Source: an uncultured Gammaproteobacteria bacterium (GTDB taxonomy: Bacteria > Patescibacteriota > Patescibacteriia > UBA1558 > 2-01-FULL-52-15). Taken from it: a DNA stretch of 64,000 nucleotides. This document shows, piece by piece, positions 1-64,000 of the stretch. How positions within the stretch are numbered: the stretch's first letter is position 1; each line of letters begins with the position of its first letter. Where the stretch lies: positions 234,982 through 298,981 of the forward strand of contig CAYOCJ010000002.1 in assembly GCA_964402565.1 (NCBI GenBank), read 5' to 3'. The notes under the pieces are model-generated. The model was not told where the DNA came from and did not search any database. It worked only from the letters and a program-made list of their open reading frames with translations. The position numbers and the translations under genes were made by a program.

Positions 1-1501
1 CGTGAGCGAGTTCTTTGACTTCTCGCGCGGATTCATCTTGCCGCACCGCAAAGGTCTGCAATTGATTTTTTTTGAGCGTTGCGTCAAGTTCGAGTTGCTG
101 CAATTCGGAACTGAGTTTCTGGTGCTCATCAGCGAGCATCCTGTAGTTTGACCACTGCGTTTGATATTCGTCTTTCTTTGTGCCGCGAACGCTCTTCAGG
201 AATTGGCGGAGTTTGACCGTAAAGTTTTTGAACTTGTCTTTCAGGCTTGCGAGATCATCGGCTGTATTCAGTGAGTCAATATGCGCGCTCAATGCTTCAT
301 GTTCGTCATTGATTTGCTGCGCCTCGGCTTCGAGCGATTCCCAGTCGCGCTCCGTCGAATGGCTTGAAAGCTCTTTTTCTGCAGCTGCAATCTTCGCCGC
401 TGCAGCATGCTTTGTATTCTGGAGTTCTTTGATGCGAGCCTCGATATGCGACACTTCCCGCTGCAATGCTTCATGCTCTGCAGCAAGCGACTTCATTTTT
501 CGTTGCAATGATTCCATGCGGTCGCGTAGCATTACTTCACCAGTATTGCCGCTCTTGATAAGACCAAGGTCCTTCTTACCTTCAAGGACGATCTTCTTTT
601 TGGTCAATGCATTGTATTCTTCTTGCTCGTGGAAGAGTTTCGTCTGCAGCGTATTGTAATTTTCACTGCGGCCGGTCGCATGTTCGAATCCTTCCAGCTT
701 TTTCTGAAGTTCGCGCTCCTGGCTGCTCAGGATATCCAGTGAAGCCTGTTCTACGCCCAGCTTTTTTTTCGTTGTATCGAGATCGGTGTTCAGATGGTGC
801 AGTAAGAAGCTATAGTAATTTCCCTGCAGCTCATGCAGCTGGCGCTCTAGGTCTTCCTTGCGTTCCAGGCGCTTTACCTGACGGGACAATGTGCGCAAGC
901 GGGGCTCGATCTCTTGCAAGACGAGCTCAGCCTGATGCATATTCTCTTCAGTTTGCTCAAGCTTATGTATGGCCTGTGATTTTTTTATCTGGTATTGCCT
1001 GACGCCGGTGGCTTCGTCGAAGAAGTCTTTGCGATCCTGTGCTGATATGGTCAATAGCCCATCGATCATTCCCTGGCCTATGACCGAATAGCTTTTCTGC
1101 CCGACCTGGGCTTTTGCCAGGAGCAGCTGTATATCGGTCAGGCGCACATTGTTTCCATTCAGGAGATAGACGCTTTCACCGTTGCGGTCCATCGATCGCT
1201 CAAGGACCACCTGTTCAAAGTCGATGCCGGCTTGGCGGTCTTGATTTTGGAGATAGAGGACAACCTTGGCAAATCCAAGGCGTGCTTTCTTGTCAGAGCC
1301 TGAAAAGATGACATCTTCGCTTTTCTTTCCGCGGAGGAGCTTTAAGCTCTGTTCGCCCAGAACCCAGCGTATCGCATCAGCGACATTCGATTTTCCTGAT
1401 CCATTCGGCCCGACGATGGCAGTCAGCTCTTTATTGAATACGAGCGTGGTCGGATTGGCGAACGATTTGAAGCCTTGTATGTCTATTTTTTCTAAATACA
1501 T
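1..1501 (-). CDS. smc: Chromosome segregation protein SMC, N-terminal part (5' end of gene in window, continues beyond position 1)
   Basis: Hand translation of the minus strand from ATG at 1501-1499 gives MYLEKIDIQGFKSFANPTTLVFNKELTAIVGPNGSGKSNVADAIRWVLGEQS..., the Walker A N-terminus of SMC, followed by a long coiled-coil-type sequence with no stops down to position 1. Absent from the ORF track because it has no stop in the window. Confidence 0.8.
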   Translation of the reverse strand, partial: MYLEKIDIQGFKSFANPTTLVFNKELTAIVGPNGSGKSNVADAIRWVLGEQSLKLLRGKKSEDVIFSGSDKKARLGFAKVVLYLQNQDRQAGIDFEQVVLERSMDRNGESVYLLNGNNVRLTDIQLLLAKAQVGQKSYSVIGQGMIDGLLTISAQDRKDFFDEATGVRQYQIKKSQAIHKLEQTEENMHQAELVLQEIEPRLRTLSRQVKRLERKEDLERQLHELQGNYYSFLLHHLNTDLDTTKKKLGVEQASLDILSSQERELQKKLEGFEHATGRSENYNTLQTKLFHEQEEYNALTKKKIVLEGKKDLGLIKSGNTGEVMLRDRMESLQRKMKSLAAEHEALQREVSHIEARIKELQNTKHAAAAKIAAAEKELSSHSTERDWESLEAEAQQINDEHEALSAHIDSLNTADDLASLKDKFKNFTVKLRQFLKSVRGTKKDEYQTQWSNYRMLADEHQKLSSELQQLELDATLKKNQLQTFAVRQDESAREVKELAH

Positions 1502-1504
1502 GCA

Positions 1505-2197
1505 CTAGTTCCACTTTTTGATAGTCAGGGCTGATGCTGCAGCATTTGTTTCTGCTTCCTGTTTGCTCATGCCATTGCCTTCAGCAATTAATTCCTTGTC
1601 CAGATAGACGCCGACGGTAAAATGCTTATTATGGTCAGGGCCTTCTTGTTTCAGGATCTTGTAGCGGGGAGTGATATTGTGGATCTCCTGAGACTTTTCC
1701 TGGAATTTGCTCTTTGCATCGAGATACAGTTTTTGATCGAGGATGGTCTGGAATTCAGGGATCAGATGTTCGAGAATGAATTTTTTTGTGACCTCAAGGC
1801 CTTGATCGAGGTAGATCGCGCCGATAAGCGCTTCATAGGCGTTTGCCATGATATACGATCGCGCCTTCGGGCTTTGATCACGCGCTTCCCCGCGACTCAT
1901 ATGCATCAGTGGGTACAGGTCCAGATCTTCGGCACGCGAGGACAGCATTTTATAGTTCACCAGGCTTGACCGCCAATTCGTCAGCTCGCCTTCAGGATTT
2001 GAAAAATGCTGATAGAGATATTCAGTAACGACGAGCTCGAGAACCGCATCGCCGAGGAATTCAAGGCGTTCATTGTGATCCAGCGCAAAGCTCTTATGTT
2101 CATTCAGATAGGAACGGTGCACCAGAGCACTGCGCAGAATATCGGTATCGTTGAAATTAATTTTCAGCTTCTGTTCTAACGCTTCCAGTTTGTTCAT
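1505..2197 (-). CDS. rnc: Ribonuclease III
   Basis: 230 aa. N-terminus LEQKLKINFNDTDILRSALVHRSY matches the RNase III signature region. C-terminal dsRBD-like KQEAETNAAASALTIKK. Stop lies 4 nt before the smc start. Confidence 0.9.
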   Translation of the reverse strand: MNKLEALEQKLKINFNDTDILRSALVHRSYLNEHKSFALDHNERLEFLGDAVLELVVTEYLYQHFSNPEGELTNWRSSLVNYKMLSSRAEDLDLYPLMHMSRGEARDQSPKARSYIMANAYEALIGAIYLDQGLEVTKKFILEHLIPEFQTILDQKLYLDAKSKFQEKSQEIHNITPRYKILKQEGPDHNKHFTVGVYLDKELIAEGNGMSKQEAETNAAASALTIKKWN

Positions 2198-3056
2198 ATT
2201 CAGTAATATAGTTCAATGCTTTTGCGAACATTTCTTTATTTTGGCTATAGCTCAATATCCCCTCAGCGTCTGTTTTGGTGAACCATTTTGCATCTTTCAG
2301 CTCAGCGACATTCGGAACATGCAGCTGGTCTTTCGATGTTTTGAATAAGAAGTAGTGGACGAGCTTTCTGAATGACGGTTCGCCGGTTTTGTGCACCTTG
2401 AGCTCAGCATTGCCTAGTGGCGCGATCAAATGCAGATCGCTAATGCCGATCTCTTCTGAGATCTCCCGAGCCGCTGCTTTTTCGATGGACTCGGTTGCCT
2501 CAATGCCGCCTTTGGGGAACGTCCATTTATTGTATGCATCAAGGATCAGCGCAAAGTGGGGCGCTCCATCTGACAGCCGATACACCAAGCCGCCTGCGGA
2601 AATCTCTTTTATTCCCTGGCTCTGCGGTGATTGTTTCTCACCGCGGGTAACCATTTCTTTATAGATGCTTCCCAAGACTCCGTTGATGAATTTACCGCTC
2701 GAGGGACCGCCGAATGTTTTAGCAAGCTCAATAGCTTCATTGATAGCAACCTTTGGCGGAATATCGTCAGAGAATTTCAATTCATACACGCCGATACGCA
2801 GCACATTGCGATCTATCGTTGTTATCTGATCCAATGGCCATTCAGGGGCATAGTTGACGATAAGGTCGTCAATTTGGAGCTGATGCTTCAGGATGGCCAG
2901 CACCAGCTTCTTCGAAAAGCCCTCATCGTCAAAATCAGGAGCGAATTCAGCTACGATGCTCTTCAATATCTCCTCGACGTTCTTCTTGCCATTGTAAAAA
3001 TCCCACTCGAAGAGAGTTTGTAAGGTCAAGGTACGTGCTAGATGTCGGTTTGCCAT
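2157..3056 (-). CDS. nusB: NusB antitermination factor fused to a C-terminal NUDIX hydrolase domain
   Basis: 299 aa. N-terminal ~135 aa ARTLTLQTLFEWDF...AINEAIELAKTFGG...GFINGVLG is NusB-like. C-terminal ~150 aa carries a canonical Nudix box GGIEATESIEKAAAREISEEIGI (GX5EX7REUXEEXGU). 41-nt overlap with the rnc start. Confidence 0.8.
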   Translation of the reverse strand: MANRHLARTLTLQTLFEWDFYNGKKNVEEILKSIVAEFAPDFDDEGFSKKLVLAILKHQLQIDDLIVNYAPEWPLDQITTIDRNVLRIGVYELKFSDDIPPKVAINEAIELAKTFGGPSSGKFINGVLGSIYKEMVTRGEKQSPQSQGIKEISAGGLVYRLSDGAPHFALILDAYNKWTFPKGGIEATESIEKAAAREISEEIGISDLHLIAPLGNAELKVHKTGEPSFRKLVHYFLFKTSKDQLHVPNVAELKDAKWFTKTDAEGILSYSQNKEMFAKALNYITEYEQTGSVRTEAEN

Positions 3057-3069
3057 TGGCTGCTCGCCG

Positions 3070-3270
3070 TTAGGACTTTGGCTTGCGTGTCACTGGTTCC
3101 AAGTCAAGGACTTTGCGTCCCTTGTAGTATCCGCAGAATCCGCATGCCCGGTGGGGAAGGATCTCATGCTTGCATTTCGGACAGCGTAGAATGCGCATAG
3201 CCTTCAACGCGAAATGCGACGCACGCCGTTTGCGCTGGCCCGAGGTTCGTTTTTTGGTAGGTGTACCCAT
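3070..3270 (-). CDS. rpmF: 50S ribosomal protein L32
   Basis: 66 aa, basic N-terminus, CPKC...CGFCGYYKGRKV zinc-ribbon pattern typical of L32. Confidence 0.85.
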   Translation of the reverse strand: MGTPTKKRTSGQRKRRASHFALKAMRILRCPKCKHEILPHRACGFCGYYKGRKVLDLEPVTRKPKS

Positions 3271-3476
3271 AGGTTAAAGTGCCAGAGGCTAGAGACCCGC
3301 GGTCCATCAATGCGCAAGGGACTTGATAGGCTGTTGGTTTCTCGTCTCTGAATTACTGTTTAATGAAACTTACTATAGAACATTTTTTTTCTTTCATCAA
3401 CCCCATAGAGAAGTGAAAGAGCCATCATCCGATGGTTGTATATAACTAGTGTATAGCGAGTGGAGTATATGTGGGG

Positions 3477-3505
3477 TTGACATTAGGGCTAATAGGTGCT
3501 ATTAT
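3477..3505 (+). promoter_or_regulatory. Consensus sigma70-type promoter TTGACA-17 nt-TATTAT on the + strand
   Basis: ttgaca at 3477-3482, 17-nt spacer, tattat at 3500-3505. No + strand ORF downstream for about 1.1 kb. Confidence 0.4.
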
Positions 3506-3511
3506 CCAAAG

Positions 3512-3800
3512 TTACCTGATAGTAGTAAATTAAAAAGTAGCTAATATTAGCGAATAAATACCTGCATCCACGACAAGCATGGGGATTTTTTCTAGTTTTA
3601 CTTGGCTCAGGCTCGGTGAATGCTAGAAAGAATTTTCTTGGGTGCAGATACTTGTTCGCTACGGTTTAGGGGTTTCTGTTTCTCCTTTCCCTCTTAAACC
3701 GTTGGACAATTCTGTTCGCGGGCCGTAGCGAACAGGGTTCGCTCATTGCAAGTTTCTAAACTAAGGACTTCAAGTCCTATGATCGAAAGATCAACAACTG
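3512..3800 (+). ncRNA. Candidate unclassified structured RNA downstream of the consensus promoter
   Basis: ORF-free in all frames. Inverted repeat gttcgctacgg (3654-3664) / ccgtagcgaac (3723-3733). Competing local hairpins ctgttcgc/gcgaacag and gcgaac-agg-gttcgc. Perfect hairpin aggact-tca-agtcct (3764-3778). No tmRNA, RNase P or SRP RNA signature motifs recognised. Confidence 0.2.
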
Positions 3801-3841
3801 CGCTTTGGATAAAACCTTAGCGCTTTTTAGTTTAAAAAAAG

Positions 3842-4054
3842 TTATTTGATGATCTCGTTCAGAACGTCTTTTGCATGCCGTTCTGAGCTGATCAAAGGTT
3901 TTTCATCAGCAGCAAAAAATAACTTCATACCCTTTGCAACCGTTGGCGGTAAGAGGTCGCGGGTCACACTTATGGTCTGGCCCAGCTCAGTTTTGAAAAT
4001 GACCGAATCCTCGGTGATATCAGTGACGCTAACTTGAAGGTTTGCGAGCAGCAT
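3842..4054 (-). CDS. Hypothetical small protein (70 aa), translationally coupled to hsp20
   Basis: ATG overlaps the Hsp20 stop (TAATG). No recognisable motif. Confidence 0.5.
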   Translation of the reverse strand: MLLANLQVSVTDITEDSVIFKTELGQTISVTRDLLPPTVAKGMKLFFAADEKPLISSERHAKDVLNEIIK

Positions 4055-4539
4055 TAGTTTTCATCCTTAATTTTTATACCTTTTTTGCTCGTTTTTATTT
4101 TCAGCCTTGGCAATACGATGGTCAGGATGCCGTTCTTGATCGTTGCGTCGATTTTTTTTACATCAACTTCAACCGGTAAAATGATCGATCGCGAGAATGC
4201 ACCCCAGTAGCATTCCTGAAAGAAGTATTCCCGGGCGGAATGAGTTTTTTCCTGCTTTCTGGTTCCGCGTACGGTGAGCATATCATTGGTGATCGAGATG
4301 TCTACGTCTTCTGGTTCGATACCTGCTATGGTCGATTTTACAATGATCGTATCGCCTTCCTGATAGACATCCACTGAAAGCTGACCCTCTTCTGGTTCCT
4401 GGTCTATCCACTCAGGCTGATCCTGGAGGGCTTGCAGTGAATTACTCCTCGCTGAACCTTGTTTTGAAGTTTCGCTTTCTTCACCGCGTAAGAAAGCTTC
4501 TTCGGCATCTTGTTTTTTTTGTTTCTTTTTTCCGAACAT
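4054..4539 (-). CDS. Hsp20/alpha-crystallin family small heat-shock protein
   Basis: 161 aa. Alpha-crystallin domain pattern VDVYQEGDTIIVKSTIAGIEPEDVDISI...LTVRG...E...GAFSRSIILP..VD...I.A...NGILTIVLPR. Confidence 0.85.
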   Translation of the reverse strand: MFGKKKQKKQDAEEAFLRGEESETSKQGSARSNSLQALQDQPEWIDQEPEEGQLSVDVYQEGDTIIVKSTIAGIEPEDVDISITNDMLTVRGTRKQEKTHSAREYFFQECYWGAFSRSIILPVEVDVKKIDATIKNGILTIVLPRLKIKTSKKGIKIKDEN

Positions 4540-4621
4540 ACTATGAAATTTTTAAATGTTGTCTTTAGTATAGCATGTTTAGAGGATTGAAAGAACTATG
4601 CGCAGAAACATTTGATACAGA

Positions 4622-5182
4622 GTGTGTTATAATTACTACACTATGATTTTTCACACATTGCAAGATATTGTCAAAGCGAAGAAAATACGTGGATTCTCGC
4701 TCATTGAGTTATTAGTCGTTATTGCAATCATCGGTTTATTGGTTTCGGTCACCGCGCTCGGCATTAACAAGGCAAGACAAAGTGCTCGCTTTGCAGCAAT
4801 GTTCGCCACATTTCATTCCGCACAGGTCACTGCATTAGAGTGTATAGCTGGGCATAACAGCATTGTAAGTACCGTTGATGGTTCGGGGGGCGTCGTGCAT
4901 TATTGTGGAGATGGATATTGGCCCGCTGCTCCAAACAGCATTACGCCAGGCACGGCGATTTGCAGTAGCGTGTATACTGGCATTACACCTGCTCCGAACA
5001 GCCCCTCATGGCCAAATACGTCTCAGGGGTGGACATACGTAGGCGATCAACCCCCCGCGTATTTTGGTTGCCATCAAAATCTAAGTGCGGGGACATTTGA
5101 TTTTACTGTGATAACCAATATTGCAGGATCGTCATGCAGTATTACTTGTACTGAGAAGGGATGTACTTCGAATTCGTGCTAA
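4622..5182 (+). CDS. Type IV pilin-like protein (prepilin N-terminal cleavage/methylation domain)
   Basis: Leader ending KKIRG followed by FSLIELLVVIAIIGLLVSV (G/F cleavage site, Glu+5). Cys-rich C-terminus. True start may be the ATG at 4643. Confidence 0.75.
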   Translation: MCYNYYTMIFHTLQDIVKAKKIRGFSLIELLVVIAIIGLLVSVTALGINKARQSARFAAMFATFHSAQVTALECIAGHNSIVSTVDGSGGVVHYCGDGYWPAAPNSITPGTAICSSVYTGITPAPNSPSWPNTSQGWTYVGDQPPAYFGCHQNLSAGTFDFTVITNIAGSSCSITCTEKGCTSNSC

Positions 5183-5231
5183 AAGGGTTGACCGAGGACA
5201 TTTTTTATTGTATGTTTTGCCGAGTTCTCTT

Positions 5232-5306
5232 GGCCCTATCATCTAATGGTTAGGATATCAGGTTTTCATCCTGGAAATCGGGGTTCGATTCCCCGTAGGG
5301 CTACCA
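5232..5306 (+). tRNA. tRNA-Glu: tRNA-Glu (anticodon TTC), CCA encoded
   Basis: Cloverleaf folds by hand. Acceptor GGCCCTA/TAGGGCT with a G1-U72 wobble. T-arm CGGGG-TTCGATT-CCCCG. Anticodon arm TCAGG-TTTTCAT-CCTGG with TTC at positions 34-36. Discriminator A then CCA. Confidence 0.85.
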
Positions 5307-5316
5307 TCAAAACATC

Positions 5317-5340
5317 ATCACCACAGGTGGTGATTTTTTG
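5317..5340 (+). terminator. Rho-independent terminator after tRNA-Glu
   Basis: atcaccac-ag-gtggtgat hairpin followed by TTTTTT. Confidence 0.5.
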
Positions 5341-5492
5341 ATGGCGTCGAATTGATGTGTACATACACCTGCCGCCTCGTGGACAGAGATTTTTCGGATC
5401 TACTTATCAGAAAGGTTTGTAAAAGAAAAACCGCCATAACTCATGAAGTTACGGCGGTCGGTCGCGAGGTTTGACGCGGATCAGCGCCTGAC

Positions 5493-5696
5493 TCAATGCT
5501 GAACTGGTTGCTGCCCAGCTGAAGTTTTGTGTACATTCCACAATGCAATGAGCGCGCTCTTATCTCGCTGTATCGCGGCACTTTTCCACCCGCAGGAACA
5601 AATTGCTCGATCGGCCCCATCGCTGTAGTAGAAACCTCCATCTCCGAACGTACAAGGCTGAAGTTCGACCAACTCATGTTTTTGAGGTACGGGCAT
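5493..5696 (-). CDS. Hypothetical small Cys-containing protein (67 aa)
   Basis: Strong SD AGGAGG 5 nt upstream of ATG (minus strand). Hairpin plus T-run terminator downstream at ~5428-5462. Overlapping alternative-frame ORFs (5441..5677 -, 5529..5786 +) lack such signals. Confidence 0.4.
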   Translation of the reverse strand: MPVPQKHELVELQPCTFGDGGFYYSDGADRAICSCGWKSAAIQRDKSALIALWNVHKTSAGQQPVQH

Positions 5697-5832
5697 TGGT
5701 TCCTCCTTTTGCCAACGTTATATCCTTTTAGTGCAAATGATGGTAAAAGTCAATATTTTTTCTTTATTTTTCCTTTTTTGGACTGATGTTTTTTCAAGGG
5801 TAAAAGTGCTATACTTATGATAGCTATACGAA

Positions 5833-6150
5833 TTGACGAAAGGGGGTGAGAGTATGATGGGAGGTTCACATAAGAAGAACCCGATCCACATGATTGCTTT
5901 CGCTTTGATGGCAATTGGTGGCTTAAATTGGTTATTGGTAGCTTTTGGCTGGAATCTCGTCGAAGCTATTTTTAACGAAGGATCAACCGTTTCAATGGTG
6001 ATCTATATCCTCGTTGGTCTCGGAACTATTTATGAGATCGTGATGCATAAAAAGCAGTGCATGTACTGCAGCAGTATGATGGGAGATAAGGGTATGAGCA
6101 CCGGTGGCAGCGCACCAATGGGTTCAAATTCAATGGGTGGCAAAATGTAA
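5833..6150 (+). CDS. DUF378-family small membrane protein
   Basis: MIAFALMAIGGLNWLLVAFGWNLV is the characteristic DUF378 two-helix signature. Met/Gly-rich C-terminal tail. SD AAGGGGGTGA upstream. Confidence 0.75.
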   Translation: MTKGGESMMGGSHKKNPIHMIAFALMAIGGLNWLLVAFGWNLVEAIFNEGSTVSMVIYILVGLGTIYEIVMHKKQCMYCSSMMGDKGMSTGGSAPMGSNSMGGKM

Positions 6151-6180
6151 GCCACTTTTTTGATGAACATAAAAATACAG

Positions 6181-6225
6181 CAACCCTGCAAGGCCATTGG
6201 CCTTGCAGGGTTGCTCCGTTTTCCG
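6181..6225 (+). terminator. Rho-independent terminator (15-bp perfect stem)
   Basis: caaccctgcaaggcc-att-ggccttgcagggttg followed by a T-rich tract. Confidence 0.5.
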
Positions 6226-6247
6226 CGATCCATGCTACACTATCACT

Positions 6248-6955
6248 ATGCATGAAACGCATCGATATAATACGTCGTGGGAAAAAGTACGGCGAGTATT
6301 CCCCGCAGGCGGTCCGTATACCGTGCTTGACCTGGGGTGTGGGGATGGCAGCTTGGTCAAACCGCTGGTCAATGACCATGATGTACTGGGCCTTGATATA
6401 AACGCAGATGCAATTCGCGAAGCATATGCGCTTGGCGTGCACGCGGTTAAAGGAAGCATCGAAAACGTATTTCCATTTCAGGATCATTCATGTGATGTTG
6501 TTTTGGCTTTAGACATACTTGAGCATGCGGTAGACATGGATTTTATTTTTTCTGAGATCAAGCGCGTACTGAAACCCGACGGCAGTATTATTATTTCTCT
6601 TCCGAATCATTTTGATCTGCGGACTCGTCTCGAGATCTTGTTTGGGAAAGGAATCATCAAATGGTCGCAGCGGGACTATGAGAAGCAGAGCTGGAAGTAT
6701 GCCCATCTTCGATTTTTGACTTTGCCGGAGTGCAAAAAGATGCTGCAGGAATTCGGCCTCTACGCTGATATGTGGCAATTTAATTTCATGTCTCAAGGTT
6801 TATTTCCGACGAAGTTCATTTTGAAAAGCATGCGTCGATGGCTTGTGGCCCAGATGCCGGGCCTTTTTTCGGGGAAATTCGTTGTTCGATGCAAAGTACA
6901 TCCGGTAGATCAGATGGCAACGATCATCATTGACGAAACGCCGAAGGATTTCTAA
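6248..6955 (+). CDS. Class I SAM-dependent methyltransferase
   Basis: VLDLGCGDGSL motif I, LGLDINADAI post-I, DVVLALDILEH motif II. Start moved to the ATG at 6248 because the upstream terminator hairpin occupies 6181-6213. Confidence 0.75.
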   Translation: MHETHRYNTSWEKVRRVFPAGGPYTVLDLGCGDGSLVKPLVNDHDVLGLDINADAIREAYALGVHAVKGSIENVFPFQDHSCDVVLALDILEHAVDMDFIFSEIKRVLKPDGSIIISLPNHFDLRTRLEILFGKGIIKWSQRDYEKQSWKYAHLRFLTLPECKKMLQEFGLYADMWQFNFMSQGLFPTKFILKSMRRWLVAQMPGLFSGKFVVRCKVHPVDQMATIIIDETPKDF

Positions 6956-6966
6956 TATAGTGCTCT

Positions 6967-7995
6967 ATGACAATTCTTGGAATTGAAACATCATGTGACG
7001 AAACATCCATCGCCTTGCTGAAAGTGTCAGCAGGTACTTTTAAGCTGCAAAAGCATGTCACTGCATCTCAGATCAAGATTCATACTAAATACGGTGGGGT
7101 GGTGCCGGAAATTGCAGCACGGCAGCATTTGGAAGCATTGCAGCCGATGTTGAGTTCGCATATCGGCCGTACGCAGTTTCAGCGCATTGATCAGATTGCG
7201 GTGACCGCAGGCCCGGGCCTTATCACTTCGCTTATGGTCGGCGTTCAGGAGGCAAAGACATTGTCGTATGTGACGGGAAAGCCGCTCGTTGGCATAAACC
7301 ACCTCGAAGCCCACATCTATTCTAATTGGCTGAGCCATCTGGAATTGTTTCAGGATTCAAAAAAATATTTTCCTGCTCTCGTGCTTATCGTATCTGGCGG
7401 CCACACCGAACTTATTATAATGAAAGGACATGGCCAGTATATGTTGTTGGGGCAGACATTAGATGACGCTGCCGGAGAGTCATTTGATAAAGTCGCTAAG
7501 ATCCTGGACCTTGGCTATCCAGGCGGGCCTATTCTCTCTAAACTCGCCGAATATGGTAACCCCAAAGCGATAATGTTCCCGCGGCCGATGAGCACATCGG
7601 CCGGGTATGCAATGAGCTTCTCCGGTTTAAAAACAGCGGTTCTCTATTTTCTGGAAAAGAAAAAACAGGTCTCAAAAAAAGAAATGCCTGATATCGCGGC
7701 CTCATTCCAGGCGGCAGTGATCGATTCGCTCATGGCTAAGGTGCAGCGAGCGCTGAAAGAATATACACCGCGTTCATTGATGCTTGCCGGAGGAGTAGCA
7801 GCGAATAAAGCCCTTCGTTCAAGCTTCATCGCCGAAGGCAAAAAGAATGAGATCCCGGTTTTTGTTCCGGATCTCGAATTTACTGGCGATAATGCAGCTA
7901 TGATCGCGATGACCGGCTACTTCAGACGCAAGAATGCGTCAAAGAACACTTGGCGCACATTGCGGTTCGATCCACAATTACCTTTCGTTAAATGA
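6967..7995 (+). CDS. tsaD: tRNA N6-adenosine threonylcarbamoyltransferase TsaD (Kae1/YgjD family)
   Basis: MTILGIETSCDETSIALL N-terminus, GINHLEAHI metal-binding His pair, 342 aa. Confidence 0.9.
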   Translation: MTILGIETSCDETSIALLKVSAGTFKLQKHVTASQIKIHTKYGGVVPEIAARQHLEALQPMLSSHIGRTQFQRIDQIAVTAGPGLITSLMVGVQEAKTLSYVTGKPLVGINHLEAHIYSNWLSHLELFQDSKKYFPALVLIVSGGHTELIIMKGHGQYMLLGQTLDDAAGESFDKVAKILDLGYPGGPILSKLAEYGNPKAIMFPRPMSTSAGYAMSFSGLKTAVLYFLEKKKQVSKKEMPDIAASFQAAVIDSLMAKVQRALKEYTPRSLMLAGGVAANKALRSSFIAEGKKNEIPVFVPDLEFTGDNAAMIAMTGYFRRKNASKNTWRTLRFDPQLPFVK

Positions 7996-8483
7996 AAAAA
8001 AAGATAATCACGTACAGTGCTGCAGAAACGAAAAAACTTGGCATTGCTTTGGCTCGATCGCTGAAGCAGGGATGCGTGATCGCACTCATCGGCAACCTGG
8101 GGGCCGGGAAAACGGTTCTGACAAAAGGCATAGCCAAAGGTCTGAAAGTAAACCACGTGATCCAGAGTCCGACCTTTGTATTAATGAAGGTCTATCCCCT
8201 GAAACACAAGACGCTTTCAGCTTTGGTGCATGTCGATTGCTATCGCGTCTCATCTCCGCAGGAACTGCATACGATAGGCTTAGAAGATTACATCCAAGAC
8301 AGCTCTGCAGTCGTTGTCATCGAATGGGCAGACAAGATGCGGTCAGCATTGCCCAAGCAGCGGATGACCATGACTATTGTGTCGCGCAAAGAAAAAGGAA
8401 GAGTGATCACGATTGACGATCGTCGTCCTGGTATTTCCAAAAGTAGTAGACGGCCACATATAATCCCAGGCTCCCGAGGATGA
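7992..8483 (+). CDS. tsaE: tRNA threonylcarbamoyladenosine biosynthesis ATPase TsaE
   Basis: ALIGNLGAGKTVLTKGIAKGL Walker A, SPTFVLMKVY, VVIEWAD motifs. ATGA overlap with tsaD. C-terminal ~20 aa is probably run-on to the first stop. Confidence 0.8.
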   Translation: MKKKIITYSAAETKKLGIALARSLKQGCVIALIGNLGAGKTVLTKGIAKGLKVNHVIQSPTFVLMKVYPLKHKTLSALVHVDCYRVSSPQELHTIGLEDYIQDSSAVVVIEWADKMRSALPKQRMTMTIVSRKEKGRVITIDDRRPGISKSSRRPHIIPGSRG

Positions 8484-8892
8484 GGTCGCTCATGATATTC
8501 GTCGTGCTTTCGATCTCGAAGAAGCCATGCGGCAAAAAAGTGCCGAGGACTGCGCCCAGGTGCAGGTGCCTGGTATTGAGGTAGCGCAGGAACACTTCAA
8601 AATATTCCCACAATATAAGTATGGTGATGCCAAAACGGGCGTATATCCGCTGCGTAAGCTTGTAGTTAAAGTAACTGTTCACGTAGATAATGATGTATCC
8701 GACAAGAATACCGGTTACAAAATGAACGATGACCCAGTATGAGTCAAAAAAGCTTTGATTATCGACGCCATAGATATAGGAGAGGTCCATAGCCACAGTG
8801 TAGCGAAAAACCAGCCTTTCGCAACTGCGCGCAAGCCATCCTCTGTATCTGTTGCCATAATACTGGCACGATGCTACAGTAGGGATAGGCAC
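8407..8892 (-). CDS. Hypothetical integral membrane protein
   Basis: Multiple hydrophobic helices. True start probably the internal Met (MDLSYIYG...). 77-nt convergent overlap with the tsaE tail. Confidence 0.45.
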   Translation of the reverse strand: MPIPTVASCQYYGNRYRGWLARSCERLVFRYTVAMDLSYIYGVDNQSFFDSYWVIVHFVTGILVGYIIIYVNSYFNYKLTQRIYARFGITILILWEYFEVFLRYLNTRHLHLGAVLGTFLPHGFFEIESTTNIMSDLILGSLGLYVAVYYFWKYQDDDRQS

Positions 8893-9095
8893 ATTGTGTG
8901 GATGATCTGCAAGTACTGAGAATCATGTCGCTCGGGAAATGCAGAACGGAAAGAAGCGCTGATAGGCGAAGTAGACTCCGTCGTCCGTGCACGTAACGCA
9001 CGAGAATGAAGTATAATGCGAAGGTGGTACCACCCCTTGACTCGTCGCTCCGGGGTCCTTAACGCGAGAAGCGCGTTTTTTTATTTATACGAACT

Positions 9096-10019
9096 ATGCT
9101 CTATTTTTTAGGAATCTATTTGGCCGCATTGCTGCTCTTCGTTGCTTTGCTTATGTCTCTGGCAGAGTTGTTCTGGGTATTCGATAACTTCATAAATTTT
9201 ATACCTCAATTTTTGTTCCTCACTGTTCTCTGTATCATTGCATTGCTTGCCGAAGGGAGTTTCTGGCAGGCGCTCGCGATGTGCTGCGTTTTTGTATTCT
9301 TTGCTATGCCATTAGTGCGCGTGAGGTATCCGGGCCGCAGTGCATCAGTGGCGGGCGATCGCTCGCTTACCGTTTTGCAGGCAAATGTAAATCTTAAAAA
9401 TACGAAGTACGATCGGCTGATCAAGGTAATCCGCGAAGCAAAACCGACCATGATCATGATGAATGAGGTTACTGCAGCCTGGATCGATCGCGTCACCAAA
9501 GCTACCGCAGCAACCCACCTGTATCGGATCGTGCTGCCCAGCACAACATATCGCGGCATGGCTGTTTTTTCTCAATGGCCTATCGCTTCGCATGATGTCT
9601 TGGAACTGACCAAAAAAAATTCACCGCTCATTCGTGTCCATATGCAGGATGTGCCGCTGACGATCTATGTAGCGCATCCGCTGCCTCCCATGACGCCGGG
9701 CTGGTCATCGCACCGTGAAATATTTTTTAAACGATTAGCTGTAGAGGTCCGAAAATCCACAGACGACGTGTTGGTGGTTGGCGATCTTAATACTACATTC
9801 TTCAGCCCGTTGCTTCGAACATTTTTGAAAACCTCAGGTTTGAAGCTCGACAGACAAGGCTTTGGGGTGAAGACGACGTGGATGCGCGGCACGCCTCTGG
9901 CTTTGCCGCTGGACCATATTTTGTATCGAGGCAGCCTGACAATGACCGATCTCAAAGTAATGAGCTCTATTGGGTCTGATCATCGGCCTGTGCTCGCCAC
10001 TTTTAATTATGCGCGCTAA
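9096..10019 (+). CDS. Endonuclease/exonuclease/phosphatase (EEP) family protein with N-terminal TM helices
   Basis: LTVLQANV near the start of the catalytic domain, VVGDLN, and C-terminal SDHRPV motif typical of the EEP fold. Three N-terminal hydrophobic helices. Confidence 0.75.
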   Translation: MLYFLGIYLAALLLFVALLMSLAELFWVFDNFINFIPQFLFLTVLCIIALLAEGSFWQALAMCCVFVFFAMPLVRVRYPGRSASVAGDRSLTVLQANVNLKNTKYDRLIKVIREAKPTMIMMNEVTAAWIDRVTKATAATHLYRIVLPSTTYRGMAVFSQWPIASHDVLELTKKNSPLIRVHMQDVPLTIYVAHPLPPMTPGWSSHREIFFKRLAVEVRKSTDDVLVVGDLNTTFFSPLLRTFLKTSGLKLDRQGFGVKTTWMRGTPLALPLDHILYRGSLTMTDLKVMSSIGSDHRPVLATFNYAR

Positions 10020-10028
10020 ACTATAGGT

Positions 10029-12569
10029 ATGGAGAAAAAATCACCACAAGAAACAGCAGACGGCGCTTTGCCAAAAGCGTATAGCGCTCAGGATCACGAA
10101 AATTCCATCTATGCAGCATGGATGGATTCTGGTTATTTCAACCCGGATGCATTACCGGGCAAGCGCTCTGCTATGTACAGTATTATGATGCCGCCTCCAA
10201 ATGTGACCGGTATTTTGCATATTGGCCATGCGCTTGAACAAACATTATTGGACGCGAAGATCCGGTTTGAACGCATGCGCGGCAAACGCGCACTGCTTAT
10301 TCCTGGCGTTGACCATGCTGCCGTTGCTACCCAGGCGCGCGTTGAGAAAGATTTGATTGAGAAAGGGCACAAACACCCCCGTGAGGAATTTGGCAGAGAA
10401 AAACTTCTCGAGATCATCCGAGACTACGCCGGACAGTCAAAAGAAACCATTGTTTCTCAGATAAAGAAAATGGGCACCAGTTGCGACTGGGACCGGTTTG
10501 CGTATACCTTTGATGAAACAAGATCCGCTGCTGTGTTTGAGATCTTCAAGTCAATGTATAACGATGGCCTCATCTATCGCGGCTTTCGAGTTGTGAATTG
10601 GTCTGTGCTCGGGCAGTCAACTGCATCAGATGATGAACTTGAGTATATCGAACGTGATGCCAAGCTGTATACGTTCAAGTACAGCAAAGATTTCCCGATT
10701 GCTATTGCTACGACGCGCCCTGAGACAAAGTTGGGCGATACTGCTGTCGCTGTTCATCCTGATGATAAGAGATATAAGCAATACATTGGTCAAACCTTTA
10801 CCGCAGACGTTGGTGCTACGAAGCCATTGCAGATCAAGATTATTGCTGACAAAAGTGTTGACCCGTCGTTCGGCACTGGCGCTCTTGGCGTCACACCGGC
10901 GCATAGCATGATCGATTTTGAAATGAAAGAGAAGCATGGCTTGGATCTGGTGCAAGTAATAGGCACTGACGGCAAAATGACCAAAGAAGCAGGAATATAT
11001 GCTGGTAAAACCATCGAACAGGCTCGGAAAGCATTTGTACAATGGCTCGCGAAAGAAAAGCTCCTGATCTCAGAAGAGGATATCAAGCAGAATGTTGCTA
11101 CGCATCAGCGATTCAACGATCTCATAGAAGTTGTGCCTATGCTGCAGTGGTTCGTGGCGGTCAATAAGTCAGTTAAAAAGTTCAAAGGTAAGACTTTGAA
11201 AGATCTCATGCGGGAATCCGGTGAAAAGATAACGATACGCCCTGAGCGGTATAAGAACGTGTACTATCAATGGATAGATTCATTGCATGATTGGTGCATT
11301 TCGCGGCAGATCTGGTGGGGGCATCGAATCCCGGTGTGGTACAAGGACGAAGAGCTGCGCGTAAGCCTTGAAAGTCCTGGCGCAGGCTGGACGCAAGACC
11401 CTGACACCTTGGATACATGGTTCTCATCAGGCACATGGACTTTTTCTACCCTTGGCTGGCCACAGCAAACCAAAGATTTAAACGCATTTCATCCAAGCTC
11501 ATGGATGCAGATGGGATATGAGATCGTTTTTTTCTGGATGGCGCGAATGATCTTGATGAGTTCGTATGCGCTGTCAGAGCTGCCGTTCAAAGAAGCCTAT
11601 ATTCATGGGTTGGTCCGCGGCAAAGACGGCCGTAAATTTTCTAAGTCTCTGAGAAATACCATAGATCCGCTGGATATGATCGCAAAATATGGAACCGATG
11701 CTCTCCGTATGAGCCTGGTGTCAGGCGTGACGCCGGGCAATGATGTGACCTTCTACGAAGAAAAAGTAGAGCAGTACCAGCATTTCGTAAATAAACTTTG
11801 GAATATTTCACGCTATGTATTTAGTTCTATCGAGACCGATGGAGCAGGGGAGAAAACGCCGAAGCCTTTGACGAAAACCGATGCATGGGTACTCAAAAAA
11901 CTTGAAACACTTATCACTGACATGACAAAGATGCTGGAGCAGTCCGACTTTTCTCTGGCAGCCGATGCATTGTATGATTTTACGTGGAGTGATTTTGCAG
12001 ATTGGTATATTGAAGTTTCAAAAGTAGAAGCGCGCCGTTCACCAGAAGCGAAAAAAGAGAAGGATATGATGTTACTTTATGTGCTACAGACTATCTTAAA
12101 GCTGGCGCATCCATTCATGCCATTTGTAACCGAAGTGCTTTGGAAGCAATTTCATTCTAAAACCTTACTCATGGTTTCCGATTGGCCTTCTGGCATGGGT
12201 TTAGCGTCAACCGATTCGTTACGTGTATTTTCTAACGTGCAGCAAGTAATAACTGCAATACGCGAAAGTAAATCCGTCAATAAGATACCTCCGGCGACCA
12301 TTGTGAAGGTATCCATGCCATTGCCGTACCCTGAATATCGGGATGTCATTGAGAAATTAGCGCGCTGCAGCATCACTGTTTCAAAGGACGATACGATCAT
12401 CGTTGAGTCAGTGAGCACATTGACTGATGCCAAGCGCACTGAGCTCAAAGCCTATATCGCTTCTCTTGAGAAGAAATTATCCAATACGGCTTTTACAAAA
12501 AACGCCCCGAAAGCAATCATCGAGGCAGAGAAAAAGAAACTGGCTGACGCGAAAGCAAAACTAGTCTAG
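10029..12569 (+). CDS. valS: Valine--tRNA ligase
   Basis: 846 aa. PPPNVTGILHIGHAL (HIGH), KFSKSL (KMSKS), WCISRQIWWGHRIP editing/CP1 signature, C-terminal coiled coil. Confidence 0.95.
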   Translation: MEKKSPQETADGALPKAYSAQDHENSIYAAWMDSGYFNPDALPGKRSAMYSIMMPPPNVTGILHIGHALEQTLLDAKIRFERMRGKRALLIPGVDHAAVATQARVEKDLIEKGHKHPREEFGREKLLEIIRDYAGQSKETIVSQIKKMGTSCDWDRFAYTFDETRSAAVFEIFKSMYNDGLIYRGFRVVNWSVLGQSTASDDELEYIERDAKLYTFKYSKDFPIAIATTRPETKLGDTAVAVHPDDKRYKQYIGQTFTADVGATKPLQIKIIADKSVDPSFGTGALGVTPAHSMIDFEMKEKHGLDLVQVIGTDGKMTKEAGIYAGKTIEQARKAFVQWLAKEKLLISEEDIKQNVATHQRFNDLIEVVPMLQWFVAVNKSVKKFKGKTLKDLMRESGEKITIRPERYKNVYYQWIDSLHDWCISRQIWWGHRIPVWYKDEELRVSLESPGAGWTQDPDTLDTWFSSGTWTFSTLGWPQQTKDLNAFHPSSWMQMGYEIVFFWMARMILMSSYALSELPFKEAYIHGLVRGKDGRKFSKSLRNTIDPLDMIAKYGTDALRMSLVSGVTPGNDVTFYEEKVEQYQHFVNKLWNISRYVFSSIETDGAGEKTPKPLTKTDAWVLKKLETLITDMTKMLEQSDFSLAADALYDFTWSDFADWYIEVSKVEARRSPEAKKEKDMMLLYVLQTILKLAHPFMPFVTEVLWKQFHSKTLLMVSDWPSGMGLASTDSLRVFSNVQQVITAIRESKSVNKIPPATIVKVSMPLPYPEYRDVIEKLARCSITVSKDDTIIVESVSTLTDAKRTELKAYIASLEKKLSNTAFTKNAPKAIIEAEKKKLADAKAKLV

Positions 12570-12637
12570 TTGCTATCATGAAAGTAGAAACGCCGCACTC
12601 CAGTTCTGGAGTGCGGCGTCCATTGAAGTCAGGATCC

Positions 12638-13075
12638 TTAGACCCCGGCGATTTCGTTCAGGATAGCTCGAATCCCGCGAGACTGGACCATCAGACTGCG
12701 GGCGAAGTCATCGAGCTTCCGATGCACGATGCGCACCACTGCCGGCGGCAGATCCGCCGCGGTGAGATCATCTTCCCGATCAAGAGCAAAAGAGGTGTAA
12801 CTGATGCGCTTCTCCGACCGAAGCGTGATCGTGACACACGGCTTGCCGCCAAGCTGTTTTTTTGACCGGACGATCACCTTATAGCTTCGCTTGTCCTCAT
12901 GATGCAGGTCATAGCCCCAGCTCCTTTCGCCGCGATAGAGCATATCGATCTCTTTCAGCCGGCGGATGAGAGCTCCGCGCAGGATCATAGCGAAGCGCTT
13001 GATCTCGCCTTGCATGACGTGGATCTGGTCAGAGCCTTTGAGAACTTGATCCATACTTGCGATCTTCATTTCCAT
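12638..13075 (-). CDS. Hypothetical protein (about 145 aa) in a GC-rich insert
   Basis: The ORF track start at 13081 is TTG. First ATG at 13075 is preceded by AAGGAG with a 6-nt spacer. Local GC clearly above the backbone. Inverted repeat acgccgcactccag-ttct-ggagtgcggcgt at 12590-12620 just downstream. Confidence 0.5.
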   Translation of the reverse strand: MEMKIASMDQVLKGSDQIHVMQGEIKRFAMILRGALIRRLKEIDMLYRGERSWGYDLHHEDKRSYKVIVRSKKQLGGKPCVTITLRSEKRISYTSFALDREDDLTAADLPPAVVRIVHRKLDDFARSLMVQSRGIRAILNEIAGV

Positions 13076-13266
13076 GTACAACTCCTTGATCGACGCTGTT
13101 GCGTCCGAAATGGGCCTGTCGGCCCGGTATCAGGGAAAAGTTTTTATACCCGTTTTTGCGCGTTAGGTCAACAGTTGCAGTGAAAAAATGTGAATTGAGC
13201 CGGCATGTAGAACAATTGCCCGCCATATAGTATACTAATAACGATCTATCATTAATGATATAGCAT

Positions 13267-14016
13267 ATGGCCTTTATAGGTTTTCTCGTCATTTTATTCA
13301 TGTTACTAGTCATATCGGGTTTGCGGGTCGTGAATCAGTACCAGAGAGCAGTCATCCTGACATTAGGTAAATACTCAGATACGAGAGGCCCGGGGCTCAC
13401 ATGGATCTTCGCAATGATGCAAACAATGTCGAAGGTGGATGTCCGCGTAGATACGGTAGATATCCCTCAGCAAGAAGTTATTACCAAGGATAACGTTACG
13501 GTCGGCATCAATGCGGTTGTGTATTTCAGAGTAGTGGTAGCTGAAAAAGCTATTTTGGAAATTCAGAATTTTCGCAATGCTGTCGCCATGTACGCTCAGG
13601 CGACGCTTCGCGATGTTATCGGAGGCGTCGAACTCGATACCTTGCTTTCAGAGCGCGATAAGATCGCAGAAGACATCAAGAAGATCGTGGATGTCGCGAC
13701 AGAACCATGGGGATTGGATGTTTCTGCGATTAAGATCCAGGATATTGAATTGCCTGCAGATATGAAACGAGTGATGGCAAAGCAAGCTGAAGCTGAGCGT
13801 GAACGCCGTGCAGTCATCATTCAGGCTGAAGGTGAATTTACCGCTGCAGAAAAACTGTCACAAGCGGCAAGCGTGCTGAGCTCGGTTGCCGGCGGTATGT
13901 CCATGCGCACGCTGCAAACGATAGAAAAAATAAACCCCGATCCTTCGAAGACCGTGATATTTGCTTTGCCTATAGAAGTGTTTGACACCTTGAAAGCTCT
14001 CGCTGGCAAAAAGTAA
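13267..14016 (+). CDS. SPFH/Band 7 (stomatin/prohibitin-like) membrane protein
   Basis: N-terminal TM helix, then LRVVNQYQRAVILTLGKY...GPGL...DVRVDTVDIPQQEVITKDNVTVGINAVVYFRV and a coiled-coil AEAERERRA tail. Confidence 0.85.
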   Translation: MAFIGFLVILFMLLVISGLRVVNQYQRAVILTLGKYSDTRGPGLTWIFAMMQTMSKVDVRVDTVDIPQQEVITKDNVTVGINAVVYFRVVVAEKAILEIQNFRNAVAMYAQATLRDVIGGVELDTLLSERDKIAEDIKKIVDVATEPWGLDVSAIKIQDIELPADMKRVMAKQAEAERERRAVIIQAEGEFTAAEKLSQAASVLSSVAGGMSMRTLQTIEKINPDPSKTVIFALPIEVFDTLKALAGKK

Positions 14017-14017
14017 G

Positions 14018-14827
14018 TTAACTTACTTCTCCAAGGAATTGCTGTGCAAGCGTGCCGGTGTCTTTGCTGTTCTGGTAGAAAGATTTCCAGACGATCACGA
14101 TATCGGCATCGTTAAAGACAGCGCGCTGCGCTTCGCGGACCGTATCACCGCCAGCGATAGAAATGAGTACGTCGTAATTTGATTTGATCCGCCGGATCTC
14201 GTAGAGCGGGATCTGTTTTTCTTTGTTGAAGCGCTCTTCATCCACGCCTCGATGCAGTATGACTACGGTGGGCTGGGAGCGCAATTGTCTGAGTATAGCC
14301 AATGGGTATTCGACATTCATCATGTCGATCATAGAGTCGATCTCCTGTTTTTTGCACTCTTCGACGAAGGCATTCAGCGATTCTATCGGAGAAACGCCAA
14401 GTGCAACAGCAGCATCAGCTCCAGCTTCTTTCGCTATTTGCACTTCAGTCTCGCCACGGTCCATCATTTTCAGGTCAGCGACCACATAGGGATAGGGAGT
14501 GGTTATCGCTGTTGCCTGATTGCTTTTCACTGCAGGGGCTTTTTTGGCCGGAGCCGTGTATACGCCCAGGAGCATCGAAATAATATCGGCACCTGATGCA
14601 TAGGAGTCTGATGTGGGCGTAGTAAGCCCGCCAGTAAGCTTACGAGCAAATGCGTTTTTGATGCTTCTAATGCCTTCAGCGCCATATTGCTTGATCAGCG
14701 GAGTGCCTGCTTCGACAATGATGCGGTCACTGACAGGTAATTGGCTGATGATCGAGTGCGCTTCGCTCAAGGTACTATTCAGAGCGATCTGCAAGTACTT
14801 CTTTTTTTTGCTCAAATAGGAGGGCAT
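14018..14827 (-). CDS. 3-hexulose-6-phosphate synthase (HPS/KGPDC) family protein with a ~50-aa low-complexity insert
   Basis: Aligns by eye with HxlA: LQIALN / VEAGTPLIK / VVADLKMMDRGETEV / AKEAGADAAVALG / IDMMNV / IAGGDT. Insert LTGGLTTPTSDSYASG...AITTPYPY between the beta2 and beta3 equivalents. Confidence 0.65.
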   Translation of the reverse strand: MPSYLSKKKKYLQIALNSTLSEAHSIISQLPVSDRIIVEAGTPLIKQYGAEGIRSIKNAFARKLTGGLTTPTSDSYASGADIISMLLGVYTAPAKKAPAVKSNQATAITTPYPYVVADLKMMDRGETEVQIAKEAGADAAVALGVSPIESLNAFVEECKKQEIDSMIDMMNVEYPLAILRQLRSQPTVVILHRGVDEERFNKEKQIPLYEIRRIKSNYDVLISIAGGDTVREAQRAVFNDADIVIVWKSFYQNSKDTGTLAQQFLGEVS

Positions 14828-14830
14828 ATC

Positions 14831-16567
14831 TTACTCGGCTTGTCTGAATATTTCTGATACTGACGTGATCCCTGCTAATGCTTTCAGCAGGCCGTCCTGT
14901 ACCATGGTGATCATGCCATGCGCCTGAGCTGTTTCCTGGATCGCGTACTCGGATACGGTACCGCTCAAAATAATTGTTTCAAGGTCCTTGTTCATGGTGA
15001 GGATTTCATAGATGCCGATACGCCCCCGATAGCCAAGGTCATTACATTGGTCGCATCCGCGTGCTGCGTAGAATTCGAAACGTTCAGGAAACTTCAGATC
15101 TACTGTCACCCCTAAGTCTTTTCGTTCGGTAAGCGGAGATAGCGCTTCACTGATCCGGGTCATTGTTGCTTCGTCAGGCTGCTCGACCTGTTTGCAATGC
15201 GTACAAAGCCTGCGTACCAGCCGCTGGCCGATAATTGCATTGATGGCGGGCGCCAGCAGGAAATTTTTTGAACCCATGGCGAGGAAGCGGGGGATAGCTC
15301 CGGCAGCGCTATTCGTGTGCAAGGTCGAAAGCATCAAGTGTCCGGTGAGCGCAGCATTGATCGCAGTGTCAGCAGTTTCGAGGTCGCGAATTTCACCGAC
15401 CATGATGATATCCGGATCTTGCCGCAGGAGCGAGCGCAGTCCTTTCGCAAAGTCCATACCGGCTGCAGTATTGATCTGTGTTTGATTGATCCCTTTGATC
15501 TTGTATTCAACGGGGTCTTCGAGCGTCAAAATTTTCGTTTCAGGGTCGTTCAACTTGTTTAAAATAGCATAGAGCGTAGTCGTTTTGCCTGAGCCAGTAG
15601 GCCCGGTCGCAATGATCATGCCGTTCGGTTTCGAGATTTCTTTTTGGAGCGTGGTAAGGGTTAATCCGCTTAGACCTAAGGTATCGAATTGCAATGCTTC
15701 CACAGAGAATTTGAGCAAACGCATGACCACGCTTTCGCCATAGGATGTAGGCACCGTTGATACGCGGACTTCTACTTTGTCATTGCTGAGATAAATGGTG
15801 AATCGACCGTCCTGTGGCTTATTCGCAATATTAAGTTTCAGGCCGGCCAGCAATTTGACCCGGGATATCACCTTTGGCCAGGCATCAGGCATGAGCAACC
15901 CGACATCATGCAAGACGCCGTCGATGCGCATACGGATCTTGATGTCTTCAGCTTCTGCTTCGATATGAATATCCGATGCTCCTGATTTCAGTGCAGCGCC
16001 AATGATAAGCACCAGTACTTCAGTAATAGGCGCTCGCTTGATAGCATCGCTCAGCTTTTTGATGGAGTTAACTTTGTCTTGCTGCGCTTTCAGCGTCTCC
16101 TCGGTGATGTCGATGCCTTCAGCGTGTCCCGCGACTGCTTTCGGGATGGCGTCATACTTTTTGAGCGCGAGAGCCAGGCTTTCATTCGATATCAGGTAGA
16201 TCGCACTTGTCGCTCGGTGAATTTCTTCAAGCTCGCGGGCCTTTTCAATGATTTTCGGATTGGCAGGGTCGAGCGTTCCCAGGCGTATCTGATCATTGTC
16301 TGCATAAAAACAAACGACGCTTTCCTGTTCACAGTATTGCCTGCCGAGAAGCAGCAAGGCGTCCTGCGGTATGGGGAAGGTTTGCAGGTTGATATACGAG
16401 TAACCCTTATCTTTTGCAGATTGTGCGACGATCGCTTCTTTTTGCTTTTCACGAATATCCGCAATGGTCGAAGCCAGCGCCTGGTTCTTGCCTTCGTTAA
16501 AATGAACATGCTTGCTCTCTTCCGAGGCTGGTTTTTTTGCAGTAGGGTCTAATCGCGAGCTAATCAT
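14831..16567 (-). CDS. pilB: Type IV pilus assembly / type II secretion ATPase (PilB/GspE family)
   Basis: 578 aa. GPTGSGKTTTLYAIL Walker A, LEDPVEY, tetracysteine CTHCK...CDQC motif. Confidence 0.9.
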   Translation of the reverse strand: MISSRLDPTAKKPASEESKHVHFNEGKNQALASTIADIREKQKEAIVAQSAKDKGYSYINLQTFPIPQDALLLLGRQYCEQESVVCFYADNDQIRLGTLDPANPKIIEKARELEEIHRATSAIYLISNESLALALKKYDAIPKAVAGHAEGIDITEETLKAQQDKVNSIKKLSDAIKRAPITEVLVLIIGAALKSGASDIHIEAEAEDIKIRMRIDGVLHDVGLLMPDAWPKVISRVKLLAGLKLNIANKPQDGRFTIYLSNDKVEVRVSTVPTSYGESVVMRLLKFSVEALQFDTLGLSGLTLTTLQKEISKPNGMIIATGPTGSGKTTTLYAILNKLNDPETKILTLEDPVEYKIKGINQTQINTAAGMDFAKGLRSLLRQDPDIIMVGEIRDLETADTAINAALTGHLMLSTLHTNSAAGAIPRFLAMGSKNFLLAPAINAIIGQRLVRRLCTHCKQVEQPDEATMTRISEALSPLTERKDLGVTVDLKFPERFEFYAARGCDQCNDLGYRGRIGIYEILTMNKDLETIILSGTVSEYAIQETAQAHGMITMVQDGLLKALAGITSVSEIFRQAE

Positions 16568-16622
16568 AGATGACGGCCTTAGGACTTAAGGATGGTCTAG
16601 AAACTTATAGTAATACAATCGC

Positions 16623-17645
16623 TTAGAAAATGTGTCGATGCAAGAAAGGCATGTGGCGGGCGAGTCGGTGTATCTTACTATGGTGCTCGCCAGTGGTCAA
16701 TTTGCGGAATACGCCGACCCAGATGGACATTTGCAGCGTCGTAAACAAGCTCACGAACAGGGCGACAATAACGAACAGCAGCAGGATAATGGCAATGATG
16801 AATATCTGGAATGCCGCCGTTGATAATGCAATGAACGCGCCGAACATAGTTAAGAAGAATGCGAGCACCGGCAGCAGCACGAGCGACATGAGCAGAAAAG
16901 CAAGGAATAAGGTTGCCATGACCACGAGCGATGTCTCAAGGCTTATGACCCAGTTCGTTGCAAAGAGCAGCCAGGCATTCTTGAACGCCGCGCTGATGGT
17001 CATCCGGTAGATCATGACATACATGAGCGCATAGCGGACTACCAGGTCAAAAATCACGACGATCGGCACGACAATGAAATAGCCGATGAATGCATATAAA
17101 ATACTTCCTCCCGGCCCGCTGATCAAAGCCATATAGATGAGCGGCATCACGATCAGCGCCATGATCATCAGGTAAAGAAGCCGGTAGACAATATTAATGC
17201 CGAACAATTGCCAGAAGGCATCGAGTCCTTGGCGGAAGCTTACCAAATAAGTTGCCTTTTTATTCGTCTGCAGCTGATGGATCGCATAGATCAAGGCTCC
17301 TTCGGAGCTGGTGATCATGATCGCCAAAGTGATGACGATGAAGAGCAAGACAAAAAAGAAGATCAGCACGGGCATGTCCGCGAGTACGAGGTTGCCCCAG
17401 GGAATTTGTTCGAAGGACTGGCTCCAGCCGATGAAAATAGACGTGAGCAGGTCGGTCTGGCCGTAGATATTTGTAACGGCAAAGCTCATGGGCGTGTCGG
17501 TGAGGTCAAAGAGCACCTGGAATGTGCCGAATACGCCGACGAATGAGGTGAAAAGCGCAAGCGGCCAGAGGAAGAGATGCTTGCAACTGATGATCCAGCT
17601 ATCGGAGACTATATGCCGATAGAACGCATTCATTGATTTTGCCAT
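16623..17645 (-). CDS. Hypothetical polytopic membrane protein
   Basis: 340 aa, at least 8 hydrophobic helices, no recognisable catalytic motif. Confidence 0.6.
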   Translation of the reverse strand: MAKSMNAFYRHIVSDSWIISCKHLFLWPLALFTSFVGVFGTFQVLFDLTDTPMSFAVTNIYGQTDLLTSIFIGWSQSFEQIPWGNLVLADMPVLIFFFVLLFIVITLAIMITSSEGALIYAIHQLQTNKKATYLVSFRQGLDAFWQLFGINIVYRLLYLMIMALIVMPLIYMALISGPGGSILYAFIGYFIVVPIVVIFDLVVRYALMYVMIYRMTISAAFKNAWLLFATNWVISLETSLVVMATLFLAFLLMSLVLLPVLAFFLTMFGAFIALSTAAFQIFIIAIILLLFVIVALFVSLFTTLQMSIWVGVFRKLTTGEHHSKIHRLARHMPFLHRHIF

Positions 17646-17725
17646 ATTTTGTTTTCTTTAAAGTAAATATACGCGGATATTTCCGCGTATATTATACTAT
17701 ATATCGCAATGCTTGTCTAAAAGTC

Positions 17726-19546
17726 TTATGCAGCCGCGAGTAATTGCTCGAACTCTTCTTTTTCAAGCGTTTCTTTCTGCAATAGAGTCTGCGCTATCTT
17801 CTCAAGTTTCTCTCGCTGTTCAGTGATGACTTTCTCAGCGGTCTTGAATGCATCTTTGATGAGGGAGAGGATGGTTGAATCGATTGCTTCAGCCGTTTTT
17901 TCACTGTAATCCCTTCTCTCATGGATCTCGCGGCCAAGGAAGATCATTTCTTCTTTCTCGCCATAGGTGCGGGGACCGAGCTCTTCGCTCATACCGAACT
18001 GAGTGATGAGCTGTCGGGCAAGCGAGGTTGCTTTCTTGAGGTCGCTGGAAGCACCGGTGGTCACTTCTCCGAAGATCTTCTTTTCGGTGACGTGGCCGGC
18101 CAGCAATACCGCAAGGTCATCGATGAATTCAGACTTTGCGTGGTATCGCTTATCTTCGCTCGGCAATTTCAGCGTATAGCCGCCAGCCCGTCCGCGGGAA
18201 ATGATGGAGATCTTGTGGACAGGGTCAGCGTTCGGGAGCATATGCGCGACCAATGCATGGCCTGCTTCATGATAGGCAGTGATCTTCTTTTCTTTTTCGG
18301 TCATGATCGAGCTTCGGCGCTCTGGCCCGAGTATTACTTTCTCGATCGCTTCGAGTAAATAGCTCTGGCCGATTATCTTTTTATTGTCGCGACCGGACAT
18401 GATAGCAGCTTCATTCAGCACATTCGCAAGATCAGCTCCAGAGAAACCTACCGTGCGCTGCGCAACAATCTTCATATTAATATCATCGGCGAATGGTTTT
18501 CCTTTTGCATGAATGGCAAGGATCGCTTCGCGCTCTTTGATATCAGGAAGGTCGATCGTAACCTGGCGGTCAAATCGCCCTGGTCGAAGCAGAGCCGGAT
18601 CGAGAATATCAGGCCTGTTGGTAGCTGCAACAACGATAATATTTGTCTGATTGTCGAAGCCATCCATCTCGACCAAGATCTGGTTGAGGGTTTGTTCACG
18701 TTCGTCATGGCTGCCGCCCAGGCCCGCACCGCGCTGGCGGCCGACCGCATCAAGCTCGTCAATGAAAATGATGCACGGCGACTGTTTCTTTGCTTTGCGG
18801 AAGAGATCGCGCACGCGAGAAGCGCCGACGCCTACGAACATTTCGACGAATTCAGATCCGCTGATATGGAAGAACGGTACCGCTGCTTCGCCGGCGATCG
18901 CACGCGCGAGCAAGGTCTTACCCGTTCCCGGAGGACCTACCAGTAAGACGCCTTTTGGAATTTTTGCGCCAAGCGACGTGAATTTTTGAGGTTTTCTTAA
19001 GAATTCGACGATTTCAGAGAGTTCAACTTTGGCTTCTTTCGAGCCGGCGACATCCTTGAAGCTTACCTTGTTCTTTGTCTGTGGCTGGAACTGCTTTGCA
19101 TTCGCCTGCCCGAACATCATGGCTTTCGAATTCGCTCCCTGGATCTGCCGCATCATGAGCCAGATGAAGAAACCGATGATGAGTATTGGCAATACGATAG
19201 GCAATAAGGTCCAGAGCCAGAAGCCAGTCGTGGTCTCGCTTTTGACGGTGATATTCAGTTTCGTAAGTTTGTCCTGTGTAACGCCGAAGTTCGACAGCAA
19301 GGTGCTTAAGGATTCCGTTGATTCCTTATAGGTCTTTTCTGTCGTATCGTCCTTCAGAGTGGCGGTGAGTTTATCGCCGTCGACTTCGATCTCTTTGATC
19401 TTTTCCTGATTGATCTGGTTGATCAACGTCGCAATATCAACGTTGGGCTCAGTTTTTTTATCCAGCGTGATGAGGCTCAATGCGCTTGCGAATAACAGCA
19501 TGATCAGGAGGAATGTCGCGACATTTTTGAACAGATTATTTTTCAT
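17726..19546 (-). CDS. ftsH: ATP-dependent zinc metalloprotease FtsH
   Basis: 606 aa. N-terminal [24 protein letters not shown] Walker [20 protein letters not shown] zinc site. Confidence 0.95.
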
Positions 19547-19568
19547 AGAAACTCTTGGTTACGAGGAG

Positions 19569-20750
19569 TTACTCTTTGACTTCAGCTTCCTTTGCTGCCT
19601 TCTCTTTCTTCGTTTCAGTTTTTTCAGCCTTGGCAGTAGCTTTCTCTTTCGCTTTCTTCAGAGACAATCCCAATCGGTGATCATTCGGCTCTATAGATAC
19701 GATCTTGAACGAGTAGGATTCGCCGATCTTCACGACCTCGTCTGGATTCTTGATGGTCTTAGCTGAAAGCTCTGAAATGTGCGCAAGGCCATGGATATCT
19801 TCATCCAGCTCAACGAAAGCGCCGAACGGGTTTGTTTTCAGGATCTTGCCTTTCACGACATCACCGATCTTGTATTTCGCTGCGACTTCTTTCCACGGAT
19901 CGGCCTTCAATTTTTTCATAGAGAGCGAGACCTTGGTGTTCTGGATCGAAATGATCTCTGCCTCGACGACATCGCCGACCTTCACGATCTGTTTCGGGTC
20001 ATCGATGCGCTGCCACGCGAGTTCAGAAATATGGATCAATCCTTCCAACCCGTCGCCGAATTCGATGAATGCGCCGAAATCAACGACGCCCGTGATCTTG
20101 CCTTTCACTTTGTCGCCCACCTTGTACTGGGCGAGGACTGCTTTCTGCTTGTCATCCCAGGCTGCTTTCTCAGAAACGATCAATTTTTCGTCGCGCTCAT
20201 TGACGTCGATGATCTTCGTTTTCATTGCTTTATTCACGAAGGTCTTGAGATAGGCCAGGATCTTATTCTTATCGCCTCCCTCGATACGAGGATAATTTTC
20301 AGTGGTCAGTTGGGAAACCGGAAGGAAGCCGACGACATTGCCGACCTTCACCATGAGGCCGCCTTTATTTGCGTCTACGATCTTGCTCTCGACGACTGAA
20401 CCGTCGCGCATCATCTTTTCGAGTCCGTCCCATGCTTTCTGGTGACCTGCCTGGCGGAAGGAGAGTTCCATTTCGCCGCGTTCATTCTCAAGCTCGACGA
20501 CCGTTGCAATAGCCCGGTCGCCTACTTTTAGACCGGATGAATTATCGCTTTCATCCTCCAATTCTTTACCGCGGATCACACCGGTCGTAAGACCTGCAAT
20601 ATCGAGATAGACCTCGCTTTTTGAAGCGCTGATCACCGTTCCCTCGACGAGATCGCCGGGCTTAGGGAAATTAAGAGAATCCCCTTTACTTTTTAAGAGT
20701 AAATCCATTTCACGGACTTGCTCTTTTTCTTCGTGTACTTTCGTAGTCAT
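19569..20750 (-). CDS. rpsA: 30S ribosomal protein S1
   Basis: 393 aa with four repeated S1 domains (G..V.G.V.....GAFV.L..G..GL.HISE pattern), Lys/Glu-rich tail. Confidence 0.85.
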   Translation of the reverse strand: MTTKVHEEKEQVREMDLLLKSKGDSLNFPKPGDLVEGTVISASKSEVYLDIAGLTTGVIRGKELEDESDNSSGLKVGDRAIATVVELENERGEMELSFRQAGHQKAWDGLEKMMRDGSVVESKIVDANKGGLMVKVGNVVGFLPVSQLTTENYPRIEGGDKNKILAYLKTFVNKAMKTKIIDVNERDEKLIVSEKAAWDDKQKAVLAQYKVGDKVKGKITGVVDFGAFIEFGDGLEGLIHISELAWQRIDDPKQIVKVGDVVEAEIISIQNTKVSLSMKKLKADPWKEVAAKYKIGDVVKGKILKTNPFGAFVELDEDIHGLAHISELSAKTIKNPDEVVKIGESYSFKIVSIEPNDHRLGLSLKKAKEKATAKAEKTETKKEKAAKEAEVKE

Positions 20751-20990
20751 ATTGTTTTGGCTTCGCCCGGACCTTAAGATCCGACCGATGCCGATTAACC
20801 TATAGCTATGGGCTATAAGTTCTTATCAGGACCCAGGTGGCCCTGAAAGATCATTAATTAAGAAGCCGGCATACTGTACCTCAGTTCATGTATTTTGGCA
20901 AGTATGCTGGTGTTTCCCTCAGAAATGATGTTTTTAAAAAAAGCGCCCTGCCGCTCTCTTCGTCGCGTTTCGCGGGAAGTGAGGGCAGGG

Positions 20991-22061
20991 TTAGTAGATA
21001 TCGTCAAAGGTACCTTTAGGTGTACTGGTCGCATTCCCTTTCAGGAATCGCTTATTCCATTCAGCCGTTTCTTGTTCACGTTTTTTCTTGAGTTCCTGGC
21101 TCGCTTCGAGCAATGCTTGCTCTTTTTCTTTTTGAGCCTGGATCGCTCGTTCTTTCTCTCTTTCATTTCTCTTTTTGGCGCGCATCTGGACGATCGCCCG
21201 TGCAAGAAGCGGTTTTGCGGCCGCTTCGATTTGCCGGACACTTTCTCGTGTCACGTTGAGAGCTCTGGCGATCTCAGCATACGTGTATGTAGCGTTTCCC
21301 TTGAGACCGAAGCGGTGTTGAAGAACGAATCGCTGTCGGGGGCTTAATTTTTTTAAGCCCTCGTTGATTTCTCGATCAGCGTCTTGCTCTTCGATGACCG
21401 TAACCTGTTCGTTCAACTTTGGGCCGGCAAGAGTGTCGCCAATTTTGAAGTCGTCTTCGTGTCCGTGAATCGGCTCTTCCAGCTGCACTACCTTACGGTG
21501 CGCGAGTTGAAGAAGATTGCTTATCTTCAGGCTCACCTTCTCCAATCGAGCAGCTAGATCTTCAGACTTAGGGTTGCTCTCAAGCTCTTGCAGTAAGGAG
21601 CGTTCGTATTGCCGCAATGACGCCAGCCGGATGCGTTGTCCGACCGGTACGCGGATCGTCTCTACTTTCTCCGAAAGAGTTATTTTGATCTGTTTCCTGA
21701 CCCACCAGACCGCATAGGTCGTGAATTTGTTATTGTGGATCGAGGGGTTGAACCGCGTCGCTGCTTCCATGGCGCCGAGCATGGCCTCATTCACAAGGTC
21801 ATCCACCGAGAGACCTAAACCCTGATATTCTCTCGCAACCTGGATGAAGTAGCGAACATTGTGCAGCACGAGCAGCTGAAAAGCATTAAGGTTGCCGGCT
21901 TGTCCTTGCCGGGCAAGCTCGGCCTCCTCTTCCTTTGAGAGTATTTGGAGATGGCGTGTTGCTTTCATGATGAAGCTGATGCTGCCTTGAGAAATCTCAA
22001 TGCTAGCGCTTCGATCAGATGCCTTGCGAGGCGTCAGATCATCGAGTTTTTTGATGCTCAT
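20991..22061 (-). CDS. RNA polymerase sigma-70 family factor with Lys/Glu-rich C-terminal extension
   Basis: Region 2 (NVRYFIQVAREYQGLGLSVDDLVNEAMLGAMEAATRFNP...YAVWWVRKQI), region 4 HTH (YTYAEIARALNVTRESVRQIE), then a ~70-aa KE-rich tail. Terminator-like hairpin downstream at ~20935-20985. Confidence 0.85.
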   Translation of the reverse strand: MSIKKLDDLTPRKASDRSASIEISQGSISFIMKATRHLQILSKEEEAELARQGQAGNLNAFQLLVLHNVRYFIQVAREYQGLGLSVDDLVNEAMLGAMEAATRFNPSIHNNKFTTYAVWWVRKQIKITLSEKVETIRVPVGQRIRLASLRQYERSLLQELESNPKSEDLAARLEKVSLKISNLLQLAHRKVVQLEEPIHGHEDDFKIGDTLAGPKLNEQVTVIEEQDADREINEGLKKLSPRQRFVLQHRFGLKGNATYTYAEIARALNVTRESVRQIEAAAKPLLARAIVQMRAKKRNEREKERAIQAQKEKEQALLEASQELKKKREQETAEWNKRFLKGNATSTPKGTFDDIY

Positions 22062-22248
22062 TTTGCCTCCAGGAAAGGGTTAGCTGCGCCTTCGTTTTTT
22101 GCAAAGAACTGGTACCGATAACTTCTACTATAGTTGGGCTATTTTAGCAAGTATTTACAAGGGTTTTTGGGGCCTTTAAACCTGTTTACTTTCCGTTTTT
22201 TTTATGCTACTATTATATGGTTAAAATTAGGTTTTCATATACTTTTTT

Positions 22249-22845
22249 ATGCAAATTTCGTGGTTAGGATATGGTGCGTTCCGGCTGCAAAGCGACGGCA
22301 CCGTTGTCATGATAAATCCAGTTGATCCCGCATACGGATTTAAGATAAATAAGCAGGGAGCAGATATTGTGATTACCACATCTGTCTCCGCAGAAGCACG
22401 CGAGGCCATCAGCGGATCGCCTTTTGTCATTGATGGGCCCGGCGAATATGAAGTAAAGTCTGTGTTCACCTACGGCGTAGCAAACAATGGATCGACGCTC
22501 TATATGATAAAAATGGACGATATCAGCGTTGCCTATATCGGCGCTATGAAACTGAAAGAATTGACTGATAAAGAACTTTCCGTACTAGAAGGCGCTGATA
22601 TTTTGATAGTACCGGTCGGCGGCGGTTCAGTGAACGGCCCGAAAGAAGCGGCAACGATCATCAACCAGATCGAGCCCCGCATCGTGATCCCGGCATATTT
22701 CAAGATCTCGGGGAGCAAAGGCTTAGAAAGCGTCGAGTCATTCCTGAAAGAGTACTCAGCGCCGCATGAGGCAATGGATAAACTGAAGATCAGCAAGAAA
22801 GATCTGATGTCAGAGGATACGAAAGTAGTAGTACTAAAGAATTAA
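22249..22845 (+). CDS. MBL-fold (UPF0173-like) protein, metal-binding HxHxDH motif apparently degenerate
   Basis: [13 protein letters not shown]...MINP pattern of the UPF0173 metallo-beta-lactamase fold. Expected HxHxDH region reads TTSVSAE. Confidence 0.5.
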
Positions 22846-22846
22846 C

Positions 22847-25330
22847 ATGGCGAAACCGAAAAAAACAATTGTGACTCCGGAACTGGAGGCGCCAAAGCAT
22901 CAGGTGTCAGAGCAATCCATCGTTCAGGAGATGGAAGTTTCGTATCTGGACTATGCGATGAGCGTTATCGTGTCGCGTGCATTGCCGGATGTGCGTGATG
23001 GCTTGAAGCCGGTACATCGCAGAATTCTCTATGCGATGTGGACCTTGGGTTTGCGGGCGGGAGGTCGTTTCAGAAAGTCGGCAACGGTTGTCGGTGAAGT
23101 GCTTGGTAAATATCATCCGCATGGCGACTCGGCAGTTTATGACTCCATGGTGCGCATGGCGCAGGACTTCGCTTTGCGCTATCCGCTTGTACATGGGCAA
23201 GGCAACTTCGGTTCGATGGACGGCGACAATGCGGCTGCTATGCGTTATACCGAAGCAAAGCTGTTTGGCATTGCTGAAGAAATGCTTTTTGACATTGAGA
23301 AGAATACGGTTAATTTCGTTCCGAATTATGACAATTCTCAGAAAGAGCCTGAAGTATTACCAGCGAAACTGCCAAACTTACTCTTGAATGGCGGTGTTGG
23401 CATTGCGGTCGGTATGGCCACCAGCATTCCGCCGCATAATTTGCGAGAATTGATCGGCGCCATACAATGCCTGATAAAAAATCCTGACGCTTCGATCGAT
23501 GACTTGATGGAATTCGTGAAAGGCCCTGATTTCCCGACTGGCGGCGTCATTTATGACATCAGGGAGATCAAAGCAGCCTTTGCCACAGGGAAGGGTAAGA
23601 TCGTGATGCGCGGCGAAGCTGAGATCTCTGAGCTGAAGAACGGGCAATTCGTTATTATCATTACCTCCGTTCCGTATCAGGTGAACAAAGCTTCGATGAT
23701 TGAGAGAATGGCAGAGCTGGTCCGTGATAAGAAAATCGAAGGCATCAAAGACATCCGTGACGAATCGAACAAGGATGGCGTCCGTATCGTCATTGAACTC
23801 AAGAAAGATACCTATCCGAAGAAGATCCTGAACAACCTCTACAAGTATACCCAGCTGCAGGAGTCATTTCACGTGAACATGCTTGCATTGGTGGACGGCA
23901 TCCAGCCGCGCGTCCTTACGCTAAAAACTGCCCTTGAAGAATATATCAAGTATCGCAAGGAAGTGGTCCGTAAGCGAACGCAATTTGACCTGGATAAAGC
24001 AAAGGATAGGGCTCATATACTCGAGGGTTTGTGTATTGCCCTGGATAAGATCGACGCAGTCATCAAGGTCATCCGCGCTTCGAAGGATAAGGATGTCGCG
24101 AAGACGAACTTGATGCAGAAGTTCAAGCTGACCGAGCGTCAGGCCGTTGCGATCCTGGAAATGCGTCTGCAGAACCTGGCAAATCTCGAACGCTTGAAGA
24201 TCGAGGGTGAATTGAAAGAAAAAAATGCCTTGATCAAGGAATTAGAATCTATCCTGAAGAGCCCTGCAAAGATCACGAAGGTTATTTCAGATGATCTGGA
24301 GGCCATGGGAGAGAAGTATGGCGATGAACGAAGGACCAAGGTGGTGAAATCGGCGGTTGGCGAAATGTCTACCGAAGATCTGATCCCGAATGAATCGACC
24401 ATTGTGACCATCACGCATGATGGGTATATCAAACGGTTGTCTCCGGACACGTTCAAGTCACAAGGGCGCGGCGGCAAAGGTGTTATCGGCCTCACCACGA
24501 AAGAAGAAGACGAAGTCGAACATTTCTTCAGCACGAATACGCATAATGACCTGATGTTCTTCACGAGCCGCGGCCGCGTATTCCAGCTCAAGACCTATGA
24601 AATTCCACAGGCATCACGAACAGCAAAGGGACAGAACATCGTGAATTTCCTCCAGCTCGGGCCGGAAGAGAAAGTAAGTTCTGTGTTGACCGGCGAAGAT
24701 TTCTCGGCATTCAAATTCTTCATCATGGTGACGCGGGCCGGTGTTATCAAGAAAGTAGAGATCGAGAAATTCTCTAATGTACGCCGTTCAGGCTTGATCG
24801 CTTTGAAATTAAAGGGCGACGACACATTGGAATGGGTGAAGATGTCTGCAGGCAATGATGACATCATGCTCATCTCACACGATGGCCAGGCAATCCGGTT
24901 CAAAGAGAAGATGTTGCGGCCCATGGGCAGGAATGCTTCCGGCGTGCGCGGTATGCGCCTCAGGAAAGGCGATACGATCGTTGGCATGGATTTGGTCGCT
25001 GACGGCAAGGCAAAGCCATCGGAGCAGTTGATGACGGTTATGGCCAATGGCTTCGGCAAGCGCACTAAGCTCAGTGAATATAAAGTACAAGGCAGAGGAG
25101 GCTCTGGCATCAAGACAGCTCAAATTACTTCAAAGACCGGTCCTATCAGCGCGGCCATGGTTGTCGATGGCAGCCGAGAAAAGGAAGATCTTATTATCAT
25201 TTCGAAAATGGGCCAGGTCATTCGCCTGCCTATCGGTTCGGTGAATAGCTCCGGACGCGCAACGCAGGGTGTACGGCTCATGCGTTTCAAGGATGCGAAG
25301 GATCAGATCTCCAGCGTGGTGCTGATTTAA
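22847..25330 (+). CDS. gyrA: DNA gyrase subunit A
   Basis: 827 aa. [48 protein letters not shown] (QRDR), active-site [11 protein letters not shown]-terminal beta-pinwheel repeats. Confidence 0.95.
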
Positions 25331-25360
25331 AAGTCATCTAAAGTGTGCTAAAGTAACTGT

Positions 25361-25759
25361 ATGAAACTTCGTGCAGATACTATCATCGCGTCATTTGTAG
25401 TAGCGCTGTTTTCGTCTTTTCTGACTGCTTTAGCGGTGCTTCTGGTCCGCACCTTGTCGATATCTACGTTCAAGATCAAATTTTTAGGCGATCTGGTAGC
25501 AAATATCTATATCTTATTTTTCCTGAGCGGGTTCGTGTTTTTTAAAGGCTCAAGTATCGCAGCCTGGCTTGTCTATCGCCATGACGTTGCATGGGGGTAT
25601 AAGCTTGAAATGGGCAAGGTTATGCCGATCTTCATACTTTCATTTACCATGGCTGTCTCGATCTATCTCGCCATCTATTTTTATCTGGCGACGGAAATCA
25701 AATTTCTGTCCTACGTGGAAAACCCGCGAGCTCTCATACAACACCAGCAAAAACTGTAG
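25361..25759 (+). CDS. Hypothetical membrane protein (132 aa)
   Basis: Four hydrophobic helices, no motif. Confidence 0.45.
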   Translation: MKLRADTIIASFVVALFSSFLTALAVLLVRTLSISTFKIKFLGDLVANIYILFFLSGFVFFKGSSIAAWLVYRHDVAWGYKLEMGKVMPIFILSFTMAVSIYLAIYFYLATEIKFLSYVENPRALIQHQQKL

Positions 25760-25825
25760 TTCTTGTGTACATCGCGTCTTGCCGATGCGTGCTGAGCATG
25801 CTAGGCTTTGGGCACATGAACGGTA

Positions 25826-26884
25826 TTGATTATGGCAGATAGCACTGACACATTATCAGTAGAAGATAAGCAGCTGCTCAATGCACGCGAGCTGAAGGAG
25901 GACAAGACCTGGGATCTGACTTTGCGTCCGAGGTCATTGAACGATTATATCGGCCAGGACCAGGTCAAGGAGAATCTGAAGATCTTTCTGGCTGCAGCGA
26001 AAAAACGCGGGGAGCCTATTGAGCATGTGCTTGTCTATGGACCTCCTGGTCTGGGTAAAACTACCCTTGCGCACATCATCGCAAAAGAAATGGACGCTGC
26101 TATCCGCGTCACGTCTGGGACTGCGGTGACAAAAGCCGGCGACCTTGCTGCATTGCTTACGAATTTACAGGAAGGCGATATCCTTTTCATTGATGAGATC
26201 CATCGATTGCCAAAGAATATAGAGGAAGTGCTCTATCCAGCCATGGAGGATTTTGTACTCGATATTGTCTTGGGCAAAGGACCCTCGGCGCAGGTCGTGC
26301 GGCTGAATTTGCCCCGCTTTACGATCATAGGCGCTACGACTCGCTACAATTTGCTTTCGTCGCCGCTGCGCGACCGTTTCGGGGTGACCTATCGACTGGA
26401 TTTTTACCGCAAGGAAGATATTGCGCATATCATCAAGCGTTCAGCTCAGCTGCTCGGCATCAAAATTGACGATGAAGCTGCTCAGGAGATCTCGAAACGC
26501 AGCCGCGCAACCCCGCGCGTGGCAAATCGCATCTTGAAGCGGGTCAGAGACTTCTCGCAGGTGAAAGGTGATGGAGCGCGGATCACCGAGGCTCAGGTCA
26601 AATCGGCGCTCGACATGCTTGCCGTCGATCACATGGGCTTAGAAGAGCTCGACCGGAAAGTGCTGCGCGCTATTGTCGAGCATTTCAACGGCGGGCCAGT
26701 AGGCCTTTCCAATGTAGCAGCCATCGTGCAGGAAGATTCGGGCACTATAGAGGAAGTGTATGAGCCATATTTGATGCAGCTGGGTTTTCTTGCGCGCACT
26801 TCGCGCGGACGCGTCGTAACCGAGCGCGGCTACGAGCATATCGGAGTAAAACCGCCAACCGATCTGAGTACCCGTTTACTCTAA
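25826..26884 (+). CDS. ruvB: Holliday junction branch-migration ATPase RuvB
   Basis: [38 protein letters not shown] Walker [12 protein letters not shown]-terminal winged helix. Confidence 0.95.
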
Positions 26885-26888
26885 CTAT

Positions 26889-27131
26889 ATGGCATCATTT
26901 GAAACACCAGAGGATCATGTTCGGGAGCAATTCGAATTAAGCATCGCAGCTTCTCAGCGACGTATCGATGCAGCCAATGATGCGCTCAGGGGTTCTCTGA
27001 GCGAAGGCGAACGAATCCGCATGGCACAAGAACTGCACGAAGCAACGCTTGAACTTCGCGGGTTTCAGGAAACGCTTGATAGCATGTATGGAGAAAAACC
27101 AGCAGAGCAGGAAACTGAGGTTTCAGGCTAG
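26889..27131 (+). CDS. Hypothetical small protein (80 aa)
   Basis: Acidic helical protein immediately after ruvB, no motif. Confidence 0.4.
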   Translation: MASFETPEDHVREQFELSIAASQRRIDAANDALRGSLSEGERIRMAQELHEATLELRGFQETLDSMYGEKPAEQETEVSG

Positions 27132-27830
27132 TTTCGGCAATGCGTCGGTAATGACGTGGTACTGGTTCCAATTCATCGGGTTCACGAGTACCTGAATGGA
27201 TTTTTCTTGTAAGTAGGGACTGGGATCATATGGCAGTCCGTCGCTCATAAAGATATATACTTTATTGTCTGTAGGGTTTAAATATTGCGCTCGAATTTGC
27301 CACGCGACGGTGTGTGAAGAAAATGAACCCTGCGGTGTGGAGGTTATGGGCTGTATGTCCATGACTGTTGCAGTAATGCGTGTTCCGGTCGACTCAAGTT
27401 GCTGCACTTCCTTTTTACGTTTATGGAGAAATAGAATGAAGAATGAAGTAATTCCAATGAGTATAATGCCAACAATGGTCATAACGACAGAGCTCGTGTA
27501 TGCGCCAAGAGCATTATTTTTAATCATTGCGTTTCGAGGATTTACCGGATCGTAAAGAATTTCAAGCATCGTACCGACAGGGTAATCAGGAGTATTCTGA
27601 GCAGTAAATCGTTCGGGCTCATTATTTTGCAGTTGAAATTCAATGATCGAATTATACGTAATTTTATCCTTAGTACTCTGTCGATCAACTAGTACAACCT
27701 TTCCATTGGTCGTAATTCCAATTTTTTGCAGTCGTTGAACGTTTAGATACCCTGAAATACCAAAATAAATAAAAAGACCAGCGATTGCAATGAAAAAAAA
27801 TGCCCCGGCGTGGCTGTAGATTTTTTTCAT
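27123..27830 (-). CDS. Hypothetical two-TM membrane protein (DUF3592-like)
   Basis: N-terminal TM, beta-rich domain, central TM, second beta-rich domain. Confidence 0.45.
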   Translation of the reverse strand: MKKIYSHAGAFFFIAIAGLFIYFGISGYLNVQRLQKIGITTNGKVVLVDRQSTKDKITYNSIIEFQLQNNEPERFTAQNTPDYPVGTMLEILYDPVNPRNAMIKNNALGAYTSSVVMTIVGIILIGITSFFILFLHKRKKEVQQLESTGTRITATVMDIQPITSTPQGSFSSHTVAWQIRAQYLNPTDNKVYIFMSDGLPYDPSPYLQEKSIQVLVNPMNWNQYHVITDALPKLA

Positions 27831-27845
27831 AGGTGAAATGTTTAT

Positions 27846-28910
27846 TTAGGCATTAAAGTGGAAATGCACTACGTCGCCATCCTGGATGACATAGTCCTTC
27901 CCTTCCATGCGTAGTGTACCCAATTCCTTCGCCTTCGTCCACGAACCGGCATTGAGCAGCGCCTGACAATTGATGACCTCGGCCCGGATAAAACCTTTTT
28001 CAAAATCAGTATGAATGACGCCAGCTGCCTGTGGCGCTTTTGATCCACGGACCACGGTCCATGCTTTGCTTTCCATAGGACCGGTCGTGATGAAACTGAT
28101 CAGACGGAGGAGTTTGTAACTTTTTGCGATCAATTGATTGAGGCCTGTATCTGCAATACCAAGCTCTTTCAAAAAGTTCGGCAACTCTTCAGCCGGGACT
28201 TCTGCCAGTTCAGATTCCAGCTTGGCGCAGATCTTTACAGCGTTAGCAGGCATCGGGATATCTTTCTTCAGCTCTTCTTCACTGACATTATAGGCATAGA
28301 TGAGCGGTTTCAGGCTCAGAAGTTTATATTGCTTCAGGACAATGCGCTCCTCATCGGACCAGTCGACATTATAGAGCATTCGATGCTCTTTAAGATTTTT
28401 CACGACCTTCTCGAGTAATTCGTCTTCAGCGATCAGGTCAGCAGTTTTTGGCCCTTTGAGCTGGTCTTTCACTCGGGCAAGTCGCTTCTCGACGATTTCT
28501 AAATCTGCGATCATGAGTTCGAGGTTAATGACCTGGGTGTCTTCTTCAGGATTCACCTTTCCGTGCACATGTATCACATTGGGATCCTGGAAAGTCCTGA
28601 CTACTTGCACCAAAGCATCTACTTCGCGGATATGGCTCAAGAATTTATTTCCTAAACCCTCTCCCTGCGATGCTCCTTTCACTAAACCGGCTATATCGAC
28701 GAATTCGATGGTCGTCGGCACTATTTTTTCAGATTTAGAAAGCACGGCCAGCTGGTCCAGTCGTTCGTCCGGCACGGCGACAACGCCGACATTCGGATCG
28801 ATAGTGCAGAACGGATAATTGGCCGCGTCGACTTTCTTTTTTGTCAGTGCCTGAAACAAGGTCGATTTACCGACATTGGGCAGTCCTATGATTCCGAGTT
28901 GTAAGGCCAT
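27846..28910 (-). CDS. ychF: Ribosome-binding ATPase YchF (Obg-family GTPase)
   Basis: MALQLGIIGLPNVGKSTLFQALT G1 motif, DIAGLVKGAS G3, NVDWSDEE, C-terminal TGS domain. Start moved to the Met of MALQLGII (about 28910); the ORF track start at 29060 adds 50 non-conserved residues. Confidence 0.9.
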   Translation of the reverse strand: MALQLGIIGLPNVGKSTLFQALTKKKVDAANYPFCTIDPNVGVVAVPDERLDQLAVLSKSEKIVPTTIEFVDIAGLVKGASQGEGLGNKFLSHIREVDALVQVVRTFQDPNVIHVHGKVNPEEDTQVINLELMIADLEIVEKRLARVKDQLKGPKTADLIAEDELLEKVVKNLKEHRMLYNVDWSDEERIVLKQYKLLSLKPLIYAYNVSEEELKKDIPMPANAVKICAKLESELAEVPAEELPNFLKELGIADTGLNQLIAKSYKLLRLISFITTGPMESKAWTVVRGSKAPQAAGVIHTDFEKGFIRAEVINCQALLNAGSWTKAKELGTLRMEGKDYVIQDGDVVHFHFNA

Positions 28911-29151
28911 AGTTCGAGTAAATAACGTGAGCAGTGTACGTTTCGACGGGGCTTTTGTCAATCCAATTGCTACGGCGAGCATCAAAGATGTTTTTTGAAT
29001 TTGAGCCGTCACGACGGCGCTTGACTGATTCATAAGAATACAGTATTCTGCAACGTTCATTGCTAGTGTTCAAACGAACCAAAGCCACGATCCTTTACAA
29101 GACCAATAAAGCTACGAAACGCATCAATACCGATGCCAGAGAGGATGAGTC

Positions 29152-30468
29152 ATGAATCAAATCAGACCGGACACGCGGAAACCGGTGAAAGCCTCGGAGC
29201 TCGCCGGTATGGCGGGACGGTGTGTCGAGGTTACCGGCTTTGTCCATCAGATCCGTAAGGTCGGTGGACTCCACTTCGTACTTCTCAGGACCAATGACTC
29301 GGTGATTCAGTGCACCAACGAGCCTGCGGAGAGCACGGTTGATCCTGCTCGCTACACGGTCGGCAACTATGTTGTTGTTCGCGGTGTCGTGAGAGCTGAA
29401 GAGCAGGCCCGTCATGGGGCCGAAATCGTGCTCAGCGAAATCGATGTGCTGACTTTGCCGACAGCTTTGCCGCCGTTCGCTCTCAACAAGAAGGAACTTA
29501 AAGCCGAACTGGGGGCTATACTGGACTATCGTCCGGTCAGTCTCCGCCACTCGAAGCAGCGGGCAATCTTCAGAGTCCAGGCAGCTCTGGCTCAGCTGTT
29601 TCGCGAAGCACTGCTCGCAGTTGGGTTCACCGAGATCCATTCACCCAAAATCGTCTTCGCTGGAGCCGAAGGCGGCGCAAACGTCTTTAAGCTCGACTAC
29701 TTCGGGGAGACGGTCTGTCTTGCACAGAGCCCACAGTTCTACAAGCAGATGATGGTCGGGGTTTATGGCCGAGTGTGCGAGATCGGGCCTGTTTTCAGGG
29801 CTGAGAGCCACTCGACATCGCGCCATCTGAATGAGTACATGTCGCTCGACTTGGAGATGGGACCGATTGCAGGTTTCACGGATGTCATGGCGGTCGAGGC
29901 ATATGTCATTCAGCACATGCTTTCTCGGATCAGCGAGCTGTGTCCGCAGGAACTGGAGTTGCTCGAAGCGAAGGTTCCGAAGATCGAGTCGATTCCCGCC
30001 ATAAGGATGTCCGAAGCGCTTGATATCGTCGGCAGATCCAGAACCGAGTATGATCGGACGGATCTTGACGCTGAGGGCGAACGGCTCGTCTGTGGGCATG
30101 TACAGGAACAGACCGGAAGCGAATTTGTCTTCGTGACCCACTATCCGCGGTCGAAGCGGCCGGTCTACGCCATGGACGATCCCGAGGATCCGGAGCTGAC
30201 ACTCAGTTTCGACTTGCTCTTCAGGGGGCTCGAGATCACGACTGGTGGCCAGCGGATTCACGGGTACGACGAGCAGGTTCAGAAGCTCAAAGATTTTGGC
30301 ATGAAGCCAGGCCAATTCGAGAGCTTCCTGCTCATGCACAAGCACGGCATGCCGCCGCACGGCGGCCTCGCCATCGGACTGGAACGCCTGACGATGCTTC
30401 TGCTGGGACTGTCCAGCGTCAAGGAGACGAGTCTCTTCCCGAGGACCGTCGATCGCATCACACCGTAG
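29152..30468 (+). CDS. aspS: Aspartate--tRNA ligase, archaeal/eukaryotic type (AspRS2-like), in a GC-rich insert
   Basis: 438 aa. N-terminal OB fold (VEVTGFVHQIRKVGGLHFVLLR), QSPQFYKQ aspartate-recognition motif, motif 2 FRAESHSTSRHLNEY, motif 3 GMPPHGGLAIGLERL, C-terminal ...LFPRTVDRITP. Collinear with Pyrococcus/Thermococcus AspRS over its whole length. Local GC clearly above backbone. Confidence 0.85.
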   Translation: MNQIRPDTRKPVKASELAGMAGRCVEVTGFVHQIRKVGGLHFVLLRTNDSVIQCTNEPAESTVDPARYTVGNYVVVRGVVRAEEQARHGAEIVLSEIDVLTLPTALPPFALNKKELKAELGAILDYRPVSLRHSKQRAIFRVQAALAQLFREALLAVGFTEIHSPKIVFAGAEGGANVFKLDYFGETVCLAQSPQFYKQMMVGVYGRVCEIGPVFRAESHSTSRHLNEYMSLDLEMGPIAGFTDVMAVEAYVIQHMLSRISELCPQELELLEAKVPKIESIPAIRMSEALDIVGRSRTEYDRTDLDAEGERLVCGHVQEQTGSEFVFVTHYPRSKRPVYAMDDPEDPELTLSFDLLFRGLEITTGGQRIHGYDEQVQKLKDFGMKPGQFESFLLMHKHGMPPHGGLAIGLERLTMLLLGLSSVKETSLFPRTVDRITP

Positions 30469-30487
30469 CGGAACTTGGTCTTGTTTT

Positions 30488-30524
30488 CAGGGGCAGCCTG
30501 CGTGGTTGCCCCTGTTTCTTTTTC
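30488..30524 (+). terminator. Rho-independent terminator after aspS
   Basis: aggggca-N11-tgcccct followed by GTTTCTTTTTC. Confidence 0.55.
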
Positions 30525-30537
30525 AAATGAACCAGCG

Positions 30538-30546
30538 TGGTATAAT
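30538..30546 (+). promoter_or_regulatory. Extended -10 promoter element (TGgTATAAT) for the paralog-B operon, near-leaderless
   Basis: gtggtataat about 14 nt upstream of ATG 30560. No SD. Confidence 0.4.
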
Positions 30547-30559
30547 AACGTAACTAAAT

Positions 30560-31669
30560 ATGAAATTAGGACCGTACATCACACAAGATAACAAGATTGC
30601 ATATCGAGGAAACAAAGTACGCAAAGGTCTTTCAGAAGTACGGAATATAAAACCGCGGGGTCTTGAAAAGCGTCACATTGAACTGAAGCATGATGCGCGT
30701 TACTGGCCGGCGGCCATGAAAATCTGGGACGGAACGTATCAGTCGGTTAACGAGTTTATGAAATCGGACAAAGCCCTTTTGTTTGATCTTCCGGTTACTA
30801 CCAGGATGATCTCATCGCCGGGTGCTCTGACCGGAACCATTCCTTCTGATGTGCATCCCTTCCGGATAAAGATGTTTGGCAAGGAGGTATTTCTTACCCA
30901 GTCCTCACAGTTTTATCTTGAATTTGCGATAACCAATCCCGCCGTTAAGAAGACATACTGCTGGGAAAAGAGTTTCCGGCGCGAGCGGGCTGATTTTCGT
31001 CACCTGCCGGAATTTCATCATATCGAATATGAGGCACGCGGTAATCTGAAAAGCATTATCGATACCCAGACGCGGTTTATACAGTATTTGATCGCGTATT
31101 TACTGAAGCATCATCGCCGCGATCTCTCGGTATTCCTTGATGCAGCGGAAATCAGAAACCTGCAAAAACTGTCGCAGCTTAAGAAGTTTGAACAGATTAC
31201 CTTTGAAGACGCGTTCGCCAAATTGTATGAGGCTACCGGGCTGCTGCGATACCGGAAGCCATCAATTAAGCACTTTACTGCGTATGAGGAAATTCTGCTG
31301 ACAGAGATTATCGGAAAACCGGTATTTGTAACGCACTATATCAGCGATGAAGTTGCGTTCTATCATCAGAATGATCCACGCAATAAAAAGCTGGTATTGA
31401 ATGCAGATTTTCTGTATCCTGGGTACGGAGAGCTGATCGGGAGCGGCGAGCGTATACATACGCGGGATCAGATACGAAAGAAAGCACGGCACTTTGAGCT
31501 GAACATGAAGGATTATAAGCCGTATATCGAATCAAGATCAGTCTCAGGAGTGACTGTGCACAGTGGCTTTGGCATGGGGATGGAGCGATTCGTACAGGCG
31601 GTCCTTCACCTGCCATTTATATGGGACGCCAAGCCCTTTGCACGAGTTGATGGATTTAATTATCCGTAA
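30560..31669 (+). CDS. AspRS/AsnRS catalytic-core paralog lacking the anticodon-binding domain (AsnA / AS-AR-like aspartyl-adenylate-forming enzyme)
   Basis: 369 aa. Class II core only: FLTQSSQFYLE (QSPQ-type Asp motif), motif 2 FRRERADFRHLPEF, GSGERIH, motif 3 GFGMGMERFV. No N-terminal OB fold. Host-like GC. Confidence 0.7.
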   Translation: MKLGPYITQDNKIAYRGNKVRKGLSEVRNIKPRGLEKRHIELKHDARYWPAAMKIWDGTYQSVNEFMKSDKALLFDLPVTTRMISSPGALTGTIPSDVHPFRIKMFGKEVFLTQSSQFYLEFAITNPAVKKTYCWEKSFRRERADFRHLPEFHHIEYEARGNLKSIIDTQTRFIQYLIAYLLKHHRRDLSVFLDAAEIRNLQKLSQLKKFEQITFEDAFAKLYEATGLLRYRKPSIKHFTAYEEILLTEIIGKPVFVTHYISDEVAFYHQNDPRNKKLVLNADFLYPGYGELIGSGERIHTRDQIRKKARHFELNMKDYKPYIESRSVSGVTVHSGFGMGMERFVQAVLHLPFIWDAKPFARVDGFNYP

Positions 31670-31673
31670 ATAT

Positions 31674-32714
31674 ATGTTTAAGAAACTAAATAAACCACCA
31701 CGACTGAAGGAGGGCGATACCATTGGTCTTATCAGTCCTTCGGCGCCCCTGGCCGGTCTAGTCCCGCACCGGACGGATCGTGCTGTGGCTATGCTGGGAG
31801 GGTTGGGATTTAACGTTCTTGTGGCGAAAAACAGTAAAAAGATTACTGACTATACTGCTGCATCACCGGAAGAACGTGCAGAGGATATTCATGAGATGTT
31901 TTCAAATGACGATGTAAAGGCAGTCATCTGCTTTATAGGCGGGGATCACAGTAATCAGATTCTGCCTCATATCGATTTTGATTTGATCAGAAAGAATCCG
32001 AAAATATTTATCGGGTACTCAGATCCGACGGTTCTGCATTTTGCATTTCTTACTGCCGGTAAGATGGTTAGCTTCTATGGTCCGTCGGCTTTGGTTCAGT
32101 TTGCTGAGAATCCAAAAGTGCTTCCATATACACTGGAATACTTCAAAAAAGCAGTTATGAGCACGGATCCGGTTGGCCCTGTTATGCCATCGGAGCAGTG
32201 GACGGACGAAGTGCTAGACTGGTTTGAAAAAAAGGATCTTGAGCGACCACGCAAGATGAACAGCAACCCAGGGTGGAAGTGGATTCAGTCCGGTAAAGCA
32301 GAGGGGCCGATTATCGGTGGCTGTCTTTCATCGGCCATGCATCTTAAAGGAACAAAGTACTGGCCGGAACTGCAGGGATCAGTTTTCTTCTTCGAAACCT
32401 CTGAGCGGAGCAGTGATTTTACTAAGGGGCAGGAGATGGCTGATATAGATGCTGATCTCGCAGATCTTAAGAATATGGGAGTATTTGAAAAAATCAGCGG
32501 TTTGATTGTTGGTCGTCCCTTTGGGCTCGGCAATGAGGAGTGTGAAAAGTTTATGGAGCTGATTACGTCGTACACGAAACCTTATTCATTCCCTGTTCTT
32601 ACGGGTGTTGATGTTGGCCATACCGATCCGATGATTACCGTACCGCTCGGAACGAACGTTTCGCTGGATTCAGAAAAAAATGAATTTAGCTTTAATGAGT
32701 CCGGCGTCAGATGA
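31674..32714 (+). CDS. Peptidase S66 family protein (LD-carboxypeptidase LdcA / microcin C immunity MccF family)
   Basis: GDTIGLISPSAP N-terminus, Ser nucleophile in IFIGYSDPTVLH, His in VDVGHTDPMITVPLG. In-frame upstream alternatives (31650 ATG, 31563) overlap the previous gene. Confidence 0.75.
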   Translation: MFKKLNKPPRLKEGDTIGLISPSAPLAGLVPHRTDRAVAMLGGLGFNVLVAKNSKKITDYTAASPEERAEDIHEMFSNDDVKAVICFIGGDHSNQILPHIDFDLIRKNPKIFIGYSDPTVLHFAFLTAGKMVSFYGPSALVQFAENPKVLPYTLEYFKKAVMSTDPVGPVMPSEQWTDEVLDWFEKKDLERPRKMNSNPGWKWIQSGKAEGPIIGGCLSSAMHLKGTKYWPELQGSVFFFETSERSSDFTKGQEMADIDADLADLKNMGVFEKISGLIVGRPFGLGNEECEKFMELITSYTKPYSFPVLTGVDVGHTDPMITVPLGTNVSLDSEKNEFSFNESGVR

Positions 32715-33079
32715 AAAAAGAAGAAAACGAGGCAGTAACCGGCACACATGTTATCGGTGAGGTCTACACCGGGGATGTTTCAACGCTGAATGGACTTTCT
32801 GATATAGAGAATAAAATACTGAATATTGTGAAGAAGAATAAGCTTCAGAGCCTTCATTCTTTTTTTTATCTTTTTCCTGAAGGAGGATTTACGGGCATGA
32901 TATCACTGGTTGAGTCTCATATATCGCTGCACACATGGCCTGAATATAAGTATCTCACGCTGGATGTTTATCTCTGTGACTACTCACGTGATAACTCCAA
33001 GACAGCGGAAGTGGTATTTGCTGAGATTGCTGAACTCTTCAGCCCGTCGCGTATAACAAAGCAGGTAATGAAACGGTAA
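32711..33079 (+). CDS. speH: S-adenosylmethionine decarboxylase proenzyme, small pyruvoyl type (SpeH/SpeD class)
   Basis: 122 aa. THVIGEVYTGD...FFYLFPEGGFTGMISLVESHISLHTWPEYKYLTLDVYLCD matches the AdoMet_dc family including the ES processing site. ATGA overlap with the upstream gene. Confidence 0.75.
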   Translation: MKKEENEAVTGTHVIGEVYTGDVSTLNGLSDIENKILNIVKKNKLQSLHSFFYLFPEGGFTGMISLVESHISLHTWPEYKYLTLDVYLCDYSRDNSKTAEVVFAEIAELFSPSRITKQVMKR

Positions 33080-33080
33080 T

Positions 33081-33884
33081 ATGTCAGTATCAAAGAAGGA
33101 TATAGAACAACTGTCATATGTCGAGCTCATGGCTTTTCTGGATGAGGTAAACCGTCCGCCCGGGGGTAAGGACTCAGTGAGGCGCGTTGTGCAAAATACC
33201 TTTCTCACACCATCATCCAAAGCTCTCGACGTTGGTTGTAATACCGGATATGTTACTTTTGAAATCGCACATCTTGTTGGTTGTAAGGTTACCGGGCTAG
33301 ATATCGACTCATCAATGATAAAGACTGCGGAGAAAAACCGAAAGAAGGACACGCATGCACAATTAATCAGTTTCAGAAAAGGCGATGCAATGCGGCTGCC
33401 GTTTAAGACCCGTACATTCGATTTGGTTATGTCAGGAGGATCGACTGCCTTTGTCGATGATAAAATAAATGCTATTAAGGAATATAAAAGGGTAACAAAG
33501 CAGTGGGGTTTTGTAGCAGACGTGAATTTTTTCTATCACACAAAACCGCCGGCAATACTTTTGAAAAAATTGAATGCGTTACTGGACATTAACATCCAGC
33601 CCTGGGACAAGTCGTACTGGCTGAAGATATATGAAGGAGCAGACCTAGAGCCGTATTATGAATACGAGGGTAAGATGAGCAAGGTATCGAATAGACAGGT
33701 GAGCGAATACTGCGATGCGATGATCAGGCACAGAAAGCTTAATCCGGCAGTAAAGAAGATAATGTACGCACGCTTATCCGAAGCTATGACGTTGTTTAAC
33801 GAAAATCATAAGTATCTTGCTTATGGTGTCTTTGTGTACAGAAACAGACCTGAGAAAGAGCAGGTTTCTTTATTTGGTGCATAA
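33081..33884 (+). CDS. Class I SAM-binding methyltransferase-fold enzyme with ~110-aa C-terminal extension (not SpeE-like)
   Basis: ALDVGCNTGYVTFEIA motif I, VTGLDIDSSMI post-I, FDLVMSGG motif II. Lacks the spermidine synthase GGGDGG / DSTDP motifs. Starts 1 nt after the speH stop. Confidence 0.65.
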   Translation: MSVSKKDIEQLSYVELMAFLDEVNRPPGGKDSVRRVVQNTFLTPSSKALDVGCNTGYVTFEIAHLVGCKVTGLDIDSSMIKTAEKNRKKDTHAQLISFRKGDAMRLPFKTRTFDLVMSGGSTAFVDDKINAIKEYKRVTKQWGFVADVNFFYHTKPPAILLKKLNALLDINIQPWDKSYWLKIYEGADLEPYYEYEGKMSKVSNRQVSEYCDAMIRHRKLNPAVKKIMYARLSEAMTLFNENHKYLAYGVFVYRNRPEKEQVSLFGA

Positions 33885-33889
33885 AATGA

Positions 33890-33916
33890 AGAGAGGTTCC
33901 GTTTTGGAACCTCTCT
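33890..33916. terminator. Convergent hairpin (11-bp stem) between the methyltransferase and paralog-C genes
   Basis: agagaggttcc-gtttt-ggaacctctct. Contains the stop codon of the minus-strand gene. T-rich on the minus side. Confidence 0.45.
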
Positions 33917-35213
33917 AGAGAAGGTCGCTGCGCGCGTCTCTGGGGAACAGGATCGTCTCCCTGATATGCGGCAGACCGAGAATGAGTTGTATCAGACGCT
34001 CGATGCCAATGCCTACGCCGGACATTGGCGGCAGCGCATGGCGCACCGCGTTAATGTAGAGAGGGAAGTTGCCAGGGTCCAGTCCGCGTAACTGCATCCT
34101 CGTGAGTAATTCAGTCAGGTCGGTGACGCGTTCGGCGCCGTCGGCGATGTCGGTTACCCGCGGGTGCCACAGCTGAAAGTCGAAGCAGGTCAGCCTGCCA
34201 CCGACGTCTCTGGCTCGTGAGTAGAAGGCTTTTGATTCCGCGGCTTGGTCGATGATCCAGAAGAAGGAACCGAAGCGTTTCCTGATTGCTAAGAGAGCGT
34301 TTTTAGGCACGGTTGAGGTTGAACCCCATTCCAGATCTACGCCCCCACTGTTCAGATAGGAGACCAGATCGCTGTATGTGATTACCTCGAAGTTTCTCAG
34401 GTCATCAAAGCTTACTTCCAGTAGCGCCAGTTCATCAGCGCATGAGCCGGATACTTCATCCAGGATGCAGTTGATCATCAAGTTGATCATACGGATCATG
34501 TCATCACGGTCCGCGTACGCGGAGGTGATATCCAGTACCGTGAACTCGCTTAGGTGAATGCTGGTATGTGACTTGGTCGCCCGGAAGCACGACCCGATCT
34601 CGTACACCCGGTCCAGGTTGCCGCCGAGAACTGCCATGTGGTACAGCATGTTGCTGAGCGACAGGTAGGCCTTTCGGCCAAAGTAGTCGACCGGAAATGC
34701 TTCTACCGGGCCCTCAACGGATTCACCCACGATGCTTGGTGAGGAAACCTCAACGAATCGCTGAGTGGTAAGAAAGTCCCGGATCGCTTTGAGCACCGCG
34801 CTCTTTACCCGGAAGATTGCAGTCACCCGGGGGTTTCTGAGATCCAGGTGCCTGTTCTGCAGGCGAAGCACGCGTGCAGTCGTGGAGTCGATGCTCGGGG
34901 GCGTTTCATCCGGTTCGGTCAGCACCTCGATACCGGCAAGGCCGAGTTCATATCCGAGAATACCGGATTTTACGATCTTATTGGAGCGGAATATTCCGTC
35001 TGCGACGATCACTGACCCTTTTTGAGGAACAGCCATGGCTGGGCTGTCGATGACACACTGGATGCATCCTGCGGGTGTCACCAGATTCAGAAACGTAAGG
35101 CTCTTTCCTGCTTTTCTGATCTGCTGAACCCGGCCGGTAAACCGGACGTGCTTGTCGGCAAATTGAGGCGGATTCAGGAAACACCGCCTCATCTCTTCTA
35201 TGAGACTGATCAC
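33915..35213 (-). CDS. Divergent AspRS/AsnRS-family paralog, full length with OB fold but substituted motif 2 (GC-rich insert)
   Basis: 432 aa. GTG start with AAGGAGA SD 5 nt upstream. OB fold VRFTGRVQQIRKAGKSLTFLNLV. Core reads YLSLSNMLY (in place of QSPQ), motif 2 FRATKSHTSIHLSEF (Glu to Thr, Arg to Ile versus FRAE..RHL), motif 3 GVGIGIERLIQLILGLPHIRETILFPRD. High GC. Confidence 0.75.
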   Translation of the reverse strand: MISLIEEMRRCFLNPPQFADKHVRFTGRVQQIRKAGKSLTFLNLVTPAGCIQCVIDSPAMAVPQKGSVIVADGIFRSNKIVKSGILGYELGLAGIEVLTEPDETPPSIDSTTARVLRLQNRHLDLRNPRVTAIFRVKSAVLKAIRDFLTTQRFVEVSSPSIVGESVEGPVEAFPVDYFGRKAYLSLSNMLYHMAVLGGNLDRVYEIGSCFRATKSHTSIHLSEFTVLDITSAYADRDDMIRMINLMINCILDEVSGSCADELALLEVSFDDLRNFEVITYSDLVSYLNSGGVDLEWGSTSTVPKNALLAIRKRFGSFFWIIDQAAESKAFYSRARDVGGRLTCFDFQLWHPRVTDIADGAERVTDLTELLTRMQLRGLDPGNFPLYINAVRHALPPMSGVGIGIERLIQLILGLPHIRETILFPRDARSDLL

Positions 35214-35293
35214 GGCGTTTCTCCTTGTGAAGGTACGGGGTTATTGGAACTTTGTAATTTATGAAATTTTAGCACTTATGTCAATGATCGTAT

Positions 35294-35311
35294 GAGCCGT
35301 CGCGACGGCTC
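35294..35311. promoter_or_regulatory. 18-bp perfect palindrome GAGCCGTCGCGACGGCTC in the paralog-C upstream region
   Basis: Seen directly. Lies ~80 bp upstream of the GTG start of the minus-strand paralog. Confidence 0.35.
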
Positions 35312-35558
35312 ACCTCGGGTATGTTAAGCGCAGCAAAAATTATCCTACCACTTTTTTGGCGCTACAGATCGTACTATTCTGTCTTGTTGATTGCGGCTTA
35401 AAATGATGCGCTTGTAGTGAGGCGCTGGAAGATTAATCGTGAAGGTAAAGGGTATGAGCTTTTCGGATTCATATCGTGCTGCGTCCTGACCATCCCAAGA
35501 GAAAATGACATAGATTTGGCTAGATAACGAGTGCTAGTGTACGAGCCAAAGTAGCTTT

Positions 35559-35574
35559 TGTCAAACGTTTGACA
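35559..35574. promoter_or_regulatory. 16-bp perfect palindrome TGTCAAACGTTTGACA (operator candidate, embeds TTGACA -35 hexamers on both strands)
   Basis: Seen directly. ~70 bp upstream of the 35645 ATG, in the divergent region between paralog C and the 138-aa GC-rich ORF. Confidence 0.4.
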
Positions 35575-35644
35575 TGCGGCTCAGGCTAATGCTAGGTTGT
35601 GCATACCAGTCCTTTAACCCAAACCGAGTGAACAAGGAGGCTTT

Positions 35645-36061
35645 ATGCGCCAGCAAGAGCAGTTGCTCGAAGCAGCGGCGCATAAGTGCCGCAGTTTAAT
35701 GAGCGAGATCGCTGATACGATCATCGAGATCGAAACACAGCGGGCGAAAGCCGGCGTGACCATGGCCGATATGAGGCGGCCTATGCATGATCGAAGCGAG
35801 GCGCTTCTCGAATTCTCTGAGTGCGAAGAGGCTATCGCCATGCTGCAGCGTTTTCACAGTGAATCCGTCGTTGCATCTGAAGTGCTGTTTCGCGGCTCAG
35901 CAGTCGCATTCGTCACCTTCATCGAGGATTTCGAAGAAGCGATACAAGAACGTCAGGAGCGCTATCTGCGCCTGGGATTTCGGTCCACTGACCGGTTCAA
36001 CCGTTTTCTCTCCCTGCTGCGCTCTGCCAGCGTCATCGCTGATCCGAAAGAGCGAAACTGA
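35645..36061 (+). CDS. Hypothetical protein (138 aa), GC-rich
   Basis: AAGGAGG SD 6 nt upstream. Helical, acidic. Followed by terminator cccctgtc-gtct-gacggggg + TTTTCGTTTG at 36074-36103. Confidence 0.55.
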   Translation: MRQQEQLLEAAAHKCRSLMSEIADTIIEIETQRAKAGVTMADMRRPMHDRSEALLEFSECEEAIAMLQRFHSESVVASEVLFRGSAVAFVTFIEDFEEAIQERQERYLRLGFRSTDRFNRFLSLLRSASVIADPKERN

Positions 36062-36155
36062 TTTCACTCGAAGCCCCTGTCGTCTGACGGGGGTTTTCGT
36101 TTGTGAGAGGATTTTTTTTAAGGTATACTAGCCCCATTACTATTGAGAAAAATTC

Positions 36156-36737
36156 ATGAAATTATTTACTGACATCAGCAAGGAACTGAAAGAGTATGAG
36201 AAAGCGCGTGAATCCGTGATCCGCGTTTCACGAGAGTATCTCACTGCTTCGAAAAGCATCATTTTCCTTTGTCATGAGAATAAACTTGATGAAGCTCTGC
36301 GGCAGCTTTCATTGCTCACGAAAAATATGATAGCCAGTGAGCGCGACTTGAAAAAGGCTTTACTCAAAGCGCAAAAAACTTTTTCACTGTATGAAGAAGG
36401 TTCATGGAATTCAGCAGTCGAAGAATATCTCGAGGCCTGGTTTTTCTGTCAGTTTTTGAAAATTGGTAAACTTGCGGCACCAAAAATCAATCCTCCGGCT
36501 CATATCTATATCGGCGCACTTTCTGATTTTACCGGAGAAGTCGTGCGTCGTGCAGTTCTGAAAGGCGCGGATAAGGATGTGAAGACGCTTGAAAAGTATC
36601 GCAAGGTCATTGCGGAAGTTGTTGCATTCATGATGCCTTTGTATCTCACAGGACAGAATAGACAGAAATTCGATCAGGCGAAAAGAAACCTCAAGTCAGT
36701 GGAGGAAATTTTGTACGAGGTAAAGATACGGATGTAG
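36156..36737 (+). CDS. Translin-family protein (putative)
   Basis: 193 aa all-helical. C-terminal motif YIGALSDFTGEVVRRAV fits the translin/TRAX Y-x2-G-x2-D-x2-GE-x2-R signature. Length similar to archaeal translins. Confidence 0.5.
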   Translation: MKLFTDISKELKEYEKARESVIRVSREYLTASKSIIFLCHENKLDEALRQLSLLTKNMIASERDLKKALLKAQKTFSLYEEGSWNSAVEEYLEAWFFCQFLKIGKLAAPKINPPAHIYIGALSDFTGEVVRRAVLKGADKDVKTLEKYRKVIAEVVAFMMPLYLTGQNRQKFDQAKRNLKSVEEILYEVKIRM

Positions 36738-36750
36738 TTTTAATAACAAA

Positions 36751-36782
36751 AAAGGCCGCTCTCTGTATAGAGAGCGGCCTTT
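36751..36782. terminator. Bidirectional terminator (14-bp perfect stem)
   Basis: aaaggccgctctct-gtat-agagagcggccttt, A-run upstream and T-containing tail downstream. Confidence 0.6.
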
Positions 36783-36804
36783 GCGGGCTCATCAGCCAAT
36801 GCAA

Positions 36805-37250
36805 CTACGAAGCAAAGCTAGCATCTGTTCTTTTTTTTGAAAACAAGCGATTCGCTGTACGCTGGATCGTTGCGAGCCAGAGGATTGCCGCCCCTAGTAA
36901 GGGCACATTGACGTCAATGAACAACCGCAGCTCTGTGTAATCTTTTGGGCGCATGATCGTGTCGATGAGCGAGGTGTACCATTGCAGTCGCATGTACGAC
37001 AGACAGAATCCGCCGAACATCAGGCAGAAACCGAAAATAATGAGGCGCGTCTGCCACCTTCTAAAAGCGGTTCCATTTCGGAAGATCCCGAAATCAGTTG
37101 TGGATCCGTACATGAACAGGTCGGATCCGATGACCCACAGAAACGGCGACCAATCACTGTCGATCGCGCGCACGCCGAGCGGAAATACAAAAAACATCGT
37201 GAGTGCTGCGGTGATCGCAAGAGCCTTGATGATTTTCTCCCGAGTCCACA
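36805..37250 (-). CDS. Hypothetical membrane protein (about 148 aa)
   Basis: Start moved to the ATG at 37250, preceded by AGGAGA with a 6-nt spacer. Four hydrophobic helices. Confidence 0.5.
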
Positions 37251-37375
37251 TGACACGTCTCCTATGTTGTAGCCATTTGGCTGATAATGTAAATGTACCT
37301 AAGGGCACCCTAGAGTATTTTAAGTTTTCGTGCAACTGATATTCATTTTGAAACTCATTCAATCTATGCTAAGCT

Positions 37376-39370
37376 GTGTCTCTGCGTATGATCGATTTCA
37401 AAAAAGAACTCAATAAAGGGCAGTATGAAGTAGCTAGTTCTGGCGATGGTCCGGTATTGGTTTTGGCAGGCGCCGGGTCAGGGAAGACTCGAGCATTAAC
37501 GTATCGCGTTGCCTATCTTATCGAGCAGAAAGTAGATCCTTCAAGGATCTTGCTTCTGACATTCACGAACAAAGCTGCGCATGAGATGATGACGCGCGTC
37601 GATGCTTTGGTGAAAGATTCGAAGCTGAGCAAGAAAGTATGGGGAGGCACGTTTCACCATGTCGCGCATCGACTGCTTCGCAAAATGGGCTCAGCAGTAG
37701 GTTTGAAAAATAATTTCATCATTCTTGATCGTGAGGACAGTAAAGATTTACTCAAGCGGATCACGAAAGGAATGGCTGATGCAAGCGGTAAGCGCTTACC
37801 ACAGCCAGGGCTTTTCCTGGAAGTCATCAGCTATGCAGTGAGCGCGCAGGTTTCTATAGAAGATGCGCTCATTCGTAAATTTCCTGACGGACTTGATAGG
37901 ATCGAGCTTTTCACCAGAGTTGCCCAGGAATATGAAGCGCGTAAGAAACAAGGTCAGCTCGTAGATTTTGATGATCTGCTTCTGTACTGGTTAAGGTTAT
38001 TGAACTTGCCGAAGGTCAGAGAGAAAATGCAGGGTCTCTGGGAGTATATTCTTGTGGATGAGTATCAGGATACGAATGTGGTGCAGGATACTATCGTGCG
38101 CATCTTGGGAGAGAAGCATAAGAATGTCCTGGTAGTCGGCGATGATGCGCAGAGCATTTATTCTTTCCGGGCCGCAGACATTTCAAACATTTTAAATTTT
38201 CCTAAGGCCTTTCCAAATACTAAAACCATACGCCTGGAAGAAAATTATCGTTCCACGCCTGAAATTTTGGAAGTTGCAAACCATCTGATCAGCCAGAATG
38301 AGCGCCAATTCAAAAAAGAATTATTCACTACTCAGGAAAGTTCAGTAAAACCAGAGCTCATGGTCGCACAAGATCCTTCTGAAGAAGCAGAGATGGTCAC
38401 TGAACGCATTATTGCGCTGGAGAATGAAGGTGTTGATCTGTCCAATATCGCAGTATTGTTCCGAGCTGCCCACCAGAGCCAGGAATTAGAACTTGAATTG
38501 AACCGCAGGGCCATTCCGTACGAAATGCGCGGCGGTATTCGTTTCTTTGAGCGTGCGCATATCAAGGATGCGCTGGCCTATGTGAAAATTGTCGCGAATA
38601 TTCAGGATGAAGTGTCATGGTCGCGGATTCTGCAGCTCTATGAAGGCATCGGTGATGCAGGCGCGCAGAAGATCATTGTGCAGGTCCGGGAATGCGGCAC
38701 TTGGGAATCAGTACAAAATCAGACCATGACCTTAGGAGCGAATGCTGCAAAAGGATGGGGAGCCTTCATGAAGCATATCGGGATCATTTTGCCGAAAGTT
38801 TCTGATGGTCCGGCAGAATTATTGCGCGCCGTTGCGAAAAGTTATCGTGAATATGCGATCTCGGCATTTACTGATTATAAAGATCGACTGGATGATCTGG
38901 AGCAGTTTGCATTATTCGCAGAACGCTATGATGATGTCGATGATTTTCTGGCAGAAACAACCTTGCAGGAAGCGTTTGCAGTACGTCCTGGCACTGAGAG
39001 TAAGGATGAGAAAGGCGTCGTCTTGAGCACCATTCATCAGGCAAAGGGTTTAGAGTGGCATACGGTCTTTATCACGCACCTCACGCAAAATTCTATTCCG
39101 CATCCAAAGGCAATGATGGAAAAAGACGGACTCGAAGAAGAGCGCAGGCTTATGTATGTTGCCATCACGCGGGCTCAGCGGCGGCTGTATTTACTGTATC
39201 CATTGTCCACGTCGCGCTATACGGTTGGCCTGAATCAGCCGTCTCAATTTTTGCAGGAGATCGATCCGCAGATGCTGAATGGGACTCTTGAATTAGATGA
39301 CAGTGAACGGTATATTAATGTGGACGAAGATGGCAATCGAAGTTATTTGCCGTCGATAGATAGGTTATAG
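37376..39370 (+). CDS. uvrD: ATP-dependent DNA helicase, UvrD/PcrA/Rep family
   Basis: 664 aa. GPVLVLAGAGSGKTRALTYRVAYLI (motif I), ILVDEYQDTN (motif II), VVGDDAQSIYSFRAA, TIHQAKGLEW, VAITRAQRRL. Confidence 0.9.
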   Translation: MSLRMIDFKKELNKGQYEVASSGDGPVLVLAGAGSGKTRALTYRVAYLIEQKVDPSRILLLTFTNKAAHEMMTRVDALVKDSKLSKKVWGGTFHHVAHRLLRKMGSAVGLKNNFIILDREDSKDLLKRITKGMADASGKRLPQPGLFLEVISYAVSAQVSIEDALIRKFPDGLDRIELFTRVAQEYEARKKQGQLVDFDDLLLYWLRLLNLPKVREKMQGLWEYILVDEYQDTNVVQDTIVRILGEKHKNVLVVGDDAQSIYSFRAADISNILNFPKAFPNTKTIRLEENYRSTPEILEVANHLISQNERQFKKELFTTQESSVKPELMVAQDPSEEAEMVTERIIALENEGVDLSNIAVLFRAAHQSQELELELNRRAIPYEMRGGIRFFERAHIKDALAYVKIVANIQDEVSWSRILQLYEGIGDAGAQKIIVQVRECGTWESVQNQTMTLGANAAKGWGAFMKHIGIILPKVSDGPAELLRAVAKSYREYAISAFTDYKDRLDDLEQFALFAERYDDVDDFLAETTLQEAFAVRPGTESKDEKGVVLSTIHQAKGLEWHTVFITHLTQNSIPHPKAMMEKDGLEEERRLMYVAITRAQRRLYLLYPLSTSRYTVGLNQPSQFLQEIDPQMLNGTLELDDSERYINVDEDGNRSYLPSIDRL

Positions 39371-39371
39371 T

Positions 39372-39818
39372 ATGCAGCCAGGGATTGATTATATCGGAGT
39401 GAATGTCGGGTTCATTTGTCATGATGGCAAAGGAAACATTTTACTTCATCTGAGAAGTGATAAGACGCGAGATGAGCATTTTACCTGGGATGCAGGCGGC
39501 GGTCAGGTAGAATTTGGAGAAACGCCCGAGCAGGCTGTGATCCGTGAAGTTTTGGAGGAATATGGCTGCACTCCACTGCGTGTAGACCATATTGCGCAGC
39601 TTACCTTGCTCCGAGAGCATGAAGGAATGCCAACACATTGGCTCGCAAATATTTTTGCAATCAAGATAAACCCTGATGATGCAAAGATTATGGAGCCGGA
39701 GAAAAATTTAGAAATGAAATGGTATGCATTAGACGCGCTACCCGAGAAGCTGCACACTGCGCCGAAAAATATAATTGATAATCATAAAAATAAATTATTA
39801 ATGTATATTTTTTCATGA
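39372..39818 (+). CDS. NUDIX hydrolase
   Basis: Nudix box GGGQVEFGETPEQAVIREVLEEYG. Confidence 0.8.
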   Translation: MQPGIDYIGVNVGFICHDGKGNILLHLRSDKTRDEHFTWDAGGGQVEFGETPEQAVIREVLEEYGCTPLRVDHIAQLTLLREHEGMPTHWLANIFAIKINPDDAKIMEPEKNLEMKWYALDALPEKLHTAPKNIIDNHKNKLLMYIFS

Positions 39819-40591
39819 ACGACAAACTCGTCCTCGACCTTGAAACCAAAAAAACATTTGAAGAAGTGGGCGGCTACCATAACGCTGATAAACTTGGCAT
39901 TTCTTTGGTCGGCGTATATTCATATGCACGAAATCAGTATCGGGCATTTCGTGAAGAAGAATTCAAAGAATTGAAAGAATGGCTGGAAGCATCAGACCTC
40001 ATTATCGGTTTTAACAGCAAACATTTTGATTTTACCGTGCTGCAGCCCTATTATCCGAAATATGATCTGTCGAAGTTGCCGCACTTGGATATTTTAGAAG
40101 AAGTTGTCTATGCATTAGGACATCGTCTGAAACTGGAGAGTATTGCACAAGCCACGCTCGGACACGGCAAATCAGGAGATGGTCTGGATGCGATAAAATA
40201 TTTCAGAGAAGGCGACTGGGCAAGTCTCGAGAAATATTGTTTGGACGATGTGCGTGTCACGAAGGAAGTGTATGATTATGGCGTATCGCATGGCTATATC
40301 TGGTATGCGAATTATGGGGTGAAAGAAAAGATACAGGCGCGCTGGTCAAAGGGTGAGACCGTAGAGGATATTGTGAAACGCGCTGTCACCAAAGGCCTGC
40401 AGCTGGAAATCGATTACATTGATGACGATGGTGCAGCGACTACGAGAAAAATAGATATTCAGAGCGTTTCAGGCAATAAGATCAAAGCGTATTGCCATTT
40501 GCGCCAAGGATTGCGGTATTTCGACCTTGCAAAAATTACGAAGGCGGCAGATACTGGACCTATGCAGAGTTTCCAGAAAAGTTTGCTTTAA
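39815..40591 (+). CDS. DEDD-family 3'-5' exonuclease domain protein with C-terminal extension
   Basis: LVLDLETKK (Exo I D-x-E), IIGFNSKHFDF (Exo II), YCLDDVRVTKEVY (Exo III-like). ~80-aa C-terminal domain. Confidence 0.6.
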   Translation: MNDKLVLDLETKKTFEEVGGYHNADKLGISLVGVYSYARNQYRAFREEEFKELKEWLEASDLIIGFNSKHFDFTVLQPYYPKYDLSKLPHLDILEEVVYALGHRLKLESIAQATLGHGKSGDGLDAIKYFREGDWASLEKYCLDDVRVTKEVYDYGVSHGYIWYANYGVKEKIQARWSKGETVEDIVKRAVTKGLQLEIDYIDDDGAATTRKIDIQSVSGNKIKAYCHLRQGLRYFDLAKITKAADTGPMQSFQKSLL

Positions 40592-40609
40592 TCAACTAAC
40601 GATAACACC

Positions 40610-40930
40610 ATGCGAGTGGAAGAGATCTATGCGGCACCGAAGATGCCAAAGCGCAATGAGCCGAGCTCTGGTGAGCAAGAATTTGATGAACAGTATATAG
40701 ATCATATTGTCGCTGCTGTTTCTTTCAAAGAGCATCCGAATTTTGGTATGTATTTCAAAGAAGTCGATCCGAACACAGGGTTGGTCAATGTGTATAAGAC
40801 TAAGGACAATAGCATGCTCTTATCATTGACCCCCGAGGAATTCGCTGCAAGAAAAATTGCACAAGCTGCAGATCATTTGCCCGACGGATCAGACGCTCTC
40901 AAAGATATGCGGACCGCGAAATGGCACTAA
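40610..40930 (+). CDS. Hypothetical protein (106 aa)
   Basis: No motif. Followed by a strong bidirectional terminator. Confidence 0.45.
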   Translation: MRVEEIYAAPKMPKRNEPSSGEQEFDEQYIDHIVAAVSFKEHPNFGMYFKEVDPNTGLVNVYKTKDNSMLLSLTPEEFAARKIAQAADHLPDGSDALKDMRTAKWH

Positions 40931-40947
40931 GTACATAACGTGATTTG

Positions 40948-40983
40948 AAAACCGCCCCGATGTACATCGGGGCGGTTTTTATT
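40948..40983. terminator. Bidirectional rho-independent terminator (17-bp stem)
   Basis: aaaaccgccccgatgta/catcggggcggtttt palindrome followed by TTTATT. Confidence 0.6.
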
Positions 40984-40986
40984 CAC

Positions 40987-41550
40987 TTACTCAGTAAATT
41001 TGAAACTTTGAATGATATCCGGGAAAATGAATCGTTCTTGCGTGGTTCCAGGCGTAAGGTCTATGGTGACGCGTGCGCCATTTTTCTCAAATGCATAGGT
41101 ATTGGTTTTTTGCGGGTCTGCTCCGTCGATAGGTTTTCGTTTCATGAGAGCTCCATTGACGAAGACTGCGGTGCCTGGCAGCTTCTCAAAAGACTCAGAA
41201 GGATGATTCGTTGCAGTCACGCGAATAGCCAGATTGGATGCAGCGGTATCTTTCGAGGTGATAGACACCGATGCTTCATCAGTCGTGTTATGTTCAGCAA
41301 CGGTCATAGCATCGGGATGCCACAGTTCGAAGCCAAAATTTCCCCCTTTGTAGGTATAGGTCGATCCGCCTGATGCCATGGTCGGATGATTCAGGAGATC
41401 GCCAGCTGAGCCCAGGTCTACATCGAGAGAGTTGGTATCTTTTGAATCAACAACGGCATTCTGCGGGCTCTGCGCTGACGGGGGTGTTTTCTTCCACCAG
41501 CAACCGCTTAACACCAGGGGTATGATGAGCAAAAAGAGAAATTTTTTCAT
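40987..41550 (-). CDS. Putative lipoprotein (signal peptide + lipobox LSGC)
   Basis: MKKFLFLLIIPLVLSGCWW; otherwise Thr/Ser/Asp-rich beta protein. Confidence 0.6.
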   Translation of the reverse strand: MKKFLFLLIIPLVLSGCWWKKTPPSAQSPQNAVVDSKDTNSLDVDLGSAGDLLNHPTMASGGSTYTYKGGNFGFELWHPDAMTVAEHNTTDEASVSITSKDTAASNLAIRVTATNHPSESFEKLPGTAVFVNGALMKRKPIDGADPQKTNTYAFEKNGARVTIDLTPGTTQERFIFPDIIQSFKFTE

Positions 41551-41591
41551 GCACTTAGGATACCACGTGTCGACAAAACAAAAAAGTTCGC

Positions 41592-43277
41592 TTAGAGCGT
41601 CACATCGTATACCTTGATCGTCGAAGGCGGGGTCGTATTATGTATGGCATGCACCGGCGCTTTGGCCCACTGCAAGGTCGTTTCGATGACATCGATATAT
41701 TTGTTATACTCCCTTCCCTCATCTGAATCTGGCTGTACATCACCGTCGATAGTGATGAACCAAAAATGTTTGGCGCCTCTCGATTGCAAGAACGCAAAAA
41801 AATTGGTATCGCCGGGGTTGCTTTCGTTCATTAGCTTCAATACATAGTTGAGCGAGACGATGGGCCGGTCATAGTAAAATTGATACCGGCGCAGATACCA
41901 GATGAATGAGAACCAATTCATCCGTTCATCGATGATGATGGTATTGTTCAGAGACTGATCAATGCCGACTTTCGTGTCAGCCATAGTCAGGATCTTTTTT
42001 CTGGGCGGCAGAGGGCCATATACCGTGCTGCGGAGGTACTCGTCCAATGCATGGTAGTTTCTTTGATAGAATCGGTCAGTGGCAAATGAAATGCCTGCAT
42101 GCCCCAGCGGTGTGAGCAGCAGATTGGTATTGATGCTATAGAAACATTCAATGACCGCGACCACCGACAGGATGGTATAGCTGATGCGTCTGAGCTCAGG
42201 AGCTTCTTTTCGTACCGCATAGATGCTTATCCCGAGCAAAATGGAAAAAAGCGGCATGAGTATCGTCAGGAAACGCGCCTGTGCACCTGCGACCAGGAAC
42301 ATCGCGGACGCAAAGAGTATGCCGAGAGTTGCGATCGTTTGTAAGACGCTGTTTTTTCTGCGCCAGAGCATCACGATGCTGGCGCAAAATACAATGCCAA
42401 GGATCACCGTAGTGGGTAATGACTCGTTCCTCAGAAAAATACTTATGACACTTTCAGCATTGGCGACCAGGTTCAAGTTGACGCTTCGGTTGAAGAGCGC
42501 CTGATAATCAGCAGTATGCATGCCGAGCATGGATGACAATGCGGCATCGAAATGTCCGCGTGTTTGAAATACGAATATGTTAAAAATGATGACCGGCAGC
42601 ATCATAACGGGCACGATGAGCCATGAGAGCCAAAAGCGCTTCTGCGAAAAAAGTTTTTTATTGTGCAGCCATATGGCTGCCAGTATGGTCGGTATCAAAA
42701 AGATCGACGTATACTTCGTCATTAATGCGCAGCCTAAGTACAAGTTTAACCCAAGTGCAGAAGATAGGTCTCCGCGATCTATCAATAGCTTCAGGAAAAA
42801 CACAACAGCTATCACGAAAAAAACTTGTATGCCCTCGATATATCCAGTCCGGCTCATCCACACGCCATAGGAGCCTACAGCTAGCAATGCGGTGCCTATA
42901 GTAGCTGAGGGCGCATCAGTTGATCTATACAGCAGGAACCAGAGCAAGATCACGCTCGCCACTCCCGTGACTGCAAATGGTAAGAATGCTGAAAGATCGT
43001 TATCACCGAAGACCGCAAAGAAAAAATGCTGGATGATAAAGCTCAACGGCGGATGATCATGGAAAGACAACTTTGACCACCAGGGCATTACCCCGAGCCA
43101 GACAAGCGGCGTGGTTTGATTATCATCTGCCAGATAATCCTCATAGCCAACGGCACGAAAACTATTCAATGCCTGATCATGCTGGACATCGAGCTTGGTG
43201 ATGCCGTAAAACCTGAAAAAGACGCTCAGTAATATAAGCAGGGTCAATGTCAGTTTATTGATGCGCGACATCGTCAT
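41592..43277 (-). CDS. GT-C fold membrane glycosyltransferase (ArnT/PMT-like, putative)
   Basis: 561 aa. About 11 N-terminal TM helices followed by a ~150-aa C-terminal soluble domain. Overall architecture of family 39/83 glycosyltransferases. First-loop motif reads HDQ rather than DE. Confidence 0.5.
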   Translation of the reverse strand: MTMSRINKLTLTLLILLSVFFRFYGITKLDVQHDQALNSFRAVGYEDYLADDNQTTPLVWLGVMPWWSKLSFHDHPPLSFIIQHFFFAVFGDNDLSAFLPFAVTGVASVILLWFLLYRSTDAPSATIGTALLAVGSYGVWMSRTGYIEGIQVFFVIAVVFFLKLLIDRGDLSSALGLNLYLGCALMTKYTSIFLIPTILAAIWLHNKKLFSQKRFWLSWLIVPVMMLPVIIFNIFVFQTRGHFDAALSSMLGMHTADYQALFNRSVNLNLVANAESVISIFLRNESLPTTVILGIVFCASIVMLWRRKNSVLQTIATLGILFASAMFLVAGAQARFLTILMPLFSILLGISIYAVRKEAPELRRISYTILSVVAVIECFYSINTNLLLTPLGHAGISFATDRFYQRNYHALDEYLRSTVYGPLPPRKKILTMADTKVGIDQSLNNTIIIDERMNWFSFIWYLRRYQFYYDRPIVSLNYVLKLMNESNPGDTNFFAFLQSRGAKHFWFITIDGDVQPDSDEGREYNKYIDVIETTLQWAKAPVHAIHNTTPPSTIKVYDVTL

Positions 43278-43288
43278 GAGCGTATAGA

Positions 43289-44137
43289 TCAGGTGCTGGA
43301 TTTTCGCTGGCGTGCCAATAGTACCGTATTGAAGAGGAGCATGGCCACTGTCATCGGTCCGACGCCGCCAGGTACGGGGGTTATAAAGGATGTTTTCGGA
43401 GCAACGCTGTCAAAATCAACATCGCCCAGAGTCCTGCCGTCTTTTTTTGAAATGCCTACATCGATAATGATAGAACCCTCTTTGATCATAGTGTTCCTAA
43501 GCCAGAGTGGTTTGCCGACAGCTGTAATGATGATATCTGCAGCTTTTGCCGCAGAGGCTATCTGCGGATCATCAGGACGAATGACACCGCTTTTCACCAT
43601 ATTGAGCGCAAGTAAGGCAGCAAGTGGCTTAGAAAATTCTTCGCTCTTGCTAATGATGAGCGCTTCTTTGCCTTCATACTGCTCCAGGCCGGTCGAAGCC
43701 AGCAGCGTCCAAATGCCTAACGGCAATCCTGGAAGCAAATGTTGTTTTTTACCCGCAAGGAGACTTTCGATATTTTTTTTATGGAAACCATCAACGTCTT
43801 TGCGATAATCCATAGCATCAATGATCTTTTGCTGGTCAAGATGCTTCGGTAATGGCAGCTGGATAAGGATAGCATCGATCTGCGGGTCATCGTTTAAAAA
43901 TTGTACTGTAGCAAGAACATCAGCTTCGGAGGTATTCTCAGTAAGCAAATATTTGTGGAAGCCAATCCCTGCTTTTTTACAGGCCTGTTCTTTCAGCTTC
44001 ACATAGAGAAGAGATGCGGGATCATCACCGACAAGGATGACGGCAAGCTGCGGCTCGAGACCTTCGTCGACTATCGCTTCAGTGACTTCCGCGATGATAT
44101 CAGCGGCTAATTTTTTCCCGTCTATAATTTTGTACAT
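43289..44137 (-). CDS. folD: Bifunctional methylenetetrahydrofolate dehydrogenase/cyclohydrolase
   Basis: GKKLA...LAVILVGDDPASLLYVKLKEQACKKAGI, PGGVGPMTVAMLLFNTV. Confidence 0.9.
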   Translation of the reverse strand: MYKIIDGKKLAADIIAEVTEAIVDEGLEPQLAVILVGDDPASLLYVKLKEQACKKAGIGFHKYLLTENTSEADVLATVQFLNDDPQIDAILIQLPLPKHLDQQKIIDAMDYRKDVDGFHKKNIESLLAGKKQHLLPGLPLGIWTLLASTGLEQYEGKEALIISKSEEFSKPLAALLALNMVKSGVIRPDDPQIASAAKAADIIITAVGKPLWLRNTMIKEGSIIIDVGISKKDGRTLGDVDFDSVAPKTSFITPVPGGVGPMTVAMLLFNTVLLARQRKSST

Positions 44138-44138
44138 G

Positions 44139-45389
44139 TTAGCCGAGTTCAGGGTAGAGGGGGAAGTTTTTCATAAGTTCAGTTACTGCAGGTTTTTGAG
44201 TTGCAGCAGATTCAGGGTTTTTCAGGATCTTAACAATGATCTCCCCGAGGATCCTCATTTCTTGTTCTTTGAGTCCGCGAGTCGTCAGCGCAGGCGTGCC
44301 AAGACGAATACCTGATGGATCCATTGGTTTGCGCGTATCATCAGGTATCGCATTTTTGTTTACGGTGATGCCAGCTTCATCGAGAGCGTGCTCGGCGATC
44401 TTGCCCGTGGTGCCGAGGGGAGTGACGTCGAGAAGCAGCAGGTGGTTTTCTGTGGTGCCATGGCAGATCTTGAGACTTGCGTCTTTGAACACCATTTCAA
44501 GCGCCTTTGCGTTTGCGATGACCTGCTTTGCATAATCGCTGAATGCCGGCTCGAGCGCTTCTTTGAACGCAACAGCCTTGGCAGCAATGTTATTTTCATG
44601 CGGCCCGCCCTGGAAGCCAGGGAAAACGCTTTTATCTATTGCCTGAGCGAATTTTTCTTTGCACAAAATCATGCCGCCGCGCGGGCCGCGCAATGTCTTA
44701 TGCGTCGTGGTGGTGACAATGTCAAATATTTCCACTGGATTCTTGAGTTGCTTGCCGGCAATGAGTCCTGCGATATGGGCCATATCCATCATCGTGATAG
44801 CGCCAACTTCATCGGCAATCTCTTTCAGTTTTACATAATCCAATTCCCGCGAATATGCAGAGAATCCTGCGAGAAGGATTTTGGGCTTATGTTCGAGTGC
44901 CATCTGGCGGACATTGTCATAGTCGATCAGACCAGTAGCAATTGTTGTCTTATAGCGTACGAAGTTAAAGACCTTGGTCATATAGGTCACCGGATGGCCA
45001 TGCGTCAGATGTCCGCCATGGCCCAGGTCCATGCCGAGGACTGTATCGCCTGGCTGTAAGAGAGCAAAATAAACAGCAATGTTAGCAGGAGCGCCCGAGA
45101 GCGGCTGTACGTTTACATGTTCTGCGCCGAAGAGTTTTTTTGCGCGTTCAATAGCAAGTGTCTCTATTTGGTCAATAAATTCACAACCGCCATAGTAGCG
45201 CTTGCCAGAGTATCCTTCCGAATATTTGTTTGTCAGCACCGAACCAAGCGCCTCGAGCACGGCCAGAGAGGCGAAGTTCTCAGAGGGTATCATTTCAGCG
45301 CCGCTGCGCTGGCGTTCGAGCTCTTTAACTATAGAGGAATGGAGTTCTGGATCGTAGGTTTGGAGTATTGACATAAGGTTATGAGTCAT
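44139..45389 (-). CDS. glyA: Serine hydroxymethyltransferase
   Basis: HLTHGHPVTYMTKVFNF, TTTTHKTLRGPRGG (PLP lysine). Start moved to MTHNLMSILQTYDPEL. The ORF track start adds 12 residues. Confidence 0.9.
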   Translation of the reverse strand: MTHNLMSILQTYDPELHSSIVKELERQRSGAEMIPSENFASLAVLEALGSVLTNKYSEGYSGKRYYGGCEFIDQIETLAIERAKKLFGAEHVNVQPLSGAPANIAVYFALLQPGDTVLGMDLGHGGHLTHGHPVTYMTKVFNFVRYKTTIATGLIDYDNVRQMALEHKPKILLAGFSAYSRELDYVKLKEIADEVGAITMMDMAHIAGLIAGKQLKNPVEIFDIVTTTTHKTLRGPRGGMILCKEKFAQAIDKSVFPGFQGGPHENNIAAKAVAFKEALEPAFSDYAKQVIANAKALEMVFKDASLKICHGTTENHLLLLDVTPLGTTGKIAEHALDEAGITVNKNAIPDDTRKPMDPSGIRLGTPALTTRGLKEQEMRILGEIIVKILKNPESAATQKPAVTELMKNFPLYPELG

Positions 45390-45720
45390 TCCGAATCCCC
45401 GAAGCCGAGGGGTGAGGAATCTCACCAGTCTCTACACTTCGCAGCAGATCCGTAAATGTAGGATTTGTAGTTTTAATCAATTTTATTTTCTTTTCTCTAC
45501 GCCAGCCCTTTATCTCTTTTTCCCTTTGGATGGCGCTGAGAGCGTCTCGGTAGACATCATAGAATACAAGTTTGTGAGCATGGAATCGTTTTACAAAACT
45601 TGAATCTACAGCCTCTCTGTGCTCAATTATTCTTCTTTCAAGGTTATTCGTGATACCAACGTAGATGACTGTATCAAATACGTTGGTCAGTATATAAACA
45701 AAATACGTATCGCTTTTCAT
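45379..45720 (-). CDS. GIY-YIG nuclease-family protein (YhbQ/UPF0213-like)
   Basis: YFVYILTN...IYVGITNNLERRIIEHRE...REKEIKGWRREKKIKLI. Short overlap with the glyA start. Confidence 0.75.
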   Translation of the reverse strand: MKSDTYFVYILTNVFDTVIYVGITNNLERRIIEHREAVDSSFVKRFHAHKLVFYDVYRDALSAIQREKEIKGWRREKKIKLIKTTNPTFTDLLRSVETGEIPHPSASGIRNDS

Positions 45721-45812
45721 GGCTTGTATCTTGTGAGATCCCTCCCGCGTTGCTACGCAGTTCGGGATGACGGTTGCATTTATATCATAGTCTTACCCTA
45801 CCGGTTTTTGTA

Positions 45813-46445
45813 TCATTTGAAAAGCCTCTTGCCCTGCTTATTCCATTCGATGACCTTGCCGAAAGACGCCTCGATGCTGTCGGCCTTTCGAAGGCTTTGT
45901 AAGTTGCTTGTTGGTGCAACAGGCAGATGCTTTGATCGGTCGAGCGCACGGGGAATAAAAAAGAGGTCTTGTTCGCTTATCATCCAGTGTTTGTTGTCGA
46001 ATATTGAGAGGTCGAAAGGCAGCGAATACGAGAGCATGGTTTTTGTGCCATTGTTAAGGAAGTATTCATGAAAATAGGAAAGAGCTAGCTCTCGAATATT
46101 TTTATATACCGGCTCGCGGTAGCGGAGGACGGCATGATTGGTCTTACTGACTGCGCCCCAGTAGCCATTTTTCTTGAAAAGGGCTACCACATGATCGTCG
46201 TCGCCTTTGGCGGATTTCAGATCCATAATGAATGGTTTGTGGCCATGCAAGCGGAGCGCGAGCGCAGCGAGCATTGCACCTTCCATGCAATGCGCCTTCT
46301 TTTCACGTAGCACGCGCCTAGGCGACATGCAGGTTTCGCCTTTCAATTCGAAATTATTTGCGATTGAATTCAAAAAGTCCTGGATTTTAGAAGGTGTGTC
46401 CAGCTTTCGTACTAATTGCAACTCGGGTGCCGTCAGATTAAACAT
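45813..46445 (-). CDS. Hypothetical protein with a possible transglutaminase-like Cys-His-Asp core
   Basis: KAHCMEGAMLAALALRLHGHKPFIMDL ... DDDHVVALF resembles the papain-like transglutaminase core. Weak. Confidence 0.35.
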   Translation of the reverse strand: MFNLTAPELQLVRKLDTPSKIQDFLNSIANNFELKGETCMSPRRVLREKKAHCMEGAMLAALALRLHGHKPFIMDLKSAKGDDDHVVALFKKNGYWGAVSKTNHAVLRYREPVYKNIRELALSYFHEYFLNNGTKTMLSYSLPFDLSIFDNKHWMISEQDLFFIPRALDRSKHLPVAPTSNLQSLRKADSIEASFGKVIEWNKQGKRLFK

Positions 46446-46493
46446 AGATTTAGTATAGCGTTTTTTTCTTTTTATTGTTATAGTAGCGTTACT

Positions 46494-47306
46494 ATGAAGA
46501 AAACTCCGACGAATAAAAAATTGATCGTATTTGATCTTGATGGCACGCTTGCGCCGAGCAAGTCTGTCATTGATTCTGAAATGGAAAAGTTACTGAAGGA
46601 ATTACTTTCGGTGCGGAAAGTAGCGGTTATCGGCGGCGGTAAGTATGCATTATTCCAGCAACAGCTCTTAGAGCGATTGCACGGTTCAAAAGAACTGTTT
46701 GCCCGCTTATTCCTTTTTCCGACGACTTCCACCGCGTTTTATCGTTATGAACGCGGGAAGTGGAAAAATATCTATAAACTTGAGTTGACACCGCGAGATC
46801 GCAAGAAAATCGTACAAACGTTCAATGAAGTCTTCAAAGAAATAGGTTATCAGCATCCGGTAAAGACCTATGGCAAGGTCATTGAAGATCGACGTACTCA
46901 GGTTACCTTTTCAGCGCTTGGCCAGGAGATCGTAGCTGTCCTTGGGCCCAAAGGCGTACGCATGAAAGACGAATGGAAAGAAAAAAATACGCCGATCAAG
47001 CTGAAGATCGCCAAACTGATGCAGAAAAAGTTACCGCATCTCGAGGTCCGCGCCGCAGGGCACACCTCGGTCGATGTAACCCGCAAAGGCATCGATAAGG
47101 CATATGGACTGAAACAGATTGAGAAGCATTTGCATGTGCCGATCCGCGACATGCTGTTCATTGGCGACGCTATTTTCCCCGGCGGCAATGACTATGCGAT
47201 CGTCCGAACGCGCGTACAGTATGTCAAAGTGAAAGACCCGAAGGATACCAAAAAAGTCATACGCGATATTTTGAAAGCAGCTGCACAAGGGAAACCAAAG
47301 CGTTAA
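46494..47306 (+). CDS. HAD-superfamily hydrolase, subfamily IIB
   Basis: LIVFDLDGTLA motif I, cap domain, GDAIFPGGNDYA motif IV. Start moved to MKKTPTNKK. Confidence 0.7.
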   Translation: MKKTPTNKKLIVFDLDGTLAPSKSVIDSEMEKLLKELLSVRKVAVIGGGKYALFQQQLLERLHGSKELFARLFLFPTTSTAFYRYERGKWKNIYKLELTPRDRKKIVQTFNEVFKEIGYQHPVKTYGKVIEDRRTQVTFSALGQEIVAVLGPKGVRMKDEWKEKNTPIKLKIAKLMQKKLPHLEVRAAGHTSVDVTRKGIDKAYGLKQIEKHLHVPIRDMLFIGDAIFPGGNDYAIVRTRVQYVKVKDPKDTKKVIRDILKAAAQGKPKR

Positions 47307-47321
47307 AAAGATCGAGACGTT

Positions 47322-48263
47322 CTAACGCGAGCGCTCCACTATTTGCTTGATGCCTTTTTTCAGACCGTTGGCTGATTTTTTGAGCAGCCGTTGTTCATTG
47401 GTGCTCAGGTTTAGTTTGAGCTGTTCATGAATGCCGCCGCGGCCGACAATGCACGGCACGCTTAAGGAAACATTCGAGATGCCGTAGTATCCTTTCAGCA
47501 TATGCGATACCGGCAGTACGGACCGGTCGTCGCCGATAATGGATTTTACGATCGCTTTGATGCCCGCGCCGATGGCATAATAGGTAGCCTGTTTGCCGGC
47601 GATGATGGTGTAGGCTGCATTTTTTGCTTTCTTAAACAGCGAGTCCATGGCCTTTTTGCTATAGCCAGGGAATTCTTGTATGAGTACATTGCCGATAGTC
47701 GCGCTGCTCCATAATGGAAACTCTGAATCGCCGTGTTCTCCGATAATATAGGCATGGATGCTTTGCGGATTAACCTTGAAATGTTCGCCAAGCAAATATC
47801 GTAAACGAGCTGAATCAAGAACGGTTCCAGAACCAAAGATTTGCTTTTCTTTATTCGGGAACATCCGGATCGCCTGGTAGGTGAGTACATCAACCGGGTT
47901 CGTAACCATGAGAACGATAGCGTGCGGATTCGCTTTGAAGATTTGAGGTACTACATCGGCAATGATTTGTGAGTTTTGCTTGATCAGATCGAGCCGGGTT
48001 TCTCCGGGTTTCTGATTTGCGCCGCAGGTGACCACAACAACGCTACAATCGCTGACATTTTTGTAGGTTCCGACGGTCACTTTGCAATGTCCCCAAAACG
48101 GCATTGAATGCTGGAGGTCCATCGCTTGCGATCTAGCCAGCTTCTGATTGACATCGATCAATACGATATCATCGACTATATCGCCTGCCATCAAGGCGTA
48201 TGCTGCAGTACTTCCCACGAAGCCTGCGCCAATGATAGCTACCTTGCGTTTATTCATGTGCAT
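47322..48263 (-). CDS. ldh: L-lactate dehydrogenase (LDH/MDH family)
   Basis: KVAIIGAGFVGSTAAYAL, IDVNQKLARSQAMDLQH, ITCGANQKPGETRLDL, IIGEHGDS catalytic His. Confidence 0.8.
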   Translation of the reverse strand: MHMNKRKVAIIGAGFVGSTAAYALMAGDIVDDIVLIDVNQKLARSQAMDLQHSMPFWGHCKVTVGTYKNVSDCSVVVVTCGANQKPGETRLDLIKQNSQIIADVVPQIFKANPHAIVLMVTNPVDVLTYQAIRMFPNKEKQIFGSGTVLDSARLRYLLGEHFKVNPQSIHAYIIGEHGDSEFPLWSSATIGNVLIQEFPGYSKKAMDSLFKKAKNAAYTIIAGKQATYYAIGAGIKAIVKSIIGDDRSVLPVSHMLKGYYGISNVSLSVPCIVGRGGIHEQLKLNLSTNEQRLLKKSANGLKKGIKQIVERSR

Positions 48264-48336
48264 AGTTTTGCTTTACTCCATTTTAACATAGTCAGGTATT
48301 TTTGCTATACTAAGAGCATCACAATAGCTATATTTT

Positions 48337-51300
48337 ATGGGTGAACCATTAATGCCAGGAGGAGGGGTCCATGATCCAGAGCGAAAGCCTTCCGGCGTTG
48401 ATCCGGATAGAGAATCTCCCGTAAACGATCTGGGGGCAGATGATGCACCTCATCTTACTGTTGAACGCCCGCCCCAGGACTCTGATCACGCAGCTCTGGA
48501 TGATGCGGCAGGAAGTTTAGAGTTGAACGAGTATGAAAATGATTTTTATGCTGGCTTGCCCGCTGAAGGCGGCTTGCCTGACATAGTCGATTTTTTGAGC
48601 TCCTGGAGTCACCCGGTCATCGATGAAACAGGAAAATCCTTTACGTCCCAGGAGATAGCCTCAACTATGCTCGAAATCGAGACCTATTTGAAGGGTAGTC
48701 CCAAGGCGACTCCCGCTGACGAAAATTTGAAAGCATTGCTTGACCGCATTCCCACCTATGGCGCTTTGAAGGCGACAGTATATAATCGTCTAGACTTTGC
48801 ATTACCGATTCCTGATGACGCAGTACTGACAAATCCTGACGCAATGCCAGCTGCCGCAAAGCCCGCAGATGATCCAGCAACCCCTGACACTCCAGCCTCA
48901 CCTGATGCTGGCGCAACTTCTGACACAGCGACTCCTGATGCTCAATCATTGCCCGATGAAGCTTCAAAAACTGGCTCACCTGCAGCACCAGATGCCGCTA
49001 CCGCTGATTCACCTGATGTGCCGCTGGTAGCGCCGACACCGCCAGTTGAAACTCCTCCGGATGCCGCTGAAGGTAAACCAGATGATGCAGGCGAACTGGA
49101 ACCGGAATTAGTTTTTGAGTCGGGTGACTCGCTTGTCGAAGAAAAAATTGGAGAGCGGACTATCATTGGTGCTTTTAATACACGCGAAGGCGGATACAAT
49201 GTAACAAGATACCAAAAGACCGGTAAGCGGGATCATTATGTCTTGAAGGAGGACATGATACGCCAGATGCTCTCAGGCCAGCGGAAAGAAGGTACGTGGA
49301 AATTTGAAAAGAAAGGAGCGCAAGCAGCTGACACAAGACCTGACGAACCAAAGGGTCCGGACGCGCCTGTCGATGCGCCGCCGATAGATGCGCCTGATGG
49401 AAAAGGCGCAGAGCCCAAAACTGACGACGCGCCCAAAGGACCTGAAACACCCGTACCAGTAGAACCAAAAACCCCTGATGCGCCAGGCGATGGTAAGCCG
49501 CCGGCCGGAGATCCGAAGCCTGAGCCTAAATCCGAACCAAAACCTGAACAACGGGATGATATTTTTAAGGAGGAGAACTTGCTCAAAGAGCTGGAGCTTT
49601 TTGGCATAAGCAAAGCCGATATGGAAAAGGTAGAGGGGTATGCAGGCTTGTCACTGGGACAAAAGTGGGTGATGCTTGAGAATTTCAAACAGTCAGCAGT
49701 CGGCCGTATCCATGAGGACTCCGCTCGTTCGCTGCAAATGAAAACGTCGAAAGCAGCTATACCAAAGAGGCTCTGGATGGCAATCGTACAACCATATTTT
49801 CTTTCGAAGGAGCGGAAAGCTCAAGCAAGCGCGATAGAAAAAGGAGGCATAGCGGAGCACGGAGAAACACTCATGGCTCTGGCGCAGGGCATGGCAGAAT
49901 TCGGCCCTGAAGTTGCGATCGTGGATGGCGCTCTAGAGACGCAATTCATAAACACGAAAGAGATAGTAGATTTTGAGAAGATGAGTGATGAAGAGAAAGA
50001 AATTATCTCAGAATATAATCATTCTGCGAATTCCTTTTCAATGACACCCTATGAATGGTCATTATCTACTGCTTCTGGCTCAGAGCGCAGAAAATATGCT
50101 CGGGCTGAAAAGATGTTCATAGAAGCGCGCGATGCTTTGCGGTTAGCCAATGCAGCGCGAGTGGAAGATCAAAAAAAGCCGACCATGGATATTTTTGGAG
50201 CTGACGAACAAGTGCGATTGCAGCAAATGCTGAACCAGCATCAGGATGTGGAGCAGACATTACTCGATATAAAATCTGACCGCAGCTGGAAGCCGGTCTT
50301 GAAAACCATGGCTTCAGCTTCTGGGAAAGGACTGTATTTCGCCGGTGGCTTCGCTGCAAGAAGTGCTGCTGTCGGCCTGCTGGGCACCTTGGGAGCGCCG
50401 GTTATGGCGGCCGGGATTGGCGGCATCAATGGATGGCTAAGGAGCAAAAAAGAGCTGCTCGAACAGGATCGTTTGGCACGAAAAGGCTTGGTGACCAATA
50501 AAGAAACAGCCCGCAACGTGGTGGCCGCGGATAAGGTTATTGAGAAAAAAGCCAAGGAAGGTGAAGAACAGATGAAGGAAATTCCGGTTGGTTTGTCCAA
50601 TAAACTTGATGCATTGATGGCACGCATTGCCCAAGCACCAGACGGCTCGGATGAAAAAAAGAAATTGATGGTTTCTCTGAAAGCGCGCATGGATTATACC
50701 GATACCAAGATCAATAACGGTTTGGTTTCATTCGGCACTGGTGCAGAATCTATTGCGGGTAAATTCTCGCTTGCAGAATCGCTTGCGAAAGCGAACATGG
50801 TCCTTGAGATCGAAAAGCCAAATGCTGAAGTTGTGCAGTCATTGAATACTAGAATTGACCGATACCTGGCACGGGCTGACAAGAAAATAGATCAAAAGCG
50901 CTGGGAGTATACAAAAAAGAATATAAAGAAAGGCGCTTTGTGGGCTGGCATTATTTCGGGCGCTGGTGTCGGCACGAGAGCGATCGCCGAGCACTATCAT
51001 TGGCTCGATGGCGCCACGGCTTGGGCGAAAGACCATATGCCGTTCCGCGGAGGACATGCGCACCCGCATTATGAGGCAACACCGGTTACGCCAGGTTCTG
51101 AACCGTATGTGCCTACAACGCTTGATACCCATGATTACCTGCATGACGCAGAGGTGCTGCACACCCATCCTGAGTGGGAAGGTATTGCGCCGGATGCAGC
51201 GACGCAGGGCGTTGCGAATGACGGAAGTGTTGAAGCTATGGTGCATGAGGCAGTCGCAAAATCAGCTGCAGAGAGTGTTCCAGCTGTCCATGTAGAAATT

Positions 51301-52302
51301 CATGAGGGTGAAGGAATGATCAAAGCATTGACCCGCAGCCTCGAAGAGCAGCATCACCTGGATCATGAGAAAGCGGCCGAGCTTGCAAATCAGCTCTATG
51401 TATCTGATGCTGACAGGATGTACGACTTGGTACATGCCGGAGATACATTCGATATTAACCTGAAGGACGTTCATGATCTGGATTTTTACACCAAGAGCGC
51501 TGCAGAGCTTGCGAAGTCGGCCGATTATGATCCGTCACATTTCGAAAGCGCGAGCGGCATAGAACCTCAGATGGATCTGCCAGATATAGCGCATCACGCT
51601 GAAATACCTGCTGCGACACCAGATCATGCGGTGCATGCGGTTGATCTCAATGCAGCAAAAAATGCACCTCATTTCGCGAACGCTGCTACGGAAAAGTATT
51701 TTTCTGATCACGGAGTCCGCTATGACCAGGAAACAGGTAATTTATTTTTCAATCACGACAATCACATTTTGACGTACCGGATAAAAGATCACCTCGCAGG
51801 CTACGATAATACACTTTCAGTCGATACGGACGGCAATTATCATTTGACTCAGACTGACGGACACTCGACGCGGGTATTTTCTTTTGACAAGGACGGGCAG
51901 ATCCTGCCGTCCGCATCACCGCATGTCGAACAGCCGATAGCGCCAAAGGCGCCGGAAAATTTCAACAATTCATTGGTAGTCGAGGGTAGAGGAGCTGCTA
52001 AATTGCTCGATAGAAAGATGTCTATGAATAAAATGCTCGATTATCTGGAGTCGACGCATCCCGGCCTTCATAAAAAACTCGATGCCATGTCTGCACTTGA
52101 GGCAGCAGGCAGGAAGGGCGCATTTGTGAAGCACCTGGAATCTGCCCTTGGCATCACCAAATCTGAAGCTAGTAAATTGGCTAAACCGATCCGGTTCATT
52201 TTCGAACACGCTGAAAAAGGTTTTAAAGCCGGAGGCGAACCGCTTGAGTCTGATGATACGATCGGAGCAACATTGGACCGCCTCAAACTGGAAGTAAAAT
52301 AG
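48337..52302 (+). CDS. Giant hypothetical protein (1321 aa) with Pro/Asp/Ala-rich low-complexity N-terminal third, central Gly-zipper hydrophobic segments and His-rich C-terminal half
   Basis: Single uninterrupted ORF. No N-terminal signal peptide seen. Hydrophobic GLYFAGGFAARSAAVGLLGTLGAPVMAAGIGGINGWL and ALWAGIISGAGVGTRAI segments. HAHPHYE / HTHPEWE / HHLDHEK His clusters. Confidence 0.7.
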   Translation: MGEPLMPGGGVHDPERKPSGVDPDRESPVNDLGADDAPHLTVERPPQDSDHAALDDAAGSLELNEYENDFYAGLPAEGGLPDIVDFLSSWSHPVIDETGKSFTSQEIASTMLEIETYLKGSPKATPADENLKALLDRIPTYGALKATVYNRLDFALPIPDDAVLTNPDAMPAAAKPADDPATPDTPASPDAGATSDTATPDAQSLPDEASKTGSPAAPDAATADSPDVPLVAPTPPVETPPDAAEGKPDDAGELEPELVFESGDSLVEEKIGERTIIGAFNTREGGYNVTRYQKTGKRDHYVLKEDMIRQMLSGQRKEGTWKFEKKGAQAADTRPDEPKGPDAPVDAPPIDAPDGKGAEPKTDDAPKGPETPVPVEPKTPDAPGDGKPPAGDPKPEPKSEPKPEQRDDIFKEENLLKELELFGISKADMEKVEGYAGLSLGQKWVMLENFKQSAVGRIHEDSARSLQMKTSKAAIPKRLWMAIVQPYFLSKERKAQASAIEKGGIAEHGETLMALAQGMAEFGPEVAIVDGALETQFINTKEIVDFEKMSDEEKEIISEYNHSANSFSMTPYEWSLSTASGSERRKYARAEKMFIEARDALRLANAARVEDQKKPTMDIFGADEQVRLQQMLNQHQDVEQTLLDIKSDRSWKPVLKTMASASGKGLYFAGGFAARSAAVGLLGTLGAPVMAAGIGGINGWLRSKKELLEQDRLARKGLVTNKETARNVVAADKVIEKKAKEGEEQMKEIPVGLSNKLDALMARIAQAPDGSDEKKKLMVSLKARMDYTDTKINNGLVSFGTGAESIAGKFSLAESLAKANMVLEIEKPNAEVVQSLNTRIDRYLARADKKIDQKRWEYTKKNIKKGALWAGIISGAGVGTRAIAEHYHWLDGATAWAKDHMPFRGGHAHPHYEATPVTPGSEPYVPTTLDTHDYLHDAEVLHTHPEWEGIAPDAATQGVANDGSVEAMVHEAVAKSAAESVPAVHVEIHEGEGMIKALTRSLEEQHHLDHEKAAELANQLYVSDADRMYDLVHAGDTFDINLKDVHDLDFYTKSAAELAKSADYDPSHFESASGIEPQMDLPDIAHHAEIPAATPDHAVHAVDLNAAKNAPHFANAATEKYFSDHGVRYDQETGNLFFNHDNHILTYRIKDHLAGYDNTLSVDTDGNYHLTQTDGHSTRVFSFDKDGQILPSASPHVEQPIAPKAPENFNNSLVVEGRGAAKLLDRKMSMNKMLDYLESTHPGLHKKLDAMSALEAAGRKGAFVKHLESALGITKSEASKLAKPIRFIFEHAEKGFKAGGEPLESDDTIGATLDRLKLEVK

Positions 52303-52320
52303 AACGTTCGCACATAAAAC

Positions 52321-52352
52321 ACCGCCGGCCCCGAATGGGGCCGGCGGTTTCT
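52321..52352. terminator. Bidirectional terminator (12-bp GC stem)
   Basis: accgccggcccc-gaat-ggggccggcggt followed by TTCTG. Lies between convergent genes. Confidence 0.55.
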
Positions 52353-52367
52353 GCATACAGCAGCATG

Positions 52368-53354
52368 TTAATCCAGTCCTACAAGTTCGCGCACCGCTTT
52401 CATATTCTTCTGAGCAATGGAGCGGGCACGTTTCGCTCCGTCTGCTAATATTTTTTCAACCTCAGCAGGATGTTTTTCGTAATATGCTTGCTTTTCTTGT
52501 ATCGGCTCGAGGAATTTAATAATGCTGTCTGCAAGCTCTTTTTTCAAAACAGCGTATGAAAGTTTTTTGAGCTTATACTGTTCCTGGTACTGCTCAAACA
52601 CTCCCTCTGGCCCGAAATGCTTATACAGCGTGAGCAGATTATGACCGCCGCCAAGTGTGGACTCATCATTCAGTGAATCAGTCACCGCTTTTGAGATCTT
52701 CTTTGTTACTACTTCGGGCTTATCACGCAAGGCAATGTAGCTTGATGGCCCCAATGACTTGCTCATTTTTTTCATCGGGTCATTCAAGGACATGACTCGA
52801 ATATCCTCGGAGAGTATCGGCTCTACTTCCGGAAAGAAATTGCCGAAGCGATTATTGAACTTGCGGGCGATGATGCGCGCCAGCTCAAGATGCTGCAATT
52901 GATCTTCGCCAATAGGCACGTATTGTCCGCGGTACAGAAGTATGTCGGCCGTTTGCAAGACCGGGTAGGTGAGTAAACCGGCATTCGCGGGTTTTTTCTG
53001 GAAACCCACCAGATCTTTGTACTGGGTCATGCGGGTAAGTTCGCTGACCGGGGTGACGCAATCAAAAATCCATGCAAGTTCGGTATGCTCAGGGACATCG
53101 GACTGTCTGAAGAGAAGAGATTTTTTTGGATCAATGCCGACAGACAGCATATCAACCGCCATCTTGAACGTATTGGCCCGAAGTTCCTCGGGGTCTATAT
53201 CAATCGTCAACGCATGATAATTTACCAGGAAGTAAATAGTCTCATACTGTCCCTGTAGGTCCACACAATTTTTCATCATGCCTAAATAATTCCCGAGATG
53301 GGCTTCACCGGTTGGCTTGATGCCTGATACGAGGATTTTTTTCATATAGGCCAT
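52368..53354 (-). CDS. trpS: Tryptophan--tRNA ligase
   Basis: SGIKPTGEAHLGNYLG (HIGH-type), KMSKSLGPSS (KMSKS), 328 aa. Confidence 0.9.
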   Translation of the reverse strand: MAYMKKILVSGIKPTGEAHLGNYLGMMKNCVDLQGQYETIYFLVNYHALTIDIDPEELRANTFKMAVDMLSVGIDPKKSLLFRQSDVPEHTELAWIFDCVTPVSELTRMTQYKDLVGFQKKPANAGLLTYPVLQTADILLYRGQYVPIGEDQLQHLELARIIARKFNNRFGNFFPEVEPILSEDIRVMSLNDPMKKMSKSLGPSSYIALRDKPEVVTKKISKAVTDSLNDESTLGGGHNLLTLYKHFGPEGVFEQYQEQYKLKKLSYAVLKKELADSIIKFLEPIQEKQAYYEKHPAEVEKILADGAKRARSIAQKNMKAVRELVGLD

Positions 53355-53462
53355 TGTAGCAGATTTGACTCGGCATTGACCAGCGCCTTGCCATATGTTA
53401 AGCTATTTTTCACTTAGTTTCGTACATTCGAGTTCTATAAACACTTTCACAAGGAGAGCCTC

Positions 53463-53756
53463 ATGGACTTACCGGTACGAAGAGGAAAAGCGGCTATGAA
53501 AATTCGATTCTTCAACCACGTCGAGATTCGTAGCGCTACCGCAGGTGTCGTTTCGTACAATGTGTACTGCGTCGAACACGAAGACCATCTCGGCATCAAG
53601 GTCCATATCAAGCTTTCCGGAGACGGTCATTCCGAAATCATCGGGCCGTGCGATAAGACCTGTCAGGAAGTTGAAGAACAATTTCGATCAGGAGGCGCTT
53701 TCAGCAAGGTAGTGAGCTTTCTGAACGCGTACAAAGCTGCGGGTACGACATCATAA
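53463..53756 (+). CDS. Hypothetical protein (97 aa)
   Basis: AAGGAGAG SD. Candidate promoter TTGACC-17-TAAGCT upstream. Followed by the terminator at 53774-53830. Confidence 0.45.
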   Translation: MDLPVRRGKAAMKIRFFNHVEIRSATAGVVSYNVYCVEHEDHLGIKVHIKLSGDGHSEIIGPCDKTCQEVEEQFRSGGAFSKVVSFLNAYKAAGTTS

Positions 53757-53826
53757 CTTGCAATTTTCGTGAGAAACCCGCGCTCAGTAATTCGCTAGAA
53801 GCGAGTGAAAAGCGCGGGTTTTGTTT

Positions 53827-55620
53827 TTACACTTCGATGATAACCGGCAATATCATCGGCCGCCGTTCAGTCTTGAGATAGATGAATTGTCCTAGATCAT
53901 TACGTATCTTATCTTTCAGATAACTGTCATTCACTTCATTGGAAGGCTTATTGTGTCCCGTAATGATCGATTTAATTTTCGCGCGTATCATCTCAACGAG
54001 TTTTTTATTCTCGCGCATATAGATGAAGCCGCGTGAGATGATATCAGGGGAGTTGATGAGTTTGCCGCTTCTGCCGTTCACGGTAGCTATCACAACGATC
54101 ATGCCGTCTTCTGCCATCATTTGGCGATCGCGAAGCACGACCTGTGATACATCGCCGACGCCAAGACCGTCAACGAAGACGTGATCGGTAGGCACCTTGT
54201 GTTTGGTCAGGAAGCCGCCGCGCGAACTGAATTCCAGTATCTGGCCATTGTCAGCGATGAAAATATTTTTCTCAGGAACGCCCGCGCGCATAGCGATTTT
54301 CGCATGAAGTTTCAGGAATGAGTGATGGCCGTGGATAGGCATGAAGTACTTTGGCTTCACCATGGTGATCATGTCGTAGAGGTCTTCTGCCTTTGCGTGT
54401 CCGCCGGCATGCACGTCCATCATCTGGTAGTGGATGACTTCAGCGCCCAGCCTATACAGCTGGTCTTTCAGCTTTTGTACTGAACGTTCATTTCCAGGAA
54501 CCACTGACGATGAGAAAACGACCGTATCGCCCTTTTCGATCGATATCGTTTGATGCTCTTTATTTGCAATACGCATGAGTACAGCGCGGTCTTCGCCCTG
54601 AGCGCCGGTACACATGATGACAATCTTATTGCTGGGGTAATCAGCCATTTCTTTATTGCTGATGATGGTGCCGCGCTTCATCTTCATGTAGCCCAGAGCT
54701 TGGGCGAGTTCTACATTGCGTTTCATGCTGTATCCTTCGATAACCACCTTTTTGTTCAGCTTTTCAGCGGCCCAGATGATCTGCTGGATGCGCGCGATCA
54801 GTGAAGAGAATGTTCCTACGATGACTCTGCCTGGCGCATCAGCGAGGATCTGGTCGATGTTCGTCTGAATTTCTCCTTCGGTCAGCTGTCTGCCGGGGCT
54901 TTTTGCATCCGTAGAGTCTTGCATGAGGATCAATACTGATCCGTCGCCAAGTTTTTTTATTTTCTCGATCTCAGCCGGCCGGTCGCCTGAATAATTCGGA
55001 TCCAGTTTGAAGTCGCCGGTATGCACGACTTTGCCGAACGGCGTTTCAATGACCACGCCCATGGAGTCAGGGATATTGTGGCTCACGCCGAAAAAAGTAA
55101 CGCGGAGGTTGCCGAGTTTCAATACGGTGTCGCGGTCGATGGCTTTCAAATTCAGCGGCGCTGTTTTGAAATCTTCCTGGCGTTTCGCGATGATCCCTAA
55201 GGTCAGCGGCAGTCCATAGATGGTCGGATTGCCGAGGCGGGGGATCAAATGCGGGATGCCGCCGATATGATCGTAGTGACCATGCGTAATGATAACGCCG
55301 CGGATATTTTTTTCTTTGCCTTTGAGGTATTCGATGTTAGGGATGATATAGTCAATGCCGTGCATGTCCTCTTCAGGCCACTGGAGGCCCATATCGACAA
55401 TGATAATATCATGGCCGTATTCGATAAGGGTCATGTTGCGGCCAATTTCTTCAACGCCGCCTAAGGGAATGATGCGGACGACGCCGTCATTCTGTAAGGA
55501 TCGCGGACTGCGATCAATGATGATGTCATCAGGATGGGGTTTTCTGATTGGCATTCTGTGTCTGCCGAGCGGCCGTGGTCCTCGTGAGGAGCGGCGCTGG
55601 GGCTTTCGTGTTTGTACCAT
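53827..55620 (-). CDS. rnj: Ribonuclease J
   Basis: 597 aa. Basic N-terminal extension, VIITHGHYDHIGG beta-lactamase motif, beta-CASP, C-terminal domain. Confidence 0.9.
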   Translation of the reverse strand: MVQTRKPQRRSSRGPRPLGRHRMPIRKPHPDDIIIDRSPRSLQNDGVVRIIPLGGVEEIGRNMTLIEYGHDIIIVDMGLQWPEEDMHGIDYIIPNIEYLKGKEKNIRGVIITHGHYDHIGGIPHLIPRLGNPTIYGLPLTLGIIAKRQEDFKTAPLNLKAIDRDTVLKLGNLRVTFFGVSHNIPDSMGVVIETPFGKVVHTGDFKLDPNYSGDRPAEIEKIKKLGDGSVLILMQDSTDAKSPGRQLTEGEIQTNIDQILADAPGRVIVGTFSSLIARIQQIIWAAEKLNKKVVIEGYSMKRNVELAQALGYMKMKRGTIISNKEMADYPSNKIVIMCTGAQGEDRAVLMRIANKEHQTISIEKGDTVVFSSSVVPGNERSVQKLKDQLYRLGAEVIHYQMMDVHAGGHAKAEDLYDMITMVKPKYFMPIHGHHSFLKLHAKIAMRAGVPEKNIFIADNGQILEFSSRGGFLTKHKVPTDHVFVDGLGVGDVSQVVLRDRQMMAEDGMIVVIATVNGRSGKLINSPDIISRGFIYMRENKKLVEMIRAKIKSIITGHNKPSNEVNDSYLKDKIRNDLGQFIYLKTERRPMILPVIIEV

Positions 55621-55650
55621 ACGGTATCTTTCTTAATGATTTTCTGGCGA

Positions 55651-57435
55651 TTATTTGAATCGCCGTGTCGTCGCAACGTACCAATGGGTGATGCCGTTGA
55701 AACGATCTGAGGGTGTTGCGATATGCTTCAGTTCATCTGCACCCCGGACATTTTTACCGAGAGGGTAAAGATAGGTCGGGTTATAGAGGAAGATCGCAAA
55801 CGCCTCGCTAGTTAATTTAGTTTCGAACTTTTGATAGAGTACTGCCTGGGATGCCGGGTCATTCGTATTGCGCAATTGCTCTAATGCTGAATCGATGTCC
55901 TTATTGCCGAGGAGCGACAGGTTATTGCCTGGGTTCCGGTATTGGCTCGAGTGCCAGAATGCATAGGCATCCTGATTCGAAACAAGGATCTGAGCAAAGA
56001 GAAGCACTTGATAGTCTCTCGGCTCGATGCGTTCCTTCTTAATTTTTGTTTTGTCTACAATCTGGAGATCAACCTTGATGCCGAGGGATTCCCAATTCTC
56101 TTTGATGATGTTCGCGGTCGTTGCATTTTCTTGCTGGTCGCTGGCGGTCAATGCAATAGACAGCTCGGTCTTGTCTTTGGTGCGGATCTTCGTGTCTTCG
56201 CTTCGCTTCCACCCAGCGTCATCGAGGATCTTATTCGCAGTATCTGGATTGAAATTATAATCAACGCGGCCGGTATTGGCGGTATCATTATTTAAAATAA
56301 GTGGCGTATTGATCACATTGCCGCTGCCTCCGATGGCTTCTTTCAGAATTTTGTCGCGATCGATGGCATAGGCGAGCGCTTTGCGGATGGCAGAGTCTTT
56401 CAGCTGAGGATTCTTTTCAGGATTGAAGAAGAGCGCATTATATTGCGGGATGACCAGATCTTTCAATTGTAATGAACGGATTTTTTCAAGATCATCTTTA
56501 TACTCTAGCGGAGCGGATCCTAAGCCATCGACGTTTTTATTTTTCAGCGCATCCAAGGCGGTATCGAAGTCAGGATAGAATTTGAAAGCAAGTTCTTGTA
56601 TATTTGCCGGCGTATCATGATAGTTCACATTGCGCTCCAGCGTAATGCTGCGAATGCCGCCCGCAGTATCCTTCGTTATACTTTTGAATTGATACGGCCC
56701 AGAACCAACGGGTTTTATGTTCGCTTCTGCAAGGCTTGCCTGAGCCGGAGGAATGGAATACCAGAGGTGCTGCGGTATAATGCCGACGGTCAATGCTTCC
56801 AGAAATGAAGGGAACGGCTGTGCGAGAACGAATGAAACAGTTTTATCATCGATGCGCTTCACATCTACGCCGGTGAAGCTGACGCGCAAAGGGCTTTTGA
56901 AAGCCGCGTTCTGTATCGAATCGATCGTGTACACGACGTCGTCTACCGTGAGCGGCTCATTATCATGCCAGGTCAGATTATCGCGCAGGATGAACGTATA
57001 CACTTTTTGATCCTGGCTGATCGTATACTCTTTTGCCAAGTCAGGAACAAGCTGACCTTCGCTATTGGTGCGCATCAAACCGGAGAAGACCAGAGAACTG
57101 AGGTCGCGATCTACATGATTCCCCGGGGCAAGCAAAGGATTAATGAAACGAGGAGTGCCGACCAGGCCTTCAGTATAGGTTCCGCCTATCGCCGGGATCG
57201 GCACCGTGATCTGGAACCATAAGTGAACGAGCAATACAATGAAAGCAATGCATGCGATCGCTACATTTAATCCAACGATCTTTTTTTGTCGCGGATCCAA
57301 CAAACGCGGGAGGTAACGGACTTGTGCAAGTGTTGGCAGTTTTCGCGATTGCAAGCGCTGGAGCAATTGCAGATCTAACGTTTCGTGCGTGGTGAGAAGG
57401 GGGTTTTTGTTTTCACGCTTCCTCTGCCAAAACAA
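55651..57435 (-). CDS. ABC transporter substrate-binding protein, family 5 (peptide/nickel type), membrane-anchored
   Basis: N-terminal TM anchor, then ~530-aa SBP_bac_5-like sequence. Confidence 0.8.
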   Translation of the reverse strand: MFWQRKRENKNPLLTTHETLDLQLLQRLQSRKLPTLAQVRYLPRLLDPRQKKIVGLNVAIACIAFIVLLVHLWFQITVPIPAIGGTYTEGLVGTPRFINPLLAPGNHVDRDLSSLVFSGLMRTNSEGQLVPDLAKEYTISQDQKVYTFILRDNLTWHDNEPLTVDDVVYTIDSIQNAAFKSPLRVSFTGVDVKRIDDKTVSFVLAQPFPSFLEALTVGIIPQHLWYSIPPAQASLAEANIKPVGSGPYQFKSITKDTAGGIRSITLERNVNYHDTPANIQELAFKFYPDFDTALDALKNKNVDGLGSAPLEYKDDLEKIRSLQLKDLVIPQYNALFFNPEKNPQLKDSAIRKALAYAIDRDKILKEAIGGSGNVINTPLILNNDTANTGRVDYNFNPDTANKILDDAGWKRSEDTKIRTKDKTELSIALTASDQQENATTANIIKENWESLGIKVDLQIVDKTKIKKERIEPRDYQVLLFAQILVSNQDAYAFWHSSQYRNPGNNLSLLGNKDIDSALEQLRNTNDPASQAVLYQKFETKLTSEAFAIFLYNPTYLYPLGKNVRGADELKHIATPSDRFNGITHWYVATTRRFK

Positions 57436-57497
57436 AAGAAGCTTTTTGGCCTTTGACCAAACCCCGGACAGGAATCGGATAGGGTTTTTGTAAATGA

Positions 57498-57716
57498 TTA
57501 ACTAACAAAAAGATGAGCAAATGAGATCGCGAGAAACAGTACTGCCAGGACGATGGTCGCACGGAAGATGATCTTCTCGGCGCCGCGTTTGGTTCGGTAT
57601 ATGGTTGAGCTGCCGCCGAATGCCATGCCTAAGCCTGAGCCTTTCTGTTGGACTAGGATAAGCGTAATTAACAATACAGCAACTACAATCTGTAGAATAT
57701 AAATCGTTGTTTTCAT
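57498..57716 (-). CDS. secG: Preprotein translocase subunit SecG
   Basis: 72 aa. Two TM helices with LVQQKGSGLGMAFGG loop. Confidence 0.8.
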   Translation of the reverse strand: MKTTIYILQIVVAVLLITLILVQQKGSGLGMAFGGSSTIYRTKRGAEKIIFRATIVLAVLFLAISFAHLFVS

Positions 57717-57830
57717 AGAAAACTTACAATGGAACTATAGTAGCAGAAAAAATCTTTTCTGTCAATAAATGTTTGAAAGCCACCGCGTGCGCGATGGCTT
57801 TCTGTGGGGCTGAAGTGATTCCAGAAGCTA

Positions 57831-58001
57831 AGATCCTCGCCGTTTACGCGGGCGTCCGATCGGATGTCGCTCGATCTCTTCGCCGAGTTGAGCGTAGTAT
57901 GCATCTTCGGCGGCTTCGTTCACCTCTTCTCTGGTCGGGCCGTAGCGCTGGCGGATCTCTTCTGGAGTCAGTCTCCGAAGGTTTTCAGGTGTCAGTCCCA
58001 T
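57831..58001 (-). CDS. Hypothetical small protein (57 aa), GC-rich, below the ORF-track size cutoff
   Basis: Hand-translated MGLTPENLRRLTPEEIRQRYGPTREEVNEAAEDAYYAQLGEEIERHPIGRPRKRRGS. SD GAGGAGGG 3-4 nt upstream of ATG. Local GC about 60%. Confidence 0.4.
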
Positions 58002-58066
58002 GGATCCCTCCTCATTGGTTTAACGAACCTGGTCTTATTGTATGGCCTAAGTTTGCAGACAGCAAG

Positions 58067-59650
58067 TTACTTTTTCCAGTTTTTCTTATGTGTCAATCGA
58101 TAGTACCCAATGGCTTTCCTATGTACTTCATCGCGGATCCTTCTCAGGAAAAGCATGACCGGGTCGCTTTTCGGGCTTGATATGCTCTTTGCTCTGCCAG
58201 GAACGAAAAGCTCTTCCTCACGTTTCGCGAGTGCCGTAACCTTCTCTTTCCATGCAGCAGGCAGTATCGGGTAGACTGTATGCAATTGCGGTTTTCCTCC
58301 GTCAAGCACGATAAGGTCCGGTTCACCCCATTCCGGATGATTGCTCCGGCGCATCAGCATTTCTTTCATCATGGCAACATCATTTGAGCCTTTCACCGTT
58401 TTAATTTTGAAGCGCTTATATTCAGATGGCCGTAAGACACCATTGATCGCAACGACCATAGCGCCTACTGCATAGGAACCCTGTACATTAGAAATATCAT
58501 ATACTTCGATGCGTCGAGGCAATGCAGCAAGACTAAGCATTTCCTGGATTTTATAGAGCACATCAGGCAAGGGCTTTGTTTTCGTTGCTGAATGGTAATA
58601 AAGCGCAGCATTTTTTTCAGCAAGATCCAGAAACTTTTTTTGCATGCCTTTTTGAGGGATCAAAATACCCAATGGAGCCAATGCTTTCACGGCAGCCGAG
58701 CTTAACTCCAAGGGCACGAGTACTTCTTTTGGTTTTAATGCCGGCGGCGCATAGTATTGTAGGAGAAAAGACTCGAGCAATTCATTTCTTTCCAACGAAA
58801 GCTTATTTTCAAAAAAATAACTCAGTTTGTCGTGAATTTGTCCGCGCCGTATCTGCAATACGGTGATGACCGCGTGAGCGTCTATCCGGACAATGCCTAT
58901 CACATCGCGATTATATTGCTCATGCGAGATGATATGCTGCGGTTCATAGACAGATTCCCAGGCTTTGATCTTATCTCGAAGGAGTGCTGCCTGCTCGAAA
59001 TGTTTGCTCCGCGAAAACTCAGCCATTTGTTTCCGCATTTCATCAACGATAAACTTTCCTTCTCCTTTCAGAATACGCCGAGCTTTCTCTATCAGTGCGT
59101 CGTATTCGCTTGCCCCGATCAGCTCCTGGCATGGACCAAAGCAATTACCCAAATGGTATTGCATGCAGACGATTCCGTTCGGAAGTTTTGAGAGATCTCG
59201 TTTACAGGTGCGAAGCGGCAGCATCCGGTGGATCAGCCTGACTATGATCCGCGCGGCAGCTCCAGATGTATAGGGGCCAAAGTATTCGCCTTTCAAATTC
59301 TTCCTGCCATGTACGGTCATGATGCGAGGGAAGGTTTCTTTCGTAATGACAATATAGGCCCATGTCTTATCATCGCGAAGAACGACATTGTATTTGGGCT
59401 GATATTTTCGTATCAGGCCTGCTTCGAGGAGTAAGGCTTCTTTTTCTGAGTTGACTGCGATGATATCAACATCCTTGATCTCATCCACCATCAGCCTTTT
59501 AGAAGGGGATAGATCAGCATCTTTCGCAAAATAAGACCGAACCCTATTTTTCAGGTTCTTTGCTTTACCAATATAGATCAGCTCGCCGGCCGTATCATAA
59601 AACCTGTAAATTCCAGGGGAGCTCGTGAGACTCGTCAGATTCGGTTTCAT
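58067..59650 (-). CDS. uvrC: Excinuclease ABC subunit C
   Basis: N-terminal GIY-YIG (PGIYRFYDTAGELIYIGKAKNLKNRVRSY), UvrB-binding region, RNase H-like endonuclease domain. 527 aa. Confidence 0.9.
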   Translation of the reverse strand: MKPNLTSLTSSPGIYRFYDTAGELIYIGKAKNLKNRVRSYFAKDADLSPSKRLMVDEIKDVDIIAVNSEKEALLLEAGLIRKYQPKYNVVLRDDKTWAYIVITKETFPRIMTVHGRKNLKGEYFGPYTSGAAARIIVRLIHRMLPLRTCKRDLSKLPNGIVCMQYHLGNCFGPCQELIGASEYDALIEKARRILKGEGKFIVDEMRKQMAEFSRSKHFEQAALLRDKIKAWESVYEPQHIISHEQYNRDVIGIVRIDAHAVITVLQIRRGQIHDKLSYFFENKLSLERNELLESFLLQYYAPPALKPKEVLVPLELSSAAVKALAPLGILIPQKGMQKKFLDLAEKNAALYYHSATKTKPLPDVLYKIQEMLSLAALPRRIEVYDISNVQGSYAVGAMVVAINGVLRPSEYKRFKIKTVKGSNDVAMMKEMLMRRSNHPEWGEPDLIVLDGGKPQLHTVYPILPAAWKEKVTALAKREEELFVPGRAKSISSPKSDPVMLFLRRIRDEVHRKAIGYYRLTHKKNWKK

Positions 59651-59727
59651 TGGAAAAGTTTAGCCTTTTTAAGCTTAAATAACAATATTTTTGTATTTGT
59701 GCCCTAATGTTAGCAAAAGTATTACTA

Positions 59728-59756
59728 TTGACAAAAAATAGTATATATGATATTAT
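59728..59756 (+). promoter_or_regulatory. Consensus promoter TTGACA-17-TATTAT upstream of the GC-rich cassette
   Basis: ttgaca 59728-59733, tattat 59751-59756, AT-rich context. Downstream AAGGAG SD before ATG 59834. Confidence 0.5.
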
Positions 59757-59833
59757 ATATGGTTATAAGCTTTCGTTCATTTCCATTTTCCCGCATGCCT
59801 TGAGCATGTGGCGTATGTAACAAGGAGCTAGCG

Positions 59834-60421
59834 ATGAAATCCGTCAGAGAGTTGATCTCGATCATCAAGGCCGAGCTTGCTGTCATGCAGACTCTGTTCC
59901 CGCCGATTTCGGTGGGGCCCGTCCGCTGCGACGGTTTCACGGCCGAAGAACTGGAACTCGCGTTCCAGACCGAGGCGATGTATGTGAGTACGTTGCACGA
60001 ACGCGAGCAGCGAGAGCTGCGCGAGAAGAGCGCCAAGAAGCTCGAGCGCATCCTGGCCAGCCTCCGTCAGCGGAAGAACAACTTCCTGTCGCGGATGGCC
60101 CAGGCCTTCGCCGTGAAGGCCGAGCGGATCAACGTCTACGACATGGCGAAGTACTACGGTCTCGGGGACGACGAGGAAGCACAGCAGCAGTGGCAGATCA
60201 TGAAAGCTTCGCTCGCGGTGATCCTGAAGATCAACAACCTGCTCGTCACGAAAGACATGCCGGCCAAGGCGAGGCTCGAAGCCGCGTCGGTGCTGTACCA
60301 CGAAGGCCTCAACGAGGTCGCCGGTCTCCGCGATCGGTTCGAGCGGTACTGCGTCGGTCGGATGCAGGCTGTGCAGCTGCTCCGAGCTTTCGACATGCCG
60401 GACAACCGCCAGGTCGCTTAA
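59834..60421 (+). CDS. Hypothetical protein (195 aa), first gene of GC-rich cassette
   Basis: Uninterrupted ORF in 60%+ GC DNA with good SD. Helical, acidic, no motif. Confidence 0.6.
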   Translation: MKSVRELISIIKAELAVMQTLFPPISVGPVRCDGFTAEELELAFQTEAMYVSTLHEREQRELREKSAKKLERILASLRQRKNNFLSRMAQAFAVKAERINVYDMAKYYGLGDDEEAQQQWQIMKASLAVILKINNLLVTKDMPAKARLEAASVLYHEGLNEVAGLRDRFERYCVGRMQAVQLLRAFDMPDNRQVA

Positions 60422-60443
60422 CAGCGGCCACGAGGAGCCTGTC

Positions 60444-60566
60444 ATGACTTCCAGATCCATTTTCGGAGCGATCCTCATCCTCGCAGGTACCCTCGCGGGT
60501 TACCTGTTCCACTCAAACCACGTGAGCCGCAAGGCTCAGGCAGTCAAGGTCTCGGCCAAGAACTGA
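60444..60566 (+). CDS. Small single-TM peptide (40 aa)
   Basis: GAGGAG SD 6 nt upstream. MTSRSIFGAILILAGTLAGYLFHSNHVSRKAQAVKVSAKN. Confidence 0.4.
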   Translation: MTSRSIFGAILILAGTLAGYLFHSNHVSRKAQAVKVSAKN

Positions 60567-60574
60567 TCGATCCG

Positions 60575-61057
60575 ATGCCGCACATCCGCGGCCTCAAGGA
60601 GAAATCCGTGAAGATCATCATCAAGGTGCTTCTGCTGATCGGCGTGCTGCTGTTCGTCTACGGCGTCTTCGCCGACCGGGGACTCGTTTCTCTGTGTGGT
60701 GTCATCACCACCGCGGCAACGTTCGTGGCGGACGGGTTCCTTCGCGGTCGGAAGAAGCCGGTCGGCTCGCCGATCGTGACGGCCAATCCGTTCAATGCCG
60801 ATTCGCGGCAGGCCGCGATCGATTTCGCGAAGCGACTCCACGAGCGGGCCAGCAAGCCCTCAACCATCGTGAATCCGGACAAGATCCGGGTTCGCAGCGG
60901 CAGCGTCGTGGTCTTCAGCCACAACGGCTCCGGCTTGGTCCGCGGCAAGGTCGGGCGCGTCAACAACAAGAAAGGCAAGTTCGACGCCACGATCGACGGA
61001 GGTCAGGTGGTCTCCGCGCAGATCAAGGATGTCAAACAGGTCTTGCGCGCCTACTGA
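60575..61057 (+). CDS. Hypothetical membrane protein (160 aa; two TM helices + beta-rich C-terminal domain)
   Basis: KIIIKVLLLIGVLLFVYGVFA and LVSLCGVITTAATFVA helices. C-terminal IRVRSGSVVVFSHNGSGLVRGKVGRV... Confidence 0.55.
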   Translation: MPHIRGLKEKSVKIIIKVLLLIGVLLFVYGVFADRGLVSLCGVITTAATFVADGFLRGRKKPVGSPIVTANPFNADSRQAAIDFAKRLHERASKPSTIVNPDKIRVRSGSVVVFSHNGSGLVRGKVGRVNNKKGKFDATIDGGQVVSAQIKDVKQVLRAY

Positions 61058-61096
61058 CACAACCCGCCGACAAGGCGACACAGGAGGAAGCGAAGG

Positions 61097-61168
61097 ATGG
61101 GAGCGGTCGCTATGCTTTTCCTGATCCTCTTCATCTTGAACAACGGGCGCAGACGGACCCGCTGACTG
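61097..61168 (+). CDS. Tiny hydrophobic peptide (23 aa) with basic C-terminus
   Basis: AGGAGG upstream. MGAVAMLFLILFILNNGRRRTR. Confidence 0.25.
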
Positions 61169-61303
61169 AAAGTCGGCACGGAGTCGTCAGCGCACTCTGA
61201 CAAAACAAGCCGAAAAGGCTTTTAGGAGGGGTGATGCACACCTACGCATCGGGAACACCACCGTGAGTACGCTCACGGATGGAGCAACAAAAAAATTGAA
61301 TCG

Positions 61304-61337
61304 AGGGACGGTCTACGGGTCGTCCCTTTTCTTTTTC
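61304..61337 (+). terminator. Rho-independent terminator closing the GC-rich cassette
   Basis: agggacg-N10-cgtccct followed by TTTTCTTTTTCT. Confidence 0.55.
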
Positions 61338-61534
61338 TCACGTTTGTATAGTCCGGCCATTCAGTTCTCCTTGACTCGCGATGACTGCCCTAGGAATTTT
61401 GGCAGGCTGGTGTCAGCTCTCCCGCTCGTCATCGTCGAACTGCATGGCCGGATACATACTATGAACGCCTGGCTCTTGACCCGTTACCAGTATCGCAGTA
61501 TACTGTTCGCTAGCTTTTATTTTTTCTCCCACAA

Positions 61535-64000
61535 TATGTCCAATAGCATAGTCATTAAGGGAGCCAGGGTACATAATCTCAAGAATATTTCACTCGAGCT
61601 GCCTCGTGATAAGTTCATCGTCATCACGGGGCTTTCTGGTTCCGGGAAATCCTCGCTCGCCTTCGATACTATCTATGCTGAAGGTCAGCGCCGCTACGTA
61701 GAGTCATTATCTGCCTATGCGCGTCAGTTTTTGGGTTTGATGGATAAGCCTGACGTAGATCAGATCGATGGTCTTTCTCCTGCAATTTCTATTGATCAGA
61801 AATCAACGTCCCGAAATCCGCGCTCTACAGTAGGCACCGTGACAGAAATCTATGATTATCTGCGTTTGCTTTACGCGCGTATCGGCGTGCCGCATTGTCC
61901 GAATTGCGGACGACCGGTGAAACAGCAGACGCAAAAGCAGATGCTCGACATTATTTTGAATAATCCAAAAGGCAGCCAGATGATGATCCTGGCGCCGATG
62001 ATCAAGGATCAGAAGGGCGAGCACAAGAAAACGTTATTGCAGGTCGAGAAGGCTGGTTATGCTCGCGTGAGGCTCGACGGTTTCATCGTGCCGATCGACG
62101 AAGCGTTAAAAGAAAATTTGGATAAGCAAAAAAAGCACTCCATCGAAGTTGTCGTAGATCGCGTCGATCTTAACGGTTCCGATGAGGTAAAGAAGCGGCT
62201 CGCGTCTTCTCTCGAAACAGCATTGGACCTGGGGAACGGGTTGGTCCTGGTCAGAAAAAACGACACAGGCGATGACACGATTATGAGCGAGGCTTTTGCC
62301 TGCGCTTTTTGCGGTATTAGTTTGCCGCCGATAGAGCCGCGTAATTTTTCATTCAATAGCCCTCATGGCGCATGCCCTGCATGCTCGGGCCTTGGTACGA
62401 AACTGGAAGTCGATGCAGATTTAGTCATTCCAAATAAAAAACTGACACTTGCTGAAGGCGCCATTCGCCCCTGGTCGCGCACCGCGTCATCACAAGGGTG
62501 GTATATGAAGATGCTTACGGCTGCAGCGAAGAAGTATAAATTTTCTATGAATGTACCTGTTTCGAAGCTTACACCGAAACAATTGGATATTATTTTGAAT
62601 GGCACGGGTGAAGATGTGTATATGATCGATATCGAAAGCGAAAGGTTTCAGGGAGACTTCTCGACAACCTATGAAGGCGTCGTTCCCAACCTGGAGCGTC
62701 GGTACCGCGAAACAGACTCTGACTATATACGGAGCGAGATCGAAAAGTATATGCGGGTGTATCTCTGCCCGAAATGCGAAGGCAAGCGACTGAAACCTGA
62801 GGCGCTTTCAGTTTTGATCGACGATAAGAATATTGCTGAGGTTTCAAAACAGACCATTACTGACGCGGGCACTTTTTTCAAGCAATTTATAAAGATGATG
62901 ACCGATCGGGAAGCGAAAATTGCGCATCAGATCCTGAAAGAAATTCAGGCGCGTCTGCAATTCCTGAAAGATGTCGGACTCGAGTATCTGACACTGGATC
63001 GAGGCTCCGCAACGCTGTCAGGCGGCGAAGCGCAGCGCATTCGATTGGCAACGCAGATCGGCTCTTCGCTCGTTGGCGTTATCTATATCCTTGATGAACC
63101 TTCTGTCGGTTTGCATCAGCGCGACAATGATAAATTGATCGCCACTCTGAAAGCACTTCGTGATCTTGGCAATACCGTGATCGTCGTTGAGCATGATCAT
63201 GACACGATCATGGAAGCAGATTATGTCGTTGACATCGGCCCTGGCGCAGGCAAGCACGGCGGCGAAGTAGTAGCACAGGGCACACCCGAGCAATTGAAGA
63301 AAAACTCGAAATCGCTTACCGGCCAGTATCTGGGTGGCAAGATCAAGCTGGATATACCGAAAAAATACAGAGTTGGCAGCGGCAAGTATATCAATATCTA
63401 CGGCGCCACCGAGAACAATCTGAAAAATATCGATGTGGGCATTCCGCTGGGCAAATTCGTGTGCCTGACCGGCGTTTCTGGCTCAGGTAAATCAACTTTG
63501 ATGGTAGATATTCTCGCGAAGGCTTTGTCGAAGCATTTCTACCAGGCAAAAGACGATCCGGGCAAGCATAAGAAAATTGATGGTTTGGATAATATCGACA
63601 AGGTTATTGATATCGACCAGTCGCCGATCGGCAGAACGCCGCGCTCGAACCCCGCGACCTATACCGGAGTATTCACCTATATCCGCGATCTCTTTGCCAT
63701 GCTGCCTGAAGCAAATATCCGCGGTTATAAAGCAGGACGTTTTAGTTTCAATGTGAAAGGCGGCCGCTGTGAAGCGTGCCAGGGCGATGGTTTGGTGAAG
63801 ATAGAAATGAATTTCCTGCCGGACGTCTATGTCGAGTGCGAAGAATGCCATGGCGCACGCTATAATCAGCAGGCATTGGAGATCCATTATAAAGGAAAGA
63901 ACATTTCAGATGTCCTGAAGATGACCGTGGAAGAGGCAAAGGACTTCTTTGCAAATATCCCGAACATTCATTCGAAGTTAAAGGTGCTTGATGAGGTTGG
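61535..64000 (+). CDS. uvrA: Excinuclease ABC subunit A (5' part; continues beyond window end)
   Basis: Hand translation [65 protein letters not shown]..., zinc-finger cysteines, second Walker [11 protein letters not shown]. Candidate promoter TTGACC-17-TATACT at ~61478-61506. Absent from the ORF track because there is no stop in the window. Confidence 0.95.

Follow-up and report, generated by a model that had tools for sequence, protein, structure and literature searches.

Gene organization of the locus

Within the window, by which we mean the whole stretch of 64,000 nucleotides analysed here, from a small bacterium of the candidate phyla radiation (CPR), three class IIb Asp/AsnRS-family genes are arranged around a four-gene operon (30560-33884), as the initial annotation had described, and all six ORFs were recovered (Table 1). 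The operon runs in the order core, S66 peptidase, S-adenosylmethionine decarboxylase (AdoMetDC) and methyltransferase-fold (MTase-fold) gene. The tight spacing reported earlier largely stands, with an ATGA overlap between the S66 and AdoMetDC genes and a single nucleotide between AdoMetDC and MTase, but the core-S66 junction needs a small correction, being a 4-nt gap if the S66 gene starts at ATG 31674 and a 20-nt overlap if it starts at ATG 31650. The promoter element and bracketing terminators attributed to the operon are also found, as both hairpins and the extended -10 TGgTATAAT are present; the latter was missed by the consensus scan because it has no -35. Base composition is mosaic, again as claimed: the two outer paralogs, A (GC 0.573, z = 2.5) and C (GC 0.554, z = 2.0), are GC-rich compared with the average gene (0.479, sd 0.037), and the operon genes lie at 0.41-0.46. 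No exporter, precursor peptide, MccA peptide gene, MccB (ThiF) or MccC pump was found in the window, nor any phage-related genes flanking the locus.

Table 1. Genes and sequence signals of the locus (positions in the window)
Feature	Position	Strand	Basis
AspRS paralog A, archaeal-type non-discriminating aspartyl-tRNA synthetase (aspS)	29152..30468	+	tRNA-synt_2 and OB fold; NF003483
Intrinsic terminator after aspS	30488..30524	+	11-bp stem (30488-30514), 8 GC pairs, then T-run; TTTCTTTTTC
Extended -10 TGgTATAAT, operon promoter element	30538..30546	+	read by eye from the sequence
AgnA-like core, AsnRS catalytic domain without anticodon-binding domain	30560..31669	+	Pfam tRNA-synt_2 only, residues 36-362
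MccF/AgnC5-like S66 serine peptidase	31674..32714	+	Peptidase_S66 and S66C
Pyruvoyl S-adenosylmethionine decarboxylase (AdoMet_dc)	32711..33079	+	TIGR03330
AgnB1/MccD-like SAM-dependent MTase-fold enzyme	33081..33884	+	class I MTase fold
Hairpin terminator between convergent MTase and paralog C genes	33890..33916		11-bp stem found on the - strand
Paralog C, degenerate AspRS-derived protein	33915..35213	-	tRNA-synt_2, OB match only weak
Promoter-like site upstream of paralog C	35256..35284	-	TTGACA-17-TAAATT, 10/12 matches; consensus match only

The flanking paralogs

Paralog A scores well above the cut-off of the non-discriminating-AspRS equivalog in NCBIfam (NF003483, 498 bits against 353), retains all catalytic residues and belongs to a continuous series of CPR homologues (55-61% identity), two of which lie in another genomic context without the cluster. 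It had been taken for an acquired spare target; with such relatives it is instead the ordinary housekeeping AspRS of the lineage, and presumably the target of the cluster product. Paralog C scores below every NCBIfam cut-off and has only 6 close homologues among 5.8 billion proteins; all five homologues whose genomic context could be seen belong to such clusters, so that C represents a rare clade seen only there. It has lost QSPQ, K198, E218 and R224 of motif 2, E235, D354 and E361. Because these invariant AspRS catalytic residues are gone, the earlier view of C as a spare or resistant target does not hold: a working resistant AspRS is unlikely, and C would rather be a dedicated partner of the cluster.

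Enzymes of the operon

By sequence and by structure alike, the best relatives of the core are AsnRS, whose structures are the top matches of its AF2 model (pLDDT 82), with solved AsnA structures ranking far lower. The pocket is of the AsnRS type (QSSQ, Leu at the position of AspRS Lys198, Glu at that of Asp233), and motifs 2 and 3, like the acidic residues aligned to the AspRS Mg binders, are intact and invariant across 77 loci. The core differs from AsnRS in lacking the anticodon-binding OB domain (absent by Pfam) and in carrying two insertions in the loop preceding QSSQ, and it stays below the AsnRS equivalog (187 bits against a cut-off of 414). It had previously been assigned to the AsnA/AS-AR type, and E. 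coli AsnA and AS-AR do resemble it as tRNA-independent class II cores that form an aminoacyl-adenylate. We nevertheless rejected this identity: archaeal AsnA models do not exceed 102 bits, where the cut-offs are 309-389, the AsnA Pfam family gives no match to the core, and AsnA does not show the linkage to MccD- and MccF-like genes that the core keeps across domains of life. Among known enzymes AgnA comes closest (32% identity, E 2e-38); it has the family-specific loop T..SSP..SD in common with the core, although the core belongs to another subfamily (Q114/H334) than AgnA (D114). AgnA is a truncated AsnRS without anticodon domain and the proposed phosphoramide-forming enzyme of its pathway (PMC4392301, PMC8323819); the reactions of AgnA and AgnB1 are not yet established (PMC8323819). 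We predict that the core is a tRNA-independent adenylating enzyme building an acyl-phosphoramidate nucleotide. Its pocket is invariant whatever the adjoining aaRS-like gene, even in L097, where the operon is otherwise identical but the neighbours are AlaRS-like; therefore the core settles neither the choice of acyl group nor an Asp-type product, a point against the interpretation favoured below.

The S66 enzyme shares 35% identity with E. coli MccF and 32% with AgnC5 (E 2e-61 each). With LdcA it has the S66 fold and the catalytic triad (Ser-His-Glu) in common, but phmmer against the PDB places it with the MccF family (E 1e-60 to 5.6e-54) and not with LdcA of E. coli (3e-12) or Pseudomonas aeruginosa (8e-10), the best muramoyltetrapeptide carboxypeptidase match being 6uuk at 1.4e-25. 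A murein LdcA was rejected on the equivalog score (88.6 bits against a cut-off of 378) and on the presence of the family in archaea without murein. The adenine-stacking Trp186 is retained beside the triad, as are the corresponding residues in 49 of 51 family members. The enzyme is predicted to cleave the acyl-N bond of an adenylate mimic, for self-protection or possibly as a biosynthetic step.

AdoMetDC, with 86.9 bits, exceeds the TIGR03330 cut-off of 75.65, and its Glu-Ser self-cleavage site lies within VESHISLHTWPE. It is predicted to make the decarboxylated SAM used by the MTase-fold enzyme, and the two genes are also adjacent in L050, L087/88, L092 and L097. The MTase-fold enzyme stands outside the tRNA/rRNA methyltransferase families: its best annotated relative is AgnB1 (30% identity over the full length, E 7e-51), and its best solved one is MccD (5FCD, E 5.8e-20, next match 8.6e-13; 27% identity and E 3e-25 for E. 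coli MccD). It is predicted to put an aminopropyl group on the phosphate of the phosphoramidate. In pAgK84, AgnA is followed directly by AgnB1 and then by the immunity LeuRS; to our knowledge, the 5' phosphoramidate of agrocin 84 carries no alkyl group, which, AgnB1 being the closest annotated relative, counts against the aminopropyl reading.

Related loci

Core, MTase and S66 genes occur together in most of about 90 loci, which span CPR bacteria, DPANN archaea, haloarchaea, one actinomycete and plasmids. A detoxifying-type enzyme is present in 60 of the 77 mapped loci and a second aaRS-like gene adjoins the core in 54; the MTase is found in 43/77 loci by the tighter homologue criterion and in 65/81 by looser de novo clustering, accompanied by AdoMetDC or by MccE-like PLP decarboxylases. 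The genes are clustered in related genomes, some with the identical order: the core-S66-AdoMetDC-MTase operon recurs unchanged in L097 and the six-gene set in L087. The recurrence of the same gene sets in unrelated genomes means that the arrangement is not due to chance. The module is present in many ultrasmall bacteria and archaea, where it had been overlooked.

Loci without S66 usually carry an MccH-type HIT instead (Fisher p = 0.0025 for the anticorrelation), and the MccH-clade motif ExxxxxHxHxK is present in 15/15 HIT neighbours. S51 peptidases, GNATs resembling MccE-C and PLP decarboxylases resembling MccE-N are further recurrent families; S51 and the MccE-type GNAT and decarboxylase families have been shown by experiment to act on aspartamide-adenylate (PMC7157772, PMC9239234, PMC8323819). 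Some HIT loci also carry the MTase, and this speaks against the interpretation favoured below, as the aminopropylated compound resists cleavage by MccH-type enzymes (PMC7157772). A polytopic membrane protein near the core is absent in 66/81 loci.

Discussion

Agrocin 84 and microcin C are known products of gene clusters for aminoacyl-adenylate mimics, which inhibit tRNA synthetases, and the present cluster is best read as a member of that inhibitor family without precursor peptide or MccB. On the basis of homologies, active-site conservation and conserved linkage, we consider it reasonably probable that the operon together with C is a compact agrocin/microcin-C-type cluster for an AspRS-blocking aspartyl-adenylate mimic with built-in detoxification, the product probably being aminopropylated. 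The initial annotation had already inferred an aspartyl-nucleotide-type AspRS inhibitor locus, and its inference is supported at each of the four places where it could have failed, namely the clade of the S66 protein, the family of the MTase, the relation of the core to AsnA and the gene order in related genomes.

The resemblance to the agn cluster of pAgK84 (AgnA, AgnB1, AgnC5, AgnC1, AgnB2) extends from the truncated AsnRS, the MTase-fold enzyme with similarity over its full length and the S66 peptidase to a degenerate aaRS-like partner, which is AgnC1 there (with a ProRS-like family elsewhere, hhalign probability 97.6%), and to a gene for the targeted type of aaRS beside the synthesis genes. 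Agn, however, comprises 17 genes, with sugar, deoxynucleoside and dihydroxy-acid tailoring, the exporter AgnG and a proven resistant LeuRS, whereas the window has 4-5 genes, which include an AdoMetDC and an AspRS-type partner whose catalytic residues are dead, and lacks an exporter. With microcin C (mcc, including variants with MccH and MccG) the locus has in common an MccD-like enzyme, an MccF-like S66 peptidase, a decarboxylation step for the aminopropyl group and AspRS as the inferred target, and related loci add S51 peptidases, HITs with the MccH motif and homologues of both parts of MccE, the N-terminal decarboxylase and the C-terminal GNAT. Unlike mcc, it has no MccA, MccB or MccC, the nucleotide-forming enzyme is an aaRS core rather than an E1-like enzyme, and decarboxylation would hit SAM itself through the pyruvoyl AdoMetDC and not a transferred carboxypropyl group.

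Mechanistically, the core, with its adenylation residues intact and no anticodon domain, would build a non-hydrolysable N-acyl phosphoramidate nucleotide, most economically from Asn and ATP, as MccB does on its peptide. AdoMetDC would provide decarboxylated SAM, from which the AgnB1/MccD-like enzyme may move the aminopropyl group to the phosphate. The MccF-like peptidase could, by homology, cut the acyl-N bond of compound accumulating inside the cell and so shield the adjoining housekeeping AspRS. C would mark AspRS as the specificity of the system; it may be a partner in biosynthesis or specificity, as AgnC1 is in agn, or else bind and sequester the compound.

The absence of an exporter from the window and most related loci, unlike in mcc and agn, is a point against this explanation and bears on its rivals. 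One of them, which we regard as improbable, is that the module makes a non-antibiotic nucleotide or aminoacyl metabolite, such as a signal, a cofactor or a protein/RNA modification like that of EpmA on EF-P, with the hydrolases recycling or regulating it. The core is, like EpmA, a class IIb catalytic domain without anticodon domain, its pocket is invariant regardless of neighbours, exporters are missing from most loci, and the hosts are symbionts whose reduced genomes hold few pathways for secondary metabolites; yet the neighbours include no conserved acceptor protein, the patchy, phylum-spanning distribution is that of accessory traits, and all the recurrent accessory families (MccF, MccH-motif HIT, S51, MccE-like GNAT and decarboxylase, MccD/AgnB1) have been characterised in tRNA-synthetase-inhibitor clusters (PMC7157772, PMC9239234). 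The lack of exporters in most loci would also suit a toxin/antidote or abortive-infection device, in which a mimic made and kept inside the cell halts translation when phage attack, starvation or a similar trigger sets in, with the hydrolase as antidote. One operon indeed couples the genes for synthesis tightly with that for detoxification, the core of L095 has an HTH gene immediately upstream and that of L096 another about 2.5 kb upstream, and 9 loci have Lrp-type regulators. We hold such a device to be rather unlikely, however: a weak generic MTase match to mad2 is the sole match to defence-system models, phage-related genes do not flank the locus in the window, and the scheme is itself conjectural.

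Equally doubtful is a resistance island that guards against microcin-C-like compounds of others and makes nothing itself. Stand-alone MccF and MccH homologues conferring resistance are common (PMC8323819, PMC7157772), and the window has neither exporter nor precursor peptide. Nevertheless, the AgnA-like core, the AgnB1/MccD-like enzyme and AdoMetDC, which have no known resistance role, are the most tightly linked genes and often translationally coupled, and their pAgK84 homologues are production genes (PMC8323819). Finally, the initial annotation had offered the alternative of unrelated housekeeping genes that happen to be neighbours (AsnA-like Asn synthesis, murein LD-carboxypeptidase and polyamine dcSAM supply), to which a generic methyltransferase would be added. 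Each Pfam family has housekeeping members, and PGAP calls even AgnA 'asparagine synthetase A'; but core and S66 enzyme fall well short of the AsnA and LdcA cut-offs, the S66 enzyme retains the nucleotide-stacking Trp, and the four genes are translationally coupled in an order that recurs. This alternative is very improbable, being contradicted by the conserved linkage of the core to MTase and S66 genes across loci, which is kept even in archaea without murein.

Organization of the locus

The initial annotation had described three class II synthetase genes arranged around a compact operon, and all six open reading frames are present just as it placed them; its observation holds in all essentials. 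We refer to the flanking AspRS gene as A, to the AspRS-derived paralog on the opposite strand as C, and to the AsnRS-like gene lacking the anticodon domain as the core.

Genes of the synthetase-related locus, with strand and basis of assignment
Gene	Position	Strand	Basis
A, archaeal-type non-discriminating AspRS	29152-30468	+	NF003483, 498 bits versus cut-off 353; OB fold
Core, class IIb catalytic domain alone	30560-31669	+	AsnRS nearest family, 187 bits versus 414
S66 peptidase, two-domain	31674-32714	+	Pfam/NCBIfam
Pyruvoyl AdoMet decarboxylase (AdoMetDC)	32711-33079	+	exceeds NCBIfam cut-off
Methyltransferase (MTase), class I fold	33081-33884	+	Pfam/NCBIfam
C, Asp/AsnRS-like	33915-35213	-	under all curated cut-offs; OB match weak

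The tight packing reported for the operon is borne out at two of its junctions, namely the ATGA overlap of S66 and AdoMetDC and the single nucleotide between AdoMetDC and MTase, while the spacing of the core and S66 genes depends on the S66 start, being a 4-nt gap or, with an earlier ATG, a 20-nt overlap. Strong hairpin terminators do bracket the operon, an extended -10 element (TGgTATAAT) lies upstream of it, and the GC content is mosaic as described, with A (0.573) and C (0.554) standing out from the gene mean (0.479, sd 0.037) and the operon genes at 0.41-0.46.

No mccA-like short ORF ending in Asn was found in the intergenic regions of 29000-35700; the stretch from aspS to the core holds a sole tiny ORF (MNQRGIIT, 30527-30553), which has a C-terminal Thr and overlaps the -10 element. 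MccB, MccC and MccE of the microcin C cluster (mcc) had no tblastn match within the 64-kb window, and a tblastn search of the whole window with AgnC1, HIT, S51, PLP decarboxylase, ProRS-like, radical SAM and APH representatives returned nothing outside the operon. Neither ThiF nor an MFS pump is present in the window, the PADLOC defence models gave as sole match a weak and generic one to the MTase, and the Rfam and tRNA scans of the window detected a tRNA-Glu at 5232 alone.

The AgnA-like core

In Pfam, tRNA-synt_2 covers residues 36-362 of the core and the anticodon-binding OB domain (PF01336) is without match; in the AF2 model (pLDDT 82), the catalytic domain is preceded by a short N-terminal hairpin alone. 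An AsnA-like enzyme of asparagine synthesis, one of the readings initially offered, is contradicted by scores of 86-102 bits for NF005052-NF005055 versus cut-offs of 309-389, with only tRNA-synt_2 and tRNA-synt_2d listed by Pfam. In a fold search with the AF2 model, AsnRS structures filled the top matches and no AsnA structure appeared in the first 50. The core also fails the AsnRS equivalogs (NF003037, 187.3 versus 414; TIGR00457, 162.6 versus 342.6), the OB domain being missing.

The core aligns with AgnA, from the agrocin 84 cluster (agn) of plasmid pAgK84, at 32% identity over 290 aa (E 2e-38), and the top match of AgnA among the 2106 ORFs of the related loci is the window core itself. Common to both proteins are the columns T81, S85-S86-P87 and D97, located on two insertions missing from AsnRS. 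AgnA has been described as a truncated AsnRS lacking the anticodon domain and is a proposed former of the phosphoramide bond (PMC8323819).

Over 77 loci, the motif 2 residues R140, E142 and H148, the motif 3 residue R343, and D283, E291 and R298 are invariant in the core. By alignment with the corresponding residues of AspRS, we take D283 and E291 to be Mg-binding and R298 to be the side-chain Arg. Since motif 2, motif 3, these acidic residues and R298 are all invariant, it is predicted that the core should still adenylate. Its pocket, when its positions are assigned as in other class IIb enzymes, is AsnRS-like, with QSSQ, a Leu at the AspRS Lys198 position and a Glu at the Asp233 position; the idea that the pocket tracks the type of the adjacent aaRS was rejected, the pocket being invariant. 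Three core subfamilies can be distinguished, the window type by Q114/H334, the DPANN type by E114/T334 and the AgnA type by D114, and they are interchangeable, as the AgnA-type core is found in clusters otherwise homologous to that of the window (C-like protein 45-53%, S66 56-58% and, in the related locus L087, MTase 56% identical).

The peptidase, methyltransferase and decarboxylase

Both PF02016 and PF17676 match the S66 enzyme, for which the initial annotation had suggested a detoxifying role of the MccF kind with a murein LD-carboxypeptidase as the alternative. It indeed stands nearer to MccF than to LdcA, with matches to solved MccF-family members at E 1e-60 to 5.6e-54; the LdcA structures of E. 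coli and P. aeruginosa match at E 3e-12 and E 8e-10, respectively, and the best muramoyltetrapeptide carboxypeptidase match is 6uuk (1.4e-25). The LdcA equivalog NF008424 is failed at 88.6 versus a cut-off of 378, and, where related loci are archaeal, an S66 peptidase cannot be explained by murein recycling. With E. coli MccF and AgnC5 the window enzyme shares 35% and 32% identity, respectively. All 51 aligned sequences keep the triad columns S118, E243 and H311 (Glu to Asp in 5), and the column of Trp186 (E. coli MccF numbering) holds Trp in the window enzyme, in AgnC5 and in 49 of the 51. In MccF, W186 stacks on adenine (PMC8323819).

The top PDB match of the MTase is MccD (5FCD; residues 8-232, E 5.8e-20), with an alignment reaching well past the Rossmann core; the E value against E. 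coli MccD was 3e-25, and AgnB1 matches over its full length (residues 3-265, 30% identity, E 7e-51). Moreover, a translated plasmid search with the MTase matched pAgK84, the agrocin 84 plasmid, on which AgnA is followed directly by AgnB1 and then by the immunity LeuRS AgnB2, with the S66 peptidase AgnC5 encoded on the same plasmid. In the window, AdoMetDC and the MTase are translationally coupled, and AdoMetDC also directly precedes the MTase in the related loci L050, L087/88, L092 and L097; in L074 the two lie ~3 kb apart.

The AspRS paralogs A and C

It had been thought that A might be a spare or resistant target, or a foreign GC-rich insert. Every AspRS catalytic residue is present in A (QSPQ, K198, R216, E218, D233, E235, D354, E361, R368), and its homologues form an unbroken CPR series (Buchanan-, Falkow- and Nomurabacteria, 55-61% identical) passing gradually into the enzymes of Firmicutes. 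Both suggestions are rejected on the strength of this continuous family and of two close relatives found in another housekeeping context (sigma70-aspS-ThiF, with the cluster missing); A serves as the housekeeping AspRS, with the operon and C as its neighbours.

C scores 281 versus the non-discriminating AspRS cut-off of 353 and carries the substitutions Q192L, P194N, Q195M, K198H, E218T, R224I, E235T, D354Q and E361D, at nine positions where 94% or more of 108 canonical archaeal-type AspRS agree on one residue (99-100% at seven of them). In its clade QSPQ has become L-S-N-M, and the OB-fold residues W30 and R46 are also replaced. Because residues that are 94-100% conserved in canonical AspRS have been replaced, we reject the proposal that C serves as a working resistant AspRS; judged by these catalytic positions, it is a poor candidate and unlikely to act as one. 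Among 5.8 billion proteins, only six close homologues of C were found (39-53% identical), set apart by a gap from ordinary AspRS, which match at 34%, and all five homologues with known context reside in such clusters.

Linkage in other genomes

The core belongs to a family of ~369-aa proteins frequent in CPR bacteria and DPANN archaea, and a one-genome-per-species scan yielded 80 loci. Genes around the core were counted in two ways, through tblastn searches with the proteins of the window and by clustering de novo all ORFs lying no more than 7 kb away. The MTase family occurs in 65 of 81 loci under looser de novo clustering; of the 77 loci that were mapped, 48 have S66 and 54 have a second aaRS-like gene, and in the window core, MTase and S66 share one operon. 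The hosts include Parcubacteria-type CPR, Woese-, Nano-, Pace- and Micrarchaeota, Natrinema, Haloarcula, Actinomadura and a Paenibacillus MAG, among others.

Whether the gene order recurs, a question raised at the outset, can be answered in the affirmative: the order core-S66-AdoMetDC-MTase is identical on the bacterial contig L097, and the six-gene set including C-like and AspRS-like genes is found in L087/L088. On L097 (7001-12916), where the core is 60% identical to that of the window, two truncated AlaRS-like genes (tRNA-synt_2c; 435 and 408 aa) come after the operon in place of the AspRS-like partner. A hydropathy scan for an exporter revealed no recurrent family, a polytopic protein being nearby in only 15/81 loci, and one locus out of 81 had ThiF, at a distance of 7.5 kb to the core.

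On the Exiguobacterium sp. Helios plasmid NZ_CP053558 (L084, 6840-16804), an AlaRS-related protein, an AgnB1-like MTase and an AgnA-like 'asparagine synthetase A' come first, followed by a glycosyltransferase, an ATP-grasp protein, a deoxynucleoside kinase and a full AlaRS, making this a candidate alanyl-adenylate-mimic cluster on a mobilizable plasmid. The agrocin-like locus L009 (10001-18762) of the archaeon Dive96_bin10.467 combines core, MTase (47% identical to AgnB1), S66, a HIT protein with the MccH motif, LeuRS and an AgnC1-like protein. Cultured haloarchaea also carry core, MTase and an ABC transporter (L071 and L072, Natrinema, 6023-14030; L074, Haloarcula), and both Natrinema loci have an S66 peptidase and a LeuRS gene adjoining the core. 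A second, divergent LeuRS has been reported in Halobacteriales, to which these loci may be relevant. Behind the C-like/core/S66/MTase cluster of L089, at 12779-15898, come a radical SAM protein and a protein of the ABC-F type, the latter with two ABC_tran domains and ABC_tran_Xtn; ABC-F proteins include translation factors and ribosome-protection proteins. In a related CPR genome (L093, 2579-3988), the housekeeping aspS has bAvd and a reverse transcriptase upstream, a pair that looks like a diversity-generating retroelement.

Accessory and partner genes of the related loci

All 15 core-adjacent HIT proteins carry ExxxxxHxHxK in place of HxHxH; no HIT protein is encoded in the window. This motif defines the MccH clade, phosphoramidases that cleave aspartamide-adenylate (PMC7157772). 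S66 accompanies HIT in 4 of 15 loci versus 44 of the 62 others, an anticorrelation (Fisher p = 0.0025) of the kind to be expected if either enzyme can do the same job. Four loci encode S51 peptidases, the family of MccG (PMC9239234), two have GNATs aligning to the C-terminal acetyltransferase of MccE, and four, distinct from those with AdoMetDC beside the MTase, have PLP decarboxylases aligning to MccE's N-terminal domain. With HIT, S51, GNAT, PLP decarboxylase and AdoMetDC as neighbours, the whole microcin C accessory toolkit surrounds the AgnA-like core.

Elsewhere the slot between core and MTase is taken by other degenerate partners. A second class IIb clade with dead catalytic residues (Q192K, Q195E, D354R, E361S, R368E) follows the core directly in L021, L029, L032, L038, L039 and L040; a ProRS-like family, which hhalign relates to AgnC1 (probability 97.6%, E 3.6e-12), is present in 25 loci, HisRS-like proteins are further degenerate partners in some, and in others the partner slot is filled by apparently intact LeuRS, MetRS, AsnRS-type or AspRS-type genes.

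Additionally, a 327-aa family with no Pfam match adjoins the core in L033, L041, L044, L046, L051, L055, L056 and L070, in seven of these eight together with an MccH-type HIT. Its relationship to the amidohydrolase AgnC4 was rejected (probability 0.5%), and the match of radical SAM neighbours to AgnC7 was weak (39%).

Interpretation and relation to known systems

Unlike mcc, the window is without MccA, MccB and MccC, and its proteins fail the curated-score and domain tests for AsnA, AsnRS and LdcA. The defining genes are common to the window locus and agn, the agn tailoring, export and proven immunity genes being missing here and AdoMetDC being added. The best-supported reading, based on homology and linkage, is that the operon would make a non-hydrolysable aminoacyl-adenylate mimic of the agrocin 84/microcin C kind: the AgnA-like core would form the nucleotide-acyl scaffold, AdoMetDC and the AgnB1/MccD-like enzyme would add an aminopropyl group, and the MccF-like peptidase would destroy the compound within the producer. 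Both the origin of the partner C from AspRS and the placement of the cluster beside aspS indicate AspRS as the putative specificity of the window system. Three observations fit the adenylate-mimic reading poorly, i.e., the core pocket stays constant whatever the type of the adjacent aaRS, no exporter is seen in the window or in most loci, and MccH types spare the aminopropylated compound, yet some loci pair HIT with MTase.

A wider reading, which taken jointly in all its parts we consider rather improbable, is that there exists a large unrecognised family of minimal, mostly exporter-less adenylate-mimic synthase modules in the ultrasmall symbionts of CPR and DPANN and, here and there, in free-living prokaryotes and on plasmids. 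The AgnA-type core, constant throughout, would then make a common N-P nucleotide scaffold, in which it may act together with the MccF-like peptidase; the known MccF reaction frees adenosine 5'-phosphoramidate. A swappable degenerate aaRS paralog would pick the synthetase hit, being AspRS-derived in the window and AlaRS-, ProRS/AgnC1-, HisRS- or Asn/Asp-type elsewhere, and the compound may act on the host by cell contact, or on the producer as a translation arrest. If this were true, the long unexplained core chemistry of agrocin 84 biosynthesis would be laid open.

Agrocin 84 is a commercial biocontrol agent, and the route to its phosphoramidate warhead has been unexplained since the plasmid was sequenced. 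The window offers a four- to five-gene version of the agn core (AgnA-like, AgnB1/MccD-like, S66, AdoMetDC and an aaRS-derived partner), of a size that allows direct reconstitution, and dozens of related loci connect the enzyme sets of agrocin and microcin C. In the literature that we searched, no paper ties CPR or DPANN to mcc- or agn-type clusters, nor is there any biochemistry of AgnA or AgnB1, including after 2021. Should the product be confirmed, the locus would provide a new enzymatic route to non-hydrolysable aminoacyl-adenylates, a natural set of inhibitors with swappable synthetase specificity, and, for CPR and DPANN, the first predicted small molecule aimed at translation, whether as a weapon or as a self-arrest device.

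Other features of the window

The GC peak of the window (59828-60478; 0.605, z = 3.4) has long ORFs on both strands and gave no Pfam and no Rfam match. Two genes downstream of C (36156-36737, +), a Translin-family protein (PF01997, E 2.9e-16) is encoded in what is apparently a Patescibacteria genome; Translin is known chiefly from eukaryotes and archaea. Furthermore, one protein at 39815-40591 (+) joins an RNase_H_2-type exonuclease domain and a WYL domain.

Follow-up and report, generated by a model that had tools for sequence, protein, structure and literature searches.

Why should a stand-alone synthetase core, with no domain to read an anticodon, stand at the head of an operon with a peptidase, a decarboxylase and a methyltransferase-fold enzyme, between two genes of the aspartyl-tRNA synthetase (AspRS) family? 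This is the question raised by the locus described here, which lies in a 64,000-nucleotide stretch of DNA (hereafter the window). Its features are:

29152 to 30468, plus strand: AspRS1, archaeal-type non-discriminating AspRS (498 bits against a cutoff of 353)
30488 to 30514, plus strand: intrinsic-terminator-like hairpin of 11 pairs, 8 of them GC, followed by a T-run, upstream of the core gene
30538 to 30546, plus strand: extended -10 sequence (TGgTATAAT), recognized by sequence, ending 13 nt before the core ATG
30560 to 31669, plus strand: the core, a stand-alone catalytic core of 369 aa, judged AsnRS-derived from Pfam, NCBIfam, alignment, PDB matches and the AF2 model
31674 to 32714, plus strand: S66 serine peptidase of the MccF clade, with Ser (GYSD), His (GHTDP), Glu (FFETSE) and the Trp186 equivalent kept
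32711 to 33079, plus strand: pyruvoyl-dependent S-adenosylmethionine decarboxylase (AdoMetDC) with an ESH self-cleavage site
33081 to 33884, plus strand: MccD-family enzyme of class I methyltransferase fold, from PDB matches and a family profile
33890 to 33916, between the convergent methyltransferase and AspRS2 genes: hairpin, terminator-like on the minus strand
33915 to 35213, minus strand: AspRS2, a full-length degenerate AspRS paralog (pseudo-synthetase)
35256 to 35284, minus strand: sigma-70-like promoter (TTGACA, 17-nt spacer, TAAATT) upstream of AspRS2, a consensus match only

The core gene is a genuine open reading frame with an ATG start, and the start codon is right, since the N-terminus aligns from its first residues with homologs of about 370 aa. 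Its sole Pfam match is PF00152 (tRNA-synt_2, residues 36-362, E 2.9e-35); neither the OB-fold PF01336 nor AsnA PF03590 gives a Pfam match. The sequence starts about 35 residues ahead of the catalytic domain, and in the AF2 model (pLDDT 85, pTM 0.87) two short hairpins and a helix, and no OB domain, come before the class II core. The preliminary description had announced a catalytic core devoid of anticodon-binding domain, and both the Pfam result and the model agree with it. All the motifs that it quoted are present too: the motif 1 region with its proline (P78), QSSQ (residues 114-117), motif 2, FRRERADFRHLPEF at residues 139-152, and the motif 3 sequence GFGMGMERFV (residues 336-345). The class II catalytic residues are all intact. 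On the other side, the position of the flipping-loop Glu is occupied by Ser86, and the loop TTRMISSPGALTGTIPSDVHPF is specific to the core family.

Judged by sequence, the core is derived from an AsnRS and not from an AspRS, so that the earlier label 'AspRS catalytic core' is correct for the class IIb synthetase core and wrong for its origin. NCBIfam scores favour AsnRS (187 bits) over non-discriminating AspRS (112 bits), and the best PDB matches, by sequence as well as by fold, are all AsnRS at about 30% identity. Diagnostic residues are of AsnRS type, with Leu120 in place of the Lys of AspRS and E156 in place of its Asp, and QSSQ is the AsnRS version of a loop that reads QSPQ in neighbouring AspRS genes. 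With canonical archaeal/eukaryote-type AsnRS the core shares QS(S/A)QLYLE, E-x-E, GxGE..G..R and motif 3, whereas it differs from them by the missing OB-fold, the Glu to Ser change in the flipping loop, the inserted loop and a shorter, acidic motif-2 loop. These traits belong to the whole family. When 74 family members were aligned with six AsnRS/AspRS outgroup sequences, R140, E142, H148, E151, F152, E156, E158, D283, E291, R298 and motif 3 were invariant in 74/74, and the residues of the AsnRS-type pocket mostly so. The flipping-loop Glu, invariant in the six outgroups, is Ser in every one of the 74, and the motif-2 loop is one residue shorter than in the outgroups and carries a near-invariant Asp (99% of members) where these have Lys, Arg, Ser or Asn.

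The databases hold 269 relatives of the core, far beyond chance. In contigs, relatives were found by an alignment-based scan, a single-protein query having returned none. Hosts include CPR, DPANN, Natrinema, Haloarcula and Actinomadura, and several public records label these proteins 'asparagine-tRNA ligase'. Our literature search found no publication describing the core family or the cluster, which, with the core as signature gene, is apparently widespread and undescribed.

The core is the first gene of a compact operon of four, followed by S66, AdoMetDC and methyltransferase genes, as had been proposed. The core and S66 genes are separated by 4 nt (S66 start at 31674), S66 and AdoMetDC overlap by ATGA (32711), and a single nucleotide lies before the methyltransferase gene (33081). 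The hairpin at 30488-30514 closes the AspRS1 transcript, so that the operon opens a new transcription unit; the AspRS1 gene itself is a GC-rich outlier. The core gene has no Shine-Dalgarno sequence and its leader would be very short. The near-leaderless start with an extended -10 and no Shine-Dalgarno is thus present as first described, without being peculiar to this gene: it is a genome-wide habit, a Shine-Dalgarno-like match of even 4 nt occurring in only 9 of 37 window genes and TATA-like boxes being common just 5′ of their ATG. Near the operon Rfam recognized neither a T-box, nor a riboswitch, nor any other RNA; its single match in the window is a tRNA at 5232-5303. PADLOC assigned the operon proteins to no defence system, the sole match being a generic one of the methyltransferase to mad2.

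Three partners of the core echo microcin C proteins, whose functions (MccD, MccE1, MccF, MccH and MccG) have been described (PMC8323819, PMC7157772, PMC9239234). The S66 peptidase scores 187-209 bits with MccF-clade structures versus 41-93 bits with LdcA, and keeps the equivalent of Trp186, the residue of MccF that stacks on adenine (PMC8323819). We considered a housekeeping LD-carboxypeptidase acting in murein recycling and rejected it, given the MccF clade and a linkage that occurs also in wall-less DPANN and in haloarchaea. The methyltransferase-fold enzyme has MccD (5fcd) as its top PDB match, with 75 bits versus 52 for the runner-up, and a profile built from 29 cluster methyltransferases again matches MccD best, over the full length (135 bits). 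MccD itself transfers a 3-amino-3-carboxypropyl group to the phosphoramidate during the synthesis of microcin C (PMC8323819). AdoMetDC exceeds the equivalog cutoff of TIGR03330 (86.9 bits, cutoff 75.65) and would be the functional counterpart of MccE1 decarboxylation, though non-homologous; in five related loci Orn/Arg-type PLP decarboxylases take its place. Its role could also be plain polyamine synthesis.

This association is conserved. Among 55 related loci with enough flanking sequence, 46 have an MccD-like gene within 6 kb of the core and 41 have an S66 gene, as raw counts ignoring kinship and not corrected for phylogeny. For close relatives (at least 48% identity) the figures are 12/12 and 11/12; for distant ones (31-40% identity) they are 34/43 and 30/43, any of S66, HIT or S51 being found in 38/43. 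The linkage spans phyla though the flanks are otherwise unrelated. HIT and S51 hydrolases, of MccH and MccG types, recur in related loci, as do divergent second synthetase paralogs, and HIT is commoner where S66 is absent (7/14 versus 4/41, Fisher p = 0.003, kinship ignored). In one locus (L018) a class IIb synthetase is fused in frame to S66. In two Natrinema genomes a DrrA-type ABC exporter is inserted between core and S66; in Haloarcula, where no S66 was found, an exporter gene pair from the same two clusters as that of Natrinema lies about 4.5 kb from the core.

The likeness to microcin C (mccABCDEF with MccH and MccG) therefore includes an MccD-family transferase, a decarboxylation function that would yield an aminopropyl group, an MccF-clade peptidase with triad and Trp186 equivalent, the HIT and S51 hydrolases of related loci, and AspRS genes at the locus, AspRS being the target of the microcin C warhead (PMC8323819, PMC7157772, PMC9239234). 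The differences are as clear. An AsnRS-fold enzyme occupies the slot of MccB, the ThiF/E1-like enzyme that forms the nucleotide; the decarboxylase is a pyruvoyl AdoMetDC and not the PLP-dependent MccE1; the cluster is without MccC exporter or MccE2 acetyltransferase; and the hosts here are CPR, DPANN, haloarchaea and actinobacteria. By Pfam, an MccB/ThiF homolog is absent from the operon and from some 30 window genes, as it is from the recurrent neighbour clusters. Screening covered about two thirds of the window, and in its cluster (29.1-35.3 kb) neither MccB, nor precursor peptide, nor exporter was found. Short Asn-ending ORFs upstream of the core are not enriched (forward 13/318, reverse 13/213), very short ORFs elsewhere being possible, and one locus (L003) has a 7-codon Asn-ending ORF, MILIYKN. 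In the window, an 8-codon ORF overlapping the promoter, MNQRGIIT, was considered as an MccA-like peptide and is taken as chance because its last residue is Thr.

The synthetase genes flanking the operon recall another system. AspRS2 has lost QSPQ, Lys198, the motif-2 Glu with the loop Arg, and the Mg ligands. Among 5.8 billion proteins it has no more than six relatives. None of these retains the ligands of ATP, Mg or Asp, and each one whose context was examined sits in such a cluster. AspRS2 resembles AcmF of ascamycin biosynthesis, a putative role only; AcmF binds a nucleoside in its adenylate pocket and acylates the nucleoside NH2 from aminoacyl-tRNA (PMC12945691). Ascamycin AcmD/AcmF/AcmE, like SbzA of SB-203208, exemplify a pattern of real synthetase, paralog without ATP-binding residues and aminoacyl-removing hydrolase, which AspRS1, AspRS2 and S66 fit, the transferase activity of AspRS2 being putative. 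On the other hand, the paralogs here are class IIb of AspRS type while those of acm are of AlaRS type, the presumed scaffold is a phosphoramidate where acm has a sulfamate, and the acm cluster lacks any equivalent of the constant, AsnRS-like adenylating core. Other loci carry a variety of second synthetases, ProRS-, LeuRS-, LysRS-, MetRS- and HisRS-like as well as AlaRS, and one (L089) has an AspRS at a flanking position equivalent to that of AspRS1. The second synthetase paralogs of other loci score far below family cutoffs and have no editing domains. For most of the neighbour synthetases we rejected an ordinary housekeeping role, on account of scores far below cutoff, missing editing domains or lost catalytic residues; the exceptions, above their family cutoffs, are the Natrinema LeuRS and AspRS1 of the window.

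We incline to the view that the core performs the adenylation in a pathway that does without ThiF and has immunity built in; its putative chemistry would yield an aminopropylated aminoacyl-nucleotide acting as inhibitor of a tRNA synthetase. The core is likelier to help make a tRNA-synthetase poison than asparagine because the other genes of the cluster resemble tailoring and self-immunity genes of microcin C. The domain identities, the conserved catalytic residues, the MccD and MccF homology of the partners and the conserved gene linkage on which this view is built are observed; the substrate, product and direction of each step we infer as follows. The core, not acting on tRNA, would be a dedicated adenylating enzyme and the constant signature component of a module that would make an aminoacyl-nucleotide mimicking an aminoacyl-adenylate, as microcin C and ascamycin do, and protect the cell from this mimic. 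Asn and ATP, bound in the AsnRS-type pocket, would be turned into an N-P (phosphoramidate) nucleotide, either directly as an aspartamide-adenylate by MccB-like chemistry or as a phosphoramidate scaffold to be acylated by a second enzyme. The MccD-like enzyme together with AdoMetDC would put an aminopropyl group on the phosphate, and the MccF-like S66 peptidase would cleave the aminoacyl-N bond for self-protection. Finally, AspRS1 may charge tRNA-Asp and AspRS2 transfer the aminoacyl group, like AcmD and AcmF; alternatively, the AspRS pair may act as target bypass or decoy. Formation of an N-P bond is not known for any AsnRS-fold enzyme.

One sole product mimicking Asp-AMP is at odds with the variety of second synthetases. 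A combinatorial pathway, which we put forward tentatively and as a guess that may well fail, would run as follows: the core would make the N-P nucleotide from Asn and ATP, the MccD-like enzyme and decarboxylase would aminopropylate it, and a variable degenerate synthetase paralog (AspRS2-, ProRS-, LeuRS-, LysRS-, MetRS-, HisRS- or AlaRS-like) would load its own amino acid on the nitrogen in the manner of AcmF, with S66, HIT or S51 as immunity. Since each paralog would load its own amino acid, each cluster would poison a different tRNA synthetase, in CPR and DPANN symbionts and in some free-living archaea and bacteria. Agrocin 84 and phosmidosine, which mimic Leu-AMP or Pro-AMP, belong to the natural N-acyl phosphoramidate nucleotides, and the agrocin plasmid reportedly bears a truncated LeuRS-like gene as well as a resistant LeuRS, a situation that recalls the LeuRS-like and ProRS-like paralogs of related loci. 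We found no paper on the phosmidosine gene cluster. Such a pathway would parallel that of microcin C while needing neither ThiF nor the ribosome, and its product could also serve episymbionts as a weapon or control device on their hosts.

Could the cluster provide resistance only? S66, HIT and S51 would then hydrolyse foreign antibiotics that mimic aminoacyl-adenylates, extra or degenerate synthetases would bypass or sponge them, and the core would be a decoy or salvage breakdown products. We regard this as unlikely; it keeps some standing because, MccD apart, the partners with known homologs all serve in immunity. The three hydrolases are the three known hydrolytic classes of microcin C resistance, and the majority of their homologs confer resistance as stand-alone genes (PMC8323819, PMC7157772, PMC9239234). 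That neither MccB, nor precursor peptide, nor exporter was found in the window cluster points the same way, and the degenerate AspRS2 might serve as a sponge. Yet all 74 members keep every catalytic residue of the core, a conservation that would be superfluous in a decoy, and the most constant partner is the MccD-like enzyme, of a tailoring type: MccD-type enzymes and decarboxylases raise toxicity and block MccH (PMC8323819, PMC9239234). The haloarchaeal clusters, moreover, hold ABC exporters of antibiotic type.

In the preliminary description the core was likened to AsnA and archaeal AS-AR, enzymes that activate Asp at its beta-carboxylate and pass it to ammonia. By such a reading the core would adenylate Asp and supply Asn to a user of non-discriminating AspRS. 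A non-discriminating AspRS does adjoin, and the core resembles AS-AR (PDB 1nnh, 3p8t) and bacterial AsnA as a stand-alone class IIb core of the Asp/Asn synthetase lineage without anticodon-binding domain, with weak matches to AS-AR models. Membership is nevertheless contradicted by the four archaeal AsnA models (NF005052-NF005055), all of which score below cutoff (86-102 bits, cutoffs 309-389), and by the silence of PF03590; the solved AS-AR structures match the C-terminal 90 or so residues only, at 62-65 bits. The core also exceeds the 294-residue solved chains by about 75 residues, with a conserved N-terminal extension and the family-specific loop, and Leu120 of its AsnRS-type pocket replaces the Lys that binds the Asp carboxylate. 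Far from being orthologous to a housekeeping AsnA whose operon partners vary freely, it keeps strongly conserved partners that are microcin C homologs, a context that is mcc-like and not that of a housekeeping gene; Asn supply gives no rationale for conserved linkage to MccD, MccF and HIT types, nor for family members in Natrinema, Haloarcula and Actinomadura within exporter-bearing clusters. We therefore find an asparagine synthetase quite improbable. The other suggestion made at first, that the core transfers an activated acyl group to other acceptors, is still viable.

Modification of EF-P or tRNA by stand-alone synthetase cores has precedents, after which the core might aminoacylate a protein or an RNA base, as do EpmA/PoxA or GluQRS, and the MccD-like enzyme might decorate that target further with an aminocarboxypropyl or aminopropyl group. 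The motif-2 loop, acidic and shortened, disfavours a canonical tRNA acceptor and permits another macromolecule, and weak matches to EpmA exist. These, however, are far below cutoff (22.9 bits versus 286.9 for TIGR00462, 21.8 versus 264 for NF006828), no conserved candidate substrate protein was seen in the neighbourhoods of the core, the MccF-clade features, including the adenine-stacking Trp, suggest a small molecule linked to a nucleotide, and some clusters carry exporters; we consider the modification of a macromolecule more improbable still. Finally, a truncated but genuine housekeeping AsnRS, charging tRNA-Asn without an anticodon-binding domain of its own, would agree with the public labels and the AsnRS-type pocket and is yet hardly credible, as the core is below both equivalog AsnRS models (NF003037, 187.3 bits versus 414; TIGR00457, 162.6 versus 342.6), has the Ser substitution and the acidic motif-2 residue, occurs in organisms with complete translation systems, and stands, in L037, L050 and L056, right beside a full-length AsnRS that looks canonical by its motifs, such a gene following about 1 kb downstream of the core in L058; of these only that of L050 was scored against NCBIfam, and it is above cutoff.

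If the favoured reading, a pathway to a synthetase poison with its immunity, is true, phosphoramidate or aminoacyl-nucleotide antibiotics would be reached by a new enzymatic route, in which an AsnRS fold replaces the ThiF-like MccB. Genome-reduced CPR and DPANN, usually presumed devoid of secondary metabolism, would hold a conserved pathway for a synthetase toxin and immunity to it, and functions could be given to hundreds of proteins labelled 'asparagine-tRNA ligase' or 'amino acid-tRNA ligase-related protein'. Pseudo-synthetases such as AspRS2 and the ProRS-, LeuRS- and LysRS-like paralogs may then be AcmF-type transferases, useful for the synthesis of aminoacyl-nucleotide inhibitors. The cluster is present in cultured strains, Natrinema gari JCM 14663, N. 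altunense AJ2, Haloarcula regularis SYNS111 and Actinomadura miaoliensis JCM 16702, and the hypothesis is therefore directly testable.

The 369-aa protein (hereafter the core) is indeed a synthetase catalytic domain devoid of anticodon-binding domain, as the preliminary description proposed, and it heads an operon in which genes for an S66 peptidase, an AdoMetDC and a methyltransferase are packed downstream. The ORF was confirmed. Pfam assigns its product a single domain, that of class II D/K/N synthetase cores (PF00152, E 2.9e-35, residues 36-362), and detects neither an OB-fold anticodon domain nor an AsnA domain. The motifs previously quoted were all found: the motif 1 proline P78, QSSQ (114-117), FRRERADFRHLPEF (139-152) and GFGMGMERFV (336-345). 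Two AspRS genes flank the operon, laid out in the window as follows.

29152-30468: AspRS1, a bona fide non-discriminating AspRS
30488-30514: strong terminator hairpin upstream of the core gene
30538-30546: extended -10 (TGgTATAAT), ending 13 nt 5' of the core ATG
30560-31669 (+): core gene, the stop ending at 31669
31674: start of the S66 gene
32711: S66/AdoMetDC overlap (ATGA)
33081: start of the methyltransferase gene
33890-33916: hairpin after the methyltransferase gene
33915-35213: AspRS2, an AspRS of divergent sequence, convergent with the operon

The core gene had also been singled out as near-leaderless, with an extended -10 and no Shine-Dalgarno (SD) sequence. These traits are present, no SD sequence being found upstream of its ATG, but they are not peculiar to it. 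An SD-like tetramer precedes just 9 of the 37 window genes surveyed, and numerous start ATGs are found 5-15 nt 3' of TATA-like boxes, so that the leaderless look is a habit of the genome rather than a trait of this gene. Judging from the sequence, translation in the source genome seems as a rule to start independently of SD sequences, on transcripts with short leaders or none. An 8-codon ORF, MNQRGIIT (30527-30553), overlaps the operon promoter, and at the Berkelbacteria locus L003 a 7-codon ORF, MILIYKN, stops 7 nt short of the core gene (just upstream of 8001). The microcin C precursor is a heptapeptide with C-terminal Asn; short Asn-ending ORFs of this format were not enriched across loci.

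In public records the core is annotated as 'asparagine-tRNA ligase' or 'amino acid-tRNA ligase-related protein'. The AspRS origin first attributed to it does not hold: its ancestor is an AsnRS. Among NCBIfam models, AsnRS comes first (187 bits), ahead of non-discriminating AspRS (112) and of four archaeal AsnA models (86-102), every score being far under cutoff. A profile of 24 core sequences matched best Thermus and Pyrococcus AsnRS (167 and 160 bits), against at most 94 bits for AspRS, and reached 62-65 bits with the solved archaeal AsnA structures, over the C-terminus only. The AF2 model has high confidence (pLDDT 85, pTM 0.87), and its top 19 Foldseek matches are all AsnRS. Positions diagnostic of AsnRS versus AspRS are also of AsnRS type (L120, a Lys in AspRS; E121, H154, E156, Y319, R326). 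By the family models, it belongs to none of AsnA/AS-AR (the kind of enzyme to which it was first likened), AsnRS and EpmA.

We aligned 74 core family members with six outgroups (four AsnRS-type proteins and two AspRS encoded next to such clusters). All catalytic residues (R140, E142, H148, E151, F152, E156, E158, D283, E291, R298 and motif 3) are invariant in the family. Relative to the outgroups, the flipping-loop Glu is replaced (near-)invariantly by Ser86, an inserted loop carries (near-)invariant G92, D97 and P100, and the motif-2 loop is one residue shorter with a conserved Asp145. In class IIb enzymes, the flipping-loop Glu binds the substrate alpha-amino group and the motif-2 loop contacts the tRNA acceptor end. 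We infer that the core has retained adenylation of an Asn-like substrate and lost the canonical handling of the free alpha-amine and of tRNA.

The operon partners point to microcin C. The S66 protein scores 209 bits with the Bacillus anthracis MccF-like structure and 187 with E. coli MccF, against only 41-93 bits with murein LD-carboxypeptidases. Aligned to E. coli MccF, it keeps the Ser, His and Glu triad and the equivalent of Trp186, the MccF residue that stacks against the adenine in processed microcin C (reviewed in PMC8323819). The best solved relative of the methyltransferase is MccD (75 bits; runner-up 52), and when 29 methyltransferases of related clusters were combined into a profile, this matched MccD over its full length (135 bits), generic methyltransferases over the Rossmann core only. 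MccD moves the 3-amino-3-carboxypropyl group of SAM onto the microcin C phosphoramidate, and MccE1 then decarboxylates the added group to aminopropyl (PMC8323819). The third gene encodes a pyruvoyl AdoMetDC, above the equivalog cutoff and with an ESH cleavage site. It could supply decarboxylated SAM for direct aminopropyl transfer or decarboxylate the transferred group; both routes would lead to the same aminopropyl decoration.

This association is conserved. Scanning one genome per species gave 80 loci with a core homologue. The nearest named relatives are from Candidate Phyla Radiation (CPR) bacteria; close relatives (48-61% identity) occur in CPR bacteria, DPANN archaea and one Myxococcales MAG. 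Distant ones (31-40% identity, equal length) are mostly from Woesearchaeota and Nanoarchaeota, with others in Natrinema gari, N. altunense, Haloarcula regularis, Actinomadura miaoliensis, a Paenibacillus MAG and a Microcoleus MAG.

Partner genes within 6 kb of the core gene, counted where 5 kb or more of sequence follows it (12 loci of close and 43 of distant relatives)
MccD-like gene: close 12/12, distant 34/43
S66 gene: close 11/12, distant 30/43
Any of S66, HIT, S51: close 11/12, distant 38/43
Second synthetase(-like) gene: close 8/12, distant 33/43

The remaining neighbourhood differs and is unrelated between loci; L003 has the identical four genes in the same order in other surroundings. 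HIT and S51 hydrolases are the two remaining published classes of microcin C resistance enzyme, MccH and MccG (PMC7157772, PMC9239234). HIT is commoner in loci without S66 (7/14 vs 4/41, p = 0.003, kinship ignored). A ~325-aa protein without Pfam match (cluster 5) is its frequent companion there. Also recurrent are Orn/Arg-type PLP decarboxylases, whose fold is presumably that of MccE1, APH-type kinases with Mrp/ParA ATPases, radical SAM enzymes and AsnC-type regulators. Decarboxylase, Mrp/ParA-like ATPase and APH-type kinase together adjoin the core at L028, L053 and L068; at L014 only the ATPase and the kinase do. At the Myxococcales locus, one 807-aa ORF (L018:4580-7003), ~2.6 kb downstream of the core homologue, joins a full-length class IIb synthetase (OB-fold region included) in frame to an S66 peptidase. 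The Natrinema and Haloarcula loci (L072:11135-12951, L073, L075) encode an exporter of antibiotic type, made up of a DrrA-type ABC ATPase with an ABC-2 permease. Both Natrinema loci have this pair between core and S66, and Natrinema also has a full-length LeuRS (1043 bits) directly upstream. At the Haloarcula locus, which has no S66, a pair belonging to these two gene clusters is found ~4.5 kb away from the core. These haloarchaeal carriers are cultured strains, on which experiments can be done.

The second synthetase varies by locus: ProRS-like without editing insertion (226 bits vs cutoff 558), LeuRS-like without CP1 (277 vs 677), LysRS-like (280 vs 468), MetRS-like (197 vs 587), HisRS-like, split AlaRS, true AsnRS or AspRS2 type. 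In DPANN clusters (L037, L050) an AsnRS paralogue with QSWQFYAEN replacing QSAQLYLE recurs, above the AsnRS cutoff (437 vs 414 bits), and L050 has three consecutive class IIb synthetase genes upstream of the core. AspRS2 is one of a very small group of pseudo-synthetases: it has only six relatives among 5.8 billion proteins searched, and each one whose context was examined lies within a core/S66/MccD-like cluster (including L055, L087 and L089). L089 mirrors the window (AspRS, S66, core, AdoMetDC, MccD-like, convergent AspRS2-like gene), its accessory genes being 41-56% identical and its core just 33%. Ligands of ATP, Mg and Asp are gone from all seven proteins of the AspRS2 type. Missing are QSPQ, Lys198, the Glu and the loop Arg of motif 2, both Mg ligands and, of the acidic residues that follow motif 2, the second; the N-terminal domain, motif 3 and the Arg of motif 2 persist. 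ATP-dependent aspartate activation would hardly be possible for them. AspRS1 and AspRS2 are the most GC-rich genes of the neighbourhood (57.3%, z = +2.3, and 55.4%, z = +1.8; window gene mean 48.2%), whereas GC is 41-46% in the intervening operon genes, a contrast which suggests separate, possibly horizontal, origins.

PADLOC assigned no system to the cluster, and we found no description of it or of the core family in full-text literature. The module shares MccD and MccF homologues with microcin C, but a canonical mcc cluster is rejected, as neither a ThiF-like MccB nor an MccA precursor peptide was found in the screened parts of the window; no exporter was found there either. In ascamycin biosynthesis, the AlaRS-like AcmD provides Ala-tRNA, with which AcmF, itself AlaRS-like but devoid of ATP-binding residues, acylates the NH2 of a nucleoside sulfamate bound in its adenylate pocket; the hydrolase AcmE reverses this step (PMC12945691). 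AspRS2-type proteins share with AcmF the pattern of lost ligand residues. By analogy, the working of the module would come closest to a combination of the tailoring and immunity set of microcin C with AcmD/AcmF/AcmE logic.

We cautiously favour the core as the constant member, an adenylating enzyme, of a conserved module making, tailoring and detoxifying an aminoacyl-nucleotide mimic of aminoacyl-adenylate. The main rival is an island for resistance only: all partners have immunity functions in the known system, with the exception of MccD. For a producing module, two versions of the core chemistry fit the data. MccB-like chemistry on Asn would yield aspartamide-adenylate, an AspRS poison, in keeping with the presence of two AspRS genes in the window. 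Alternatively, the core would provide a phosphoramidate nucleotide, then acylated by an AcmF-like pseudo-synthetase, which would explain why the second synthetase differs between clusters. Against such production weigh, besides the immunity functions of the partners, the failure to find MccB, a precursor peptide or an exporter in the screened parts of the window, and the fact that no AsnRS-fold enzyme is known to form N-P bonds.

The window, from a 513 kb contig, is bacterial, as indicated by its sigma-70 factor, FtsH, ribosomal protein S1, PilB-type ATPase, UvrC and RNase J genes. Amid these otherwise bacterial genes, 36156-36737 encodes a Translin-family protein (PF01997, E 2.9e-16). A 1321-aa ORF (48337-52302) has no Pfam match at E <= 1e-5. 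The ORF at 59828-60478 has the top GC of the window (60.5%, z = +3.1) and is overlapped on the opposite strand by a 195-aa ORF.

What the first reader, a model, noticed from the sequence alone, without database searches (positions are those of the whole stretch)
59728..61337. GC-rich four-ORF cassette with its own consensus promoter and terminator inserted between uvrC and uvrA; encodes two tiny hydrophobic peptides
A ~1.6-kb block of 60%+ GC DNA sits in a ~47% GC, AT-rich-promoter backbone. It starts with a perfect TTGACA-17-TATTAT promoter and an AAGGAG SD, and ends with a clean rho-independent terminator. It contains:
- a 195-aa helical acidic protein,
- a 40-aa single-TM peptide (strong SD),
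- a 160-aa two-TM protein with a beta-rich domain,
- a 23-aa hydrophobic peptide ending RRRTR (type I toxin-like shape).

uvrC and uvrA are normally unlinked or directly adjacent. An acquired membrane-active cassette here is unexpected. It could be a toxin/immunity or envelope-stress module horizontally acquired from a high-GC donor, for example an actinobacterial host if this is an episymbiont.
Basis: partly seen in the sequence, partly recalled or inferred. Interest (0 to 1): 0.6.

Follow-up and report, generated by a model that had tools for sequence, protein, structure and literature searches.

The report
Hypervariable GC-rich operon between uvrC and uvrA
The GC-rich four-gene block is real, but rather than a one-off gene capture from a high-GC host it looks like this genome's version of a fast-evolving, persistently GC-rich accessory operon of unknown function that sits at the same spot in a whole clade of ultra-small (CPR) bacteria.

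Summary
A 1.33-kb stretch (59834-61165) of 61% GC and GC3 0.73-0.85 lies in a 47-48% GC backbone. It sits between divergent uvrC and uvrA, behind an 11/12 extended -10 promoter. Every ORF has a strong SD, and a clean terminator follows. Corrections: ORF1 is basic, not acidic; ORF3 probably starts at GTG 60608 (149 aa); ORF4 is 22 aa.

The closest relative (UvrC 81%) has an empty 127-bp site. More distant relatives (UvrC 77-53%; nearest named ones are Ca. Komeilibacteria, Patescibacteria) carry a GC3-rich operon at the same site and in the same orientation. Four of them also share the promoter.

- One relative has a two-gene version whose membrane protein is homologous to ORF3.
- Others carry a 218-228-aa helical family that is always the GC3 outlier of its locus.

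No cassette protein has any other homologue. ORF1 was checked against 1.84 billion representative proteins. No actinobacterial donor is visible.

Best reading: a clade-resident, hypervariable, recombination-prone accessory operon that the nearest relative has lost. It encodes a soluble helical protein plus small membrane proteins. A conflict-type role (defence, exclusion or immunity) is my inference, not a result.

The parts
59657..59685 (-). uvrC promoter TTGTTA-17-TAAACT. The -10 ends 6 nt before the uvrC ATG, so the mRNA is probably leaderless. It lies outside the cassette and marks its left limit.
   Evidence: Read from the sequence. It is conserved in L002 as TTGTTA-17-TACACT-6-ATG. The -10 hexamer 6 nt before the start is listed.
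59704..59713 (.). Near-palindrome CTAATGTTAG, 14 nt upstream of the cassette -35. It could be an operator or an UP-like element.
   Evidence: It is conserved as CTAATATTAG in L014 and L015 and absent from L002 (alignment A3). Its function has not been tested.
59728..59756 (+). Cassette promoter TTGACA-17-TATTAT with an extended -10 TG.
   Evidence: 11 of 12 matches. The core TATTGACAA...TGnTAnTAT is conserved in L015, L014, L017 and L019.
59763..59833 (+). AT-rich 5' UTR with a small hairpin (59790-59811) and the AAGGAG SD of ORF1.
   Evidence: fold z = -1.3, not significant. L014 has an analogous hairpin followed by a GGGAGG SD.
59834..60421 (+). ORF1: 195 aa, soluble, all-helical, pI 8.85. 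It is the positional equivalent of L014 ORF-A and of the 218-228-aa family.
   Evidence: GC3 0.84. The AF2 model is all-helical, pLDDT 61. There is no homologue. Similarity to the family is only suggestive: hhalign P = 0.07 and shuffle p = 0.047.
60444..60566 (+). ORF2: 40 aa, one TM segment (about residues 4-24) and a basic C-terminal tail. Specific to this window.
   Evidence: GC3 0.73; SD -8.1. It was called as a gene in the Logan assembly. There is no equivalent in L014.
60608..61057 (+). ORF3: 149 aa from GTG (160 aa if from ATG 60575). It has two N-terminal TM helices and a very basic (pI 10.7) beta-containing C-terminal domain, predicted to be cytoplasmic, with a GRVNNKK motif.
   Evidence: The AF2 model is poor, pLDDT 49. 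It is homologous to L014 ORF-B: BLASTP 26% over 116 aa, E = 0.002. The Smith-Waterman score is 53 against 28 +/- 4.4 for shuffles, reached by 0 of 2000.
61097..61165 (+). ORF4: 22 aa, a hydrophobic stretch followed by NNGRRRTR. Specific to this window.
   Evidence: GC3 0.78; SD -10.3.
61166..61338 (+). Structured 3' UTR, including a 10-codon mini-ORF (61234-61266) with an AGGAGG SD, and the intrinsic terminator 61303-61328 with its T-run. The terminator has an A-run on its other side, so it could act in both directions.
   Evidence: (z = -3.5).
61350..61455 (.). Long imperfect hairpin of about 105 nt, between the terminator and the uvrA promoter. It is absent from L002 and L014, and its role is unexplained.
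   Evidence: Inverted repeat 61352-61367 / 61437-61452, 94% complementary. Fold z = -3.05 on the + strand and -4.74 on the - strand. It is unique in the window and has no Rfam match.
61476..61504 (+). uvrA promoter TTGACC-17-TATACT. It lies outside the cassette and marks its right limit. The uvrA ATG is at 61536.
   Evidence: It is conserved in L002 and L014 as TTGACG...CAGTATACTG.

Best explanation
The block is this genome's allele of a hypervariable accessory operon. The operon occupies the gap between the divergent uvrC and uvrA promoters in a clade of Komeilibacteria-like CPR (Patescibacteria) bacteria.

Shown:
- A near-consensus extended -10 promoter and strong SDs, both unusual for this genome, drive a soluble helical protein (ORF1). 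In this allele it is followed by a 40-aa TM peptide, a 2-TM protein with a basic C-terminal domain (ORF3) and a 22-aa TM peptide, then an intrinsic terminator.
- Relatives carry a GC3-rich operon at the same site and in the same orientation. Four of them share the promoter. The protein sequences have diverged to, or beyond, the limit of detection.
- The nearest relative, L002, has none.

Inferred:
- The locus is old in the clade and L002 lost it.
- The high GC3 is a property of the locus, not the fingerprint of a recent high-GC donor. It could be maintained by frequent recombination or allelic replacement (GC-biased gene conversion), or by exchange within a shared GC-rich allele pool through the conserved flanks, much as O-antigen loci are exchanged.
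- The products form a cytoplasmic-face membrane complex with a conflict-type role. Examples are a soluble sensor plus a membrane effector for phage exclusion or abortive infection, or a toxin/immunity pair. This last step is the weakest.
For: Same site, orientation and anomaly in relatives:
- L014 (UvrC 77%) has promoter TTGACA-17-TAATAT, a GGGAGG SD, a 184-aa helical ORF-A, a 125-aa 2-TM ORF-B and a terminator, followed by the conserved uvrA promoter. GC is 0.58-0.635 and GC3 0.86-0.87, against uvrC GC3 of 0.54.
- The L015 contig ends inside the same promoter.
- L017, L018-L021 and L024 carry a 218-228-aa helical family at the site. Mutual phmmer E-values are 1e-12 to 1e-30, and GC3 is 0.81-0.90 against 0.65-0.69 for the uvrC/uvrA genes of the same loci. 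In L017 and L018 it is the top GC3 ORF of the locus.
- The promoter core and SD align across window, L015, L014, L017 and L019.

Homology between versions:
- ORF3 to L014 ORF-B.
- L014 ORF-A to the 228-aa family: hhalign P = 0.001 over 110 columns, including the LDxAG motif.

Nature of the GC shift: it affects all codon classes (C/(C+T) 0.87, G/(A+G) 0.79, four-fold G+C 0.82), and rpsA does not share it, so translational selection is unlikely.

Recombination: between near-identical strains L018 and L020, 16 of 21 SNPs fall in 1.4 kb spanning the locus and the 5' end of uvrC.

The site is variable. It is empty in L002. L005 and L022 hold other genes there. L004 has about 300 nt of 57% GC sequence and no uvrA within 400 nt.

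Literature: recombination is associated with higher GC3 in bacteria (PMC4450053).
Against: - ORF1 itself is not demonstrably homologous to ORF-A or to the 228-aa family. BLASTP finds nothing, shuffle p is 0.28-0.49 pairwise, HMM shuffle p is 0.047, and hhalign covers only 25 residues at P = 0.07. Non-orthologous replacement cannot be excluded.
- The closest relative lacks the locus, which on its own fits a gain as well as a loss.
- ORF2, ORF4 and the 105-nt hairpin have no counterpart elsewhere.
- The SNP clustering rests on one strain pair and 21 SNPs.
- No functional evidence exists. There is no Pfam, PHROG, PADLOC or NCBIfam hit above threshold. The models are poor and the fold searches empty.
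- Expression was not tested.
Confidence: 0.55

Rival explanations
1. Recent horizontal acquisition of a moron-like transcription unit from a donor of about 62-65% GC, either a bacterium or its phage or plasmid.
For: - Composition z = 8.2 and GC3 of 0.85 against about 0.5 in the backbone.
- All ORFs have strong SDs in a genome where about 10% of genes do.
- The unit has its own promoter and terminator, which matches the definition of a moron (PMC3594210).
- It is absent from the nearest relative.
- The proteins are ORFans, as is typical of mobile-element genes.
Against: - The promoter and the positional equivalents, with the same GC3 anomaly, occur in lineages with UvrC identity down to 53%.
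- ORF3 has a homologue at the same site in L014.
- The promoter and 5' UTR are 33% GC, like the host.
- No donor-side homologue exists among about 15 billion proteins, even though Actinobacteria are densely sampled.
- There is no integrase and there are no flanking repeats.
Confidence: 0.2
2. A family of small mobile cassettes repeatedly targets the gap between the uvrC and uvrA promoters by site-specific or flank-mediated capture, each lineage having acquired its own version. The 105-nt hairpin would be a recombination site or a scar.
For: - Gene content at the site differs between lineages.
- An empty site exists.
- A strongly structured, window-specific hairpin lies at the right border.
- Other palindromic repeat units lie upstream of uvrC in L003 and L004.
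Against: - There is no recombinase gene in or next to the cassette.
- There are no terminal direct or inverted repeats.
- The hairpin is unique in the window and absent from L014.
- Left-flank similarity decreases with host distance, as expected for vertical descent.
Confidence: 0.15
3. Functional rival: the cassette is a toxin or lysis module. ORF4 and/or ORF2 would be type I-like membrane toxins, or ORF3 a holin-like 2-TM protein, left over from a phage lysis cassette.
For: - ORF2 and ORF4 have the shape of small membrane toxins, with a hydrophobic core and a basic tail.
- ORF3 and L014 ORF-B have two N-terminal TM helices plus a charged C-terminal part.
- L014 ORF-B gives a sub-threshold hit to Phage_holin_2_3: E = 0.004, 17.6 bits against a cut-off of 28.8.
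Against: - No endolysin, spanin or antitoxin RNA is evident.
- ORF2 and ORF4 sit inside an operon behind a strong constitutive-looking promoter, which is not a type I TA layout.
- There are no PHROG or Pfam holin hits for ORF3.
- ORF2 and ORF4 are missing from the L014 version.
Confidence: 0.08
4. Assembly chimera or contaminating DNA.
For: Only the abrupt change in composition.
Against: - An identical 7.3-kb Logan contig spans both junctions and was seen in 2 samples.
- Both flanks continue in conserved synteny.
- An analogous GC-rich block lies at the same site in independent assemblies from other samples.
Confidence: 0.02

Closest known systems
Hypervariable, compositionally atypical loci flanked by conserved genes, for example the E. 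coli/Salmonella O-antigen clusters between galF and gnd (PMC7685785; comparison from my own knowledge)
   Same: - Fixed chromosomal position between conserved housekeeping genes.
- A conserved promoter at the 5' end.
- Gene content and sequences that differ drastically between relatives.
- Base composition that deviates from the genome in every lineage.
- SNP clustering in close strains that suggests exchange through the flanks.
   Different: - The deviation is towards high GC, not low.
- The locus is tiny (1-4 genes, under 2 kb).
- It encodes no glycosyltransferases or recognisable enzymes.
- Its products face the cytoplasm rather than the surface.
- The organisms are CPR bacteria.
Phage 'morons' (PMC3594210)
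   Same: It is an autonomous transcription unit with its own promoter and terminator and a GC content different from its neighbours. It encodes small membrane proteins; HK97 gp15 is a membrane exclusion protein encoded by a moron.
   Different: It does not lie in a prophage, since the flanks are uvrC, secG, RNase J and uvrA. It is also positionally conserved across a bacterial clade, not scattered among phage genomes.
Two-component abortive-infection or exclusion systems with a soluble sensor and a small membrane effector, such as lambda RexA/RexB (from my own knowledge; a lead only)
   Same: A soluble protein of about 190 aa is encoded next to a small polytopic membrane protein, expressed from a strong independent promoter, and evolves fast.
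   Different: There is no sequence or profile similarity to any PADLOC model. RexB has four TM helices whereas ORF3 has two. No phenotype is known.
The uncharacterised 218-228-aa helical protein family next to uvrC in Ca. Komeilibacteria-like genomes (L017, L018-L021, L024)
   Same: Same site and orientation, strong SD, all-helical prediction, similar length and the same GC3 excess. L017 and L019 also share the promoter core. Collinear short motifs can be seen by eye: N-terminal helix-FP, acidic-x-W, and L(D/E)xA(G/S)xxY(H/R).
   Different: Statistical support for ORF1 is marginal. ORF1 lacks the long Arg/Glu-rich C-terminal coiled-coil tail. In those genomes the family is not followed by an ORF3-like gene.

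Membership tests
Horizontally acquired genomic islet (recent HGT) | Base composition and codon usage differ from the host genome | tested here: met
   GC 0.61 against 0.47-0.48, GC3 0.73-0.85 against about 0.5, and tetranucleotide z = 8.2.
Horizontally acquired genomic islet (recent HGT) | Patchy presence: absent from close relatives at an otherwise syntenic site | tested here: inconclusive
   It is absent from L002 (UvrC 81%). However, positional equivalents are present in L014, L015 (77%), L017, L018-L021 (56-57%) and L024 (53%).
Horizontally acquired genomic islet (recent HGT) | Homologues in a plausible donor lineage | tested here: not met
   There is no homologue outside this locus family in any search.
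Horizontally acquired genomic islet (recent HGT) | Mobility signatures: integrase, tRNA target, flanking repeats | tested here: not met
   There is no recombinase ORF and there are no flanking direct or inverted repeats. The only tRNA is 54 kb away.
Phage moron | Own promoter and terminator, and a GC content unlike the neighbouring genes | tested here: met
   the definition is taken from PMC3594210.
Phage moron | Located within a phage or prophage genome | tested here: not met
   The flanks are housekeeping genes in conserved synteny. There are no PHROG hits.
Type I toxin-antitoxin | Small hydrophobic toxin peptide under 60 aa | tested here: met
   ORF2 is 40 aa and ORF4 22 aa. Both have a hydrophobic core and a basic tail.
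Type I toxin-antitoxin | Stand-alone toxin mRNA with an overlapping or adjacent antisense RNA antitoxin | tested here: not met
   Both peptides are internal or last genes of a four-gene operon. No antisense promoter was found opposite them, and there is no Rfam antitoxin match.
Type I toxin-antitoxin | Toxicity on overexpression | not testable with these tools
   This needs an experiment.
Holin / phage lysis cassette | Small protein with 1-4 TM helices and a charged C-terminus | tested here: met
   ORF3 has two TM helices and a +15 C-terminal part.
Holin / phage lysis cassette | Profile match to a holin family, and an adjacent endolysin | tested here: not met
   ORF3 has no Pfam or PHROG holin hit. 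L014 ORF-B has only a sub-threshold hit. There is no muralytic gene in the operon.
uvrC-adjacent 218-228-aa helical protein family (CPR) | Significant sequence or profile similarity to family members | tested here: inconclusive
   ORF1: hhalign P = 0.07 over 25 columns, HMM shuffle p = 0.047, ranked second among 2057 decoy ORFs. L014 ORF-A: hhalign P = 0.001.
uvrC-adjacent 218-228-aa helical protein family (CPR) | Position and orientation, with conserved promoter, strong SD and elevated GC3 | tested here: met
Known anti-phage defence systems (PADLOC) | Match to a defence-system protein model | tested here: not met
   There are only chance-level hits: Cas11e E = 0.004 and JetB E = 0.005 on coiled-coil stretches.

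The most novel reading that the evidence does not exclude
The uvrC-uvrA gap of Komeilibacteria-like CPR bacteria hosts a previously undescribed hypervariable conflict locus. It would be a soluble sensor plus small membrane effectors, unrelated to any catalogued defence or toxin system. Its alleles would be swapped by natural transformation through the conserved flanks. Its persistently high GC3, in genomes from 47 to 55% GC, would be maintained by GC-biased gene conversion, making it a clean natural test case for gBGC in bacteria.
Probability: 0.2. Interest if true: 0.7.

Novelty: new variant of a known kind. Interest (0 to 1): 0.45.

Why it matters
The finding shows that a textbook-looking 'foreign island' can be a long-resident locus whose odd composition belongs to the locus itself. 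The island has a GC jump, its own promoter and terminator, ORFan proteins and an empty site in the nearest relative. That is a caution for composition-based HGT calls, especially in CPR genomes where donor-host stories are attractive.

If the recombination/gBGC reading holds, the locus is a compact, easily sequenced marker for recombination-driven GC evolution in bacteria. It would also point to a new family of fast-evolving membrane-associated proteins in organisms whose accessory biology is almost unknown. If it does not hold, the block is simply one more small ORFan islet.

Tried and rejected
Searches that found nothing:
- Pfam, PHROGs, PADLOC and NCBIfam on the four proteins gave only sub-threshold noise: UL130, Phytase, DUF3040, SCO2097_fam at 17 bits against a cut-off of 110, and Cas11e.
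- Rfam on 57-64 kb at E <= 1, and on the whole window at gathering thresholds, gave nothing relevant.
- tblastn and blastn against phages and plasmids gave nothing.
- IMG/VR scans with ORF1 and ORF3 gave nothing.
- A metagenome scan with UvrC returned only distant relatives.
- phmmer against PDB gave nothing.

Structure:
- The single-sequence AF2 models are poor: ORF3 pLDDT 49, and ORF1 pLDDT 61 and all-helical.
- Foldseek against BFVD and PDB gave no match with E < 0.7.

Other checks:
- Flanking repeats or target-site duplications: none convincing.
- Copies of the insert or the hairpin elsewhere in the window or in related loci: none.
- The ORF3+ORF-B profile hit window ORF 27123-27830 (a DUF3592 protein), but the match is to a TM segment only and I rejected it.
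- An hhalign shuffle test timed out, and hhalign -glob gave a meaningless alignment. An HMM shuffle test replaced them.
- Translational selection as the cause of the high GC3 was rejected, because the shift covers all codon classes and rpsA lacks it.
- The record titles of the nearest MAGs say 'uncultured Gammaproteobacteria'. I disregarded this. The gene content (RNase J, LDH, PMT_2, PilB) and the named UvrC relatives point to Patescibacteria.
- A literature search for the SRA run found nothing.
Full report
**1. What is in the sequence**

uvrC runs on the minus strand (58067-59650) and uvrA on the plus strand, with its ATG at 61536. The 1885 bases between them contain, in order:
- the uvrC promoter TTGTTA-17-TAAACT (59657-59685, minus strand), whose -10 ends 6 nt before the ATG;
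- an AT-rich (33% GC) segment carrying TTGACA-17-TATTAT with an upstream TG (59728-59756; 11 of 12 matches);
- a 5' UTR ending in AAGGAG;
- four non-overlapping plus-strand ORFs (59834-60421, 60444-60566, 60575/60608-61057, 61097-61165);
- a structured 3' UTR;
- a terminator with an 11-bp stem (61303-61328) and a T-run;
- a long hairpin of about 105 nt (61350-61455);
- the uvrA promoter TTGACC-17-TATACT (61476-61504).

The coding part is 60.9% GC in a backbone of 47-48%. It is the strongest tetranucleotide outlier of the 64 kb, with z = 8.2.

The plus-strand frames are the real ones. GC3 is 0.84, 0.73, 0.85 and 0.78, with GC2 at 0.35-0.46, whereas the overlapping antisense and alternative-frame ORFs show the mirror pattern.

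All four ORFs have strong SDs, from -7.7 to -10.3 kcal/mol. The 42 backbone genes have a median of -2.4, and only about 10% reach -6. ORF3's ATG at 60575 has no SD, while GTG 60608 has AAGGAG-6-GTG. The Logan gene call also starts at 60608, so the protein is probably 149 aa.

A Logan contig seen in two samples is identical over 7312 bases and spans both junctions. The block is therefore not an assembly artefact.

ORF1 is mildly basic, with pI 8.85. ORF3 is probably 149 aa. ORF4 is 22 aa.

**2. The proteins**

- **ORF1** has no TM segment and is predicted to be all-helical (AF2 pLDDT 61).
- **ORF2** (40 aa) has one hydrophobic segment and a Lys-rich tail.
- **ORF3** has two N-terminal TM helices followed by RGRKK and a C-terminal part of about 95 residues with net charge near +15. 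By the positive-inside rule this part should be cytoplasmic (the topology is my inference). Its model is poor (pLDDT 49).
- **ORF4** (22 aa) is a hydrophobic stretch followed by NNGRRRTR.

Nothing significant came from Pfam, PHROGs, PADLOC, NCBIfam, PDB sequences, or Foldseek against BFVD and PDB.

ORF1 and ORF3 found only themselves among 5.8 billion protein clusters. An exhaustive phmmer search of ORF1 against 1.84 billion representatives also found only itself. Phage, plasmid and IMG/VR searches were empty.

**3. Is it an insertion?**

The nearest genome in the species collection is L002, with UvrC 81% identical. There uvrA and uvrC are divergent and only 127 bp apart.

Its intergenic DNA aligns with the window up to about 59716 on the left and from about 61460 on the right. 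Both core promoters are conserved. The window therefore has about 1.75 kb that L002 lacks, lying exactly between the two promoters.

**4. What changed the picture**

A UvrC homologue search showed that the host's named relatives are Ca. Komeilibacteria, Patescibacteria and Kaiserbacteria. The backbone gene content fits this: RNase J, LDH, PMT_2, PilB and a 1321-aa ORFan. The search also gave access to contigs of further relatives.

*L014 (UvrC 77%).* At the same site and in the same orientation it has, in order:
- TTGACA-17-TAATAT;
- a hairpin-containing 5' UTR;
- a GGGAGG SD;
- a 184-aa helical ORF-A;
- a 125-aa ORF-B with two TM helices and a C-terminal GVNNKK motif;
- a terminator;
- the conserved uvrA promoter.

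This block is 58-63% GC with GC3 of 0.86-0.87, next to a uvrC with GC3 of 0.54.

*L015 (UvrC 77%).* The contig ends 131 nt upstream of uvrC, inside the same promoter.

*L017 (57%), L018-L021 (56%) and L024 (53%).* These carry a 218-228-aa helical protein at the site. The proteins are clearly related to one another, with phmmer E-values of 1e-12 to 1e-30. GC3 is 0.81-0.90, against 0.65-0.69 for the uvrC/uvrA genes of the same loci. In L017 and L018 this is the top GC3 ORF of the locus.

The promoter core TATTGACAA...TGnTAnTAT and a strong SD align across window, L015, L014, L017 and L019.

Homology between the versions is uneven:
- ORF3 and L014 ORF-B are homologous. BLASTP gives 26% identity over 116 aa, E = 0.002. 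The Smith-Waterman score is 53 against 28 +/- 4.4 for shuffles, reached by 0 of 2000. The TM part and the soluble part are each individually significant.
- L014 ORF-A is a remote member of the 228-aa family: hhalign P = 0.001 over 110 columns including the invariant LDxAG motif, and HMM shuffle p = 0.012.
- ORF1 is only marginally similar to that family. hhalign gives P = 0.07 over the N-terminal 25 residues, and the HMM shuffle p is 0.047. ORF1 ranks second among the non-members in a set of 2057 ORFs. By eye it shares collinear motifs: helix-FP at the N-terminus, DEEaqqqW against DDDlvsrW, and LEAASVLYH against LDDAGVAYH.

Other relatives have different genes at the site. L005 has a lipoprotein and a TM protein. 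L022 has an SDH-type protease and a TM protein. L004 has about 300 nt of 57% GC sequence.

**5. Reading of the evidence**

The promoter, the orientation, the strong SDs and the GC3 excess are shared by lineages that have diverged to 53-77% UvrC identity. The encoded proteins, by contrast, have diverged to or beyond the limit of detection.

A single recent transfer from a high-GC donor into the window's lineage does not explain this. The most economical account is a locus that is old in the clade, evolves very fast, has variable downstream content, and has been deleted in L002.

The GC excess affects every codon class: C/(C+T) 0.87, G/(A+G) 0.79 and four-fold G+C 0.82. rpsA does not share it. 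The cause is therefore a general GC pressure, not codon adaptation.

Many substitutions must have accumulated without decay towards the host's composition. Something must therefore keep GC3 high. The candidates are GC-biased gene conversion at a recombination hotspot (an association reported for bacteria in PMC4450053), or continual allelic replacement from a shared GC-rich pool through the conserved uvrC and uvrA flanks. The second is the way O-antigen loci, also compositionally atypical in every lineage, are exchanged (PMC7685785; the comparison is mine).

One direct hint of recombination exists. Between the near-identical strains L018 and L020, 16 of 21 SNPs lie in 1.4 kb covering the locus and the 5' end of uvrC. 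This is a single strain pair and should be treated as a lead.

**6. Mechanism**

*Shown:* the block is an autonomous operon with a near-consensus promoter, four SD-led ORFs and a terminator. It sits between two intact housekeeping promoters, so neither uvrC nor uvrA signals are disturbed.

*Inferred:*
- Expression is strong and constitutive.
- ORF2, ORF3 and ORF4 insert in the membrane with their basic tails in the cytoplasm.
- ORF1 is soluble.
- The pair conserved between window and L014 (a helical protein plus a 2-TM protein) is the functional core, and ORF2 and ORF4 are lineage-specific additions.

Extreme divergence, presence/absence variation, small membrane proteins and an independent strong promoter are the hallmarks of conflict genes. 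Such genes include phage exclusion or abortive-infection pairs, moron-encoded exclusion proteins such as HK97 gp15 (PMC3594210), and toxin/immunity pairs. I consider a soluble-sensor plus membrane-effector system the most likely class, with a probability of roughly 0.25-0.3. There is no direct evidence for it, and no PADLOC model matches.

**7. Comparison and novelty**

In architecture the block resembles a moron, but it is not in a prophage. In evolutionary behaviour it resembles a hypervariable locus flanked by conserved genes. The differences are that it is tiny, GC-rich instead of AT-rich, and found in CPR bacteria.

It fails the membership tests for type I TA systems (operon context, no antisense RNA) and for lysis cassettes (no endolysin, no profile hit).

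The protein families are undescribed. I rate it a new variant of a known kind. Interest is moderate: the sequence-only story of 'HGT from an actinobacterial host' is not borne out, but the persistent locus-specific GC3 excess is unusual and testable.

**8. Unexplained**

- The 105-nt hairpin (61350-61455) is absent from L002 and L014 and has no Rfam match. Its fold z-score is -4.7 on the minus strand.
- A 10-codon mini-ORF with an AGGAGG SD lies in the 3' UTR (61234-61266).
- The near-palindrome CTAAT(A/G)TTAG lies upstream of the -35 in window, L014 and L015.

Noticed in passing
window, whole backbone (e.g. 59651-59685, 10000-10028, 22220-22248, 45813-46480): Most backbone genes lack an SD (median duplex -2.4 kcal/mol). 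Seven of 43 genes, uvrC among them, have a -10-like hexamer ending 5-7 nt before the start codon, against 1.3% of random positions. This suggests frequent leaderless mRNAs.
   Followed up: partly
window 29152-30468 and 33915-35213: There are two class II aminoacyl-tRNA synthetase genes (Pfam tRNA-synt_2) with raised GC (0.55-0.57), raised GC3 (0.67-0.69) and strong SDs. The first is the second-strongest tetranucleotide outlier of the window. They may be older horizontal acquisitions or paralogue replacements.
   Followed up: no
window 61350-61455: A strongly structured hairpin of about 105 nt lies between the cassette terminator and the uvrA promoter. It is unique in the window, absent from relatives and has no Rfam match. 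The adjacent terminator has an A-run and a T-run, so it could terminate transcription from both directions.
   Followed up: partly
window 48337-52302: A 1321-aa ORF with no Pfam domain. Syntenic ORFans of 1374-1531 aa follow TrpRS in the Komeilibacteria loci L018-L021.
   Followed up: no
L003 1-216, L004 200-400, L005 5749-5972: Palindromic repeat units of the type GTCATTGCGA...GAAGCAATC lie upstream of uvrC in the relatives with 50% UvrC identity. They look like dispersed REP/MITE-like elements.
   Followed up: no
L005 3413-6000; L022 2629-4697: The uvrA-uvrC interval holds unrelated gene sets in other relatives.
- L005 has a 195-aa lipoprotein with raised GC, a 129-aa TM protein and a 206-aa ORF.
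- L022 has a 90-aa ORF, an SDH-type protease and a 195-aa TM protein with a weak LeoBC (PADLOC) hit, E = 5e-5.

   Followed up: partly
L002-L006, L008, L009 record titles: The ENA titles call these MAGs 'uncultured Gammaproteobacteria/Pseudomonadales bacterium'. Their gene content and their UvrC relatives point to Patescibacteria instead, so the record taxonomy is probably wrong.
   Followed up: partly
window 2157-3056: This ORF combines a NusB domain with a NUDIX domain in one 299-aa product, which is an unusual fusion.
   Followed up: no
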